64,000 nt of DNA from Methylococcaceae bacterium UBA1147 (GCA_002311315.1 DBZZ01000076.1:45401-109400), one strand, 5' to 3'. Positions 1 to 64,000 are shown, counted from the stretch's first letter. A program made the numbers and translations. Notes: a model not told the origin generated them from the sequence alone.

Positions 1-530
1 GAGAAACACTGGAAATCCGTTACAAGGGCAAGGATATCCATGAAGTACTGCAAATGACGGTGGAGGAGGCCCACGAGTTTTTCAGCGCAATTCCGGTGCT
101 AGCCCGGAAACTTCAGACACTGATAGACGTAGGCCTTGGCTACATTTCTCTCGGTCAAAACGCGGTAACCCTTTCCGGGGGTGAAGCACAACGGGTAAAA
201 CTCGGTCGCGAACTGTCCCGGCGTGACACTGGAGATACGCTTTACATTCTTGATGAACCGACCACCGGTTTGCATTTCCACGATATCCAGCAATTACTTC
301 ATGTGTTACACCGATTCCGGAACCACGGCAACACGGTTCTGGTGATTGAGCATAACCTGGATGTCATCAAGACAGCCGACTGGATCATTGACCTCGGACC
401 GGAAGGTGGCGAAAGGGGGGGGCAGATCGTTGCTCAGGGCCCTCCCGAAGCCATTGTCGACAATCCGGCTTCACACACCGGACGTTTCCTGAAACCATTG
501 ATCAGCCATACCCTGGCGGTTGGAGAATAA
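1..530 (+). CDS. uvrA: Excinuclease ABC subunit A (UvrA), C-terminal fragment; the 5' end lies outside the window
   Basis: The frame is open from base 3 ([23 protein letters not shown]...) to TAA at 528-530. The second ABC module is visible: signature [11 protein letters not shown], Walker [14 protein letters not shown]-loop VIEHNLDV. Confidence 0.9.
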
Positions 531-766
531 CCCTTCCTGCTGTACAGCCCGGGCTGGGCCGGCAAGCCGAACCGGAGCAACAGACTGCACAATTTAACAA
601 CCGTCACGCTCGGCCTGGCCGTTACCTTCAATCCCATACGTCCGGTCAAAGCCGCTCCGGTCATTACAAAACATTTGGCAAGGAGAAGATCCACGGGCGA
701 TGAACCGTACCGCCGTTAACCTGCTCCAATGAGTGTTCGCATTCTTAACGAACTGAGATCAGAACC

Positions 767-2889
767 TTGAATGATTCAAGTTCACAGGATGACCTGTACA
801 ACAGCCTGAAAATCGGTTTATCCGAAACCGAATTCGCACCGGTCATGCAGGCACTGGAAATTCCCTGCCGGCGGGAATTCGTTAACATGCCTCATCCGCA
901 AGGCGTTGCCGTGGCATTAATCCTCAAGGTGCTGCGCGTGGATGCCACCACACTGACAGCTGCCATTCTCAGTGACCCCCTCAGGGACAATCTCGATCAG
1001 CAACAAATCGAAGAAGGGTTCGGGCCAGAGGTATGGAATCTAGTCCGGAATGTCCGGTGGCTCAACGCGTTCAACGTCTATTCCCCGGAACTCATAGCCG
1101 ATCCGAATCAGGCCGAAATCCTGCGCCGGATGTTGCTGGCAATGGTCGACGATGTACGGGCTGTCATCATCAAGCTCGGGTACCGGATAGACCGTCTCAG
1201 GAATCTCGCTAGAGCGGAATACGAAATCCGTCGGTACATCGCCAGGGAAACCCTGGATATATACTCAAGACTCGCTAACCGGCTGGGAATCGGTCAGTTC
1301 AAATGGGAAATGGAAGACCTATCGTTTCGTTACCTGCATCCCCAGGTTTACAAGAAAATCGCAACTTCACTCACGGAAAACCGCGCCTGCATGGAAAGAC
1401 ACCTGCAGAACTTCGTAGAAATCGTGAAACAGCGCCTGTACGAAGAGAACGTCAAAGCGGAAATCTTCGGACGCCCGAAGCACATCTACAGTATCTGGAA
1501 AAAGATGCAACGCAAACAGGTCGACTTCAAAGACATCTACGATCTACAGGCTATTCGCATCATCGTAGACAAGATCGCGACCTGCTACAGTACCCTTGGT
1601 GTTGTCCATGGCATCTGGCAGTACCTACCACAGGAATTCGACGATTACATCACGAATCCCAAGACCAACGGCTACCAGTCGCTTCACACGGTCGTGTTTG
1701 GACCTGAAAACGTGATGATCAAAGTCCAGATCCGGACCCAGGAGATGGACCAGTTCGCCGAATTTGGTATCGCAGCACACTGGCGCTACAAGGAAGGTGG
1801 AAAATACAATCAGTCCGTGGAAAGGAGCCTCGCGAACCTGAGACGACTCCTGGACGACAAGGACGACGATCGACTCCTTGACGATTTCAGAACCGACCTG
1901 TATACCGACAGGATCTTTGTCCTGACCCCGAATGGCGAAATCAAGGAACTCCGCAGGGGAGCCACTCCTCTCGATTTTGCCTACTCGATCCATACCGAGA
2001 TTGGTCATCGCTGTCGCGGAGCCAAGGTTAATCAACGGATTGTCCCGCTGACCTATTCCCTGCAATCCGGCGAGCAAGTAGAAATACTCACGGCACGAAA
2101 TGGAACACCCAGTCGAAACTGGCTCGAATCCCACCTGGGCTACCTTCGAACACCAAACGCCCGAAGCAAAGGCAGGCACTGGTTCCGCAAGCAGGACCAC
2201 GACCGCAACCTGCGGGACGGAAAGGTCATCCTGGGAAAGCAGCTCCAGCTCAGTAAGATCACTCGGGTCAACGAAACCAGCCTTGCCAGACATTTCCGTC
2301 TGCCGCGATTCGAAGATCTGCTGATTGGCCTGGGACGCGCCGACATCGGTCCCGAGCAATTGAAAAACGCTCTCGGCGTTCAGAAAAAAACGGACGATGT
2401 CCTGGAAACCGTTGCGGGCAGACGAGGCTCCCTGCCCGCGGCCAGTGGTGACATCACGGTTCAGGGTGTGAATAACCTGCTTACGGCTTTCGCCCAGTGT
2501 TGAAAACCGGTCCCGGGCGATCGCATTACCGGTTTCATCAGTATCCGTAAAGGCCTAGTGATTCACCGACAGGACTGCAGGAATAGGTTGCCCTGGACCC
2601 GGAAAAACAGGACAGACAGATCCAGGTTGACTGGGGTGAGACACCTCAACCGCGATCAGTCGACCTTTCGATTTGCGCGATTGACCGGAGCGGATTGCTC
2701 AGGGACATCACACGGATTCTGGCCGACGATCACATCAATATCCAGCAGATGGGAACGCGCAAGAATCTTCGCGACAACACCATAATAGTCACCCTCACAG
2801 CAGAAATCTGCAATATCGATCAATTGAGTCAAACCATCGGCAGGATCAGGCAATTACCCAACATACTGGAGACATTTCGGGACGGCTGA
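767..2889 (+). pseudogene. relA: GTP pyrophosphokinase RelA ((p)ppGpp synthetase I), interrupted by an in-frame TGA (2501-2503) and a frameshift near 2585-2587
   Basis: TTG start at 767. RelA/SpoT synthetase motifs are RPKHIYSIWKKMQRK, GYQSLHTVV and AAHWRYKEG; the TGS region is TPLDFAYSIHTEIGHRC. The frame stops at ...LLTAFAQC-TGA, where RelA proteins have CC-x-P-x-PGD. The same frame continues KPVPGDRITGFISIRKGLVIHRQDCRN. The ACT-like end (VALDPEKQDRQIQVDWGE...DRSGLLRDITRILADDHINI...ETFRDG-stop) is in a different frame, open from 2587 to 2889. Confidence 0.85.
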
Positions 2890-2950
2890 CCCGCCCTTGA
2901 TGTTTCAGCGCGCCGTCGCTGAGGATTTCAAAGGATTCTTCTCTGCTGCG

Positions 2951-4051
2951 CTAGCGTCGGTCAAGCGATTCCGGCGAAGGGATGGAGGCAAACTGGGCAT
3001 CGTCGGGCTCCACATTCGGACTTCCTTCGGCGATCTTTTTCCGGTCCCATTCCCGAACCACAACCTCGATTTCTTCTTCCAGGCTGTTCCGCTGTTTCTC
3101 GAGCACCAGAAGCTCGATTTCTCGACGCAACATCTCGTCGGATTCCTTGGTCACTCGCAAACGCATCTGGCGTTCCCGTCGTTTTGCATCCAGCTCCATC
3201 TTTCTAAGCAACTGTTCATGTTCGATGCGTTCGTTATGGCGATGTTCCTCGCTTGCCTGTCGAATCGCCTGACGTTTTTCCTGCTCTTTGAGTTCTGCAA
3301 GCACATTCTCTGTCACTTCGCGTTCCTTTGCCTTGCGCACCGATTCGTTCCGTCTCACCTGGTCAAGAATGGCTTTCTGGTGATCCAGGGCCGCACGTTC
3401 GGTGTTCTCAGCATGTCGGAACCTCTCCTGGTCCTGTTTGCTTTCGAATTCGTGATTACGCCGCAACAGTTGAAGGTATGCAGTCTGTTGGTCGAAATGA
3501 CCGCTCATGGACTGTATGCGTTCTTCGGAAAGCTCCTCGAACAATGGCTCCAGCCTGCATTGTGCCCGACACTGGATGTTTTGCGCCGCAAGGGTCTCGT
3601 TGACAACGGTTTCAATTGACCGCTCGATGTTTTCCAGACCCAGGTCAACCCAGTCACCCTGTTCAGCCTGGAGCAACTCACGCTCAATTACATCCCTGAG
3701 AAGGGACTCTAGCGTTGACTTGATATGCCCCGAAAGATCTGGAAGAGCCTCCAGGTTCTGTTCAACATAACGCAGGGTAGCCTGAAACCGTATTTCGAGA
3801 CTCGAGACCATCCGGCAAAGCCCGGACAGAAACCTCACCTCGGTTTCAATCCGCCACTCGCTAACCGGCAGATTTAAGATTTTGTGGAAAAATCTTTTGT
3901 TGTATTTCTTGGGTTTTCTGAAAACTCTGATAAAGGGGCCAAATCGGGAAACAACGATCCAGCGTTCGCCCTCGAATCCGGGATCCCATTCAAAACTTTC
4001 TTCCACCTCTACAATCGGCAGGGAAACGACTCGATTATCGTTTTCGTTCAT
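2951..4051 (-). CDS. Hypothetical protein: N-terminal globular region of about 170 aa followed by a long, highly charged (E/R/K/Q) predicted coiled coil
   Basis: 366-aa ORF. Its ATG at 4051 overlaps the upstream gene's stop (4035-4037) by 17 nt. The C-terminal half is heptad-like charged sequence (EREVTENVLAELKEQEKRQAIRQASEEHRHNERIEHEQLLRKMELDAKRRERQMRLR...). I recognise no catalytic motif. Confidence 0.7.
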   Translation of the reverse strand: MNENDNRVVSLPIVEVEESFEWDPGFEGERWIVVSRFGPFIRVFRKPKKYNKRFFHKILNLPVSEWRIETEVRFLSGLCRMVSSLEIRFQATLRYVEQNLEALPDLSGHIKSTLESLLRDVIERELLQAEQGDWVDLGLENIERSIETVVNETLAAQNIQCRAQCRLEPLFEELSEERIQSMSGHFDQQTAYLQLLRRNHEFESKQDQERFRHAENTERAALDHQKAILDQVRRNESVRKAKEREVTENVLAELKEQEKRQAIRQASEEHRHNERIEHEQLLRKMELDAKRRERQMRLRVTKESDEMLRREIELLVLEKQRNSLEEEIEVVVREWDRKKIAEGSPNVEPDDAQFASIPSPESLDRR

Positions 4052-5363
4052 TGTACAAACGCTTAACCGTATCCCTCAGGCTCCGTAGCTGCTCTTCGCC
4101 AGCTTGTATCTTACCAACCGCAGCGGTCGTAGGTTGATCTTGAGTCTGCAAGCGGGACTGTACCGGCAACGGTTTGTTGTTCTGCAGCCGAGAGGCAATC
4201 ACGGGATAAAGGTTGGGAGCGAATTCCACCGTACGCTCATCCACCTTTCGCAAATAACCACGGCTCAGAAGATAGGCCGCACCAAATGAACGGTTCCAGT
4301 CAGAATACTTGCGTGCCCGCTCCAGTTCGGTTTTTTCGATGACCAGTTCCAGTTCATCGTTATGATTGACTCGAAGATCATTGAACTCCCTGAGACACAG
4401 GTAGGCAAGTTCCTGTTCTTCTTCACTAAGCGGACCGGGGGCAGTGAATTCAAGCCGATATGACAACAAGATGGTAAACAGATCAACTATTACCGCACAG
4501 GCAAAGGCGAACCAGGAAAAAGCCATCCACATCGCAAAGGACGGCTTGAAGTCCTGGGTGAACTGGGCATAAGGTAGCAGCAGGGGCGCAGTAGGAAAGG
4601 TCTGTCCCGAGCCACTCATCATGTTCTCGAACGCGCTCTGAACACCGCTGTAGCCAACCACCATAGCCTGATACTCTTCCCAGGGAACCTGGGATTTCTC
4701 TCCCAACCGGTTGATCTGACTTCTGAAATCTGCAACCTTGCGTGCCAGTAACTTGAATTTCTCGTTGATTAGATCAATTTTGGCCAGCTCATCTTGATGA
4801 AGTCGGTGATATTGCCTCCAGAATCGTCCACGTCCAACCCGGCCACGGTAAGCCGAATTCATGTCTGGATGAGTTCCGAGAAATGCAAGGTTCGCCTCGT
4901 GAGCCGCCTTGCTAGCAACCCCCTGTTGTTCATTGATCAAACCGGCCGTGGCACCCAGAACCGTACCCAGGTATTCGTTGATCGACTGTTTCACCCCCAA
5001 CAGCCGCCGCAATTCGATCGTTTCTTTCTCGGAAATTTCGTAGAACTTGAAGTAGGAAAACGACACCGAAACCGATACCGCGATGAGTAGGGAAAGTGTC
5101 ACCAGCATGTAGCGAGACGGGTTCGCCCGCCAGTGCATGCTGGCGATCTCCAGTGAACAGATAACGATGATGGACTGAACCGCAACCGTAATGATCAGGG
5201 CGATCCAGGGAGTGATAAAAAAGGACATGCCATAGAACGTGGTATACCCTGATGCCACTCCCAGCATCAGAACAATCGGAATCGACAGGATGCGCAGCAG
5301 AGCAACGAAAGTGGCTTGAACCCGGTTAATAATCTGTGCAGGTGCCCACGTGGACGAACTCAT
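4035..5363 (-). CDS. Hypothetical polytopic membrane protein: 3 N-terminal TM helices, a helical soluble insert of about 170 aa, a 4th TM helix, then a C-terminal soluble domain of about 135 aa
   Basis: 442-aa ORF. Hydrophobic segments are FVALLRILSIPIVLMLGVASG, FFITPWIALIITVAVQSIIVICSL, YMLVTLSLLIAVSVSVSFSYF and FAMWMAFSWFAFACAVIVDLFTILLSY. I saw no P-loop or other enzymatic motif. Confidence 0.75.
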   Translation of the reverse strand: MSSSTWAPAQIINRVQATFVALLRILSIPIVLMLGVASGYTTFYGMSFFITPWIALIITVAVQSIIVICSLEIASMHWRANPSRYMLVTLSLLIAVSVSVSFSYFKFYEISEKETIELRRLLGVKQSINEYLGTVLGATAGLINEQQGVASKAAHEANLAFLGTHPDMNSAYRGRVGRGRFWRQYHRLHQDELAKIDLINEKFKLLARKVADFRSQINRLGEKSQVPWEEYQAMVVGYSGVQSAFENMMSGSGQTFPTAPLLLPYAQFTQDFKPSFAMWMAFSWFAFACAVIVDLFTILLSYRLEFTAPGPLSEEEQELAYLCLREFNDLRVNHNDELELVIEKTELERARKYSDWNRSFGAAYLLSRGYLRKVDERTVEFAPNLYPVIASRLQNNKPLPVQSRLQTQDQPTTAAVGKIQAGEEQLRSLRDTVKRLYNERKR

Positions 5364-5610
5364 CTCTAGGTACTCACCAGTTTACGACCCAACCCAGGTC
5401 TTTGTAACCGCTATTTTTGTACAATCGTAGATTTTGAGTTTTGCACCATTTAGCCAAGCAGTGCTGGCATGTGAACCGTGCCGATTCGAAGTCTATTGCA
5501 TGAATGATGAAATTGCAACGCCCACCCGAGGCACCTTTTTTTGAAGCGGGGCCTGGCAAACTGCATCAGCAACCGAACCCAAAACGACGCGCTGACACAC
5601 TCAACCGACA

Positions 5611-6312
5611 CTAGAAGTTTCGCTGACCGGGTTCGAGCACTTCGAGACTGTATTCTCCGATCGTCTGACGGTTGGAATCTCTGATCGCAACACTCCAGGT
5701 ACCCAAGGCACCGGAATCAAGCTGCCTACTTGAAAACACTCCTCGCCGATTGGGACGAAGCCGAAAATTTCGCACAAACACAACCTGACCATTAAGGCTC
5801 CACTGGTGCGAAACCAGTTCACCGTCCACGCCGCGGAACTCTGAAAAGAAATGAACCGCAACCGTATGCCCCGGCTGCAAAATTGCTGGTGAGTTCACGA
5901 CTCCGGTTGGTTCCCTGCCGTGGATTCCCCAGGCAAATCCGGCTCGGACAACCTCGGCATGTTTTGTTTCGGCAATGTCCCCGGATGGAATCCTATCTTC
6001 GACAGGTACCGTGTCGATGGTTTCCGCAGCATTGGGGAAGCTTGACTGCGAAGTTTCAGGGAACTTCTGGACTGAACCATCTGCTCCAGTTTCTCCTGTA
6101 CCGTCTTGGAAGGCAACGAAAGCAATGAATGCCAAAACGGCCACCGCCATCCCAATCCGCTTATAATTCCAGTCATACTCGGGCGGCAAATCTGCAACCT
6201 CTGGTTTAACGGCGAGGTCTGCCGAGGTTCCGTACTTCAACTTAATGACTATTTTCTTTTCCATCGTAGCAGACGCAAATTCCGGTTGCTGACGGCCATC
6301 TGATTCAGGCAC
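5611..6312 (-). CDS. Single-pass membrane protein with a C-terminal DUF2914-like beta-rich domain
   Basis: 233-aa ORF with one TM helix (IGMAVAVLAFIAFVAFQ). The C-terminal pattern VSHQWSLNGQVVFVRNFRLRPNRRGVFSSRQLDSGALGTWSVAIRDSNRQTIGEYSLEV resembles my memory of the DUF2914 family. An alternative start is M17 (6264). Confidence 0.55.
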   Translation of the reverse strand: MPESDGRQQPEFASATMEKKIVIKLKYGTSADLAVKPEVADLPPEYDWNYKRIGMAVAVLAFIAFVAFQDGTGETGADGSVQKFPETSQSSFPNAAETIDTVPVEDRIPSGDIAETKHAEVVRAGFAWGIHGREPTGVVNSPAILQPGHTVAVHFFSEFRGVDGELVSHQWSLNGQVVFVRNFRLRPNRRGVFSSRQLDSGALGTWSVAIRDSNRQTIGEYSLEVLEPGQRNF

Positions 6313-6595
6313 CTATTCTACCCGCGCACTGAAGATTTTCCCATCCGACAAGAGCGGGGGAAGGGAAAAGACCGAAACCATGTTGGATTAGCAATTGCCG
6401 GAGCCACAATCAATGGATAGACTTAGAACATTAGGATCGACAATCCGTATAACCGACTGCAGACCCCCGGGATGCGGCAATCAGGCAACACAAATTGACC
6501 GGCAAGTTTGACCGGAACATGAAGCACCGGTTCAAGGAATAAACCGTGAAGCCAGATCAGGCTGGCCGCCCCCTATTCAAAAATGGTGACAATCC

Positions 6596-7807
6596 ATGAA
6601 AACACCCGTACTGGTTCCGAACCTGCCTGAATCGGTGGCCGATGCAACTCTGGTTGCATGGCACAAAAAAGCCGGAGAAATGGTCGAAAAAGGTGAAAAC
6701 CTGGTCGATCTTGAAACCGACAAGGTGGTTCTGGAAGTCCCGGCACCGGAAAGTGGGATCCTTTCCGAGGTGATGCAGGCCAACGAATCCACAGTAACCA
6801 GCGGAACCACCCTGGCGCTAATCGAAACTGCGCAGGCCGGGGCAACACCGGCGACAAGCGGTTCTCGTAAGCAGGAAGCCAAGTCCGCGCCCCAGCCAAG
6901 TCCGACCGTACGAAGACTGCTCCTGGAAACCGGTTTCAATGCCGATGGGATTCCAGCATCAGGCAAGAACGGCCGGTTGACCAAGAATGACGTCCTGACA
7001 TACATGAAATCGCAGTCAAAAGCACAACGGAAGACCGAGGAACAAACCACGGTGTCCGTTGAGTCCTCTGGTCCTCCGGTCGTCGATGCCGGCATGGTCC
7101 CTGGAGACAGGGCAGAGCAACGGGTACCAATGACTCGGCTGAGGGCCCGCGTCGCGGAACGCCTCATACAGGCTCAGCGGGCAACCGCGATGTTGACCAC
7201 CTTCAATGAAGTTGACCTCAGAGTAACCATCGACCTTCGCAACCGGCACAAGGAGGGGTTCCTGAAAAAGCACGGGGTAAAGCTGGGCTTCATGTCATTC
7301 TTTGTAAAAGCCACCACCATGGCACTTCAGCAGTTTCCAATCGTCAATGCCTCGGTGGACGACAATGACATTATCTATCACGGGTACTACGACATCGGGA
7401 TTGCTGTGGCTTCCGACCGGGGACTAGTCGTACCCATCCTTCGCAATACCGATCAGATGAATCTCCCATCAATCGAAAAACAGATCCGCGATTTTGGAGC
7501 GCAGGCAAAGGACGGCCGTTTGAGCTTCGAGGACCTTACTGGGGGTACCTTTACCATCACCAATGGCGGCGTTTTTGGTTCGATGCTCTCAACCCCCATC
7601 ATCAACCCGCCACAAAGTGCAATACTGGGAATGCACGCCATAAAGGATCGGGCGATTGTCGAGCAGGGAGAGGTCCTGATCAGACCGATGATGTACCTGG
7701 CTCTGTCCTATGACCACAGGATCATTGATGGACGCGAGGCCGTGCTTTTCCTAACCAGCATAAAGCAGGGGCTTGAAGACCCTGACCGTCTGTTGCTCAA
7801 CATATGA
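6596..7807 (+). CDS. sucB: Dihydrolipoyllysine-residue succinyltransferase (E2 of 2-oxoglutarate dehydrogenase)
   Basis: The N-terminal lipoyl domain has [16 protein letters not shown]. There is an Ala/Pro-rich linker. The catalytic C-terminus [39 protein letters not shown] is nearly identical in pattern to E. coli SucB. Confidence 0.9.
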
Positions 7808-7945
7808 AGCAGTCGACCGCAAAGTCTGTTTCAAGCCGTTTCGACTTGTGTCCCGGATCATTTCACTGACCGAACCGACTGAAGAAAACCCGGGAGCTGA
7901 AATAGTATCCGGCCGTCACCCAGGAACCGAACAATCCCTGACCCA

Positions 7946-10192
7946 TCACTTTTGATCCAGGGGGATGGCTTCAAGCGCATCCACACGACGGAAACCCCGC
8001 GGAAGAACATTTCCGCGCCGCCCTCTGTTGCCCCGGTAATTTTCGATATCAACGGCCTTGAGCGTCACAAACCGCTTGCCGGACCGGATCTTCAATATCG
8101 CCGCCGGTGGCAGGAATGCGGCGGCGACGACCTTGTCGTCTCCGCAGCCAAAATCGGAAGCCCGGATCTGGATCAGCTTGTTACCCCTCCCCCGCTTCAA
8201 GATTGGGACCTCGAGCACCGAAAAGATCAACAGCCTACCCTGCAGCGAAGCCAGCGCAATGCTACCAGCTTCGGCCGTGTAGATCCTTGTCGGTCTCAGT
8301 GCAGTTGCGTTTTCATTCAGAGTCAGGACGTGGCGGCCAGCACGGGTCTTGGTATACAAATCCACCACCGCCGCGCGAAATCCATAGCCAGCATCTGAAA
8401 GAAATAACCAGGCCTCGTCTTCGTTAGGGCCCAGAACCGATGTGAACCGGCTGCCCGATGGAGGGCTGAGCTTGCCGGTCAAGGGTTCTCCCTGGCTCCT
8501 GGCTGAAGGAAACCCGTGTACCGGCAGGGTATAAATTCGCCCTACGCTGTCGAAAAAATAAACAGACTGGTTGCTGCGACCGCGCACGGAATCGAGGCAA
8601 GCGTCCCCGGACTTGTAGGACAGTGATGCCGCATCCACATCGTGACCCTTAGCGGCCCTGACCCAGCCCTTTTCAGACAGCACGATCGTCACCGGCTCAT
8701 TCGAAACCAGCGCTTCCACCCCCATCGCTTGTGCCGACTTACGGCTGACAATCGGCGATTTGCGCACGTCACCAAACTTTTCGGCATCTTCCGCCAACTC
8801 TTTCTGAACCAGTTTCTTCAGCGCCGAATCCGATGCCAGTGTTGTTCCGAGAAGAACCCGTTCTTCGGAAAGTTTGGACTGTTCCGCGCGGATCTTGCCT
8901 TCTTCGAGGCGAGCCAAGTGCCGAAGCTTAAGATCAAGCACCGCATCAGTCTGGAGTTCACTCAGTTCGAAGCGCCGCATCAGTACCGACTTCGGTTGAT
9001 CTTCGTAACGAATAATGCTGATAATCTGGTCGAGGTTGAGATAAGCGATCAACAAGCCATCCAGTATCTGCAACCGGGCAAGGAGCTTGTCGAAACGAAA
9101 CTGCAGTCGCTTCCGAACCGTATTGACCCGGAATAAAAGCCATTCGGTCAACAGACCCTTCAAACCGAGAACCCGGGGTTTGCCATCCACAATCATGTTG
9201 ATATTGACCCGGTAACTGCGTTCAAGGTCGGTGGTCGCAAAAAGATGCGACATGAGTTCATCCACGGGCACACGACGCGACCTCGGTAGAATCACCAGCC
9301 GGGTCGGGTTCTCATGATCTGATTCATCGCGCAGGTCATCGACCAGTGGCAGTTTTTTTGCCTGGATCTGTGCGGCAATCTGTTCCATGATTTTTTCTCC
9401 CGAAACCCGGTAGGGGAGCGCCGTGACCACGATATTGCCGTCTTCGGTTTCGAAACGTGCACGCATCCTGACCGAACCATTACCGGTCTCATACATGTGC
9501 CGAATATCATCGTGGGAAGTAATGATCTCGGCTTCGGTTGGATAATCCGGCCCCTTGATGTGCTGGCACAGTTCCTTGAGGGAAAGATCCGGTTGATCCA
9601 GCAGGTGGATGCAGGCCGTTACCACCTCGTTCAGGTTGTGCGGCGGAATATCCGTTGCCATGCCAACGGCAATACCGGTCGTACCGTTCAGCAGTACGTT
9701 CGGTAGCCTCGCCGGCAAAAGTGATGGTTCCTTCAGCGTTCCGTCGAAATTGTCGGTCCAATCTACGGTTCCCTGGCCCAACTCAGCCAACAGGACCTGG
9801 GCATAAACGGCGAGCTTGGCCTCCGTATATCGCATAGCTGCAAAAGACTTTGGGTCGTCAGAAGACCCCCAGTTGCCCTGCCCGTCAATCAGGGGATAAC
9901 GATAGGAAAAGGGTTGCGCCATCAGAACCATCGCTTCGTAGCAGGCAGAATCACCATGAGGATGGAACTTGCCCAGAACGTCTCCGACGGTTCGGGCCGA
10001 TTTCTTGTGCTTGGACACAGCCGTCAAACCAAGCTCTGACATGGCGTAGACAATGCGGCGCTGGACCGGTTTCAGTCCATCCGCAATATGCGGCAGGGCT
10101 CGGTCCAGAATCACATACATGGAATAATCCAGGTAGGCCTTTTCGGTAAAATCTTTTAACGGAATCCGTTCGTGGTTTTCGATCAGTACCAT
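7946..10192 (-). CDS. parC: DNA topoisomerase IV subunit A
   Basis: 748 aa. N-terminus [42 protein letters not shown], active-site region [10 protein letters not shown], and a ParC-type C-terminal beta-pinwheel region. Confidence 0.93.
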
Positions 10193-10923
10193 AATAGTGT
10201 CCTGTTAGAAGTGATCCTTGGCGCGGCGCGACTGACGGCCGTAAAAATACAGCATTGAATGGCTAAAACAAATCTGCGGAAAACACAAAATGGATCAGGA
10301 ATGAGGTGAACTGGCCAGATCGTCATCCGACAAAATACCCAGACGCTTGGTTTTCCGAGGACAACTATTCAATAGTCAAAACTTTCGGACTTACTATCCT
10401 CCGATAGGCAATCGACGCTAAAGCCCCCTTTTATCAAGATACCGGATCCTCTAAGGAACCCGGCAACCGAGTCGATGCTGGAGTGTTTTTGAACCCGTTG
10501 CGGTTAGGCACGCTGGATCTTCGAGGCAAGATAACAACGCAATGAAAAACGGTCGTCGAGCGTATCGGCTAAGGAAACTGGAAAGGTGAAAGGTTCGTGC
10601 GTTCATGATCGATCAGGACCGAAGACCTGAACTCCGATTGATTGACTTGCCCCATCAGGGCACGGACATCTGGCTGAGCCTGAATGCTCCAGCCTTCCAG
10701 TTCGTTGACACGGCATTCGCGGCGATGATCACTTATGATGGGCAATTTAGAACCAGTTTGCCCGAATTGCAAAGTTTTGCCGGGAATGCGAGCAAAACCG
10801 CAACCAGTTGCAGAAAAAATTGACGAGCGTTCAGTGAGTCTAGAACAGCGGAAGAAAACAGCACCTGGTGACTATCTTGTACACGCCGCCCTTGCAGACA
10901 CCTGCAACAAACCACGTGTCGCA

Positions 10924-12858
10924 TCAAATTATGGCCAGATTACCTTTTTCCTCGAGCCAAACCCGGCGGTCTGCCGCCCGTTTCTTGGCAAGTAACAGGT
11001 CAAGACTGCCTAGCGTGTTGTCGCCGAGCTCGACCGAGAGTTGCACGAGTCGCCTCGTATCAGGATTCATTGTGGTTTCCCTGAGTTGGGAGGGATTCAT
11101 TTCTCCAAGCCCCTTGAACCTCTGAACATTCACCCTCCCTTTCAGCTTCTCTGCCTGTATCCGGTCCAGGATGCCTTGCCTTTCGGCATCGTCCAAGGCA
11201 TAGAAAACCTTGTTCCCCACATCGATCCGAAACAGGGGCGGCATTGCCGCGTAAACATGGCCCGCTTCAACCAGACGCGGGAAATGCCTGACGAACAGGG
11301 CACAAAGCAATGTAGCGATGTGGTTCCCATCAGAATCGGCATCGGCGAGAATGCAAATTTTCGCGTAACGAAGTGAATCAAGATTGTCAGAGCCCGGTTC
11401 CACCCCGATCGCAAGGGCAATATCGTGAACTTCCCGTGAACCCGCCACCTCGGAAGAATCCACCTCCCAGGTATTCAGGATCTTGCCCCGTAAGGGCATG
11501 ATGGCCTGGAAATCCTTGTCCCGTGCCTGCTTGGCTGACCCACCTGCCGAATCACCCTCAACCAAAAAGATTTCGCTGTACTCGGATTGCTGATTCGCAC
11601 AATCAGCGAGTTTACCGGGCAAGGCGGGGCCGTTTCCGGCTCTTTTGCGCACCACCTTCCTGGTCGACCTGATCCGGTTTTGGGCGTTCTGGATTGCAAT
11701 CTCGGCGATCCCTTCACCGACCTCCGGGTGCTGGTTGAGCCACAGACTGAACGAATCCTTAATCACGCCGGAAATAAAAGCCGCACATTGTCTGGAACTG
11801 AGCCGTTCCTTGGTCTGGCCGGAAAACTGAGGATCCTCGAGCTTGACGGAAATCACATAGTTGCAACGGTCCCAGACATCTTCAGGGGCCAGTTTGACCC
11901 CCCTAGGAAGGAGGCTTCGAAACTGGCAGAATTCACGAATCGCTTCGGTCAAACCAGACCTCATTCCGTTCACATGGGTTCCGCCCTGCACCGTTGGCAC
12001 CAGGTTCACATAACTTTCCGTGATACTGTCACGACCTTCTGTAATCCAGGCCACAGCCCAGTCAACAGCTTCCCGGCTGGCCTCCATCGAGCCACAGAAT
12101 GGTTCCTCAGGAAGGATTTCAATGCCCTCCCCTGCTTCGCTTAGAAGGTATTGCCCCAGGCCATCCGAATACAGCCAGTTTTCCTGAGTTTTGTTCTGTT
12201 CATCATGCAGTTCGATTTCCAGCCCCGGACAAAGCACCGCCTTAGCCCTGAGAAGATGAACCAATTTAGGCATCGAAAGCGAAGGACTATCAAAATATGA
12301 GGGGTTCGGCCAGAACCGGATCGTGGTCCCGGTATTCTTTCGACCCACAACCGCTGTTTCTATAAGATTTCCAGTCTTTTCACCGCCGACAAACATCATC
12401 TGGTACTGCTTTCCATTCCGTTTGATTTCAACTTCGAGATGACTGGAAAGCGCGTTGACCACCGACACCCCAACACCATGCAGACCACCAGAGAAGCGGT
12501 AGTTCTTGTTGGAAAACTTTGCACCGGAATGGAGCCGTGTCAGGATCACCTCCACGCCAGAAACGCCTTCCTCGGGATGGATATCTACCGGCATTCCGCG
12601 CCCATCATCAACGACCGCAATTCCACCATCTTCCTGCAATGTAACCCTGATTCTGCTTGCAAACCCCGCTATCGCCTCATCGACACTGTTATCAATCACT
12701 TCCTGTACCAGGTGGTTGGGCCGACTGGTATCGGTATACATACCGGGTCGCTTACGGACCGGGTCGAGCCCTGCAAGCACCTCGATCGAAGCTGCATCGT
12801 AATGTTCACTCATGGTGATAACTGGAACCTCGCCTTTGACAACTTCATCCTTAAACAT
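10924..12858 (-). CDS. parE: DNA topoisomerase IV subunit B
   Basis: GHKL ATPase and TOPRIM motifs: LAGLDPVRKRPGMYTD, EVIDNSVDEA, GGLHGVG, LVEGDSAGGSAKQARD, PLRGKILN. The true start may be the internal Met at 12810 (MSEHYDAASIEVL). Confidence 0.93.
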   Translation of the reverse strand: MFKDEVVKGEVPVITMSEHYDAASIEVLAGLDPVRKRPGMYTDTSRPNHLVQEVIDNSVDEAIAGFASRIRVTLQEDGGIAVVDDGRGMPVDIHPEEGVSGVEVILTRLHSGAKFSNKNYRFSGGLHGVGVSVVNALSSHLEVEIKRNGKQYQMMFVGGEKTGNLIETAVVGRKNTGTTIRFWPNPSYFDSPSLSMPKLVHLLRAKAVLCPGLEIELHDEQNKTQENWLYSDGLGQYLLSEAGEGIEILPEEPFCGSMEASREAVDWAVAWITEGRDSITESYVNLVPTVQGGTHVNGMRSGLTEAIREFCQFRSLLPRGVKLAPEDVWDRCNYVISVKLEDPQFSGQTKERLSSRQCAAFISGVIKDSFSLWLNQHPEVGEGIAEIAIQNAQNRIRSTRKVVRKRAGNGPALPGKLADCANQQSEYSEIFLVEGDSAGGSAKQARDKDFQAIMPLRGKILNTWEVDSSEVAGSREVHDIALAIGVEPGSDNLDSLRYAKICILADADSDGNHIATLLCALFVRHFPRLVEAGHVYAAMPPLFRIDVGNKVFYALDDAERQGILDRIQAEKLKGRVNVQRFKGLGEMNPSQLRETTMNPDTRRLVQLSVELGDNTLGSLDLLLAKKRAADRRVWLEEKGNLAII

Positions 12859-12994
12859 TTATCGTACCATTTTTGTATACCAAATCCGTGCGTACCAGCC
12901 CGACAAGATCGATTCCCCTTACAAAGGACTGACATCAATGGTGCAATCGAGTCCATCTTGATTGCCGAAACAATCGCTTACCCATCTGAGATTC

Positions 12995-13231
12995 ATGGCA
13001 AAGAAAACAACGCAGGTTCCCTTCGAAAAATCGCTTCAGGAACTGGAACAACTGGTCGAGCACCTGGAAAAGGGTGACATACCGCTGGAAGATTCGCTTC
13101 AATGCTTTGAACGTGGAATCCAATTGACCCGCGCCTGCCAGAAGGCGCTCCAAGAAGCCGAACAGAAAGTGGAAATCCTACTGCAAGACCAAGGCAACGA
13201 AAGACTTAAGCCCTTTTCCGATGAGTCCTGA
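12995..13231 (+). CDS. xseB: Exodeoxyribonuclease VII small subunit
   Basis: FEKSLQELEQLVEHLEKGDIPLEDSLQCFERGIQLTRACQKALQEAEQKVEIL. I chose the ATG at 12995 within the longer TTG-started ORF. The canonical xseB-ispA-dxs order supports the call. Confidence 0.85.
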   Translation: MAKKTTQVPFEKSLQELEQLVEHLEKGDIPLEDSLQCFERGIQLTRACQKALQEAEQKVEILLQDQGNERLKPFSDES

Positions 13232-14123
13232 AGAAAGAATGAAAGAATTCATGGAATCCAGTCAGGCGCGGGTCAATCAGGCGCTTGAGAACTGGCTGCC
13301 CGAAACCAGCCAAACTCCGCAAGGACTGCATGAGGCAATGCGCTATTCGGTCTTTAACGGCGGCAAGAGAATGCGCCCGATCCTGACCTATGCCACCGGC
13401 AAAGCACTGGGGCTTGATCTTGAATCACTAGATGGCGCCGCATGCGCCGTCGAACTGATTCACGCATACTCCCTGGTTCATGACGATCTGCCTGCGATGG
13501 ATGACGATAACCTCAGGCGCGGCAAACCCACTTGCCATATGGCATTTAACGAAGCGACAGCAATACTGGTCGGCGATGGCCTTCAGACGCTGGCCTTCCA
13601 GGTGCTTGCCTGCGATCAAACCTTGATCGTATCGGACGGCACCCGAGCAAAAATGATCGGATTGCTGGCTAAGGCCAGTGGATCGCACGGGATGGTGGGA
13701 GGGCAGGCAATCGATCTAGATTCCATAGGGATTGCACTGAATCTCCCTAGCTTGGAAAACATGCATGCTCATAAAACCGGTGCACTCATCCGCGCAAGTG
13801 TTGGACTGGCTAGCTCGGTCATCGATACATCTGGGGATGACAAGATTAAACACTTGGACTGTTACGCAAGCTGCATCGGACTGTCTTTCCAGATCCAGGA
13901 CGATATCCTTGATGAAGAAAGCGACACCGAGACACTGGGCAAAACCCAGGGTAAAGACCGCAACAATGACAAGCCCACCTACCCGGGACTGCTGGGCTTG
14001 GCTGGCGCCAAGCGAAAAGCCCTCGACCTGCACGCAGAAGCCCTGGACAACCTCTCTGGCTTTGGCGAAAATGCCGATATCCTCAGGTCCATTTCGCTTT
14101 ACATCATCCAGCGTCGGAATTAA
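13221..14123 (+). CDS. ispA: Farnesyl diphosphate synthase ((2E,6E)-FPP synthase)
   Basis: First and second Asp-rich motifs LVHDDLPAMDDDNLRRGKPTCH and FQIQDDILD. The start overlaps the xseB end by 11 nt. Confidence 0.9.
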   Translation: MSPEERMKEFMESSQARVNQALENWLPETSQTPQGLHEAMRYSVFNGGKRMRPILTYATGKALGLDLESLDGAACAVELIHAYSLVHDDLPAMDDDNLRRGKPTCHMAFNEATAILVGDGLQTLAFQVLACDQTLIVSDGTRAKMIGLLAKASGSHGMVGGQAIDLDSIGIALNLPSLENMHAHKTGALIRASVGLASSVIDTSGDDKIKHLDCYASCIGLSFQIQDDILDEESDTETLGKTQGKDRNNDKPTYPGLLGLAGAKRKALDLHAEALDNLSGFGENADILRSISLYIIQRRN

Positions 14124-14316
14124 TCCATCTCAGCATTGAACCATGTTGAACGCTTCAAAGCCTGATGGATCGAAAAACATTCTAACTTTTGCCAAAAAGC
14201 GACAACAAATACATACACAAAAACTCGGAAATGTTTTATTATTGATCGCTGTTCAGAGTCCTCACTGGGAATCATGTTGTATCTTAGCAACGTGTTAACC
14301 GGAAATCTGGTGGTCC

Positions 14317-16209
14317 ATGTCATCAACGAATATTTATCCCCTGCTTAAAAAAATTGATTCGCCGCAAGACTTGCGTCGACTTTCTGAAGATGAAGTTTTG
14401 CAAGTCGCAAACGAGTTACGTTCTTTCCTACTCAACAGCGTCAGCAAATCTGGCGGCCACCTCGCAGCAGGCTTGGGAACGGTTGAGCTGACTGTTGCCT
14501 TGCATTACGTGTTCGACACGCCCAAGGACCAGCTAGTTTGGGACGTTGGACACCAGGCCTATCCCCACAAGATTCTCACCGGACGCAGAGAATCGATTCA
14601 TACCATCCGGAAGAAAGACGGCCTGTCACCTTTTCCAAAACGGAAGGAAAACCCGTTTGACAGCTTCGGTGTAGGCCATTCAAGTACTTCGATCAGCGCT
14701 GCCCTCGGCATGGCAATCGCAGCCGCCCAGGACAACCGAGATCAGCAGATGATTGCCATCATCGGCGATGGGGGCATCACGGGCGGCATGGCTTTCGAAG
14801 CCCTGAATCATGCCGGCGTTCTAGACTCCAATCTCCTAGTCATACTGAATGACAATGAGATGTCGATTTCGCCGAACGTTGGCGCACTGAACAACTACCT
14901 TGCAAAAATTCTTTCAAGCAAGTTCTACTCGACGGTTCGCGAAGAGAGCAAGAAAGTGCTGAGTAAAATGCCCAGCGTCTGGGAACTCGCACGCCGCACC
15001 GAGGAACATATGAAAGGGATGGTTATTCCCGGGACGCTTTTTGAAGAACTGGGCTTCAACTACATCGGACCGATCGACGGCCATGACCTGCCGACACTGA
15101 TCAGTACGCTGCAAAATCTCCGAAATTTGCCCGGGCCCCGGTTCCTGCACGTAGTTACCCGGAAAGGCAAGGGTTACAAACCAGCGGAAAATGATCCGGT
15201 CGCGTACCACGGCGTCTCGTCATTCGACCCCGAACTTGATTACCTGCCGAAATCCAAGCCAGGCAAACCAACATATACCCAGGTATTTGGCGACTGGCTG
15301 TGCGACATGGCAAAGCAAGACCCTCGCCTTCTGGCCGTTACGCCCGCAATGCGTGAAGGATCCGGATTACTGAGATTTTCCAAAGAATTTCCAGATCGCT
15401 ACTTTGACGTTGCCATCGCCGAGCAACACTCAGTGACGGTCGCGGCGGGAATGGCCTGTGAGGGCTACAAGCCGGTGGTCGCGATTTATTCAACGTTTTT
15501 ACAGAGGGCCTACGACCAACTTATCCATGATGTCGCCGTTCAGGATCTCTCGGTCCTGTTTGCAATCGACCGTGCGGGTCTAGTCGGTCCAGACGGCCCG
15601 ACCCATGCCGGTAGTTTTGATTACAGCTACATGCGCTGCGTACCGAACCTGGTGGTCATGGCACCGGCCGACGAGAATGAATGCCGCCAGATGCTGTACA
15701 CCGGGTTCCTGCACGATGGACCTGCATCGGTCAGGTATCCGAGAGGAAAAGGTCCCGGTGTAGAAGTAGAACAAACCATGCAGGCACTCGAAATAGGAAA
15801 AGCCGAAGTCAGGAAAAAAGGTCAGCGTATCGCTCTACTCGGATTCGGATGCATGGTCCAGCCGGCGATGGAAATTGCCGACTCGCTCGAAGCCACGGTG
15901 GTCAACATGCGTTTTGTGAAACCGCTGGACGAACAGTTGCTGATCCAGATTACAGACAGTCATGACATACTGGTGACCCTTGAAGACAACGTTGTTGCCG
16001 GAGGAGCCGGAAGTGCTGTCAATGAATTCCTGCAGTCTCGCCAAATCAATACCCCAATTCTGAATATCGGCTTGCCCGATGCCTTTATCGAGCATGGCTC
16101 AAGAGAAGAGTGTCTGAGCGATGCCGGGCTGGACAAGGAAGGTATCCACAAGACCATTGCAGCCTACCTGAAAAACCGCGGGTCAATGGGTCATCAGAAA
16201 ACCGGCTAG
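14317..16209 (+). CDS. dxs: 1-deoxy-D-xylulose-5-phosphate synthase
   Basis: 630 aa with [38 protein letters not shown], the TPP-binding [19 protein letters not shown] and [15 protein letters not shown]. Confidence 0.95.
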
Positions 16210-16464
16210 AAAAGTTGGCCGACCTGTCAGCGTAGTCCCAGCCAGTCGGCATGTGTCCTGCGGTGAATATGGTCCCCAGGAAAAGCCTGGTTCAGAATCA
16301 TTTTCGCCCTGATTGTTCCGGAGCTAGGCCAGTCGGTTCTGCATGCAGATGCAGCGTAATGACTAACCGCGCGGTCACAGATCATTTTCACCCACTCCCC
16401 CACAAGAACAACTGTAGCCGCCGAGACTGATCCCGGCTTCACATCAACGGGAAAACACTCCAGT

Positions 16465-16488
16465 AAAAAAAAGCAGGAAGCCCTGCCT
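16465..16488 (-). terminator. Rho-independent terminator candidate downstream of hpnH
   Basis: The minus strand reads AGGCAGG-GCTT-CCTGCTT followed by a T run (TTTTTTTT). It lies about 55-75 nt past the hpnH stop. The plus strand has no T run after the hairpin. Confidence 0.55.
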
Positions 16489-16540
16489 TCGGACTAACCT
16501 GCCTTAATAACTCCAAACCCTGAACCAGAGTTAAAAGAGT

Positions 16541-17650
16541 CTATTTCGTAATTTCAAACTCGAGTATTGGCTTGACAACACTGCCCGTCGGCCCCAGGTT
16601 GTCGTATTCCGGCTTAACCTCCGGAATCATTTCACCCGAGGTTCTCGGTCCCCTGATAGAGGTCAAAAGGGCTTTCACAGGGTGGGCCAGCATATCCTCC
16701 ACTGCGGTGGATTCATACCCACAATGCGCCATGCAATTCGAACACTTGGGATTCTTTGAAGATCCGTAATTCTCCCAGGCTGTCTCCTCCATCAGTTCCG
16801 TGAAACTCTCCGCATAGCCTTCATCCACGAGCAGATAACAGGGTTTTTGCCACCCGAACACATTGCGTGTCGGGTTTCCCCATGGCGTACAGTTATAACG
16901 CTGATTCCCTGCCAGAAAATCGAGGTAAAGAGTCGAGTGATTGAACTTCCAGCCACGTCCTTTACCCAGGCTGAAGATTCCTCGGAAAAGTTCCTTGATC
17001 GGCTTGCCCTTGATGAAAACTTCCTGCTGTGGAGCATGATCGTAGCTGAAGCCAGGAGAGATGGTCACCCCTTCGACCCCCAGACTGGTGACATAATCCA
17101 GGAACTCCGCAACTTCGTCCGGCTTTTCGCCGTCGAAAAGAGTGCAATTGATATTAACCCTGAACCCCCGATCAAGCGCCATCTTGATTGCTTCCACTGC
17201 CCGATCGAAAACCCCTTCCTGACAAACCATTTCATCGTGCCGATCTCGATTACCGTCCAGGTGAACCGAGAAAGTCAGGTAAGGAGACGGCACATAATCA
17301 CCCATCCGCTTCTTAAGCAGCAAAGCGTTGGTACACAGGTAAACGAACTTCTTGCGTTTTATGATGCCCTCGACAATCTGCGGCAGTTCCTTGTGCAGCA
17401 GCGGTTCGCCCCCTGGGATCGAAACAATCGGTGCATCACATTCGTCCACCGCGTCAAGGCATTCCTCGACACTGAGACGCTTTTGCAGAATCTCCTCCGG
17501 ATAGTCGATCTTGCCGCAACCCGCACAAGCAAGATTACACTGGAACAGCGGTTCCAGCATCAACACCAGAGGGTAACGCTTGACGCCCTTGATCTTTTGT
17601 GTCAAAAGATATCGTGCAACGCTCAGCTGTTGCCTTAACGGTACGCTCAT
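16541..17650 (-). CDS. hpnH: Radical SAM adenosylhopane synthase (hopanoid side-chain extension), HpnH
   Basis: N-terminus YLLTQKIKGVKRYPLVLMLEPLFQCNLACAGCGKIDYP carries the CxxxCxxC radical SAM cluster motif. The 369-aa length and the hopanoid gene neighbourhood fit. Confidence 0.88.
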   Translation of the reverse strand: MSVPLRQQLSVARYLLTQKIKGVKRYPLVLMLEPLFQCNLACAGCGKIDYPEEILQKRLSVEECLDAVDECDAPIVSIPGGEPLLHKELPQIVEGIIKRKKFVYLCTNALLLKKRMGDYVPSPYLTFSVHLDGNRDRHDEMVCQEGVFDRAVEAIKMALDRGFRVNINCTLFDGEKPDEVAEFLDYVTSLGVEGVTISPGFSYDHAPQQEVFIKGKPIKELFRGIFSLGKGRGWKFNHSTLYLDFLAGNQRYNCTPWGNPTRNVFGWQKPCYLLVDEGYAESFTELMEETAWENYGSSKNPKCSNCMAHCGYESTAVEDMLAHPVKALLTSIRGPRTSGEMIPEVKPEYDNLGPTGSVVKPILEFEITK

Positions 17651-18645
17651 TTGCCTCCCCCATTGATAGTGGTATCACCTGAATTTCCGGTTTTCCTGGC
17701 CACTTTCATGGCCAGCCCAACGGGCAGGCGGAAAGTAACGGTTTCCGGCTCTGCATCCATTTCCACGATCTTGCCAATTCCCAATTCATCCAGTCTCTTC
17801 AGCACTTCCTGAACCAGCACTTCTGGAGTAGAAGCGCCTGCGGAAATACCAACCCGAAGATCCGGACTGAACCAAGACAGATCAAGATCACTTGCATCTT
17901 CAACCAGAAAGGAATTTACACCCATTTGTTCGCCAACTTCCCGAAGCCTGTTCGAATTGGAACTATTCCTTGCTCCGACCACGATCAGAAGGTCCACCTC
18001 TCCGGCGAGTTTCCTCACCGCTAACTGACGATTCTGCGTGGCATAGCAGATGTCGTCCTTCCGAGGCTCGATAACCCTAGGAAACTTTTTCTTGATAGCC
18101 ACCTGAATATTCTTGGTGTCATCCACGGACAGAGTGGTCTGAGTCACATAGGTCAGGCGAGAGGAATCCTTAACCCGCAGTTTTTCCACATCGCGTTCAT
18201 CCTGTACCAGATAAATCTCTCCGCCATAACTGCGGTCATAATGACCCAGGGTTCCATTAACCTCTGGATGCCCCGCATGACCGATCAGGATCACTTCGTT
18301 ACCGGCCTTGGCATTGCGAACCACTTCGAGATGAACTTTGGTCACCAGCGGACACGTTGCATTGAGCACATTCAAGCCACGAGCTTCAGCATCGACGATC
18401 ATCTTTTCGGCTACGCCGTGGGCACTGAAAACCGTCACTGCATCGGCCGGCACTTCATCCAGCGTTTCCACAAACACGGCTCCCCTACCCCTGAGGTCCT
18501 CGACGACTCGCTGGTTGTGGACAATTTCGTGAACCACATAGACCGGCGCTCCGTAGATCTCCAGGGCGGATTCCACGATCTCAATTGCCCTGACTACACC
18601 GGCACAAAACCCTCTCGGCTGGGTCATCAAAATATCCACTAGCAA
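17647..18645 (-). CDS. ispH: 4-hydroxy-3-methylbut-2-enyl diphosphate reductase (IspH/LytB)
   Basis: PRGFCAGVVRAIEIVE, ATCPLVTKVH, HPEVNGTLG and NSSNSNRL. The stop overlaps the hpnH start (ATGA, 17647-17650). The C-terminal tail of about 30 aa is not typical of IspH. Confidence 0.9.
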   Translation of the reverse strand: MLVDILMTQPRGFCAGVVRAIEIVESALEIYGAPVYVVHEIVHNQRVVEDLRGRGAVFVETLDEVPADAVTVFSAHGVAEKMIVDAEARGLNVLNATCPLVTKVHLEVVRNAKAGNEVILIGHAGHPEVNGTLGHYDRSYGGEIYLVQDERDVEKLRVKDSSRLTYVTQTTLSVDDTKNIQVAIKKKFPRVIEPRKDDICYATQNRQLAVRKLAGEVDLLIVVGARNSSNSNRLREVGEQMGVNSFLVEDASDLDLSWFSPDLRVGISAGASTPEVLVQEVLKRLDELGIGKIVEMDAEPETVTFRLPVGLAMKVARKTGNSGDTTINGGGK

Positions 18646-19247
18646 TACCCTCGTTATAATTGTTCCTTATTTCAGCGTCCCCGCCTTGAATCAGGGAATT
18701 GACACGAACCAGCGTTGTCGTTATTTTGCAACATCTAAACAGCTATCACTGAACCTGTCACCTGAGTACCTGCAAGCCCTCGCCATTCATCACCTAATAT
18801 AGGACACGTAAAAATGTGGGCACAGAAAACCTGATTCGATAGATAATTTTACTGGAAAATTAAGCCATTATCCAGAAACGAATGCAACCTGGCCATCAAC
18901 TTGGTGCAATAAAATCCAAGATTTGGCAAAACACAACAAATAGGAGGACAGCGAAGAACTATCGCCGACTTCCCAACAAACATTGTCATACCTTGACTCG
19001 ACCGGAAATTTCTATAGAATTCATTCAACTAAATTCTGATCTCTGTCGATACAGTAGAGGAAAATCTACGGAAAAATCAAACCGAATAATTGTTGTATTT
19101 TACCCAGTTCGAGATTTTCGAAAAAACCGGACCCACAAGAAAACCTCTAACGAGGAAATTGAAATAACCTGATTTCTATTTTAGACAGAAGCTTAGACTA
19201 TTTTCAGACACAAACCTGGCTCCGTACTGCCTTGTATTTTTTACAAT

Positions 19248-20333
19248 ATGATTAATGCAGCTGTCAAAATCTCTACCATGACTGTCCCAGAAGCGGAAAG
19301 CGTATTCGACCCCCCACTGGCAGAATTGTCGGATCTGGAAATGCAAACAATCCTTCTGGAGGGAGTCTCCCGGACATTTGCGATGACAATCCCGCAACTT
19401 CCGGAAGAACTATACACGGTGGTTGCCAACGCTTATCTGCTTTGCAGAACAGTGGATACGATTGAGGATGAGGTCAGCCTATCTACCGAGGCCAAAAGGG
19501 AATTTTGTAGAAGATTCATCGGCGTTGTAAAAAACACGGAGGATGCAGCAGGTTTCGCCACTGACCTGCACCCTCTGCTTTCGCAACAAACCATCCCTGC
19601 AGAACACGAGCTGATCGGCCATCTTGACCGGGTCATTGGCATTACCCACAGCTTCTCGACGGAACAGCAGGCGGCGCTCGTGACCTGCATAGAAACAATG
19701 GCCGGCGAAATGCCTGAATTCCAGGACCTGGATCTCCACTGTGGGCTAAAAACAATGGCGGATATGGACCGCTATTGCTACTGCGTGGCCGGTTGCGTTG
19801 GAGAAATGCTTTCGAGACTCTTCTGCGCTTATTCGCCGGAAATCGCTCAACACCAGCAAAGGATGCTCGAACTGTCGGTTTCTTTTGGCCAGGGGTTGCA
19901 GATGACCAATATTCTAAAGGACATCTGGGATGATCACCGGCGTTCGGTATGCTGGCTGCCGCAGGACAAGTTTACCAATCCGGCTTTCAATCTCGAGGAA
20001 CTGACCCCGAACCACAACAGCCCCGCATTCCGGAAAGGTCTGGAACAATTGGTCGCCATTGCCCACCTCCATCTGCGGAATGCCCTGGAATACACATTGC
20101 TGATTCCAAAAACAGAAACCGGTATTCGCTACTTTTGCCTCTGGGCTCTTGGCATGGCCGTGCTGACACTGAAAGAAATCAAGGCCAATCTGGACTTTGC
20201 GGCTCCCGATCAGGTCAAAATCTCACGACGGGCCGTCAAGTCAACGGTGCTGGCCACGCGTCTGGCCGTACGAAGTGACCTGGCGCTCAAAGCACTTTTC
20301 GCCATCACTTCGTACGGCCTTAAAAGCCGATGA
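19248..20333 (+). CDS. sqs: Squalene synthase, single-enzyme (eukaryote-like Sqs) type
   Basis: Squalene/phytoene synthase family. SRTFAMTIPQLPEELYTVVANAYLLCRTVDTIEDE parallels the SRSFA...YLVLRALDTLEDD pattern of squalene synthases. The second Asp-rich region is NILKDIWDD. It lies directly upstream of shc. Confidence 0.8.
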   Translation: MINAAVKISTMTVPEAESVFDPPLAELSDLEMQTILLEGVSRTFAMTIPQLPEELYTVVANAYLLCRTVDTIEDEVSLSTEAKREFCRRFIGVVKNTEDAAGFATDLHPLLSQQTIPAEHELIGHLDRVIGITHSFSTEQQAALVTCIETMAGEMPEFQDLDLHCGLKTMADMDRYCYCVAGCVGEMLSRLFCAYSPEIAQHQQRMLELSVSFGQGLQMTNILKDIWDDHRRSVCWLPQDKFTNPAFNLEELTPNHNSPAFRKGLEQLVAIAHLHLRNALEYTLLIPKTETGIRYFCLWALGMAVLTLKEIKANLDFAAPDQVKISRRAVKSTVLATRLAVRSDLALKALFAITSYGLKSR

Positions 20334-20399
20334 AAGCCCCGGCATCTTGACCAGCAACAACAAACTTCAATTCTAACCAGGCCTATAAACGAATCTACC

Positions 20400-22364
20400 A
20401 TGCTAAAAGATACAGCCCAGGCTAACCTGAGGAAAGAACCCGCCGAGAAGGGTACAGCCCTGCCCGAAGGTAACTGGAAAGCCAGCCTGGAGCCAGCGAT
20501 TAAAAAAGCGGAAAGCTCACTACGAAAAGCCCAGCAAACTGATGGCCATTGGGTATTTGAGCTCGAAGCCGACTGCACGATTCCATCGGAATACATCACC
20601 ATGATGCATTATCTTGGCGAAGTCGATGAACTTCTGCAGGCCAAGATTACAAACTACCTGAGGGCACGACAAAACAAGGATGGCAGCTACTCCCTTTTTA
20701 CCGGGGGCCCGGGAGATATCAGTTGCACCACTAAGGTTTACTTCGCTCTGAAGCTGGCTGGAGATTCCTCCCGGCGGCCACACATGAGAAAGGCCCGCGA
20801 ATATGTTCTGAGCCAAGGGGGGGCCGCGAAATGCAATGTTTCCACCCGGATTCTGCTGGCAATATTCGAACAGGTCCCGTGGAAAGCTGTGCCCTATATC
20901 CCAGTCGAAATCATGCTGTTGCCGAAGTGGTTTCCGTTCCACCTGGACAAGGTTTCATACTGGTCGAGAGCAGTGATGGTACCTCTGTTCGTCTTGTGTA
21001 CCCTCAAAGCAAAAGCCGTCAACCCGTCCTCAACCAACATTCGAGAGCTATTCGTAACAGCGCCGGAAATCGAAGAACATTATTTTCCAAAGCGCGGCCT
21101 ATTGAACAAGGTTTTCCTGGGGCTTGACTTCCTGGGTCGTTCCCTGGAGCCCTTCATCCCCAAACGCATGCGGAAGAAAGCGCTGCGCGCAGCGCAGCAA
21201 TGGATCAGAACGCGACTCAACGGCGAGGATGGTCTTGGGGGTATCTTTCCGGCCATGGTTCTCGCGTACGAAGCATTGTTGCTGCTTGGAATGCCGAAAG
21301 ACCATCCGGATGTCGTAATCGGAAAAAAGGCGCTGAAAAAACTCCTCGTGGTCAACGACCATGATGCCTATTTCCAGCCTTGCCTGTCGCCTATATGGGA
21401 TACCGGACTGGCAATCCTGGCCTTGCAGGAAACAGACTCAAAAGAAAATTCGGAAGAAATCGACCGCGGACTCGACTGGATTACTGAAAGACAGCTAGAT
21501 GACGAACCTGGCGACTGGCGCATCGCTTGCCCTGAATATCAAGGTGGGGGCGGATGGGCATTTGAATACGAAAACCCTTACTATCCGGATGTCGATGATA
21601 CAGCGCTTGTCGCCTACGCTCTGACCCAGGCCAGTGAAACGCGATTCCACGAATCCGCCCGCAAAGCAGCCCGGTGGGTCCACGTCATGCAGTCCAGAAA
21701 TGGTGGTTTCGGGGCATTTGACATCGATAATACCCATTATTATCTGAACGAGATCCCGTTCGCCGACCACGGCGCCCTACTCGACCCACCGACTGCAGAT
21801 GTCAGTGCCCGTTGCGCAATGTTCATGGCCAGGATGGTCGACGAACACCCTGAATACCGCAACACTCTCGATCAGGCAATCACCTACCTGCGGAATGAAC
21901 AAGAAACCGATGGATCATGGTTTGGACGTTGGGGAACCAACTACATTTACGGAACCTGGTCGGTGCTTGTCGCTCTGGAACAGATCGGGATATCCAGTGA
22001 CGACCCGATGTTCAAGGATGCCGTCTGCTGGCTGAAAAGCAAGCAGAACAGCGACGGCGGATGGGGAGAAGACAATCTGAGCTACCATGACACCGACTAC
22101 AGCGGCAAGTATTCGTTCAGCACATCATTCCAGACCGCATGGGCCCTGTTGGGCCTGATGGCAGCAAGAGAAACCGACTCGGCCGAAGTCAGAGCAGGAA
22201 TCAATTACCTACTCAAAACCCAGGAGTCCGACGGATTCTGGAACGATCCCTGCTTTACAGCCCCGGGTTTCCCTCGGGTGTTCTATCTGAAATACCACGG
22301 GTACAGCAAATACTTCCCGCTTTGGGCACTGGCCAGGTTCCGAAACACAGAATGCCGAAAATAA
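20400..22364 (+). CDS. shc: Squalene-hopene cyclase
   Basis: 654 aa. Catalytic PDVDDTA (YYPDVDDTALV) and repeated QW-type motifs (QNKDGSY, QSRNGGFG, EQETDGSWFGRWG, KQNSDGGWGE, TQESDGFW). Confidence 0.95.
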   Translation: MLKDTAQANLRKEPAEKGTALPEGNWKASLEPAIKKAESSLRKAQQTDGHWVFELEADCTIPSEYITMMHYLGEVDELLQAKITNYLRARQNKDGSYSLFTGGPGDISCTTKVYFALKLAGDSSRRPHMRKAREYVLSQGGAAKCNVSTRILLAIFEQVPWKAVPYIPVEIMLLPKWFPFHLDKVSYWSRAVMVPLFVLCTLKAKAVNPSSTNIRELFVTAPEIEEHYFPKRGLLNKVFLGLDFLGRSLEPFIPKRMRKKALRAAQQWIRTRLNGEDGLGGIFPAMVLAYEALLLLGMPKDHPDVVIGKKALKKLLVVNDHDAYFQPCLSPIWDTGLAILALQETDSKENSEEIDRGLDWITERQLDDEPGDWRIACPEYQGGGGWAFEYENPYYPDVDDTALVAYALTQASETRFHESARKAARWVHVMQSRNGGFGAFDIDNTHYYLNEIPFADHGALLDPPTADVSARCAMFMARMVDEHPEYRNTLDQAITYLRNEQETDGSWFGRWGTNYIYGTWSVLVALEQIGISSDDPMFKDAVCWLKSKQNSDGGWGEDNLSYHDTDYSGKYSFSTSFQTAWALLGLMAARETDSAEVRAGINYLLKTQESDGFWNDPCFTAPGFPRVFYLKYHGYSKYFPLWALARFRNTECRK

Positions 22365-23086
22365 TAACCAAGGTTGGCCTGCTCGTCGCATTACCCGACG
22401 AGCGAAAGACCCTCACAAACGCCCGGATCAAATCCGGGCGTTTTTCGCATCTGAACGAGAACACCATGATCTGTCTCTCGGGCGTAGGACCTGAAAATGC
22501 TTCCGCAGCTGCCATCAGTCTCATCGAGCAAGGGTGCGATGCCCTTGTCAGCTGGGGTTGCGCTGCAGCACTCAGGCCGGAGCTCAGGCCCGGTGATTTG
22601 TTAGTCCCAGAGCAACTCCTTTCCGCTTCAGGTGATTCAATGAACACCGACACGGTCTGGCGAACCAGGATTCTGGAAAGACTGGAAAATGGCCCAGAAA
22701 TCTATCCAGGTAGCATCACCGAGAGTTTATCCCTGGTTACTTCGACCTACGAGAAAAAGCGGTTGGCGGCTCGAACAACGGCTGCTGCGCTGGACATGGA
22801 GAGCGCAGCAATTGTCAGAACGGCTATCCGGCACAAAGTTCCGGCGATTGTAATCCGTGCAATTGCCGATACGGCTGACATGGATTTGCCCAAACCAGTC
22901 TCACTTTCACTGGACAACAAGGGAAATGTCCGCTTGCCCCTACTCATCGCGGGGCTAATCTGGAAACCCTCCTCAATCCCCGGCATCGCCCGTCTGGCCA
23001 GAGCATTCCGTTGTGCAACCAGAACGCTGGAGTATACGGCCCGGGAACTGCACTACGATTTTTCACCCGCCCCTCGCCCCGAATAA
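22352..23086 (+). CDS. hpnG: Hopanoid-associated phosphorylase/nucleosidase family protein (HpnG-like)
   Basis: PNP/UDP-phosphorylase-like fold pattern (VGLLVALPDE, SGVGPENA, SWGCAAAL, AALDMESAAI, IRAIADTAD). The ATG at 22352 lies inside the last 13 nt of shc. The longer 22139 ORF is just the out-of-frame overlap with shc. Confidence 0.78.
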   Translation: MPKIITKVGLLVALPDERKTLTNARIKSGRFSHLNENTMICLSGVGPENASAAAISLIEQGCDALVSWGCAAALRPELRPGDLLVPEQLLSASGDSMNTDTVWRTRILERLENGPEIYPGSITESLSLVTSTYEKKRLAARTTAAALDMESAAIVRTAIRHKVPAIVIRAIADTADMDLPKPVSLSLDNKGNVRLPLLIAGLIWKPSSIPGIARLARAFRCATRTLEYTARELHYDFSPAPRPE

Positions 23087-23095
23087 ACGACACGG

Positions 23096-25756
23096 ATGCC
23101 ACTCGCAAGCAAGGTTCATTCACTGCTCGAACGCTGTCTTGTGGCCTGGGTCTCGGCCATGATTCGGCACCGTTGGTTGTGCCTTGCCCTGATTTTCCTT
23201 CTCACCTGCGGCAGCGGTTACTACACGATCGGGAACCTAGGAGTGAACACCGATACGAAAGAAATGCTTTCCGCCGATCTGCAGTTCCGTAAGGAATACG
23301 CCCGGCTCAACCGGTCGTTCCCCGAAGATGCACGAGCGATCCTGGTGGTAATCAAGGGGAGCAATCCAGAACAGACAGATATGGCTGTAAAGAGCCTCAG
23401 TCAGCAATTCAGAGAACAAACCGATACCGTAGAATCAGTATACACGCCCAATCGAGGACCATTCTTTGACCGACAAGCCCTACTGTTCCTGAACGTAGAT
23501 GAACTTGACCAACTGGCCCTAGAAATTACGCGCGCGCAGCCTTTTCTTGGCCGTCTCAGCCAGAACAACTCGCTGGATCAACTGCTGAACCTTCTAAATC
23601 GTGCGATCCCGAAACAGAATGACAGTCATTCTCTAGCACAGACCGACAGTCTTCTGTTGGATCTGGCACAAAGCATACAGGCTGCACTGCAAGGAGGATA
23701 TCAATCCATTTCCTGGCAAAAGCTGATGCTTGGAGACAATTCGACGCTGAACCAGAACACAGGTTTCATCCTGGTCGCTCCCCGTTTCGATTACAGTGAC
23801 CTGGTCCCGGCCGAAAAGTCCATCCAGTCCATTCGCGCCATCTCACACGAATTCGAAGCAAACAACCGCGGCACCTCCGTACGACTGACCGGTGAAGTAG
23901 CTCTGGAGCATGATGAACTCGAGAGTATCAGCAAGGGCACCGCCGTGGCCGGGGCGGTTTCTTTGGTTCTGGTCTGCCTCAGCCTTGTCTGCGGACTGAG
24001 GTCAGTCCGGCTGGCAACGGCAACACTGATCGCTCTTGTCTCAGGGCTTATACTCTCGGCCGCGTTTGCGACTTTCGCCGTTGGCAATTTGAATCTGATT
24101 TCGATTGCATTCGCGGTTCTGTATATCGGGCTCGGGGTCGATTACGCCATCCATCTGTGCCTCAGAATCCAGGAAATGATTCGCGCCGGGGTATCCCGCG
24201 ACAGCGCGGTCATCAACAGTGTGCGCTGTCTCGGTCCGTCCCTCATTCTTTGCTGCCTGACCACATCGATGGGTTTCTACTCTTTCGTACCAACCGCCTA
24301 CCAGGGTGTATCCGAACTGGGAATCATATCCGGTACAGCGATGTTCATCGGACTTTTCATCACCCTGTCACTGTTACCCGCCCTCCTGGTTTGCCTGCCC
24401 GGGAAGGCAGGCGCATCGCCCCCTGAATCCAGCCCCATCCCGCGTAATTGGCACAGTTTCCCGGTTCGCCATCGGCGGTCGATAAAAATCAGTACGGCGC
24501 TGGTCGCCCTGTACAGCATCTGGAGCCTTTCGGATATTACTTTCGATTTTGATCCCGTTTCATTGCGCGACCAGGGTTCCGAATCGGTCACCACATTCAG
24601 GGAATTGCTGAAAAACAAAGAAACTTCTCCTCTGGTCATCTCGGTCATCGCCAACAACGAGAAACAGGCCCGGGAAAAAATCGGTCAGCTCCAACAACTC
24701 GACTCGGTAGACAGCGTGTTAAGTATTTTGGACTTCATGCCGGAAAACCAGGAAGAAAAACTTGAGATCATCGAGGCGCTTGACGATAGTCTTGGGCCAC
24801 TGATGGGCAATTTCCCTCCGCTAGGGACCGTCGATGTGCATCGACAGACCGAAGAACTCGGAACCCTGTTGGCGATCCTCGACAGCAACGGCAATGCCCA
24901 TGCGGAGCATGCTCACTCGGAAACCGTAGGCCGGCTGATGCTGCGTCATCAGTTGCGAAACCTGCTCGTGATCCTTGAACAGTCGACCAAGCAGGAAAAG
25001 CAAGAGCTTTTGGCAACCATTCAGAAAGCAGCCCTGGAAAACCTGGCCGGGGCCATCGCTAAGCTCACGACCGCGTTAAACGCTTCGGCCTTTGACGATC
25101 TAAATGCTCTTCCCGAACCTTTCCTGCGCAGATGGCTAAGCCAGGACGGGCTTTTCCGGTTGCAGGTACAGCCCCGCAAGGACCTGAATGACCTTGACAA
25201 CCTGCGGGAATTCGTAGAACAGGTGCGGGAAGTAGCGCCCAATGCATCCGACCTTCCCGTAATCTACTTGGAATCCGGGAAAGAGATCGTCAGAGCGTTC
25301 CAGCAAGCAACGGCCTATGCGGTCATCGCAATCTCGCTGATCTCATTTATTGTTTTGGGAAATATCCGGGAAACCGGCCTGGTTCTGATGCCACTGTTCC
25401 TGACCGCCATTCTAACCGGCGCATCAACCGTGCTCTTCGACAACCCATTCAATTTCGCTAATATAATCGTCCTGCCGTTGCTGCTGGGCCTGGGGGTCGA
25501 CAGTTCGATCCACATCGTGCATCGTCTCCGACTGATGCAATACCAGCAGTCGGAGATCCTCAAGACCAGCACCGCCCGGGGCATCTTCTTCAGCGGCCTG
25601 ACCACCGTTTTCAGTTTCACCAGCCTGGCGTTCATTTCACATGCCGGGACTGCCAGCCTTGGTCTGTTGCTGACCATTGGTATCTTGCTGACACTAATCT
25701 GCACCCTTGTCGTTCTGCCGGCATTTGCAGTGAAACCCAAACCCAGTTTTTCTTGA
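23096..25756 (+). CDS. hpnN: RND/MMPL-family hopanoid transporter (HpnN-like)
   Basis: 886 aa with two blocks of about 6 TM helices, each preceded by a large soluble loop (RND architecture). It sits inside the hopanoid operon. Confidence 0.82.
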   Translation: MPLASKVHSLLERCLVAWVSAMIRHRWLCLALIFLLTCGSGYYTIGNLGVNTDTKEMLSADLQFRKEYARLNRSFPEDARAILVVIKGSNPEQTDMAVKSLSQQFREQTDTVESVYTPNRGPFFDRQALLFLNVDELDQLALEITRAQPFLGRLSQNNSLDQLLNLLNRAIPKQNDSHSLAQTDSLLLDLAQSIQAALQGGYQSISWQKLMLGDNSTLNQNTGFILVAPRFDYSDLVPAEKSIQSIRAISHEFEANNRGTSVRLTGEVALEHDELESISKGTAVAGAVSLVLVCLSLVCGLRSVRLATATLIALVSGLILSAAFATFAVGNLNLISIAFAVLYIGLGVDYAIHLCLRIQEMIRAGVSRDSAVINSVRCLGPSLILCCLTTSMGFYSFVPTAYQGVSELGIISGTAMFIGLFITLSLLPALLVCLPGKAGASPPESSPIPRNWHSFPVRHRRSIKISTALVALYSIWSLSDITFDFDPVSLRDQGSESVTTFRELLKNKETSPLVISVIANNEKQAREKIGQLQQLDSVDSVLSILDFMPENQEEKLEIIEALDDSLGPLMGNFPPLGTVDVHRQTEELGTLLAILDSNGNAHAEHAHSETVGRLMLRHQLRNLLVILEQSTKQEKQELLATIQKAALENLAGAIAKLTTALNASAFDDLNALPEPFLRRWLSQDGLFRLQVQPRKDLNDLDNLREFVEQVREVAPNASDLPVIYLESGKEIVRAFQQATAYAVIAISLISFIVLGNIRETGLVLMPLFLTAILTGASTVLFDNPFNFANIIVLPLLLGLGVDSSIHIVHRLRLMQYQQSEILKTSTARGIFFSGLTTVFSFTSLAFISHAGTASLGLLLTIGILLTLICTLVVLPAFAVKPKPSFS

Positions 25757-25779
25757 ATTCAACCCTTTCGAGGTCATTG

Positions 25780-27168
25780 ATGTCCGATTCTCTTACCGAT
25801 CTGATGGCAGCCCGAGAGGGCGAGAATTTTTCTCTGCACGACACCTACCTGAACTCCCAGATGGTCAAGGTTCTGAAGACTATCGGCTATGACCGGGTAT
25901 ATACGAAGGCCAAGGGACAATATCTCTACGACCGAGATGGCAATGAATACCTGGACCTACTCAGCGGCTTCGGCGTGTTTGCCGTTGGCCGTAATAATCC
26001 GACCGTGGTCAAAGCACTTCAGGATGTATTTCGTGAACAACTGCCGGACATGGTTCAGATGGATGTCTCCCTGCTGAGCGGCCTGCTTGCAGAAAAGATC
26101 ATCCAGAACTGCCCGTCTGGACTGGAACGAATGTTCTTCTGCAATTCGGGCTCAGAAGCCGCGGAAGCCGCCATCAAATTTTCCCGTTACACCACAGGCC
26201 GACCGAACATCCTGTATTGCGAGAACGGATTTCATGGCCTGACACTGGGCGCATTGTCGGTCATGGGCGAAGAGATCTTCCGCGAGGGTTTCGGCCCTCT
26301 GCTGCCCGGCTGCAATGCGGTACCATTTAATAATCTGGAGGCACTGGAGAATGCCCTGCGTTCCAAAGATGTGGCGGCATTCATCGTCGAGCCCATCCAG
26401 GGCAAGGGAGTCAATCTGCCGAATGACAATTATCTGCCGGAGGCTCAGCGTCTATGCGCGAAGTACGGAACCCTTTTTGTTGCGGATGAAATTCAGACCG
26501 GGATCGGGCGGACGGGCAAGTTCTGGGCGATCGATCACTGGAATGTCCAGCCGGACATGATTCTGATGGCCAAGGCCCTTTCCGGAGGATTCATCCCGGT
26601 TGGTGCCGTAGCCATGAAACAGTTCATCATGGACAAGGTCTTCAACCGAATGGACCGGGCGGTCATCCATGGCTCAACATTCTCCAAGAACAACATGGCC
26701 ATGGCTGCAGGCCTCGCGACCATTCAGGTCATCGAGGAAAACAATCTGCTCGACAACGCGGCGCACCTCGGTGAGGCGATTGTCAGGGAACTAAACAGCC
26801 TGATCGGCCAGTACGAATTCCTCAAGGAAGTGCGAGGCAAAGGCCTGATGATCGCAATCGAATTCGGTGCACCAAAAAGTTTTTCCCTGAAAACCGCGTG
26901 GAACCTGCTGGAAACCGCCAACAAGGGGCTGTTTTGCCAGATGGTGACCATCCCCCTGTTTGCCCACCACGGGATACTGACCCAGGTAGCCGGTCACGGC
27001 ATGAATGTTGTGAAAATACTGGCTCCGCTTGTCATCACCGAAAAGGACAAGGACCTAATCGTCCGGTCCTTCGATAGCGTGATCGCCGATTGTCACAAGG
27101 TTCCGGGTTCGATATGGGATCTTGGCAAGACGCTCGCAGGACATGCTCTGAAGTCCGGTAAATCATAA
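25780..27168 (+). CDS. hpnO: Class-III pyridoxal-phosphate aminotransferase (HpnO-like, aminobacteriohopanetriol branch)
   Basis: NSGSEAAEAAIKFSR, FHGLTLGALS and DEIQTGIGRTGKFWA with the downstream Lys (LMAKALSGG). The ATG at 25780 is preceded by GAGG. The ORF track starts at TTG 25753, overlapping the hpnN stop. Confidence 0.75.
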   Translation: MSDSLTDLMAAREGENFSLHDTYLNSQMVKVLKTIGYDRVYTKAKGQYLYDRDGNEYLDLLSGFGVFAVGRNNPTVVKALQDVFREQLPDMVQMDVSLLSGLLAEKIIQNCPSGLERMFFCNSGSEAAEAAIKFSRYTTGRPNILYCENGFHGLTLGALSVMGEEIFREGFGPLLPGCNAVPFNNLEALENALRSKDVAAFIVEPIQGKGVNLPNDNYLPEAQRLCAKYGTLFVADEIQTGIGRTGKFWAIDHWNVQPDMILMAKALSGGFIPVGAVAMKQFIMDKVFNRMDRAVIHGSTFSKNNMAMAAGLATIQVIEENNLLDNAAHLGEAIVRELNSLIGQYEFLKEVRGKGLMIAIEFGAPKSFSLKTAWNLLETANKGLFCQMVTIPLFAHHGILTQVAGHGMNVVKILAPLVITEKDKDLIVRSFDSVIADCHKVPGSIWDLGKTLAGHALKSGKS

Positions 27169-27200
27169 CGGAGTTCATTCCCGAGCCAGTCCGAAACAGG

Positions 27201-27827
27201 TCAATCGTCTCCGTCAGCGTACTCCTGCGTTTTCATCTCGAGGTATTGCAAAAGCGCAGCAAAGCCCTCGTTGACAATGATCGTTTTGAACTCGGCACGC
27301 TTCAGGGCCAGATCACTGACCCCACCGACAATGATGTTAATGATCCTTGGTTTTTCTTCCCCGGGTTGCAACAGGTAGACAAAGTTCACTGATTCCTCGC
27401 CGGGTATTTCCAATACTGAATTCACCTGAATCCGCCCCCGCTTTACCGGGTGCGAGCCGGTCACCCAGAAACCTTCCCCCGCATAGCCGTCAAATCGACT
27501 GGAGTAGGCAGCAATACAGTATTCGCTAAAGGTGTCGACAAACTTCTTCCGGTCATTGTCGTCAATCGCTTTCCAATTCTTCTTCCCAACTGAAAACCGC
27601 GCGATATATTCTAGATCATGGGTGGATTCGACAACCCCGGCCAGTTTCGCATAGCGGCCCTGATAACCCAGTCTCTCTGCATCCTTCATGACCGAAAGCA
27701 ATGCCGTATTAAGCTCCCTAACCACCAATTGTGCCTGACTGTCTGGATTGGCAAAAGCGGACCCATGCGTACAAAGTGTAAAAAGAAAGCAGAAGCAGAA
27801 AATCTTGGATCTGAACATGGCGAACAA
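27201..27827 (-). CDS. hpnM: Periplasmic MlaC/Ttg2D-family lipid-binding protein (HpnM-like)
   Basis: Signal peptide MFAMFRSKIFCFCFLFTLCTHGSAFA. The Ttg2D-like body includes YIARFSVGKKNWKAIDDNDRKKFVDTFSEY. It is convergent with the end of the hopanoid operon. Confidence 0.68.
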   Translation of the reverse strand: MFAMFRSKIFCFCFLFTLCTHGSAFANPDSQAQLVVRELNTALLSVMKDAERLGYQGRYAKLAGVVESTHDLEYIARFSVGKKNWKAIDDNDRKKFVDTFSEYCIAAYSSRFDGYAGEGFWVTGSHPVKRGRIQVNSVLEIPGEESVNFVYLLQPGEEKPRIINIIVGGVSDLALKRAEFKTIIVNEGFAALLQYLEMKTQEYADGDD

Positions 27828-27958
27828 GACCGTGAGAAAAAGGCTTCGGCACTATACCATAGGCAGAAACTTCGAAACCGCCAGAGAACAACCAGCCGAC
27901 GCGCAATTCGTCTAACCTTGATATAGTAGTCGTTCAGAATTCAGCAAAAGTAACTGAC

Positions 27959-28300
27959 ATGCGTTTCATTCTTCCCTTGCTTGCTTACGCTTCCATTGCC
28001 GCCGCGGTGGATGACCCACCTTCGGCAGGCGGACTACCAGAACCTCCCGACCTTCCTCTTCCGGTTGAAAGCGGGGAACCCCTTGATCCAGGTGAACCTG
28101 AGATTACTATTCGGCGACGCAGCGGAAAAACGATTCAAGAATATCGGGTTAACGGTGTCATTTACATGGTAAAGATCGTACCGGACGCAGGCCCTCCATA
28201 CTACCTGGTCGATGCCGATGGCGATGGAAACATGGAAATACGGCACAGCAACCTGGCCCGAAACATTAAGATTCCGGAATGGGTTCTGCTTCGCTGGTAG
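27959..28300 (+). CDS. Secreted DUF2782-like protein
   Basis: Signal peptide MRFILPLLAYASIAAA. The pattern EITIRRRSGKTIQEYRVNGVIYMVKIVPDAGPPYYLVDADGDG matches my memory of DUF2782. Confidence 0.6.
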   Translation: MRFILPLLAYASIAAAVDDPPSAGGLPEPPDLPLPVESGEPLDPGEPEITIRRRSGKTIQEYRVNGVIYMVKIVPDAGPPYYLVDADGDGNMEIRHSNLARNIKIPEWVLLRW

Positions 28301-28452
28301 CCACGTCAGGGATCGACCGGCAGGTCAAGAGGAAATACCGGTTCCTTGGGCACGACAAATACGCTGAAGCCCCTATCCAAACGCACAATCAATACCAGTC
28401 AGTCCCTATCCTCATGCGTTTTTCACCAACGGAACCTTGAACAAACAGACCC

Positions 28453-28932
28453 GTGACTGGGATACAGCGAAAAATCAAGAACTTTTCAATGTCACTGGGA
28501 ATCTGTCTGGTGTTCGTAACATCGAACGGGATTTCCCAACCGCTGATCAGCAACGACAGGACGCACATGAACAAGACAAGGCTCGACGCATGTCCAGAAA
28601 GTCCGAATTGTGTATGCAGCCAAGTGGTCACCAAAGACCATTTCGTAGCCCCGTTGTCCTTCACCGGCAATGCTCAAAAAGCCTTTTCCGGCCTGAAAAC
28701 AGCCATTGCCGAATTGCCCGGAACACGAATCATCGAATCCAATGACACCTACCTGCATGCCGAGTTTCAAACCCGCTGGCTGAAATTTACCGACGATGTC
28801 GAAGCTGTTCTTGACAAAGCCGGGAAGAAGATCGATATCCGTTCGGCATCGCGGGTAGGATACTGGGACCTGGGAACCAATCGGCGTCGGGTCGAAACCA
28901 TCCGTCGTGCAATGCTTTCGACTCCGAAATAA
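28453..28932 (+). CDS. DUF1499-like protein
   Basis: CPESPNCVCS followed by FTDDVEAVLD...IDIRSASRVGYWDLGTNRRRVETIR, as in DUF1499 proteins. The start is uncertain (28453, 28489 or later). Confidence 0.6.
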   Translation: MTGIQRKIKNFSMSLGICLVFVTSNGISQPLISNDRTHMNKTRLDACPESPNCVCSQVVTKDHFVAPLSFTGNAQKAFSGLKTAIAELPGTRIIESNDTYLHAEFQTRWLKFTDDVEAVLDKAGKKIDIRSASRVGYWDLGTNRRRVETIRRAMLSTPK

Positions 28933-29151
28933 AAACTTATTCGGCTGTTGCGGCACTAGCGGACACGCACCCGATAAGTTTTCTGCACCCTGCAGAAAAA
29001 AGGGTCACCAAAATGCTGCCGTCCACTGCAACACCAGCGGAGCCCAGCTAGAACAGGCGGGTTAAGCGCCACTGTATCCGGCACGCTGTAGCCCCGACAA
29101 CACCTCAGGGAAACGTGAAACCGAATCGACGCGAAATCCCGGGATTCCAGA

Positions 29152-30033
29152 CTATCCAAGTTCTGCTAGCAAGCTCTTGATCATTGTCCCTGCCTGTTGC
29201 TGATAACCACCACCGAACAGGTTGAAATGGTTCAAAACGTGGTACAGGTTGTAAAGGACCTTCCTGACACGGTAACCCGGATCGAGCGGCCAGACTTGAG
29301 CATATGCCCGGTAAAATTCCGTTCCGAATCCCCCAAACAGTTCGGTCATGGCCACATCAGTTTCCCGGTCACCGTAATAACATGCGGGATCGAAAATAAC
29401 CGGGCTGCCGGTATCGTCTGCAGCCGCGTTTCCAGCCCACAAGTCGCCATGTAGCAATGAAGCTACCGGGGTATAACCTTGAAAAAAATCCGCAAGACCT
29501 TCTGACAAGCGGCGTCCGTTCTCGATCAACCTGCCGCTGCATCCATTTTTCTGTGCCAGATCGAGTTGAAACGAGAACCGTTGTTGCGTCCAAAAACCGA
29601 TCCAGTCCTGGGTTGCAGTATTCCTCTGCAGGGTGGAGCCGATCGTATTGTCGATTCTCCAGCCGAACGCAGTACCCGAGCTTTTGTGCATTAGTGCAAG
29701 CTGTTCCCCGAGCTTCGCATTGGACTTTGGAGTAGAGGATTGAAGATTCAGTAACTCCAACACCAAAAACGCCTGTCCCCCACCAATGCCCGACGCAACC
29801 GGCCCAGGTACGCTGACCGCAGCGGTTGCCGCAATTTCCCGAAGTCCTTGGACTTCTGCCTCGAACATGTGCAGAAGGCTAGCATCGTTCAGCTTAACGA
29901 AAAAAGCTCCCGTTGACCCCTCGATGCGCATCGCCGAACTGATCGACCCGCCGCTACAGTTGACGTGCCGGCCAATCCTGAAACCCGACCCAATTTCCGC
30001 CTCTACCGCTCGCCAGACTTCATTCTGGTTCAT
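29152..30033 (-). CDS. Fructosamine/ketosamine kinase family protein
   Basis: 293 aa with SGGSISSAMRIEGSTGAFFVKLN, the catalytic LLHGDLWAGNAA and VIFDPACYYGDRETDVAMTELFGGF. Confidence 0.85.
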   Translation of the reverse strand: MNQNEVWRAVEAEIGSGFRIGRHVNCSGGSISSAMRIEGSTGAFFVKLNDASLLHMFEAEVQGLREIAATAAVSVPGPVASGIGGGQAFLVLELLNLQSSTPKSNAKLGEQLALMHKSSGTAFGWRIDNTIGSTLQRNTATQDWIGFWTQQRFSFQLDLAQKNGCSGRLIENGRRLSEGLADFFQGYTPVASLLHGDLWAGNAAADDTGSPVIFDPACYYGDRETDVAMTELFGGFGTEFYRAYAQVWPLDPGYRVRKVLYNLYHVLNHFNLFGGGYQQQAGTMIKSLLAELG

Positions 30034-30375
30034 CTTTCTCCTTTCCCTACGTTATGACTGATCTCAGAAATATCGCGAACGCTACGCTCCATTGTCCCAC
30101 CTATGTCCGACCTACAAGCAACCTTCGGTCGGGAAACCAAAAGCCAGGAAACAGCCGGCACCTCGTCTTCGATGGTTTATTTCACGGTCTAAACCAAATT
30201 CAATTAGAATGTCTCGCTAATCGAGAAGCAGGCAACAAGGGTGTTAGGTAACCCGCAAAAAACCCGGGAGCATCCTGCAAAGCCTCCAGCAATGGGTCAC
30301 TAAAGCATACTGACGTCTGTGCAGAACCTGCCAATCAGGGTTAACTCTTTCCATTCCAAAGAGCGAAAATTCGTC

Positions 30376-30558
30376 ATGACCTACAAGAAAAACTGGCTAA
30401 CCGCCAGCGTACTCGCCATCGGGCTGCTTTGTGCAAGCTGCGGCCAAAAAGGCCCGTTGTGCCCAGTCGACCCACAGACAGGCAAATCAATGAGTTCAGA
30501 CTGCCCATGGAGAGACGCACCGCTACCGAACGAGACAGCGCAGCAAGCATCCAGCTAA
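30376..30558 (+). CDS. lptM: Small lipoprotein, LptM/YifL-like
   Basis: A lipobox-like signal peptide ends ...LAIGLLCASCGQKGPL. The position immediately upstream of lysA-dapF matches the E. coli yifL-dapF and Pseudomonas lppL-lysA-dapF arrangements. Confidence 0.6.
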   Translation: MTYKKNWLTASVLAIGLLCASCGQKGPLCPVDPQTGKSMSSDCPWRDAPLPNETAQQASS

Positions 30559-30562
30559 ATCC

Positions 30563-31822
30563 ATGAATCATTTTGAATACCACGATAACGAACTGTTCGC
30601 CGAACAGGTTGCGGTTCGAGAAATAGCACAACGCTTCGGAACGCCCTGCTACATTTATTCGCGAGCCACTCTAGAAAGACACTGGAAGGCCTTCGACGGT
30701 GCTTTCGCAACCCGACGTCACCTGATTTGCTACGCAGTGAAAGCCAACTCCAATCTCGCGGTTCTCAGGGTGCTTGCCCGCCTCGGATCCGGTTTTGACA
30801 TCGTTTCCGCGGGTGAACTGGCGCGGGTCATTGAAGCGGGGGGTGACCCCGACAAGATCGTTTTCTCAGGCGTCGGCAAACGCAATGACGAATTACGAAA
30901 GGCAGTGACCGCTGGAATCCGCTGTTTCAACATAGAGGTTGCGGGTGAACTAACCCGGTTGAACCAGATCGCCGGTGAAACGGCACGCAAGGCCCCGGTA
31001 TCGATTCGAGTCAACCCGGACGTTGATGCAAAAACCCATCCTTATATTGCAACCGGCCTGAAAGAAAACAAGTTTGGAATCGATTTCCGTGATGCTATCA
31101 GTGTCTACCGGCTGGCCGCAGAACTTCCCAACCTGGAAATTGTCGGCATCGATTGCCATATCGGCTCCCAACTGACCAGTGTGACTCCCTTTGTCGATGC
31201 GCTTGACCGGGTTCTCGATTTGCGCAAACAACTCATGAACCAGGGAATTTCAATTCACCACCTGGACCTGGGAGGCGGCCTCGGGATCCGCTACAAGAAC
31301 GAGAACCCGCCTGAACCAGCAACCTATGTTCAGGCCCTTTTCGACCGGTTGGGAACCGATGATGTCGAGATCCTGCTGGAACCCGGAAGGGCCATCGCCG
31401 GTAACGCCGGGATCCTGGTCACCCGGATTGAATACCTCAAACCGACGCCGGAGAGAAATTTTGCCATCGTAGACGCTGCGATGAATGACCTGTTGCGACC
31501 TGCATTGTATGATGCCTGGCAGGACATCGTCCCGGTCACCATCGAGAGATCCGTCCCTGAAATGGAATACGACATTGTTGGCCCGGTCTGCGAAACTGGA
31601 GATTTCCTCGGAAAATCGCGCAAACTGCGACTGAAAGAAGGAAATCTGCTGGCCATTCGATCTTCCGGCGCGTACGGTTTCAGCATGAGCTCGAACTATA
31701 ACTCCAGACCCCGGGCTGCCGAGGTCATGGTCGACGGGAACCAGGCTTTCCTGGTCCGTGACCGTGAGCAACTGCAGCAACTCTGGACTGGCGAACACAT
31801 CCCTGATTTTCTCCAGGACTGA
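30563..31822 (+). CDS. lysA: Diaminopimelate decarboxylase
   Basis: 419 aa with the PLP-lysine region YAVKANSNLAVL, GSGFDIVSAGEL, HIGSQL, LDLGGGLGIRY, EPGRAIAG and GPVCETGD. Confidence 0.95.
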   Translation: MNHFEYHDNELFAEQVAVREIAQRFGTPCYIYSRATLERHWKAFDGAFATRRHLICYAVKANSNLAVLRVLARLGSGFDIVSAGELARVIEAGGDPDKIVFSGVGKRNDELRKAVTAGIRCFNIEVAGELTRLNQIAGETARKAPVSIRVNPDVDAKTHPYIATGLKENKFGIDFRDAISVYRLAAELPNLEIVGIDCHIGSQLTSVTPFVDALDRVLDLRKQLMNQGISIHHLDLGGGLGIRYKNENPPEPATYVQALFDRLGTDDVEILLEPGRAIAGNAGILVTRIEYLKPTPERNFAIVDAAMNDLLRPALYDAWQDIVPVTIERSVPEMEYDIVGPVCETGDFLGKSRKLRLKEGNLLAIRSSGAYGFSMSSNYNSRPRAAEVMVDGNQAFLVRDREQLQQLWTGEHIPDFLQD

Positions 31823-31860
31823 ATCTGAAAATCCCAAGCCCAGAATCGACAACCGATCCA

Positions 31861-32691
31861 TTGAAGCTGGAATTTACAAAAATGCACGGCCTGGGCAACG
31901 ACTTCGTTGTTGTTGACGGGATCAGGCAGGTGGTGAATCTCTCTCTTGATCAGATTCAATTGCTGGCCAACCGGAATTTCGGGGTCGGATGTGACCAGAT
32001 CCTGCTAGTAGAACGTCCCGAGTCCTCGAACGCTGATTTCCGCTACCGGATTTTCAACCCCGACGGCAGCGAAGTCAGCCAGTGCGGCAACGGCGCTCGC
32101 TGTTTCGCGCGCTTTGTGCTGGACAAGAAGCTCACCAGCAATCCGGAAATTACGGTGGACACCAATGCCGGTCAACTAGTACTGCAGGTGGGGGAAAACG
32201 ATGATATCCAAGTCAACATGGGCATTCCGCGACACGAACCTGATGAAATCCCCCTTAGAGTGGCCACCAGATCGATGCACTACGAAACAAGGCTCGGCGA
32301 TCAAGATATCACCTTTGGCGCGGTTTCACTTGGAAACCCACACGCCGTCATCCTGGTCGACAAAGTCCGAACGGCTCCGGTTGAACAACTTGGTCGGCAA
32401 CTCGAAAGCCATGAAATGTTTCCACAACGGGTCAACGCGGGCTTCATGGAAGTTGTTGATCGGCACCGTGCCCGACTCAGGGTATTCGAACGGGGTGCCG
32501 GCGAAACGCTGGCTTGCGGTAGCGGGGCTTGCGCAGCCGCGGTGGTGGGCATTGAACAGAAACTGCTGGAGAACCCGGTAAGAATTGACCTGCCTGGTGG
32601 ACCACTCATGATATCGTGGGGCGGCTACGGACAGCCAGTTTATATGACAGGCCCTGCCATCAGCGTTTTTGAAGGAAGGATCGAATTATGA
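31861..32691 (+). CDS. dapF: Diaminopimelate epimerase
   Basis: FTKMHGLGNDFVVVDG and both catalytic Cys motifs (SQCGNGARCFARF and TLACGSGACAAAV). Confidence 0.95.
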   Translation: MKLEFTKMHGLGNDFVVVDGIRQVVNLSLDQIQLLANRNFGVGCDQILLVERPESSNADFRYRIFNPDGSEVSQCGNGARCFARFVLDKKLTSNPEITVDTNAGQLVLQVGENDDIQVNMGIPRHEPDEIPLRVATRSMHYETRLGDQDITFGAVSLGNPHAVILVDKVRTAPVEQLGRQLESHEMFPQRVNAGFMEVVDRHRARLRVFERGAGETLACGSGACAAAVVGIEQKLLENPVRIDLPGGPLMISWGGYGQPVYMTGPAISVFEGRIEL

Positions 32692-33392
32692 AGCAAGCAG
32701 AAATTTCCAAAGACGAAAATGAAGGGGTTACAGCCGAACAGGTGAAGACCTACCTGTCACAACACCCGGGGTTTTTTGCCAATCATGAAGAACTGCTGCA
32801 AAACCTGAGCATCCCGCATCATTCCGGTTCTGCGGTTTCCCTGATCGAGAAGCAACTACACCTTTACCGGGAAAAGAACGAAAAACAGTTGCAGAAACTC
32901 AACCTGTTGGTGCATATCGCGCGGGAAAATGACGACCTGTTCCAGAAAATGCACAAGTTGACCCTCTCCCTGATGGACGCAAGTGACCTGGAGAACACCA
33001 TGGCAAGCCTGCAGTCTGTCCTGCACGACGAATTCAAGGCCGATTTCGTCTCACTGCGCATCCTGCAGAAAAACAGAGACTTTCCCCTAGCTGAAGTTTT
33101 CGTCGCTTCTTCGGACCCGCGGCTGGATTCTTTCCGAAAAGTGATTGATTCCGGACGCCCAAAATGCGGAGAATCGGTATCGAAACAGGGAGCGTTTCTG
33201 TTCGGGGACAACGGCGACCTGATCAAATCCTCTGCAATCATTCCCTTTGCCGCATCCGGTGTTTCAGGTCTGCTCGGAATCGGTAGCCTAGACGTTGAAC
33301 GCTTCCTACCCACCATGGGACAGATGTTCCTGACCCAAATTGGTGAACTGGTCGCATACCGCCTGAACGCCATCCTGGGTAGCGGAAGTTAA
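32688..33392 (+). CDS. DUF484 (YigA-like) protein
   Basis: Its position between dapF and xerC is as in E. coli yigA. The start overlaps the dapF stop (ATGA). The N-terminus VKTYLSQHPGFFANHEELL is typical of the family. Confidence 0.8.
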   Translation: MKQAEISKDENEGVTAEQVKTYLSQHPGFFANHEELLQNLSIPHHSGSAVSLIEKQLHLYREKNEKQLQKLNLLVHIARENDDLFQKMHKLTLSLMDASDLENTMASLQSVLHDEFKADFVSLRILQKNRDFPLAEVFVASSDPRLDSFRKVIDSGRPKCGESVSKQGAFLFGDNGDLIKSSAIIPFAASGVSGLLGIGSLDVERFLPTMGQMFLTQIGELVAYRLNAILGSGS

Positions 33393-33400
33393 CCCTTCGC

Positions 33401-34303
33401 GTGTCCTCGACCCTGAACCCGCTGCTGGAACGGTATATCGACCAGCTCCGTTACGAACGCCGAGCATCGCCGCATACCCTCAGTGCCTACCGCCGCGACC
33501 TTTCAAAACTGGCCAGGTTCTGTGAAGAATCGAAGATCCCGACCTGGCAGAAACTGAAAGCACACCACATCCAGAAGCACATCACAGCTGAATTCCGAAA
33601 GGGGCTGGGAAGCCGCAGCCTACAACGTGAGCTTTCATCGATCCGCGGGTTCCTGCAGTTTCTTGGCCAGAACAACGAAATTGATGACAACCCGGCAAAT
33701 TACGTCCGGGCGCCCAAGGCGGCAAACAGGCTACCCAGAACTCTCGATGTGGATCAGGTCGCCGGATTAATGCAAGGCAGCCCGGGTTCCGTCCTCGAAA
33801 AACGGGACCTTGCCATGTGGGAACTGTTTTACTCCTCGGGCCTGCGTCTATCCGAAATGGTCAATCTGAACATTGAGGACGTTGACCTCGAACAGGGATC
33901 TCTGCTGGTGAAACACGGCAAGGGAGGGAAGGACAGGATTCTGCCCGTGGGCCGCTGTGCAATCGATGCAGTACGAATTTGGTTGCGGGTCCGGCAATCC
34001 ATTGGCTCAGACGAAACCACTGCGCTCTTTATCAGCAGAAACGGAAATCGCCTTTCGGCGCGAAGCGTTCAGTCCAGGCTAACCAACTGGTGCCTAAAAC
34101 ACGGGCTACCGGAAAAGATTCATCCCCACATGCTCAGGCATTCTTTTGCCAGTCACCTGTTGCAGGGAAGCGGCGATTTAAGGGCTGTTCAGGAACTTCT
34201 AGGACACAGTAACATCAGCACCACGCAAATCTATACACACCTTGATTTCGCCCACCTGTCCAGCGTTTACGACAAGGCCCACCCGCGAGCCAAGAAGAAA
34301 TAA
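33401..34303 (+). CDS. xerC: Site-specific tyrosine recombinase XerC
   Basis: 300 aa. The catalytic region is HMLRHSFASHLLQGSGDLRAVQELLGHSNISTTQIYTHL. Upstream Arg box ELFYSSGLRLSEM. Synteny with dapF supports the call. Confidence 0.9.
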   Translation: MSSTLNPLLERYIDQLRYERRASPHTLSAYRRDLSKLARFCEESKIPTWQKLKAHHIQKHITAEFRKGLGSRSLQRELSSIRGFLQFLGQNNEIDDNPANYVRAPKAANRLPRTLDVDQVAGLMQGSPGSVLEKRDLAMWELFYSSGLRLSEMVNLNIEDVDLEQGSLLVKHGKGGKDRILPVGRCAIDAVRIWLRVRQSIGSDETTALFISRNGNRLSARSVQSRLTNWCLKHGLPEKIHPHMLRHSFASHLLQGSGDLRAVQELLGHSNISTTQIYTHLDFAHLSSVYDKAHPRAKKK

Positions 34304-34624
34304 GTCCAGCCATCTGCCAGATGAACTGATTTTCCGGATCAGCACAATGTGTAACATGTTGCCTGTTACGCAGAAACACCGAATTGGAAAAAAGCACTAC
34401 CATCGTCGTTTATGCACCCAACCAATGCTTAGAGACGCTCTAGAGCAATATAACCTCAGTCAGAACAACAGCGTGGCGACCTAAAATTTGTTAAGCTATG
34501 CGGCATTCAGCCCCATGATCAAAGGGCGGTCGTACTCCCAGCCCACCATAGATGCAGTTCATCCAGGGATACCAATCAGGATTCCTGACAGGAATCGACC
34601 AGATAACAGAAAACGGACAAAAAA

Positions 34625-35659
34625 ATGGTCAAGCAAAAAGTAACAAAGAGTTGGCAAGAATCGATCTCCAAAGAACAGCCTAAACCCAATCCGAGGAAGA
34701 AAGGAGGCAAGCTCAAATGGATGGTGCTTACTCCAGTTTGTCTCTTGCTGATTGTTTATCTCGCATATGTCGCCTATATCAGCGAACCACCGGATCAATT
34801 TAACGTTTTAGACAAAGCGCTCGAATCAGCCGGCGTTGAAACCCTGGGGCAACTGACAAACGGTTACATCTTCGGTAATACCCTGGCCATGATCGGCCAA
34901 ACCCTGCTGCACAAAAAAGGCGGTTACCTGTCCAATGATGTATTCCCGGGGCCACTGATTGACAACATGCCGTCCTGGGAATACGGTGCCATCGTCATGC
35001 TGCGTGACGGCACATCGGCCCTGAGAAATCATTTCGGACGCTCACAATCACAATCAAGGGAAAATGCCGACTTGTCGAGAGCCGAGCCATACTTCTACAA
35101 CCTCCATGATTCCTACATGTTTCCTGCCACCGAGGTTGAATACGGTGCAGGTATCGAACACCTTCAGAACTATCTGAGAGACCTAAACCTACGAGGCAGG
35201 AACGCGGAATTCTTTGCCCGGGCCGACAACCTGGACAATTATCTGCAGGCAGTCCTCAAGAGACTGGGGGATTATTCGTTCCGGCTGACCGCAAGCTCCA
35301 TTCAAACGGAAAGATACATAGAGAATGTAGACGGCCGGAACGTTGTCGTGGCCAAGACTCCCTGGACAGATGTCGACGATGTATTCTGGGAGGCCAGGGG
35401 TGCGACCTGGGCGCTACTGCACATCTTCAGGGCCATCGAAGCCGATTTTTCGGCCACGCTGAAAAGCAAGGCAGCCGATGCAACCATGACCCAGATCATC
35501 CAGGAACTTGAAGACTCCCAGGCTGCAACCCTTAGCCCGGTTATTCTCAATGGCGATGGCTTTGGGCTGTTTGCAAACTATTCACTGACCCTAGCGAACC
35601 ACATCGCCAGAGCCACCGCTGCCACGATTGACCTGCGTGAACTGATGCTCAGAGGTTAA
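34625..35659 (+). CDS. Conserved hypothetical N-terminally anchored protein (DUF2333-like)
   Basis: 344 aa with a basic N-terminus, one TM helix (MVLTPVCLLLIVYLAYVAYI) and a soluble body. The family name is from memory only. Confidence 0.5.
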   Translation: MVKQKVTKSWQESISKEQPKPNPRKKGGKLKWMVLTPVCLLLIVYLAYVAYISEPPDQFNVLDKALESAGVETLGQLTNGYIFGNTLAMIGQTLLHKKGGYLSNDVFPGPLIDNMPSWEYGAIVMLRDGTSALRNHFGRSQSQSRENADLSRAEPYFYNLHDSYMFPATEVEYGAGIEHLQNYLRDLNLRGRNAEFFARADNLDNYLQAVLKRLGDYSFRLTASSIQTERYIENVDGRNVVVAKTPWTDVDDVFWEARGATWALLHIFRAIEADFSATLKSKAADATMTQIIQELEDSQAATLSPVILNGDGFGLFANYSLTLANHIARATAATIDLRELMLRG

Positions 35660-35662
35660 AGC

Positions 35663-35956
35663 TTGGCTGAACAGACCGAGGTCCAGACCAACCTGAAGAA
35701 GATTGGAACCTGGCAACGAATTTTCTTCATGCTGATCTTCGCAGTCATTCTGGGGCTGGTGCGGATCCTGTTGTGGGCCGTTGTGCTGCTGCAGGTTGTT
35801 TCCAGCCTGATGACCGGCTCCGCAAACCCCAACGTACTGACACTAGGCCGAACGCTTGCGGCATACGTATACAACATCCTGCTTTTTCTCACCTACAACT
35901 CGGATGAAATGCCCTTTCCGTTCGCCGACTGGAACAGCCACAGTACCCCGAATTAG
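35663..35956 (+). CDS. Small two-TM membrane protein (DUF4389-like)
   Basis: 97 aa with WQRIFFMLIFAVILGLVRILLWAVVLLQVV and a second hydrophobic segment. It starts 4 nt after the preceding gene, which suggests an operon. Confidence 0.5.
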   Translation: MAEQTEVQTNLKKIGTWQRIFFMLIFAVILGLVRILLWAVVLLQVVSSLMTGSANPNVLTLGRTLAAYVYNILLFLTYNSDEMPFPFADWNSHSTPN

Positions 35957-36462
35957 CTTTGTTCCAGTACTTCTCGCAAGTAACGATAGAGAGCCCTGGT
36001 TGCGTGTGGATCTTTGTCCTGAGCACCTTCCTTCCTGGCCTTCCTGACAAGCTGCCGGAGTCTTTGTCGATCAACCGTCGGGGCTTCATCCACCAAGTCG
36101 CCAATTGCACTATCGCCATCCTCTAGTAGCCGCTCACGCCAGTTTTCTAGCCGGTGGTGATGACGGATCTCGCGGTTGCTCTGCATCTTCAATGCAGCCA
36201 GGCTTTCACGGACCGGATGAGCATCCATCACCCGCAGCAAGCCGCCGATAAACTTGATCTGGCGCTTCAATGCGCTCCCTCCACTGATCCTGCGGGCATG
36301 GTCGACTGCGCTCCTGAGTTCAGGGTCGAGTTGCAGGCTATCCAGTTCTCTTGGCGATAGCTGGCTGAGTGTCCGACCTAGTTTCTGAAGATCCGTGCTT
36401 TGCTTCTTTAAACTGGTCTTGCTGACCTCCACCCGGGTTTCAGCTTCATCCGATTCCATCAT
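35953..36462 (-). CDS. yjgA: Ribosome-associated protein YjgA/DarP (DUF615)
   Basis: KTSLKKQSTDLQKLGRTLSQLSPRELDSLQLDPELRSAVDHARRISGGSALKRQIKFIGGLLR matches the YjgA family pattern. Confidence 0.8.
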   Translation of the reverse strand: MMESDEAETRVEVSKTSLKKQSTDLQKLGRTLSQLSPRELDSLQLDPELRSAVDHARRISGGSALKRQIKFIGGLLRVMDAHPVRESLAALKMQSNREIRHHHRLENWRERLLEDGDSAIGDLVDEAPTVDRQRLRQLVRKARKEGAQDKDPHATRALYRYLREVLEQS

Positions 36463-36481
36463 CCGCGGCCAGCTTGCGCCA

Positions 36482-36670
36482 TCAGGTCATTGCAACCAGG
36501 AAAACCACGAAAGCAACCACCAGCACGACAGGAACGAGAAACGCGGGCCAGTCGGCCTGTGCCTCCCTGCTCCTTTCCAGTGAAGCCTTTATCCCCGGTC
36601 TGAACCAGAAAATGATCAACAGTGCAGCTGCACCGTATAGAATGAACTCCCAAGTTGATGGTTGCTCCAT
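36482..36670 (-). CDS. Small hypothetical membrane protein (2 TM helices)
   Basis: MEQPSTWEFILYGAAALLIIFWFRPGIKASLERSREAQADWPAFLVPVVLVVAFVVFLVAMT. It is co-directional with and just upstream of yjgA. I see no family assignment. Confidence 0.4.
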   Translation of the reverse strand: MEQPSTWEFILYGAAALLIIFWFRPGIKASLERSREAQADWPAFLVPVVLVVAFVVFLVAMT

Positions 36671-37171
36671 GAAACCCGTCCCACACCTCGTTTCGTAATG
36701 CGCCAATTCTAGCACCGAAAAGCCGGTCCAGGCCGAAATACCCGTGCTCGGGTTGCTCCATCGCCAGTTTGATCATCAAGTTTATCGAGTGATCGACATG
36801 ATCTGGAAAAAAGGAGGTTTAAAAACAACGAGGCGAAGTATTCTGGCCGCCGCCGGCTCAATCGGATCGAAAGCTAGTCCGCAGTGACGAGTAAAGAAAT
36901 ACTGAAACAGGGATGATATCAAGTCTTGCAAGAACAGGTTTTACCGGATCGACAGCACCCAGGCAGAAAACCCTGACCGCACGAGCCTCTGCAGTCATGG
37001 ACATTGGTTAGGGCAAACCCTAGTATAGAACTTGTGGAATAGTCGCCATACCCTGCAAGCAAATGGGCAGGTCGAGGGGCGTAAAGAGATTGGCTTCGTT
37101 GCCTGCCGCTGGTTGACCGGCAAAAGAACAGTTCCCCGAATACTCGCCCAAACAAAGCAATTACCGGACAC

Positions 37172-37696
37172 ATGTCACAAGCCGATGCGTCCCAGAACAA
37201 ACAGATTGGAAAATGGATGATCTACGCTGCATGGGTACTATTGCTGGTCATGCTGACCCTGTTCTTCGAAGGTCGACTGGAAAGGCAATACAACCCGAAC
37301 ATTGCCTTGCAGGCAAGTAACAGTTCGGATACCCCTTCGCAGGTCACGCTGGAAATGAACCGTTTCGGTCACTACGTCACGTCCGGCACGATCAACGGGC
37401 AAACCGTCACCTTTCTCGTTGATACCGGAGCAACCAGGATCAGTATTCCAGGGAATGTAGCGAGGCAACTTGATTTGAAGCGCGGTGTACCGCATCGGGT
37501 CATGACAGCCAACGGGTCAATTACCGTTTACAGCACCTTCCTTGAGCGGGTCGCCATCGGTCCCCTCGAAATGAGAAACCTACAGGGCCATGTGAACCCG
37601 CACATGGGAGGCCAGGAAATCCTGCTGGGCATGAATTTTCTCAAGAGCCTGGAAATGACCCAGCGAGCCAACCGGCTGATCCTCAAGAAACTCTGA
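37172..37696 (+). CDS. Retropepsin-like (clan AA) aspartic protease, membrane-anchored (TIGR02281-like)
   Basis: N-terminal TM helix WMIYAAWVLLLVMLTLFF. Active-site motif FLVDTGATRISIP. Family-typical end LLGMNFLKSLEMTQRANRLIL. Confidence 0.75.
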   Translation: MSQADASQNKQIGKWMIYAAWVLLLVMLTLFFEGRLERQYNPNIALQASNSSDTPSQVTLEMNRFGHYVTSGTINGQTVTFLVDTGATRISIPGNVARQLDLKRGVPHRVMTANGSITVYSTFLERVAIGPLEMRNLQGHVNPHMGGQEILLGMNFLKSLEMTQRANRLILKKL

Positions 37697-37760
37697 CCCA
37701 GCGTGTGACATTTACCGAGCTTGCCACGATAATAAACGGTTTTCCAGAAAAACAAGGGTC

Positions 37761-38678
37761 ATGTGGTTCAAAAATTTAGTCCTCTTCCGTTTTTCGGAAC
37801 CCTTCCAGCTCTTAGAGCCGGATCTAGAACAGCGTCTTTCCACCCTGGACTTCCGTGCCTGCGGTGCACTGGAGTCATCCACCATTGGCTGGGTTCCCCC
37901 TCTCGGCCAAGGCGTCGAAAACCGGGTCCATACAGCCAATGGATTCATGATGTTGTGCGCATGCAAGGAGGAGAAGGTTCTTCCTGCGGCTGTAATCAAC
38001 GAGACTCTTGGCGAACGAATCTTGGAAATAGAACAGAAGGAGCAACGGCAGGTCCGCCGAAAGGAACGTGAGGGTCTGCGTGACGAAATCACCTTCGAAT
38101 TGTTGCCGCGGGCACTGAGTTTCAGCCGGCGCACCTACGGATACATCGATCCACGAGGCCAATGGCTGGTCATTGATGCCGCAAGCGCCAACACTGCAGA
38201 CGCATTCACCGGACTGCTCAGGCGCTCGCTTGGCAGCCTTCCCATCGCCCCCCCTCGAACCCTGGAAAGGCCAGTCGCCACGATGACCCGCTGGCTTTCA
38301 AAGAAAAACTGTCCCGGGGATCTGGCGGTAGGCAGCGAATGCGACCTGCGTGCCACCAAGCAGGAAAAGAACATGGTCCGCTACAGGGGACAGGATCTGT
38401 TTTCCAGGGAAATCGACACCCATATGGACGCCGGAAAAGAATGCATCAAACTCGGACTCACCTGGAATGACCGTTTCAGCTTCACACTCGACGAAGACCT
38501 GAACATCAAGAAACTGCGATTCCTCGACCTGATCCAGGAACAGGCGGAAGACATTGACAGTGATGCCAGCGCCGACCTTTTCGATGCCCACTTTGCCATC
38601 ATGACTTTGGAACTTTCATCCTTCCTGCCCAGGCTCCTCGAACTTTTCGGTGGCGAAGCCCCTCAAAGGAATCATTAA
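37761..38678 (+). CDS. rdgC: Recombination-associated protein RdgC
   Basis: MWFKNLVLFRF...FRACGALESSTIGWVPPLG, 305 aa, typical RdgC length and N-terminus. Confidence 0.9.
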   Translation: MWFKNLVLFRFSEPFQLLEPDLEQRLSTLDFRACGALESSTIGWVPPLGQGVENRVHTANGFMMLCACKEEKVLPAAVINETLGERILEIEQKEQRQVRRKEREGLRDEITFELLPRALSFSRRTYGYIDPRGQWLVIDAASANTADAFTGLLRRSLGSLPIAPPRTLERPVATMTRWLSKKNCPGDLAVGSECDLRATKQEKNMVRYRGQDLFSREIDTHMDAGKECIKLGLTWNDRFSFTLDEDLNIKKLRFLDLIQEQAEDIDSDASADLFDAHFAIMTLELSSFLPRLLELFGGEAPQRNH

Positions 38679-38691
38679 CCGGGGAAAGAGG

Positions 38692-39693
38692 ATGACAACG
38701 GATGTTGAACATCAGATGATGAAGTCGATGTCCATGACAGTCTGCAGGATCCTACTTCTCTACTCGATCGGTTTTAGCGCGGCTTGCGAAACCTTTACGC
38801 TACCGCCTGTAGACCTGGACCTGATCGGTTCCATGGGATATACCCACGCGGCCGATGCAGACACTCTATTGGACATCGCCAGGCATTTCGATCTAGGCAA
38901 CAATGAAATCACCAATGCCAATCCGGGGGTAGATCGATGGTTGCCGGGGGAAAAGACCCTGGTATTCCTCCCCAAGCGATATATCCTGCCGGATGCCAGG
39001 CGCTCGGGCCTCGTTCTCAATGTATCGGAAATGCGAATGTACTATTTTCCGAAAGCTCGCAAGAATCAAGCACCAGAGGTAATGACCTACCCCATGAGCG
39101 TCGGACGTATGGACTGGACTACGCCTCTTGGGATGACCCGGGTTGTCGGTAAGAAGAAAGATCCGACCTGGACGCCGCCGGAGTCGATCAAGGCCGAACA
39201 CGCTACCAATGGCGACCCACTGCCCAATGTGGTTCCGGCTGGCCCTGATAACCCGCTTGGCCGATATGCCATCCGGCTCGGGATCCCGGGATACCTTATT
39301 CACAGCACCAACAAGCCCTACGGCATCGGTATGCGTGTTTCCCACGGATGCATCCGAATGTATCCGGAAGATATCGAAAAACTTTTTCCCGGGGTCAGGG
39401 TTGGCACCCGGGTCAACATCATCGATCAGCCGGTAAAGATCGGCTGGTTCGCTGACATGCTGTACGTGGAAGCACATCCCCCACTCGAGGAGAACAGGAT
39501 CACTGACAAGGAGGCGGTGGAAGAAACCCTTGCAAGAATCGCAGACCAACACCCGATGGGAATATTGCACCTCGACAGGGAAATAGTGGGAAGCGTGATC
39601 AGGGAACGGCGCGGAACCCCTGTTGTCGTTTCCCGAAAACCGAGTCCCCAGGAACGAGAAAACCCGGCACAAGAAACTGTAACCAGTCTATAG
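38692..39693 (+). CDS. L,D-transpeptidase (YkuD/ErfK family) with an N-terminal LysM-like segment
   Basis: The catalytic motif is YLIHSTNKPYGIGMRVSHGCIRMYPEDIEKLF. The signal peptide is MKSMSMTVCRILLLYSIGFSAAC. The start is uncertain (38692-38719). Confidence 0.85.
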   Translation: MTTDVEHQMMKSMSMTVCRILLLYSIGFSAACETFTLPPVDLDLIGSMGYTHAADADTLLDIARHFDLGNNEITNANPGVDRWLPGEKTLVFLPKRYILPDARRSGLVLNVSEMRMYYFPKARKNQAPEVMTYPMSVGRMDWTTPLGMTRVVGKKKDPTWTPPESIKAEHATNGDPLPNVVPAGPDNPLGRYAIRLGIPGYLIHSTNKPYGIGMRVSHGCIRMYPEDIEKLFPGVRVGTRVNIIDQPVKIGWFADMLYVEAHPPLEENRITDKEAVEETLARIADQHPMGILHLDREIVGSVIRERRGTPVVVSRKPSPQERENPAQETVTSL

Positions 39694-39778
39694 CCTCAAT
39701 CGCCCGGTTACTTTTCTCTGGCTTGCCCTGGCAGATCCTGCCCCCGGAATCCTGTTTCCAGTCACCTCCGCGACTCAA

Positions 39779-41230
39779 CTAGTCTTTTCGTCTCAGTCTG
39801 TTGCGTGACTCTTCCAACTTCGTCAATGAATTGGTCAGGCCTTTCCGGATCGCTTTCCCCGCATCCAGTAGCACCTTCAGCTCACGTTCCGGGATCCTGT
39901 AATTACCGACCACGTTGAATCCCGGGAAGTAAGATTTTTGCTTGCTGTCTGTCTTGGGACCTGCAAGCACCTTCCTTTTCGATAAGTCCAGTTCTACTGG
40001 TAGGCGAATTCGAATCTCAACAGCGTTGCCGCAAACGGGGCACTGGCCATCCCGGTGCGGCGTACTGCTCTTCCAGGTACAGACAGAACAGCGGCAAAAG
40101 TTCAGGTCCATGGACTTGCCATCCAGACCCGATTCGGGATCGGCCACGGAATCTTTATCAGGCTCCCAAACCTTCAACCCACGAACCTGCAGTTGACTGG
40201 CTGACTTGTACACCTCAACCGTGCTCCTCGGTTTCACATCGTCACCCACCGGTTTCTTTCCAGTTTCGACTCTACCGTTAACGGAACCGGTCAGCCTGCC
40301 ATAGGTTGAATCGGTTACGTAATGTTCCTGGTTGAACCTTCTAAGCTCCTCATGTACCTCCTCTGACGAAGGTCGTTTCAGAGGATTTTTGTCCAGCATT
40401 CTCTCAACCAGAAACATGACCGGCGCCAGCCCGGCACGTGTCGGTTCCGGCCACCTGAGTGGAATGCCATCGAGAACGGCTTCTCCAGGATAAGCATGAT
40501 CTGACGGATAGAAAGGCAGGCTTCCGGTCAGGTATTCGCAAAACGTAAGTCCCAGGGAAAATATATCCAGGGCCTGTAACAGGGCAGGATGACGGTCCTT
40601 TTTTTCTCCATCTCCACCCAGAACCCAATCGATCAGCTCAGGGGCCGAATACAACTGATCGCCCACAAGTTCATCCGGGGTCGGAGGATGTCCGACATAA
40701 AAGCCGGCATCGAAATCAATCAGGTTGGCAACGAAACCACTACCGAATTGCTGAATCATGAAGTTCTGGGGCTTGATGTCGGCATGTATGAACCCCGATG
40801 GTTCATGGAGTTTCCTGAGCGCGTAAGATGCCGACAGCAAAACCAGCATTTGGTTGCTCTCTGGCAGGATTGATACATCCACTTGCCGGGAATCTACCTT
40901 CCTGGTTACCTTGAAATAATTTCCGTCGTGCCGGAAAAAGTCAACGGCGCGCACAAGAAAACAACTATCTCCACGTCTGCTCAACATTAATTCCACGACT
41001 TCCATTCGAAACTCGAACGCCTGGCATCGATCCCGCTTGCGTTCCTTAGCCGTATCTGATCCCAGTCCACCCGTGTCCGGATAAACCGGGGTCAGGTAGC
41101 ATTTCAAAAAATAATCGCTTCCATCTTTACTGACGAATGTCCACATTGACGTACCGGCACCCGATGTTGTCATATCGGCAATTAGGGTATAGCCCTTCAG
41201 CGTGGTACCGGCAGTTAGATGTTTTGCCAT
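39779..41230 (-). CDS. Ser/Thr protein kinase with a C-terminal CxxC...CxxC zinc ribbon and a basic helical tail (TerY-P triad kinase)
   Basis: Hanks-type motifs: Gly-rich TSGAGTSMW, YFLKCY (Lys), the catalytic loop HADIKPQNFMI, LIDFDAGF (DFD in place of DFG), LYSAPE and DIFSLGLTFCEYLTG. The C-terminus has CRCSVCTWKSSTPHRDGQCPVCG. The ATG at 41230 overlaps the PP2C gene end by 16 nt. Confidence 0.85.
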   Translation of the reverse strand: MAKHLTAGTTLKGYTLIADMTTSGAGTSMWTFVSKDGSDYFLKCYLTPVYPDTGGLGSDTAKERKRDRCQAFEFRMEVVELMLSRRGDSCFLVRAVDFFRHDGNYFKVTRKVDSRQVDVSILPESNQMLVLLSASYALRKLHEPSGFIHADIKPQNFMIQQFGSGFVANLIDFDAGFYVGHPPTPDELVGDQLYSAPELIDWVLGGDGEKKDRHPALLQALDIFSLGLTFCEYLTGSLPFYPSDHAYPGEAVLDGIPLRWPEPTRAGLAPVMFLVERMLDKNPLKRPSSEEVHEELRRFNQEHYVTDSTYGRLTGSVNGRVETGKKPVGDDVKPRSTVEVYKSASQLQVRGLKVWEPDKDSVADPESGLDGKSMDLNFCRCSVCTWKSSTPHRDGQCPVCGNAVEIRIRLPVELDLSKRKVLAGPKTDSKQKSYFPGFNVVGNYRIPERELKVLLDAGKAIRKGLTNSLTKLEESRNRLRRKD

Positions 41231-42459
41231 AGCGATTTGAACCCGTTCCAGAAAACACGCGCCCAGAATATGATAGGCCCGCTCAGGATGGTTGCAAGAA
41301 CAAAGCCCAACAACCATGCGAGAAACAGTTCCCACGGTCTCGAGGCACCGGACCATCTAACCTGGAGCCTGGGAGGCTCTGTGGCCTCGGTTTCTTCCCG
41401 CACATCGTTACAGGATCCGTCCGCCATATCACTAGGCCGGCGACCCGGCAACGTTTCGTATACCGGCTGATAGATCTGCGACCAGACCTCCTCAGCTGTT
41501 AAATCGGCTGCCATGCAACGACCCAACAAGCCATGCGATGCATTGCTACGCCTCGAGCGCTTGAACTCACTGAAATTCTCCATGCCAACGGGGAAAACCG
41601 CGCACGAAACATCATCGGAACAACCATCCGCGAACCGCAACCTTAAACACTCGGTCCATGAATGCCATGATTCACTAGCCTCCAACGCTTGCTGCAATCC
41701 GGCCTCGAATTGCCATGGATTCTCGAACTCGGAATAACAGCCATCAGAACACAGGAACAAGACTCCGGGGCAGTCCAGGTAAAATTCGCAGAGGTTCAGG
41801 CGCCATTCCCGTTCCATGCTTGCCGCAAGAAACTGGCTCATGGGTGGAGGATCCAGAACCGATTGAAAGGCATCCGATCCTGTCAGATTATCGTCCCGAC
41901 TCAACTGGCGAAGCGCATTGGTCCCCAGGAAGTAGATTCTTGAATCCCCGATCCAGTAACATTCCACCCGACGAACCAATGAATCCCTGACCGGATGAAC
42001 AACGGCCACGGCCAGAGTGGTCGCCAACCTGTGCCGCCCGAGCGTACCGCGAACACGGCTTGGTGGCAGTTTGGTCTCCGACAGGTACCTCAGTTGTTTG
42101 AACACCAAGTTGGTGAGCGCTTCCGCATCGGCTTCGGCATCGGGGTTGGAATTCCTGAAGTAATCAACCACGGCATCAATTGCAGTCGAAGCCGCAATCT
42201 GGCCACCGCTTCGGTTGTCAAACCCCAGGGCATATCCCCCAAGGCCATCCGCCACACCCAGCAATAGCCGGTTTCCGGAAATCGCCTGGCATACCGGCTC
42301 TGCATCTTCGCAGCGGCTCAGGTCTTGCTGGCCAGCCAAATCTCGTGCCGCAGCGACACGAAACAGCAAAGAAACAGCCTTTACTGATTCGACAATTTCT
42401 TCATTAACCGGGGCTTGTTCGCCGACGCCATGCATCGCAACACCAGATCCAGGGCTCAT
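41215..42459 (-). CDS. PP2C-family Ser/Thr phosphatase with a C-terminal hydrophobic anchor (TerY-P triad phosphatase)
   Basis: PP2C motifs are LLGVADGLGG, TTLAVAVV, WIGDSRIY, LSRDDN and LFLCSDGCY. The C-terminal segment WELFLAWLLGFVLATILSGPIIFWARVFW looks transmembrane. Confidence 0.85.
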   Translation of the reverse strand: MSPGSGVAMHGVGEQAPVNEEIVESVKAVSLLFRVAAARDLAGQQDLSRCEDAEPVCQAISGNRLLLGVADGLGGYALGFDNRSGGQIAASTAIDAVVDYFRNSNPDAEADAEALTNLVFKQLRYLSETKLPPSRVRGTLGRHRLATTLAVAVVHPVRDSLVRRVECYWIGDSRIYFLGTNALRQLSRDDNLTGSDAFQSVLDPPPMSQFLAASMEREWRLNLCEFYLDCPGVLFLCSDGCYSEFENPWQFEAGLQQALEASESWHSWTECLRLRFADGCSDDVSCAVFPVGMENFSEFKRSRRSNASHGLLGRCMAADLTAEEVWSQIYQPVYETLPGRRPSDMADGSCNDVREETEATEPPRLQVRWSGASRPWELFLAWLLGFVLATILSGPIIFWARVFWNGFKSLWQNI

Positions 42460-42491
42460 CCACCAATTCTTGAAAACCGGTACAGATCCAT

Positions 42492-43163
42492 CTAGATACT
42501 GTTTCCAATCGCTTCGAGAATGGTATCCATGTCATGCTCCGCAAGACCTTCTCCGGCGATCGAAGGGAAATAAATGGTCTGATCCCAGTTGTGCCCGATC
42601 TGGTTCCAGGGTTGCGTATCCGGCGCATAGAGTAGAAGTCGCCGACTTGTCACTGGCAACTCTTCCCACAGATCGGTCAATTCATCCAGGTTTCCCGGCA
42701 TATTTTCCGGGTAGTTCGGCGGCATTGATTCCTTCGCCCTTTCCAGAGGATGAGCTGTGGCATCCGTCCACAAAACAACAATGTTCCGTTTTTTCGATCT
42801 CGGGTTTTTGAACCATGGCGACTGTAAGCCCAGGGCGAGTCCTTCCAGTCCGCTTTCCGGCTCATCGCCTCCGCCATCGGCCCAGAGTTCGTTGACAAAA
42901 GAGTCGAACTGGTCCGCATCTGTTTTCATGTCGATGAAATCGGGCATTGCCTTGATTGGCTCCCGATCCGCCCAAAAATCACGGAAAGACACGACCCGCA
43001 TGCGCAAGCGATTGATTACTTTTTTCTTTGCTTCCATGCGGCCCATTATTTTTCCATGAAATTCAAGAGCCTGTGATTTGACCCGGTTAATCACCGGTCT
43101 CATGCTGGCCGTACTGTCAATCACTAGTACGATGTCAACGAAATATGCAAGCCGATTGGCCAT
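42492..43163 (-). CDS. von Willebrand factor A domain protein (TerY-like)
   Basis: MIDAS motif DIVLVIDSTASM (DxSxS), with downstream GGGDEPESGLEGL and VVLWTDA. The ATG at 43163 is preceded by AAGGGAGG at good spacing. The ORF track start at 43190 is less likely. Confidence 0.85.
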   Translation of the reverse strand: MANRLAYFVDIVLVIDSTASMRPVINRVKSQALEFHGKIMGRMEAKKKVINRLRMRVVSFRDFWADREPIKAMPDFIDMKTDADQFDSFVNELWADGGGDEPESGLEGLALGLQSPWFKNPRSKKRNIVVLWTDATAHPLERAKESMPPNYPENMPGNLDELTDLWEELPVTSRRLLLYAPDTQPWNQIGHNWDQTIYFPSIAGEGLAEHDMDTILEAIGNSI

Positions 43164-43572
43164 AGTTCCTCCCTTTAGTTCTACCGTCATACCGTTTTGA
43201 ATATCGGGACATTACCCACCCTCTGGCCCCAATTTCTGGCAGTGGTCCGCACTGGCAGGTCAAAGGCCTGAATCGCTTTCACAAATTCGAAGAAACGATG
43301 ATAGGCACTCACAGCAACTCGACAGCCGGGTCCACCGGATATTCCTCTTCGTCAGACACGCCGTAGCAACTATTCGGCGCAACAAGCGGGAATATTCAGA
43401 GCTTTCGATCGAATTGTAACTCCACCACCTGTTGATGGCTACCGATTGAGGAAGGTTCAAAATCACCTGAAACATTCGAGTTTCTGGATTTTTTAGAAAT
43501 CCCCGCTAAGTCGTTGGTGAGCCGACATTACTTGCATGCCTTTAAAAAAGAAGCGGTAATCAGAGAAGCCTA

Positions 43573-43648
43573 GAGTGATACTCCCTTAGCAGGGGAGCAT
43601 CGGTTAATGGCCCACAAGTTCATGGGTTCGATTCCCATCACCCATGCA
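43573..43648 (+). other. tRNA-like relic (T arm and acceptor 3' half intact, D arm possible, anticodon stem not foldable)
   Basis: ATGGG-TTCGATT-CCCAT (43622-43638) is a canonical T arm. It is followed by CACCCAT-G. TCCC/GGGA could form a D stem at the right distance. I found no matching 5' acceptor strand, and only 3 of 5 pairs form in the anticodon stem. Confidence 0.3.
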
Positions 43649-43883
43649 TATCCTATGAAACCCAGTAAACACGAGGCATCCAGCCCAAGATTACTTCCAT
43701 TTATGCTGTATACAGCCCCTACTAGTATGTAGACGAACATAAGTAGTAATCGGAAGGGAGCCAAGCTTACAGGGAAACAAGCCATTTGCGCAGGATCGGC
43801 AGATCCAGGCGTCGCTTGTCAAGATTGGATGAATGTATTCCGATTCCTACCCGATCCACAACCAGAAAAATGACCGGCAAGCG

Positions 43884-43918
43884 AAAAGAAAAAAGGGCCG
43901 CAAAGATTTTCGCGGCCC
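43884..43918 (-). terminator. Rho-independent terminator after tRNA-Gln
   Basis: The minus strand reads GGGCCGC-gaaaatcttt-GCGGCCC followed by TTTTTTCTTTTC. It lies about 10 nt downstream of the tRNA 3' end. Confidence 0.75.
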
Positions 43919-43928
43919 CTTGATGTTA

Positions 43929-44002
43929 TGGCTGGGGGAGAGGGATTCGAACCCCCGTTGACGGAGTCAGAGTCCGTAGTCCTACCACTGGACGATCCCC
44001 CA
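43929..44002 (-). tRNA. tRNA-Gln (anticodon CUG)
   Basis: The reverse complement folds by hand into a cloverleaf: acceptor TGGGGGA/TCCCCCA with U1-A72, discriminator G and encoded CCA; D stem GTCC/GGAC; anticodon stem ACGGA/TCCGT with loop CT-CTG-AC; T arm GGGGG-TTCGAAT-CCCTC. Confidence 0.9.
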
Positions 44003-44052
44003 CCAATTCGACAGACTTGCCCGGGGTTTGCCCGATGACAACCCCAATTCGA

Positions 44053-44445
44053 TTAACGTTTCGAGTATTGTGGCCGCTTTCTGGCCTTGTGCAACCCGAC
44101 TTTCTTCCTTTCGACAATACGCGAATCGCGGGTAACATATCCTGCCTTGCGCAAAGGACTCCGGTAATTCTCATCGAAATCAATCAGCGCACGGGTAATG
44201 CCGTGCCGAATCGCACCGGCCTGACCGGAAGGCCCACCGCCTGTGACCTTGATATCGAAATCAAACTTTTCGCTCGCTTCGACACATTCGAGAGCCTGTC
44301 TAGCAATCATCCGGTCAGTCTTCCTGCCAAAATAATCATCCAGTAGTTTCTTGTTGACGGTGATGCGTCCGTTGCCGGTTTTCGCATACACGCTTGCAAT
44401 CGCACTCTTGCGACGACCCGTTCCGTAATATTGTGCTTCGGCCAT
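44053..44445 (-). CDS. rpsI: 30S ribosomal protein S9
   Basis: 130 aa with [14 protein letters not shown]...[19 protein letters not shown]...[24 protein letters not shown]. Confidence 0.95.
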
Positions 44446-44470
44446 AAATCTAGTTCGCTTAAGAATAAAG

Positions 44471-44899
44471 TTAGATGTTCAGTTCTTTGGGCTGCTGTGC
44501 CTGATGACTGTGTTCGGAACCCTTGTAGACCTTGAGTTTCCGAAACATTGCACGTCCCAGAGGATTCTTGGGCAACATGCCTTTGACCGCATTCTGAATG
44601 ATTCTTTCAGGATGCGTGCCGCGTAGCTTGCCAAGACTCACAGATTTCAGGTGCCCGATGTAGCCCGTATGATGATGGTATATTTTATCTTTTTCCTTGT
44701 TACCGGTCACTCGCACTTTTTCGGCGTTTACAACGACGATGTAGTCTCCGGTATCAACATGGGGCGTATATTCTGGCTTATGCTTACCACGCAGCCGCCG
44801 CGCAATTTCAGACGCGAGACGACCCAGGGTTTTCCCGTCAGCGTCGACGACGAACCAGTCCCGCTTCACTTCAGCAGGCTTGGCGCTAAAAGTTTTCAT
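44471..44899 (-). CDS. rplM: 50S ribosomal protein L13
   Basis: [56 protein letters not shown]... I chose the start at the internal ATG 44899. Confidence 0.95.
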
Positions 44900-45034
44900 T
44901 CTGGCTAGGCTCCGTAAACCACATTCAAAGGGCGGGAATTGTACTGGCATTTTAGGGACGATGCAAGAGACAATTCCACTGGAAAGGCTCCGGATCCGGT
45001 GACGCCTGGCTGGGCCGAAAAACAGACAGCCAAG

Positions 45035-45340
45035 TCACCTGAACCAGGACTGCACTGGACCATTTTCGACCGCAAGAGTCACGAAACCCGGGTAGTCAAT
45101 TATCTGGACACATTGTAACAGACTGGCGGCACCGATTCCCCGGGTTTTCAGATCCGGCAGCAAAGCATAGATTTCAACCACTTCGGCAAAAGAGTCTATT
45201 TCACACGCAGCAGGTGCCCCACGCTCCACGGCGCAAACGCCGTTCTCGATGAACAGCAAGACGTCCTTCGGTGCCATCCGGCTCAGAATCCGTTTGGCAG
45301 CCTCGGCTTCCGAAAAGGGGAAATTAACCAGATGCAGCAT
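45035..45340 (-). CDS. tusB: Sulfurtransferase complex subunit TusB / DsrH family
   Basis: 101 aa, MLHLVNFPF... It is last in a three-gene DsrE/F/H-family operon with 1-4 nt overlaps. Confidence 0.7.
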   Translation of the reverse strand: MLHLVNFPFSEAEAAKRILSRMAPKDVLLFIENGVCAVERGAPAACEIDSFAEVVEIYALLPDLKTRGIGAASLLQCVQIIDYPGFVTLAVENGPVQSWFR

Positions 45341-45699
45341 CAGACATTGACGATTACAGTCTGCCGCCTCATTAGAGCCCCGACATCCGATCTGGGCAGA
45401 ATATCAACTGCCAAGCCCAAATCGCCGGACCGCAAACCGCGACCGGCCAGGGATTCTTGCTCTACGTACACAGAATCAATGTCGTAGATCTCGAGCGAAT
45501 CGAATATTGCGCTGACATCCCTGCATTCCCGACTTTCCGGCTTTTGCCCGACTCGCAGGGAATAAACACCATCGTCGATCAGCAACAATGAGACATTCTG
45601 ATCGAATGCAGCAGCGGTCAAGGTCATGTCCAGCATTTCCAGAACATGCAGGCTCGAATGCGGGGGGCGCGAAAAGACGAACAGGAAAGCCGATGTCAC
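45340..45699 (-). CDS. tusC: Sulfurtransferase complex subunit TusC / DsrF family
   Basis: 119 aa with a DsrE-fold pattern (FLFVFSRPPHSS...AAAFDQNVSLLLIDDGV). It is the middle gene of the operon. Confidence 0.72.
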   Translation of the reverse strand: MTSAFLFVFSRPPHSSLHVLEMLDMTLTAAAFDQNVSLLLIDDGVYSLRVGQKPESRECRDVSAIFDSLEIYDIDSVYVEQESLAGRGLRSGDLGLAVDILPRSDVGALMRRQTVIVNV

Positions 45700-46124
45700 G
45701 AGTCACCTCCGAAGGTCAAGGTGCGATCCGCCTTGATCGCGGCATCTACCCACTGACCAAGACCGGAAATCCTGAACCCCTTTGCAACCAGACCTTGCAA
45801 GGAGTCATTGTCGGATTCATTATGAGCCCACCCTCTCCGCTGCACTGCCGATACGCACACCACCAGATCAATCTTCTTCTGCGCCGCAAGTGTCGTCCAG
45901 AGGCCCACCACGTTTTTCTCATCCTCGGGTGGAGCAGAATAGCCCAGCGCATTGTATACACCGTCAAAATAGAAGAATACCCGGTCGACCTCATGGCCGA
46001 GTTGCATCGCAGCCTTGGCAAAGCGATAGGCTGTCTCCGAACCCTGGGACGAATAAGGGGCCGAATTGACTTGTAGCGCAAATTTTAATTGTTTTACTCG
46101 CTGGAAAACCATTCCACCACGCAT
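45696..46124 (-). CDS. tusD: Sulfurtransferase complex subunit TusD / DsrE family
   Basis: LKFALQVNSAPYSSQGSETAYRFAKAA...VFFYFDGV...DLVVCVSAVQRRG carries the conserved Cys. The start is 46124 or 46112. Confidence 0.72.
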   Translation of the reverse strand: MRGGMVFQRVKQLKFALQVNSAPYSSQGSETAYRFAKAAMQLGHEVDRVFFYFDGVYNALGYSAPPEDEKNVVGLWTTLAAQKKIDLVVCVSAVQRRGWAHNESDNDSLQGLVAKGFRISGLGQWVDAAIKADRTLTFGGDS

Positions 46125-46327
46125 TGACCCGCAGCAACTTGCTTGAGGCTATAATCATTTCCTGAATCGATGACCGTGTAAAGTATCGCCGAAAATTGTC
46201 ACGCACCGAGTGTCCGATTCACCGCAAACGTCGAAGATAGAAAACCCAAATCCGGAATCGCCATTACCCACCTGGCCAACAACCAGGAAATCGTCCAAAC
46301 CACATCCATGATCATCAAAACTGATTC

Positions 46328-47836
46328 ATGAACCCATCGAAATCATCCATCTCTTTCGTCTGGATGCTGAAAACGTTGAAGAATCCCCGTTGTATTCTGG
46401 CTGCTATTACCCTGGGGTTCGGGCTACTGGCAACATTCCCGTCGTTCGGGCAGAACAACATCTCTCTGCCGGAGATCGGCGACCCGTCAGGCGCCCTGAT
46501 TACCCCGACGCAGGAACGAGCACTCGGAGAAGCCTTTTTCCGGAACCTTCATGGAAAGCTCACGATCAACCAGGATCTGGAAATTCAGGAATATATCGAA
46601 TCCCTGGGACAGCGTCTGTCAAGCAACAGTGACAACCCTGCACAGCCGTTCCATTTTTTCGTGGTGGTTAACCCCGCGATCAATGCCTTCGCCGGTCCCG
46701 GGGGTTACATCGGTGTCAACGCCGGGCTAATTCTGGCAACCGAAACGGAAAGCGAACTGGCGTCGGTCGTTGCCCACGAAATTGCCCATGTAACCCAGCG
46801 TCATCTTTACCGCGCCTTCGAAGCTGCAAGCCGCATGACCATACCCTCAGCAGCTGCGCTGCTGGTCAGCGTACTGATCGGAACCCAGTCTGCACAACTC
46901 GGACAGGCTGCCATCATTGCCGCCCAAGCCGGAAGCGCTCAGCACCGGATCGACTTTACACGAGATAATGAACAGGAGGCCGACCGTGTCGGCATGCATA
47001 ACCTGGCGCGATCCGATTTCGATCCGCGGGGCATGCCTGCATTCTTCGAACGACTGGACAGAACCAGCCGTTACTATCGCGATGGTCTGCCCGAATTCCT
47101 CCGAACCCACCCGGTTACCGCCTCACGGATTTCGGACACCCGCGGCCGCTCGGAGAAATTCCCCTACAGACAGTTTCTCGATTCGACAGGATACCTGTTG
47201 ACAAAAGCGAAACTTAGAGTGTTGATAGGTTCGAAGCCTAATGAAATCATCCAGTATTTCGAAAGCAAACTACAGCGCGGGACGGCGATCCAGAAAGCCG
47301 TATCGCATTACGGCTATGCCCTTGGCCTGGCGGCAGTCCGGCAATACGATAGGGCTCGCCCGGTGCTCAAGGAGCTAATCGATAAAAATCCGGACGAATC
47401 GGCTTTCATCAATGCCTTAGCCGGAATGGAAGTCGAATCCGGGAACATCAGAACCGGCCTTCGTTTGTACAGAAAGGCCTTGGAACAGTCTCCGGGGCAA
47501 CAGGTAATCGTGCTGGATTATGCCTGGGCACTGGTTCAGGCCGGACAGAACAAACCAGCAGACAAGCTGCTGACTGACTATCTGCGAAATCACCAGGCGA
47601 CTCCAAAGAGCTATCGCATCCTGTCACGTGCCCATGGAAACCAGGGGCATAACGCGCAAGCTCATCGTTACCTTGCCGAGGCTTATTTCCTGGCAGGGCA
47701 GACAGAACCGGCAATCAAACACGTCCAGATTGCATTGAAGGAAGCTTCCGGGCACCGCTATCTCACCGCCTTGATCGAAGAACGGCTGGATGTGTTTTCC
47801 AGGGAAGAAGAAGAGCGGGAAAAGAAGGAAAAATAA
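46328..47836 (+). CDS. bepA: Periplasmic M48 metalloprotease with TPR repeats (BepA/YfgC-like)
   Basis: Signal peptide, zinc motif VVAHEIAHVTQRH, a downstream EQEADRVG and a TPR-like C-terminal half. Confidence 0.75.
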   Translation: MNPSKSSISFVWMLKTLKNPRCILAAITLGFGLLATFPSFGQNNISLPEIGDPSGALITPTQERALGEAFFRNLHGKLTINQDLEIQEYIESLGQRLSSNSDNPAQPFHFFVVVNPAINAFAGPGGYIGVNAGLILATETESELASVVAHEIAHVTQRHLYRAFEAASRMTIPSAAALLVSVLIGTQSAQLGQAAIIAAQAGSAQHRIDFTRDNEQEADRVGMHNLARSDFDPRGMPAFFERLDRTSRYYRDGLPEFLRTHPVTASRISDTRGRSEKFPYRQFLDSTGYLLTKAKLRVLIGSKPNEIIQYFESKLQRGTAIQKAVSHYGYALGLAAVRQYDRARPVLKELIDKNPDESAFINALAGMEVESGNIRTGLRLYRKALEQSPGQQVIVLDYAWALVQAGQNKPADKLLTDYLRNHQATPKSYRILSRAHGNQGHNAQAHRYLAEAYFLAGQTEPAIKHVQIALKEASGHRYLTALIEERLDVFSREEEEREKKEK

Positions 47837-47847
47837 AGGAAACAGCG

Positions 47848-49422
47848 CTACCGATCGGAATCGACTCCCCGTTCGTATTCTCCGCGACGGCTCAATTCGC
47901 GTTTCAGGATTTTTCCCGCTGCGTTTTTCGGCAAGGCCTGCACCAAGTAGAACTTTCGCGGTACCTGGTATCTACCCAGATGCTCCCGGCACCAGTGCCG
48001 TATGACGGTTTCGTCAAGCTCGTCCGAAGCCACCACATAGGCCACTGGTATTTCGCCGTGTAGATCATGCTGCTGACCGATGACCGCTGCCTCGGTAATT
48101 CCATCCATGCGATACAGTACTTCCTCGATGATTCGCGGGTAGACATTCATCCCGTTGACAATAACCAGGTCCTTCTTTCGGTCAACAATACTGAAGTAGC
48201 CGTCCGTGTCCTCTGTCCCCAGATCTCCGGTCAGGAACCAGCCATCACGCATGACCGCTTCGGTTTCCTCATACTGGTTCCAGTAACCGCGCATCACGTT
48301 TGGGCCGCGTACCGCGATTTCACCGACATGCCCCATTACCACACGGTTTCCCTCGTCATCAACAATCTTCATGTCGACACCAGGCACCGGCAAACCAACG
48401 GTTCCGGGTCGCGTTTCACCGCCGATCGGGTTGACGCAGGTCACCGGGGAACACTCGGTAGGACCATCGCCTTCGTAGACGGTGATTCCAAAACGTGACT
48501 CGAACTGTTTCAGTACACTGACCGGAAGCGCAGCCCCACCCGAAACACAATAACGAATTGACCGAAACAGGCCCGTCATTTCAGGATCGGTCCGCAACAG
48601 GAGACTATACATACTGGGTACTCCCAGATAAATGGTCGCGGAAAACCGGGAAATGGCCCTGAGTACTAGCCGGGGTTCAAAACGAGCAACCGGTACGAAT
48701 GCACAGCCATGGGCCAGGCAAGCCAGCATGCCGACGGTTGCGGCAAATGCATGAAACATAGGCAGCACCAGCAAGATGATTTCTTCCCCAGGCCGCCACT
48801 CCATGGCCTGCCTCACGCTCCAGATATTGGCCGAGAGGTTAGCATGGCTGAGCATTGCACCCTTCGGCTTGCCAGTCGTGCCGGATGTATAAAGGATGGC
48901 CGCCAGATCAGCGCAAGGATCGAAATCGATCCGTGGTGGCGGCTTGTCAAAGTCCATGACTTCGCTCCAGGAAACCGCGTTCTTGTTAGCGGCCCCCATG
49001 ATGATTTCCAGGCTCAGGTCTTCGACTCCTTGCCTTACCAGCGAAGCCGTTTCATCGAAGTTACCGTGATAAATCCATGCCTGAACACCGGCATCCTTCA
49101 GAATGAATTGTATTTCCGTGGGGGTGAGCAGTATGTTGATGGGAACCACCGTTGCACCAGCCTTGACGATACCGAGATATGCAACTGCGAATTCGGCACA
49201 ATTGATGCTGTACAGTCCGACCCGGTCTCCCCGATCAACTTCCTGGTCTCCAAGATACGCCGCCACCCGGTCCGACAACTGGTCAAAAGCGCCAAAAGTC
49301 AGTATTGTTGCCTCGGACAAGACTGCGGGGCTGTCGGGATTCGCCAAGACGGAAGTCCGGATCAGTGCCGGCAAATCCGTGATTGTTGGTTTTCCGGGCT
49401 GCTGCCGTAAAGAAGTTGGCAA
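47848..49422 (-). CDS. AMP-dependent acyl-CoA synthetase/ligase (FadD-like)
   Basis: AMP-binding signature ILYTSGTTGKPKGAMLSH, plus YGPTE-like GDGPTEC, GDLG and the C-terminal PKNAAGKILKREL. Confidence 0.85.
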   Translation of the reverse strand: MPTSLRQQPGKPTITDLPALIRTSVLANPDSPAVLSEATILTFGAFDQLSDRVAAYLGDQEVDRGDRVGLYSINCAEFAVAYLGIVKAGATVVPINILLTPTEIQFILKDAGVQAWIYHGNFDETASLVRQGVEDLSLEIIMGAANKNAVSWSEVMDFDKPPPRIDFDPCADLAAILYTSGTTGKPKGAMLSHANLSANIWSVRQAMEWRPGEEIILLVLPMFHAFAATVGMLACLAHGCAFVPVARFEPRLVLRAISRFSATIYLGVPSMYSLLLRTDPEMTGLFRSIRYCVSGGAALPVSVLKQFESRFGITVYEGDGPTECSPVTCVNPIGGETRPGTVGLPVPGVDMKIVDDEGNRVVMGHVGEIAVRGPNVMRGYWNQYEETEAVMRDGWFLTGDLGTEDTDGYFSIVDRKKDLVIVNGMNVYPRIIEEVLYRMDGITEAAVIGQQHDLHGEIPVAYVVASDELDETVIRHWCREHLGRYQVPRKFYLVQALPKNAAGKILKRELSRRGEYERGVDSDR

Positions 49423-49449
49423 TGTCTGCTCCAGGACAGTGCTGAACCC

Positions 49450-50679
49450 TTAGATGCCTGACGAATCCAGCAGAGCCACGCCTCGCGCCAGCTTCGGAAG
49501 ATTCCCTTCCAGCCCCATGGCATACCGCATCACTCTTTTTTTGGCTGGACCCAGCCGCTCCGCAAGCCCAAGGCCAAGGTTACGAAACACTTTGACGGGA
49601 AGATGCGGATTGCTGAAAACCCGATAGAACAGATCCATGGTGGTCATCATCAAAAGGTTGTCCCTGCGGCGACTTTTTTCGTATTCAAGCAACACGGAAA
49701 CGTCGGCAAAATCGTAATTCTGCATTGCCGCCGAAATAATCACCTCGGCAAGGGCGGCAGCATCCATGAACCCGATGTTGACTCCCTGGCCAGCCAGGGG
49801 ATTGATTGTATGGGCAGCATCGCCGATCAGAGCCACACCGGGCTTAACATAGTCCTGGGCATGTTGACGCTTGAGGGGGAAACTTCCGCGACCCACAATG
49901 CGGCGAAGCCCACCCAGACAGTCCGGGAATTCACGCTGAAGTTCGGCGAGCAGAACATCATCGGTCACTCCACTCAGCCGCCTGATTTCGTCCGGAGAAT
50001 TGTACCAGACCAGCGAGGCGTGGTGCCCCGGCAAAGGAAGAAAAGCCTGCGGACCTGAGGGAACAAAACGTTGCCAAGTCATATCCTGCTGCCCATCTTC
50101 GGTCTCCACCGAAATCACCAATGCGTGCTGGCGATAGTCCCAGGCAGTCACGCCGATACCAGAAACCTGTCTCACCCTTGAATGCCCGCCATCTGCGGCA
50201 ACCAGTAGCCTGCCCGAAAGGGCCCTGCCGTCCTCAAGCTCAACGCTGGAGCCGTTTCCCCCATAGATAATCTTGCGGGTTGCAACCGGACAGAAAAGAT
50301 CGATGTTCTCAAACTGTTCGATCTGTTCCAGAAAGGCCAGCTGAATCACCCGGTTTTCCACGATATGTCCCAGCTGTGGTCGAGAAATGTCGTCGGCACG
50401 AAACTCGGCGTCTCCGGTGGTTTCCCAAACCCGCATCCTTTTGAACGGGCAGTAACGCCGAGACACGACGCCCTGCCAGGCCCCGACAGTCTCCATGACG
50501 GTCTGCGAAGACACGCTCAGTGCGGAAACGCGCAGGTCCATCTCCTGGTTCGGACGATACGCAGGGGGATAAACACTTTCAACGATGGCCACACGGAAGT
50601 CACCACCTCCCAGACAACAACCCAATGCAGCGCCGACCATACCCCCGCCAACAATCAAAACGTCATATTCGTCTGTCAT
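49450..50679 (-). CDS. FAD-dependent ubiquinone-biosynthesis hydroxylase (UbiH/UbiF/VisC/COQ6 family)
   Basis: Rossmann motif YDVLIVGGGMVGAALG, DG motif LLVAADGGHSRVR and GVALIGDAAHTINPLAGQGVNIGFMD. Confidence 0.85.
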   Translation of the reverse strand: MTDEYDVLIVGGGMVGAALGCCLGGGDFRVAIVESVYPPAYRPNQEMDLRVSALSVSSQTVMETVGAWQGVVSRRYCPFKRMRVWETTGDAEFRADDISRPQLGHIVENRVIQLAFLEQIEQFENIDLFCPVATRKIIYGGNGSSVELEDGRALSGRLLVAADGGHSRVRQVSGIGVTAWDYRQHALVISVETEDGQQDMTWQRFVPSGPQAFLPLPGHHASLVWYNSPDEIRRLSGVTDDVLLAELQREFPDCLGGLRRIVGRGSFPLKRQHAQDYVKPGVALIGDAAHTINPLAGQGVNIGFMDAAALAEVIISAAMQNYDFADVSVLLEYEKSRRRDNLLMMTTMDLFYRVFSNPHLPVKVFRNLGLGLAERLGPAKKRVMRYAMGLEGNLPKLARGVALLDSSGI

Positions 50680-51072
50680 TCAGCCCATCCGAAAGAATAT
50701 TATGAATCAGAAATAAAGAAAGCCGAGGACACTGGATCAGTGGAGACCATGAACTTTAACACTTTCCGTCATTGCGAGAAAATTGCTGGTTCGCTCCCAC
50801 AACATGCTTGTCGCGAGATCCGGTAGCCCGAAGCACGAATTCTTTTCAAGGCAACGACGGACCACCGCTGCCATCGTAATTTATGACTGCAAACATGACA
50901 TGATTTTGATCGAACGTTATAATGTTCAGCTGTTTGATTTAGAGTCGATAGAAAAACGAAAAGCTACTAGCTTGTTTTTATTGATTTTTCTGGGTCGACT
51001 TGAATCCAAAACAAGATATCGTGAAAACCCGTTCCCGGAGAATCGGGTTTGTAACAAACATCGAGGTGTACC

Positions 51073-55686
<4,614 letters not shown>

Positions 55687-55713
55687 TTAGGTATCAGCAG
55701 AGGTCATTAAAGA

Positions 55714-57153
55714 ATGGGTAACCCCACAGGTTTCATGGAGATCGATCGTCAGGAACGCGACTTCCGCATTGTCAACGAACGGATCCAGCACTACCGCGAA
55801 TTCGTTGTCCCCCTAGAGGAGGTGGAAGTCCGTCAACAGGGCGCCCGCTGCATGGACTGCGGAATTCCCTATTGTCACCAAGGCTGCCCGGTAAACAATA
55901 TCATCCCTGACTGGAACGATCTTGTTTATCACAACAACTGGCGTCAAGCGGTCGAAGTACTTCACAGCACCAACAACTTTCCGGAATTCACAGGGCGAAT
56001 TTGTCCGGCACCTTGCGAGGCAGCCTGCACGCTTAACCTGATCGAAGAGCCTGTTACCATCAAGACGATCGAATGCTCGATTATCGACAAGGCATGGGAA
56101 GAAGGCTGGATCCAGCCCGAGATTCCAACCGACAAGACCGGAAAAACGGTCGCGGTCGTTGGATCAGGTCCAGCGGGCATGGCTTGCGCGCAGCAACTGG
56201 CCAGGGCCGGTCACGATGTGACCGTCCTGGAGAAAGCTGACAGGATCGGCGGACTACTGAGATACGGAATCCCCGATTTCAAGATGGACAAACACCTGAT
56301 TGACCGACGTATCGCCCAGATGCAGGCAGAAGGGGTCCTGTTTCGCCCCAATAACCACGTTGGAGTGGATTTCCCCGCACAGCGACTGATCGACGAATTT
56401 GACGCCGTCGTGCTCGCCGCCGGCTCCGAATACCCGAGAGACCTGGAAGTTCCGGGCAGGGAACTGGAAGGAGTCCATTTCGCCATGGACTTTCTGCCGC
56501 AACAGAACAAGCGACTTGCCGGTAGCGAGGTTCCCGAAGAGGAAAGCATTACGGCAACCGGCAAACACGTGATCGTAATCGGCGGCGGTGACACCGGTTC
56601 CGACTGCATCGGAACCTCAATACGCCAAGCCGCAAAATCGGTCACCCAACTCGAAATCATGCCCAAACCGCCGGCAAAGGAAGACAAGGGGTTGACCTGG
56701 CCAAACTGGCCAAACAAACTGCGCACTTCATCGTCCCAAGCCGAAGGTTGTACCCGAGACTGGAGTGTTATCACCAAGTCGATCAGCGGTGAAAACGGCA
56801 AGGCTACCCGCATCCATTGCGCACGCGTGGAATGGGGGCAGAAAAACGGTGTCTCGCAGATGTTGGAGATCCCGGGAAGCGAGTTCAGCCTTGAGGCTGA
56901 TCTGATCCTGCTGGCCATGGGATTCGTACATCCGGTTCACGAAGGCATGGTTAATGAACTGGGTGCCAAACTGGACCCACGGGGCAACATTCAGGCAAAT
57001 ACCGACGATTACAAAACCAGTGTCGACAAGGTTTTTGCTGCCGGTGATGTAAGACGCGGTCAGTCCCTGGTTGTCTGGGCAATCCGCGAGGGACGCCAGA
57101 CCGCCCGAGCGATTGACGAATACCTGATGGGGAGTTCCGAATTACCCCGCTAA
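55714..57153 (+). CDS. gltD: Glutamate synthase (NADPH) small subunit
   Basis: 479 aa with Fe-S Cys clusters ([30 protein letters not shown]) and the NAD(P)-binding motif [22 protein letters not shown]. Confidence 0.95.
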
Positions 57154-57510
57154 GCCATCCGACGGCTCATCGGTCTCCAACCGGGCTCGCCGGACAATAG
57201 CGGCCAACCCCGGGTACCTGCCCGCAAGGTAGTCCGGGGCGCTGGTCTTCACCGCACCCGTCCAAAATACGCCCCCTGTCGGGGCAAGTCACGGCCACTG
57301 GAAACAGCAGCCAGCCGTGCCCCAGAATGACCCAGTTCCCGGAACCCGTTAGCACATGTATTAACCTAACCGAGCCGGGCAAGCGCGACGTGCTTTCACC
57401 CACCTCACTGCACATTTCCAGGCAGGTTCGAAGCCTCCTGAGACTGGGCCAGATTTCCCCCTTTCCCTTGCGCGTGGGCCTCAACGCCCCATGCCAGCGA
57501 CTTTTTCAAA

Positions 57511-57539
57511 TTGAAGCTTTGAGGTGAAATTGCTATAAT
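57511..57539 (+). promoter_or_regulatory. Sigma70-type promoter candidate for rne
   Basis: TTGAAG (57511-57516), a 17-nt spacer, then consensus TATAAT (57534-57539). The only downstream gene in this orientation is rne (ATG at 58047). Confidence 0.5.
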
Positions 57540-57545
57540 GCCCTT

Positions 57546-58046
57546 CGTAAAGAAAGAAAAAGGATTATTGGGTTTCGGCTTTTAACCCGGCAAATCTTCT
57601 TTTAACGGAAGTCGCTTGAAACGCATCGAGATATAAATTCCGAGGGAATTTTCAGCACCGAGCCGTGTGCTTCAGTTTCAAGTTCAAGACGCAAAGATTT
57701 TAGATCGGTCCAGACCATTTACCGCCGTCCGAAGAGGACCTATCCAAGCGGTAACTCAACGTGGATCATTCTTGGGTTTTCTCGCCCGACCCATGACGGG
57801 CGACCCGCGTGTCTCACAACGCAACCATAAATAGAAGAAAGTTCTAACGAGTCAGTCAATTTGAATTGACCCAACCCCGTATTAGGCGAGGAGAAGAGTC
57901 GACCGCTCATCGGTCAAGGCACTAAGCCAGCAGAAGAGGCTTGTCTACATCAATAATGAACAGAAATTTATGCTGCCAAAGAACATCTCGCATGCCGGAA
58001 CATACTTCTTTTCGCGCTGGGACGCTGCTTATGGACATTAAACAGA
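57546..58046 (+). promoter_or_regulatory. Long structured rne 5' leader (putative autoregulatory UTR)
   Basis: About 500 nt with no credible ORF. Local hairpins include TCGCCCG(57782-57788)/CGGGCGA(57797-57803) and GTCAATT-TG-AATTGAC (57855-57870). E. coli rne is known to have a long structured autoregulatory leader. Confidence 0.45.
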
Positions 58047-60662
58047 ATGAAAAGAATGCTTGTCAATGCCACACAGGCGGAAGAGCTCCGTATCGCCTTG
58101 GTAGAAGGTCAGAAACTATATGATTTCGACATAGAGGTACCCTCACGAGAACAGAAAAAATCAAACATCTACAAGGGCAAGATCACCCGCATTGAGCCCA
58201 GCCTGGAAGCCGCTTTCGTAGATTACGGGGCAGGGCGGCACGGGTTTCTACCGTTCAAGGAAATTGCATCCGAGTTCCTTTCAGGTCCTTCCAAGGGAAG
58301 ATCGAACGTCAAGCACCAGATCAAGGAAGGCATGGAAATTGTCGTCCAGATCGAAAAGGAAGAGCGGGGCAACAAAGGTGCAGCACTCACAACCTACCTC
58401 AGCCTGGCCGGGAGTTACCTGGTCCTGATGCCCAACAACCCGCGCGCCGGCGGTATTTCCCGCAGGATTGATGGTGGCGACCGTTCGGATATCAAGGAAG
58501 TCATCGAGTCGCTGGAAATTCCGGACGACATGGGGCTTATCGTCAGAACCGCGGGCTGCGGGAAAAACGAAGAAGAGCTCCAGTGGGACCTCAACTACCT
58601 GTTGCAGCTCTGGGACGCCATTGACCGTTCCACCAAGGAACGTTCAGCACCTTTCCTGATTTTCCAGGAAAGCAATCTGGTCATCCGTGCATTGCGTGAT
58701 CATCTGCGCGGTGACATCGATGAAATTCTCGTCGACAACCCGGCCACCTTCAGAATGGTCCGGAACTTCCTGCAACAGGTCATGCCCACCGTCCTGAACA
58801 AGGCAAAGCTGTACGAAGATACCGTTCCACTGTTCAGTCGCTACCAGATCGAAAGCCAGATCGAAATGGCCTACAACCGCGAGGTATCACTTCCCTCCGG
58901 TGGGGCGATTGTCATCGACCATACCGAGGCACTGACCTCGATAGACATCAACTCAGGAAAAGCCACCAAAGGCTCCGATATCGAGGAAACAGCCCTGAAC
59001 ACGAATCTCGAGGCGGCCTCGGAAATTGCCCGCCAACTCAGGCTGCGCGACCTCGGGGGCCTATTCGTCATCGATTTCATTGACATGATGGCATCACGCA
59101 ACCAGCGCGCCGTCGAAACACACATCAAGGAAGCGGTTAAAGTCGACCGGGCACGGGTACAGATCGGACGTATTTCGCGCTTCGGCCTGCTTGAGCTTTC
59201 GCGGCAGCGACTGCGGCCATCCCTTGGCGAATCGAGCCAGTTGCTGTGCCCAAGATGCAAGGGCCATGGCTCGATACGCAACGTCGAATCACTGGCTCTC
59301 TCCGTACTCCGAATCATCGAAGAAGAGGCAATGAAGAAATTTACCTCGAAAATCATTGCCCATCTCCCGGTGGAGTCAGCGACTTTTCTACTGAATGAAA
59401 AACGCTCTGTCGTAGAACAGATCGAGAAACGCCACAATGTTTCCTTGATATTGCTGCCCAACAAGCAGTTGGAAACCCCTGAGTACGAGATCCAGCGGAT
59501 CCGAACCAACGACGAGATCTCTGACACAACCAGCTACCAGCAGATCATAGAACAGAGCAGCAAAACCCCGGAATTTGCCAGAAGGGCAGAACAAAAACCG
59601 GAAGAACCGGTAATCAAGAATTTTCTTCCCGAAACACCGGCCCCACAAGCAGCGAAAAAAGGCCCCGGAGTCATAAAGACATTTCTGAATCGCCTTGTTG
59701 GCAAAATGGAAAAGGATGAAACTCCTGTCGAAGAACCGGTCGTGGGTGCCAGTAGCAACCACGAGGAAACTGCAGAAGCCGAAACCAAACCTCAGTCAAG
59801 ACGAAGCAGCAGAAGTGGCCGCTCCGGTAACGGACGCCGCCAGCAAAAAAGAAGCAGGCAAAACCGAACCGCAGTCGAAGAAACCCAAAAACAGGACACC
59901 GCCGTAGCGACAAGCGGCGAAAGCGAAGTAGCGTCAGACTCCGAAAGCGGATCCGGCACGCAAGCCGCCAGCAACGAAAGGGAACCGACGAAACGCAGTC
60001 CCACGAGACGTCGGCGGTCCAGACGAGGTGAGAGCAGGAACTCGAGATCCAAGCCAAAGGACCTCGGTGCGGAGGAATCGTCAGTTGCTGGCGAGAATAC
60101 AATTCCCCCGGACAGCGACCTGGCGGTCGAGCCAGTTTCAACACCCGTTCCGCCAAAGGTCAGTGAAAAAGAAGTTGCTGAAAGAGATGACAGCCAAAAA
60201 ACCGATCAGGCTAAACCCACCGAAAAATCCGCCAGAAAAACACAACGCTCAGTCAAGAAAAGCAGATCCGAAGCCCCGTCACAACCAGTTGAGAACCCGA
60301 AAACCGCGACCGCATCTGACAGGCTCAGGAGGATGACACCCGATTCGCCGGCCGATATTGCAAAAGCCAGGGAGACGGTGGTAGAGGCCGCTGGAAACGA
60401 CACGGAAAAGGCGGTAACAGAAGCCGTGCAGGAAAACAGTTCCGAGCAATCTGGAGGAGACGAAAAAACAGAGCCCAGCAAAAAACGGCGTCCAAGGACA
60501 CGGCGTTCGCCGGTCGGACCGCGCAGGTCTCCGCGTAGCCGCTCGGGAACCAGGACGACCCGCAAAAAAACCGAGACAACTGCCAAGGCTGCAGAAGAAT
60601 CACCGCAAAACGATAGTACTGAGGATCCAAAACCGATTATCAACAATGGAGTACAGTCCTGA
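58047..60662 (+). CDS. rne: Ribonuclease E
   Basis: MKRMLVNATQAEELRIALVEGQKLYDFDIE..., S1 domain and catalytic core (IDFIDM, RISRFGLLELSRQR, the zinc link CPRCKGHG). The C-terminal half is low-complexity and Arg/Lys/Glu/Ser/Pro-rich. Confidence 0.95.
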   Translation: MKRMLVNATQAEELRIALVEGQKLYDFDIEVPSREQKKSNIYKGKITRIEPSLEAAFVDYGAGRHGFLPFKEIASEFLSGPSKGRSNVKHQIKEGMEIVVQIEKEERGNKGAALTTYLSLAGSYLVLMPNNPRAGGISRRIDGGDRSDIKEVIESLEIPDDMGLIVRTAGCGKNEEELQWDLNYLLQLWDAIDRSTKERSAPFLIFQESNLVIRALRDHLRGDIDEILVDNPATFRMVRNFLQQVMPTVLNKAKLYEDTVPLFSRYQIESQIEMAYNREVSLPSGGAIVIDHTEALTSIDINSGKATKGSDIEETALNTNLEAASEIARQLRLRDLGGLFVIDFIDMMASRNQRAVETHIKEAVKVDRARVQIGRISRFGLLELSRQRLRPSLGESSQLLCPRCKGHGSIRNVESLALSVLRIIEEEAMKKFTSKIIAHLPVESATFLLNEKRSVVEQIEKRHNVSLILLPNKQLETPEYEIQRIRTNDEISDTTSYQQIIEQSSKTPEFARRAEQKPEEPVIKNFLPETPAPQAAKKGPGVIKTFLNRLVGKMEKDETPVEEPVVGASSNHEETAEAETKPQSRRSSRSGRSGNGRRQQKRSRQNRTAVEETQKQDTAVATSGESEVASDSESGSGTQAASNEREPTKRSPTRRRRSRRGESRNSRSKPKDLGAEESSVAGENTIPPDSDLAVEPVSTPVPPKVSEKEVAERDDSQKTDQAKPTEKSARKTQRSVKKSRSEAPSQPVENPKTATASDRLRRMTPDSPADIAKARETVVEAAGNDTEKAVTEAVQENSSEQSGGDEKTEPSKKRRPRTRRSPVGPRRSPRSRSGTRTTRKKTETTAKAAEESPQNDSTEDPKPIINNGVQS

Positions 60663-60780
60663 ACCGGTCGGTTGCGCTGTCAACATCGGCTGGAAGGGAA
60701 GCCGTTGCGCCTTGCACCTTCCACCGGGCTGACAGACCAGTGGAACAAACTGACGCTTAGCGCCCAGAAGCACCTATACG

Positions 60781-62139
60781 GTGACAGAAAGCAATAATGC
60801 CGGCAAACGGGATGTCTACACGGTTTCCAGACTCAACAGGGAAGCCCGTACGATGCTGGCAGAACATTTCCTGTCAATCTGGATTGAAGGGGAAATCTCC
60901 AACCTAGCCCGCCCATCCTCAGGACACATCTACTTCACGCTGAAAGACGATCAGGCCCAGATTCGCTGCGCAATGTTCAGGAGCCAACAGCGCCGACTCG
61001 GCTTTCGTCCCGAGGACGGGAGCCAGGTCCTGACCAAGGCCCAGGTTAGTCTTTACGAGGCCCGCGGCGATTACCAGCTGATCGTCGACTACATGGAGGA
61101 AAGTGGAGACGGTGCACTGCGCAGGGCCTTTGACAGATTGAAAGGGCAATTGTCTGATGAAGGCCTGTTCGACACAAGCAGGAAAAAAGCCCTGCCCCCT
61201 TTTCCCAACTGCATCGGGATCATCACCTCGCCAAGCGGTGCGGCGGTCCGTGACATCCTTACGGTTCTCAACCGGCGTTTTCCTGCAATCCCGGTCATTA
61301 TCTACCCGGTAGCTGTTCAGGGGCGTGAAGCCAGTCATCAGATCCAGAGCGCCATCGAGACCGCGGTTCAACGACAGGAATGCGACGTGCTGATCATCTC
61401 GCGCGGCGGCGGATCCCTGGAAGATCTCTCGGCCTTCAACGAAGAAAACGTTGCCCGGGCCATCAGCCGATGCAGCATTCCGGTCGTATCCGGCATCGGA
61501 CACGAAACAGATTTGTCGATCGCCGATTTCGTTGCGGATGTCAGGGCGGCGACCCCCTCAGCTGCCGCTGAAACAGCTAGCCCCGAGGCGTCTGGCTGGA
61601 TAAGAACCCTGACCCAGTTCGAGGAGCAGATGAAACGAAACATGCAGACCCGGCTGGAAAGCCATCTGAAGTCCTACCACTGGCTGACCGCACGTCTTGA
61701 GAGACTGCACCCGGGGAAACTCCTGCAGGATCAGGCGCAGCGACTGGACGAACTGGAATCCCGCATCGACCGCTCAGTGAAAAACCAGCTTACCCAACTC
61801 TCGGCCCGGGTTTCTGCGCGTTATGCCGAGCTGGCCGGATACAGTCCCCTGCCGCTCATCAAGGCTCTGGAAACACGTCATCAACTGCTGGCACAGAGGC
61901 TGATCAGCATCCAACAAAACACAATGGAAGGCAAAAGACAGCACCTAACAAAGCTGAGCCGTTCGCTGGAAACAGTCAGTCCGTTGGCAACCCTGTCGCG
62001 GGGATATTCGATCACCTCTCGTCAGACAGATGGCACGCTATTACGCTCCGCAGAAGATACCCAGGTAGGCGAAATCGTTGAAACCAGGCTGGCCGGCGGC
62101 AGCCTAGTCTGTTGCGTGCAAAAAATCAGGAAGCCTTAG
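60781..62139 (+). CDS. xseA: Exodeoxyribonuclease VII large subunit
   Basis: GTG start. OB-fold N-terminus VYTVSRLNREARTMLAEHFLSIWIEGEISNLARPSSGHIYFTLKD. Catalytic region GIITSPSGAAVRDIL...ISRGGGSLEDL...GIGHETD. Confidence 0.9.
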   Translation: MTESNNAGKRDVYTVSRLNREARTMLAEHFLSIWIEGEISNLARPSSGHIYFTLKDDQAQIRCAMFRSQQRRLGFRPEDGSQVLTKAQVSLYEARGDYQLIVDYMEESGDGALRRAFDRLKGQLSDEGLFDTSRKKALPPFPNCIGIITSPSGAAVRDILTVLNRRFPAIPVIIYPVAVQGREASHQIQSAIETAVQRQECDVLIISRGGGSLEDLSAFNEENVARAISRCSIPVVSGIGHETDLSIADFVADVRAATPSAAAETASPEASGWIRTLTQFEEQMKRNMQTRLESHLKSYHWLTARLERLHPGKLLQDQAQRLDELESRIDRSVKNQLTQLSARVSARYAELAGYSPLPLIKALETRHQLLAQRLISIQQNTMEGKRQHLTKLSRSLETVSPLATLSRGYSITSRQTDGTLLRSAEDTQVGEIVETRLAGGSLVCCVQKIRKP

Positions 62140-62210
62140 ATCTGCCGTTTCCCGGCATTCTTGCAGCATCACCGAACCGGAGGTATCGCCATGCCACAAT
62201 CGCCGAATTC

Positions 62211-63899
62211 CTATTCCACCAGCGAAAGCCCTTCCCGACGCGGATCACTGGCCGCCGTAACGCGATTTGTCATCTTGTCCCAAAGAATGGCCTGCATGTT
62301 ACCATATTGACGATTGAGTTCTTTGACATCGTGCCCTTTCGCCTGCAATCCCTGAATTTCATCATCGCTCAAACCTCCCTTCTCGTATTCCACGACATCA
62401 GGCATGTACTGATGGTGAAACCTGGGCACGGACACCCATGAATCAGGCTCCTTTCCTGCCTCAAAATCCAGCGTGGCCAGAAGGATCATTGAGATAATCC
62501 GGCTCCCCCCCGGAGTACCGAGGATTGCCACCCGTTCCGGATTTTCAAGGAAGGTTGGCGTCATGCTCGACAGCATCCGTTTACCAGGCTCGATCATATT
62601 GGCCTCGCCTCCAGTCAACCCGTACACGTTGCCACTACCCGGGTGTACGACGAAATCATCCATCTCATCGTTCAGCAGCACCCCTGTTCCTGGAGCCACA
62701 AAACAGGAACCAAATGGATAATTGATACTAAGCGTCGCGGCCACCCGGTTGCCCTCAGCATCGATGATCGAAAAATGGGTGGTGTCTTGCCCTTCTCTTT
62801 CCGGTTCGCTGCGCCCGGTGTCCATTTCCGCCGTGAAGCCAGAACGGTCAATCCGGATACCGGAACCGAGAGCCGCCCCGTAGGGCAGACTGGTCAGGCG
62901 CTCAATGGGCATGGAAACAAAGTCCGGATCACCAAGGTAACGTGCACGGTCACGATAAGCCCGGCGCATCGCCTCGATCACCAGATGCTTGAAACCAATG
63001 GCATCAGATCGGGCCAGATCGAAGCCGGAGAGAATGTTCAATGCCTCGCTGAGAACCACTCCTCCCGAAGACGGCGGGGACGCACTGGTCACCCGGGTTC
63101 CACGGTAATTCGCATGGATTGGCTCCCGTTCAACGACCCGGTATTGCTCAAGGTCCGAAAAGCTCCACAGGCCCCCGTGCGCCCTGACACCCCGAACCAT
63201 CGCGCGGGCTACCGGGCCCGAATAGAATCCGTCCCGTCCGCGTTCAGAAATCTGCTCCAGAGTATGAGCCAGATCCTTTTGAACCAGCAGGAAGTCCGGA
63301 CCTGGAATCTTGCCATCGACAAGAAAAATCTTGGCGGCAGCCGGGTAGGCAAGCATGACCGGATAGCGAAAACCGATCAGCTTGAGATAGCTTTTACCAA
63401 TCACAAAGCCTTCCCGTGCAAGCCGCAAAGCCGGCCCAAGGCTGGTTTCCAACGACAGCCTACCGTATTTTTCTGCCAAGTGAATGATGGCCGCTGGCAT
63501 GCCCGGAATCCCCGCGGACAGGGGTCCATCAATCGACCGCTTCTGATCGAAACTGCCCTGTTCATCCAGAAACATGTCGCGGTGCGCGGCCAGAGGCGCG
63601 CGTTCCCGTCCATCAATCATCACCTGCTTTCCGTCACTGGCCCGGTGAAGTAGCCAGAAACCGCCGCCCCCGAGGCCCGACCCGGAGGGCTCCACCACAG
63701 CCAGTGCCGCGCTTACCGCAACCGCGGCATCAAACGCATTCCCACCCCGACGCATGGTTTCGATACCTGCGCGTGTGGCCAGCGGATGCGCGGTAGCCAC
63801 CGCGGAAGTCGGCAGGCCCGCCTGGATTTCCGCCGTCAACAGGAGAAAAAGAGCCAGCCAAAACCATCGACTCGGGCCGCCAATTATTGCCATCGGCAC
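62211..63899 (-). CDS. ggt: Gamma-glutamyltranspeptidase
   Basis: 562 aa with a signal peptide, the autoprocessing/nucleophile Thr in QDTTHFSIIDAEGN and TPGGSRII near the C-terminus. Confidence 0.9.
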   Translation of the reverse strand: MPMAIIGGPSRWFWLALFLLLTAEIQAGLPTSAVATAHPLATRAGIETMRRGGNAFDAAVAVSAALAVVEPSGSGLGGGGFWLLHRASDGKQVMIDGRERAPLAAHRDMFLDEQGSFDQKRSIDGPLSAGIPGMPAAIIHLAEKYGRLSLETSLGPALRLAREGFVIGKSYLKLIGFRYPVMLAYPAAAKIFLVDGKIPGPDFLLVQKDLAHTLEQISERGRDGFYSGPVARAMVRGVRAHGGLWSFSDLEQYRVVEREPIHANYRGTRVTSASPPSSGGVVLSEALNILSGFDLARSDAIGFKHLVIEAMRRAYRDRARYLGDPDFVSMPIERLTSLPYGAALGSGIRIDRSGFTAEMDTGRSEPEREGQDTTHFSIIDAEGNRVAATLSINYPFGSCFVAPGTGVLLNDEMDDFVVHPGSGNVYGLTGGEANMIEPGKRMLSSMTPTFLENPERVAILGTPGGSRIISMILLATLDFEAGKEPDSWVSVPRFHHQYMPDVVEYEKGGLSDDEIQGLQAKGHDVKELNRQYGNMQAILWDKMTNRVTAASDPRREGLSLVE

Positions 63900-63903
63900 A
63901 GTC

Positions 63904-64000
63904 TCAAACCTGTCCGGCAGTCAGCCTGAGGTACTTGATGTGCAAGGAATCCTGGCTCTCGATCCAGTCTGGATCCAAAATAATGCAGTCAACGGGACAA
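63904..64000 (-). CDS. 4Fe-4S ferredoxin (YfhL-like), C-terminal fragment; the 5' end lies outside the window
   Basis: The reverse-strand translation from the window edge reads CPVDCIILDPDWIESQDSLHIKYLRLTAGQV-stop (TGA at 63904-63906). CPxxC followed by an acidic tail is typical of small dicluster ferredoxins. Only about 32 codons are visible. Confidence 0.5.
   Translation of the reverse strand, partial: CPVDCIILDPDWIESQDSLHIKYLRLTAGQV

Follow-up and report, generated by a model that had tools for sequence, protein, structure and literature searches.

A stand-alone vWA, PP2C phosphatase, and Ser/Thr kinase cassette, probably of the TerY-P type, in an uncultured Methylococcales bacterium

The window, by which we mean the whole 64-kb stretch of DNA analyzed here, carries three tightly packed, co-directional minus-strand genes for a vWA protein, a PP2C-family phosphatase, and a Ser/Thr kinase (Table 1). 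The vWA stop lies 32 nt from the PP2C ATG and the kinase start overlaps the PP2C stop by 16 nt, and by this gap and overlap the three genes form one translationally coupled operon. Coordinates, strand, spacing, and overlap agree exactly with the original prediction, whose flanking genes (rdgC and an L,D-transpeptidase on one side; tRNA-Gln, rpsI, and rplM on the other) were also verified by ORF calls and annotation. The mechanical ORFs of the vWA protein and the kinase extend to 43190 and 41356, respectively. We placed the vWA start at 43163 because an ATG follows AAGGGAGG there and the resulting protein agrees with 223-aa homologues, and the kinase start at 41230 because homologous kinases begin with MA(K/I)HL; the kinase stop codon occupies 39779-39781. 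The leader upstream of the operon contains a weak sigma-70-like site (43441..43413; promoter-like match scoring 9/12) and is 94% identical to its counterpart in the close relative L011. It was not found beside other triads, and Rfam and Pfam searches of it gave no match.

Table 1. Features of the cassette and its flanks (positions counted from the first letter of the window)
Feature	Position	Strand	Length or residues	Remark
rdgC	37761..38678	+		flank
YkuD L,D-transpeptidase gene	38692..39693	+		flank
Kinase gene	39779..41230	-	483 aa	
Kinase C-terminal extension	39782..40276	-	aa 319-373, aa 374-483	linker, then module
Four-Cys zinc ribbon	40028-40090	-	C381-xx-C384-x12-C397-xx-C400	
Hanks-type Ser/Thr kinase domain	40277..41230	-	aa 1-318	non-RD type
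PP2C gene	41215..42459	-	414 aa	PP2C-family Ser/Thr phosphatase
PP2C C-terminal hydrophobic helix	41248..41334	-	aa 376-404	predicted membrane anchor
vWA gene	42492..43163	-	223 aa	Pfam VWA_4 family
vWA T133-D134	42759-42770	-		MIDAS
vWA DGGGDEPE loop	42855-42878	-		MIDAS
vWA D16-x-T18-x-S20	43104-43118	-		MIDAS
Leader/promoter region	43164..43540	-		upstream of operon, without supported ORF
tRNA-Gln(CTG)	43929..44002	-		flank
rpsI, rplM, tusBCD				further flanking genes

All three domain assignments of the original prediction were recovered by a Pfam search at scores above the family cut-offs, and the motifs it had listed (DSTAS; VADGLGG, GDSR, and CSDG; HADIKPQN, DFD, and SAPE) were all located as described. 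The vWA protein matches VWA_4 (E 9e-11, 42 bits; cut-off 27), with DSTAS at aa 16-20, and the residues D16xT18xS20, T133, and D134 are unchanged in 56 vWA homologues. Its AlphaFold2 (AF2) model adopts a vWA fold (pLDDT 90.3), to which the integrin beta-I vWA domains are the nearest solved folds. The protein is small and cytoplasmic, and its MIDAS metal site is complete.

The phosphatase matches PP2C_2 (E 4e-11, 43.3 bits; cut-off 24). Its motifs CEDA, VADGLGG, GDSR, CSDG, and SDD supply all of the metal-binding positions (E51-D52, D71-G-x-G-G75, G171-D-S-R174, D189, D239-G, and D282-D283), and the ED, DGxGG, GDSR, DG, and DD elements are invariant in 10 cassette phosphatases from four phyla. 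Among solved structures it comes closest to tPphA, Stp1, and PstP, and PppA also figures among its solved relatives. Near its C terminus, a hydrophobic helix (Kyte-Doolittle score 2.16 in a 19-residue window) is followed by a conserved KSLWQ end that overlaps the kinase start. The helix is restricted to the gammaproteobacterial subgroup: it was found in the window, L011, L042, and L044 and is weak in L046, whereas the actinobacterial, acidobacterial, and Herpetosiphon copies lack it. Judged by its residues, the protein is probably an active phosphatase, predicted to be membrane-tethered in that subgroup.

The adjacent kinase matches Pkinase (E 1.7e-19, 70.7 bits; cut-off 31.7) and contains the motifs YFLK, HADIKPQN, DFD, and SAPE. 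The key residues are K43, H149-A-D151-x-K153-xx-N156, D172-F-D174, P197-E198, D222, and R286; the catalytic ones are invariant in 29 to 32 homologues, and the AF2 pLDDT is mostly >90 across the domain, as would be expected of an active non-RD Hanks kinase. Beyond it lies a disordered linker followed by a module that ends in a helix (aa 448-482) in the AF2 model. All Pfam models scored below threshold here, and the zinc-ribbon call therefore rests on the four-Cys pattern, which is conserved in orthologous fourth ORFs; neither Pfam nor AF2 revealed an OB or S1 domain in this tail of zinc ribbon and helix. Separate 120- to 127-aa ORFs in L042, L046, L051, and L052 align with the module, as does an ORF in L044 that had not been called, and an internal MDLNFCRC of the kinase tail coincides with the start codon position of the separate ORFs. 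The 483-aa fusion occurs only in the lineage of the window (P0121 and L011), other homologous kinases being 366 to 380 aa long. The module was thus once a separate gene and was fused in this lineage only. Its counterparts run from separate zinc-ribbon ORFs in gammaproteobacteria through a zinc ribbon with three S1/OB domains in an Arthrobacter relative (S1 E 2.3e-36) to a RanBP-type zinc ribbon in Acidobacteriota. The original prediction had overlooked both this zinc ribbon and the PP2C membrane helix.

With essentially all large ORFs of the window annotated by Pfam, the remainder proved to be housekeeping genes; no partner system and no ter, McrBC/CoCoNuT, FHA, MoxR, or T6SS genes were found within the 64 kb, in agreement with the prediction of a stand-alone triad that lacks ter and FHA genes. 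Nor is the triad universal at this site, a case that would have told against the prediction: it is absent next to ykuD at all of about 10 genome loci and all 31 metagenome loci that have at least 4 kb downstream. In the cassette region the GC content is unremarkable, and no integrase, att repeat, or association with a tRNA was found. Because its GC content, dS (0.17 to 0.24 against L011, equal to the flanks), and divergence from L011 match those of the flanking genes, the cassette is not a recent insertion and predates the split between the window lineage and L011. Its genes are under purifying selection, with dN/dS against L011 ranging from about 0.07 to 0.24 (vWA, 0.066; PP2C, 0.166; kinase, 0.24, or 0.33 for the tail alone). 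The proposal of an acquired accessory cassette is therefore borne out only by the patchy distribution, and not by GC content, an integrase, att repeats, or a recent date of divergence. A cassette of this age with flank-like dS is also what would be expected of a domesticated physiological regulator.

The vWA, PP2C, and kinase genes were found together in 11 of the 12 independent genomic contexts examined, from Pseudomonadota, Actinomycetota, Acidobacteriota, Cyanobacteriota, and Chloroflexota, and the catalytic and MIDAS residues are invariant among homologues from five phyla. The association goes beyond chance, and the genes move as a unit, although L048 and L050 have them in a permuted order. 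The contexts include two plasmids, two viral-collection contigs, and copies flanked by a transposase, integrase, or resolvase, and the closest cassettes (70 to 80% vWA identity) occupy three different chromosomal sites. Since the genes keep company at varied chromosomal positions, on two plasmids, and beside transposases, the cassette is accessory, mobile DNA in its uncultured Methylococcales host. About half of the homologous cassettes sit amid ordinary metabolic genes, and defense-gene matches are almost absent among their neighbors. The family is large, with 747 representatives (50% identity) at E<=1e-30 and 2,614 at E<=1e-10.

These data bear on the possibility that the cassette is a physiological signaling module rather than an immune one, in which the eukaryote-like kinase and phosphatase, with the vWA protein as a metal- or ligand-sensing adaptor, would regulate a host process such as translation or the response to envelope, metal, or oxidative stress. 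We consider this a rather unlikely reading, albeit one to be taken seriously. The housekeeping surroundings in the window and several relatives, the host-like composition and flank-like dS, the very strong constraint on the vWA protein, and the PP2C anchor in the gammaproteobacterial subgroup would all suit such a module, as would stable locations within sub-lineages (between RimK and VTT in L046 and L051; beside UPF0014 in L042 and L052) and the metal-sensing phosphorylation switch that Anantharaman et al. (2012) proposed for TerY-P, according to the summary in PMC11090510. It is at odds with the patchy, cross-phylum distribution at 45 to 50% vWA identity (Proteobacteria, Actinobacteria, Cyanobacteria, and Chloroflexi), and with the observation that all source-named vWA matches of at least 67% identity are MAGs, none of them a cultured Methylococcales isolate. 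The plasmid-borne and transposase-flanked copies also argue against it; moreover, no conserved neighboring substrate or regulator gene was seen, the sites vary between lineages, and the cassette encodes neither an FHA nor a transcription-factor output.

The architecture is that of the TerY-P triad as defined by Bell et al. (2024, PMC11090510), after Anantharaman, Iyer, and Aravind (2012), which combines vWA and PP2C proteins with a kinase-zinc ribbon protein. The original assignment to a TerY-P type is thus upheld at the level of architecture, to which the kinase zinc ribbon can be added. Triads with such kinases are typically embedded in CoCoNuT operons (PMC11090510). Compared with those of CoCoNuT types II and III-A, the window cassette has the same domains in the same order, co-directional and tightly packed, a likeness seen at the level of architecture. 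However, CoCoNuT triads adjoin CnuB/C (McrBC-like), the CnuH helicase, and the HEPN protein CnuE, whereas the window cassette stands alone, and CnuB, CnuC, CnuH, and CnuE were not found in the 64-kb window or at homologous loci. In nearly all relatives, moreover, the zinc ribbon has a fourth gene to itself, and the window PP2C has a membrane helix. In view of the usual CoCoNuT setting, and of the known decay of TerY-P clusters in Helicobacter pylori, one might regard the triad as a functionless orphan left by a larger CoCoNuT type II/III-A, ter, or T7SS-linked system. This is highly improbable: the three genes are intact and constrained with invariant catalytic residues, and a stand-alone three- or four-gene layout without McrBC, helicase, or HEPN neighbors recurs at every homologous locus examined.

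Stand-alone TerY-P defense systems (Gao et al. 2020; Costa et al. 2024, PMC10889362) are likewise three-gene vWA/PP2C/kinase cassettes, and in these and in the window the kinase C terminus bears an extra module of nucleic-acid-binding type. The module in the validated Gao kinase is an OB fold (PMC11090510), whereas that of the window kinase is a zinc ribbon; the actinobacterial family member carries, as a fourth gene, a zinc ribbon plus three S1 (OB) domains where the Gao kinase has its OB fold. Unlike those systems, the window cassette belongs to a MAG of an uncultured methanotroph-order bacterium. TerY-P guards E. coli and Pseudomonas aeruginosa from T7-like/Autographiviridae phages without cell killing (PMC10889362), in line with the statement in the original prediction that such triads act against phage.

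The ter-operon-linked TerY/PP2C/kinase cluster of plasmid R478 (NC_005211, 61.2-67.5 kb) also encodes vWA protein(s), then PP2C, then kinase on one strand. It comprises TerX and three TerY paralogues (PF00092), of which one carries a TerY-C metal-binding domain (PF15616), and its 545-aa PP2C and 499-aa kinase adjoin terZABCDE. The vWA families differ (VWA_4 in the window and PF00092 in R478 TerY). An hhalign comparison of the family vWA profile with R478 TerY gave a probability of 52% (E 1.5e-4, 108 columns), the PP2C and kinase comparisons gave 68% and 95%, respectively, and sequence similarity to this triad thus appears to be at the superfamily level only. The window has no TerD, TerB, or TerC Pfam match and no terZABCDE(F) neighborhood, and a tblastn search of PLSDB found no ter plasmid. 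Finally, T6SS PpkA/PppA/Fha sets and MoxR-vWA-kinase-phosphatase-FHA (Esr) clusters share with the cassette a phospho-switch built of a vWA domain, a Hanks kinase, and PP2C, and there the reversible switch responds to attack (Kaur et al. 2020; bioRxiv 10.64898/2026.09.08.750141). The window vWA, however, is a separate small cytoplasmic protein and not a periplasmic kinase domain, and FHA, MoxR AAA+, beta-propeller sensor, T6SS, and Esx genes are all lacking from the window.

On balance, we favor the reading that the cassette is an accessory, stand-alone TerY-P-type phospho-switch with a presumed anti-phage role, the latter by analogy with other TerY-P systems. The kinase would be intrinsically competent and held silent by the co-expressed PP2C, with the vWA protein serving, through its MIDAS, as sensor or scaffold. 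The vWA protein may itself be a phospho-regulated switch that binds an acidic residue of the trigger, most plausibly a phage protein. The trigger would shift the kinase/phosphatase balance, upon which the kinase would phosphorylate viral or host targets and block replication. The zinc-ribbon tail might steer the kinase toward nucleic acids or ribonucleoproteins, as homologues hold a zinc ribbon and S1/OB domains at this position and the Gao system, which is validated, has an OB fold there; trigger, substrates, and nucleic-acid binding are all inferred here. Against a defense role, the kinase is the only visible effector, and the metabolic surroundings of about half of the homologous cassettes and the distant relation to the R478 triad likewise count against it.

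The same components could make up a kinase-toxin/phosphatase-antitoxin module acting in addiction or abortive infection, with PP2C neutralizing the kinase and the vWA protein gating its release. Left unchecked, the kinase would poison the cell, for instance if its zinc ribbon or S1 domains brought it to translation factors or RNA-bound proteins that it then phosphorylates; the cassette would be retained through addiction, or else infected cells would be killed. The obligatory overlap of PP2C stop and kinase start ensures co-expression, the non-RD kinase lacks a built-in sensor domain, and homologues have an RNA-binding S1 fourth module. There are also kinase-based defense precedents (PD-T4-6, mad6, and MkoA, the best of the generic PADLOC v2.0.0 matches of the window kinase), as well as the mobile-element-like distribution. 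We nevertheless hold this to be quite improbable: TerY-P of P. aeruginosa protects at both low and high MOI with most cells surviving and is hence non-abortive (PMC10889362), and the window cassette has been inherited stably under normal constraint in two species.

Under the favored TerY-P-type reading, the locus adds a divergent stand-alone member to a validated class of anti-phage systems. Comparison with its homologues shows that the zinc ribbon (or S1/OB) acts as a module, the fourth of the cassette, that may be fused or separate, and that the phosphatase can be membrane-tethered, as predicted here. The residues K43/D151 (kinase), D71/D239 (PP2C), D16/S20 (vWA), and C381/C397 (zinc ribbon) are offered as mutational targets, although, with an uncultured host, the window locus is no easier to test than the TerY-P systems of E. 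coli or Pseudomonas. More tentatively still, and with considerable doubt, VWA_4-type vWA/PP2C/kinase/zinc-ribbon (or S1) cassettes might be a distinct, widespread immune or conflict system missed by defense catalogues, in which a freely exchangeable nucleic-acid-binding fourth module (zinc ribbon or zinc ribbon plus S1, fused or separate) would direct a kinase that is constitutively competent toward RNA-bound targets and the integrin-beta-like MIDAS protein would act as infection sensor. A TerY-P "variant" found by hand and undetected by PADLOC and DefenseFinder was functional (PMC10889362). In our analysis, PADLOC v2.0.0 gave no vWA or PP2C match for the window or 56 family members. The ter-linked triad of R478, used as a control, was likewise not called, so that PADLOC is non-discriminating here; since it misses both the window family and the R478 triad, such cassettes are under-counted in defense censuses.

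The three minus-strand reading frames of the vWA, PP2C and kinase triad lie where the original prediction had placed them, and both the 32-nt gap between the vWA and PP2C genes and the 16-nt overlap of the PP2C stop with the kinase start are exact; the triad is a translationally coupled operon. Every motif quoted earlier was located in the three proteins, and the three domain assignments all score above the Pfam gathering score (VWA_4, 9e-11; PP2C_2, 4e-11; Pkinase, 1.7e-19). NCBIfam gave generic, sub-threshold matches only. The window is part of the JGI metagenome contig 3300003702 PicMicro_10000026, and its nearest genome is L011, a Methylococcales MAG (RdgC, 95%).

Genes of the TerY-P-type triad, in window coordinates
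Gene	Position	Strand	Product	Remarks
vWA	42492..43163	-	223 aa	ATG at 43163, AAGGGAGG just before; length common to homologues
PP2C	41215..42459	-	414 aa	
Kinase	39779..41230	-	483 aa	Homologues start at the same MA(K/I)HL

The signature residues of all three families are invariant across phyla. In the vWA protein these are D16xT18xS20, the DGGGDEPE loop and T133-D134, and the protein is predicted to be MIDAS-competent; its model has a pLDDT of 90.3, and the closest solved structures, the sole result of the PDB search, are integrin beta-I domains. The vWA family is large: among representatives clustered at 50% identity, 747 match it at E<=1e-30 and 2,614 at E<=1e-10. The phosphatase retains its ED, DGxGG, GDSR, DG and DD motifs and is predicted to be active. 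A hydrophobic helix (aa 376-404) at its C-terminal end is confined to the gammaproteobacterial subgroup, and we predict the phosphatase to be membrane anchored, a refinement of the earlier reading. The kinase keeps K43, H149xD151xK153xxN156, D172FD174, APE, D222 and R286, is of the non-RD type (HAD) and lacks an N-terminal sensor domain; it is predicted to be active and carries a zinc-ribbon tail.

This tail has a counterpart in the closest homologous cassettes, where kinase residues ~374-483 (MDLNFCRCSVCTWKSSTPHRDGQCPVCG…) align with separate 120- to 127-aa ORFs (L042, L046, L051 and L052) or with an uncalled ORF (L044), the start of the separate ORF overlapping the kinase stop. By alignment, the window kinase is a fusion with a former fourth-gene module. 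Among 5.8 billion proteins searched, the 483-aa form is confined to the lineage of the window (P0121, 92% identity), the other kinase homologues being 366 to 380 aa long with ~73% query coverage. In the module, a 4-Cys zinc ribbon (C381xxC384-x12-C397xxC400) precedes a basic stretch, and a helix closes it. AlphaFold2 models the kinase domain with confidence (aa 1-318, most of it at pLDDT above 90); the linker is disordered, and residues 448-482 form a helix. The fourth gene encodes a zinc ribbon with three S1 domains in Arthrobacter mobilis (S1, E 2.3e-36) and a RanBP-type zinc ribbon in an acidobacterium.

In the definition of Bell et al. 2024 (PMC11090510), TerY-P combines a TerY-like vWA protein with a PP2C and a kinase that bears a zinc ribbon at its C terminus. 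The window operon fits this definition exactly, kinase zinc ribbon included, and the original TerY-P match therefore holds by architecture. As summarized in PMC11090510, an OB fold replaces the zinc ribbon in the stand-alone defence TerY-P validated by Gao et al. 2020, whereas the window carries the zinc ribbon; the window's family has an S1/OB version too, which bridges the zinc-ribbon and OB versions of TerY-P. On plasmid R478 (NC_005211, 61238-67465), the classical ter-linked cluster encodes TerY, TerX, TerY, TerY-C, PP2C and kinase adjoining terZABCDE, with three TerY vWA proteins, one of them with TerY-C. Its triad resembles the window families at the superfamily level only, with hhalign probabilities of 52% for vWA, 68% for PP2C and 95% for the kinase, and its TerY proteins and the window vWA belong to different Pfam vWA families. 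A tblastn search of the three proteins against PLSDB, aimed at ter plasmids, returned no enterobacterial matches. We assign the triad to the TerY-P architecture class, with no established tie to a specific validated sequence family, and we are confident in calling the locus a "TerY-P-type cassette."

A PADLOC search, suggested with the original prediction, made no triad call, but PADLOC v2 also failed to recognize the R478 triad used as a positive control, so its silence on the window triad is uninformative. The R478 cluster has no vWA or PP2C match in PADLOC-DB v2.0.0, and the only annotation of its kinase is "lipopolysaccharide kinase InaA family"; defence catalogues thus appear blind to such triads. 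The Pseudomonas aeruginosa TerY-P "variant" was found by hand, not through PADLOC or DefenseFinder (Costa et al. 2024, PMC10889362).

The distribution of the triad is modular and mobile. The closest cassettes (vWA 70 to 80% identical) sit elsewhere, with RimK/VTT (L046 and L051), beside UPF0014 (L042 and L052) or after PcfJ-like and MraZ-like genes (L044). Distant ones (vWA 31 to 50% identical) occur in Arthrobacter, with DDE transposases and an integrase on the flanks, in an acidobacterium, on a plasmid of Calothrix next to IS1 and a methyltransferase, on the Herpetosiphon plasmid pHAU01 beside a resolvase, on an unverified faecal "phage" contig and on an IMG/VR contig. The Calothrix sp. 336/3 plasmid (NZ_CP011383, 55.8-61.2 kb) has the order vWA, kinase and a protein of 1,042 aa whose N-terminal part is a PP2C, and the faecal contig (MT836186) the order PP2C, kinase, vWA; the cassette order is thus permuted in some lineages. 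In Raineya sp. MAGs, the sole vWA-alone case, a VWA_4 protein (49% identical) lacks both kinase and phosphatase, indicating that the vWA component can exist outside the triad; it adjoins a 1,034-aa TMEM260-like membrane protein. A defence-island context of the homologues was rejected, the only signs being, at one acidobacterial locus, a nuclease domain of the Cas4-like type and a weak match to mad8. Phage carriage was also rejected, since the triad is on only two viral-collection contigs, with weak phage hallmarks.

L011, the only close relative, carries the triad at the corresponding position. Compared with L011, the triad is 91.5 to 94.3% identical in nucleotides and the flanks are 90 to 96% identical, dS is 0.17 to 0.24 and 0.16 to 0.27, respectively, and dN/dS is 0.066 for vWA, 0.166 for PP2C and 0.24 for the kinase. 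Purifying selection acts on each of the three genes; with flank-like dS and identity, this argues that the cassette is functional and predates the L011 split, and the idea that it is what remains of a larger system is scarcely credible. The cassette is long resident, not a fresh insertion. Recent transfer finds no trace in composition (GC 0.51 to 0.55 and GC3 0.55 to 0.59, like the flanks), and a tRNA-targeted island just 3' of tRNA-Gln was rejected because there is no integrase and no direct repeats bracket the cassette; no tRNA lies beside the other triad loci. Other Methylococcaceae keep rdgC-ykuD with neither the triad nor rpsI downstream, and the triad is missing from all 31 metagenomic ykuD loci that extend at least 4 kb downstream; it therefore marks a lineage-specific synteny junction. 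One scan of genomes by RdgC and one of metagenomes by YkuD revealed no empty site (ykuD adjoining tRNA-Gln-rpsI and lacking the triad). Since synteny breaks after ykuD, the insertion event expected in the rdgC-rplM interval is not directly demonstrable, and the proposed acquisition of the cassette is backed by its patchy distribution but not by composition, integrase or att repeats. What the analysis adds to the earlier reading is the fused fourth module, the predicted membrane anchor of the phosphatase, the ancient residence and the failure of catalogues to detect the cassette.

We consider an anti-phage function of the cassette close to an even call. The PP2C would keep the kinase or its substrates unphosphorylated, and the vWA/MIDAS protein could act as sensor or scaffold or be the phospho-switch itself. 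A trigger, most plausibly phage derived, would shift this balance; the zinc-ribbon (or S1) module would guide the kinase to nucleic acid or ribonucleoprotein, where phosphorylation of targets would block replication. TerY-P protection acts on T7-like/Autographiviridae phages. A kinase-toxin/phosphatase-antitoxin or abortive module is quite improbable; P. aeruginosa TerY-P protects without culture collapse (PMC10889362). A domesticated physiological or metal-stress switch, in a cassette long held among housekeeping genes, is rather unlikely yet the most serious rival to the anti-phage reading. That the VWA_4-type family is a distinct immune system, detected too rarely and equipped with a module for nucleic-acid targeting that can be exchanged, is a speculative, somewhat less probable proposition.

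Upstream of the vWA gene, the region 43164-43540 (377 nt) is 94% identical to L011, conserved like coding DNA, and is not carried along with the triad in other genomes. None of its ORFs has a Pfam match, Rfam gave nothing, and its sole feature is a weak sigma-70-like site (43441..43413). Between it and tRNA-Gln lies a 228-nt insertion (43540-43767) missing from the otherwise collinear L011. Within it, a fragment at ~43621-43660 (+) resembles the T-arm and acceptor of a tRNA/tmRNA 3' half (ATGGG-TTCGATT-CCCAT-CACCCAT) and matches Rfam tmRNA positions 346-363 (E 8e-4). ARAGORN found no gene in the insertion, the stretch is unrepeated in the rest of the window and in all fetched loci, no structured RNA was detected in the triad 5' region, and the fold of the insert is not significant (z -1.4). 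The fragment could be what a lost element left behind, either an att site or a pseudo-tRNA; it is not the triad's att site, since L011 has the triad without the insertion.

The 64-kb window contains no ter, McrBC/CoCoNuT, FHA, MoxR or T6SS genes, and its remaining genes are housekeeping (relA/spoT, parC/parE, ispA, dxs, a hopanoid cluster, mlaC, dapF-xerC, gltBD, RNase E/G, xseA and ggt), which bears out the description of the triad as stand-alone. The only large unannotated genes are two adjacent, overlapping minus-strand ORFs, 2951-4051 (366 aa) and 4035-5363 (442 aa), with no Pfam family at E<=1e-4. The hopanoid cluster (~16500-27200), with dxs and ispA upstream, encodes an HpnH-like radical-SAM protein, IspH, squalene/phytoene synthase, squalene-hopene cyclase, a PNP_UDP nucleosidase, an MMPL transporter and a class-III aminotransferase.
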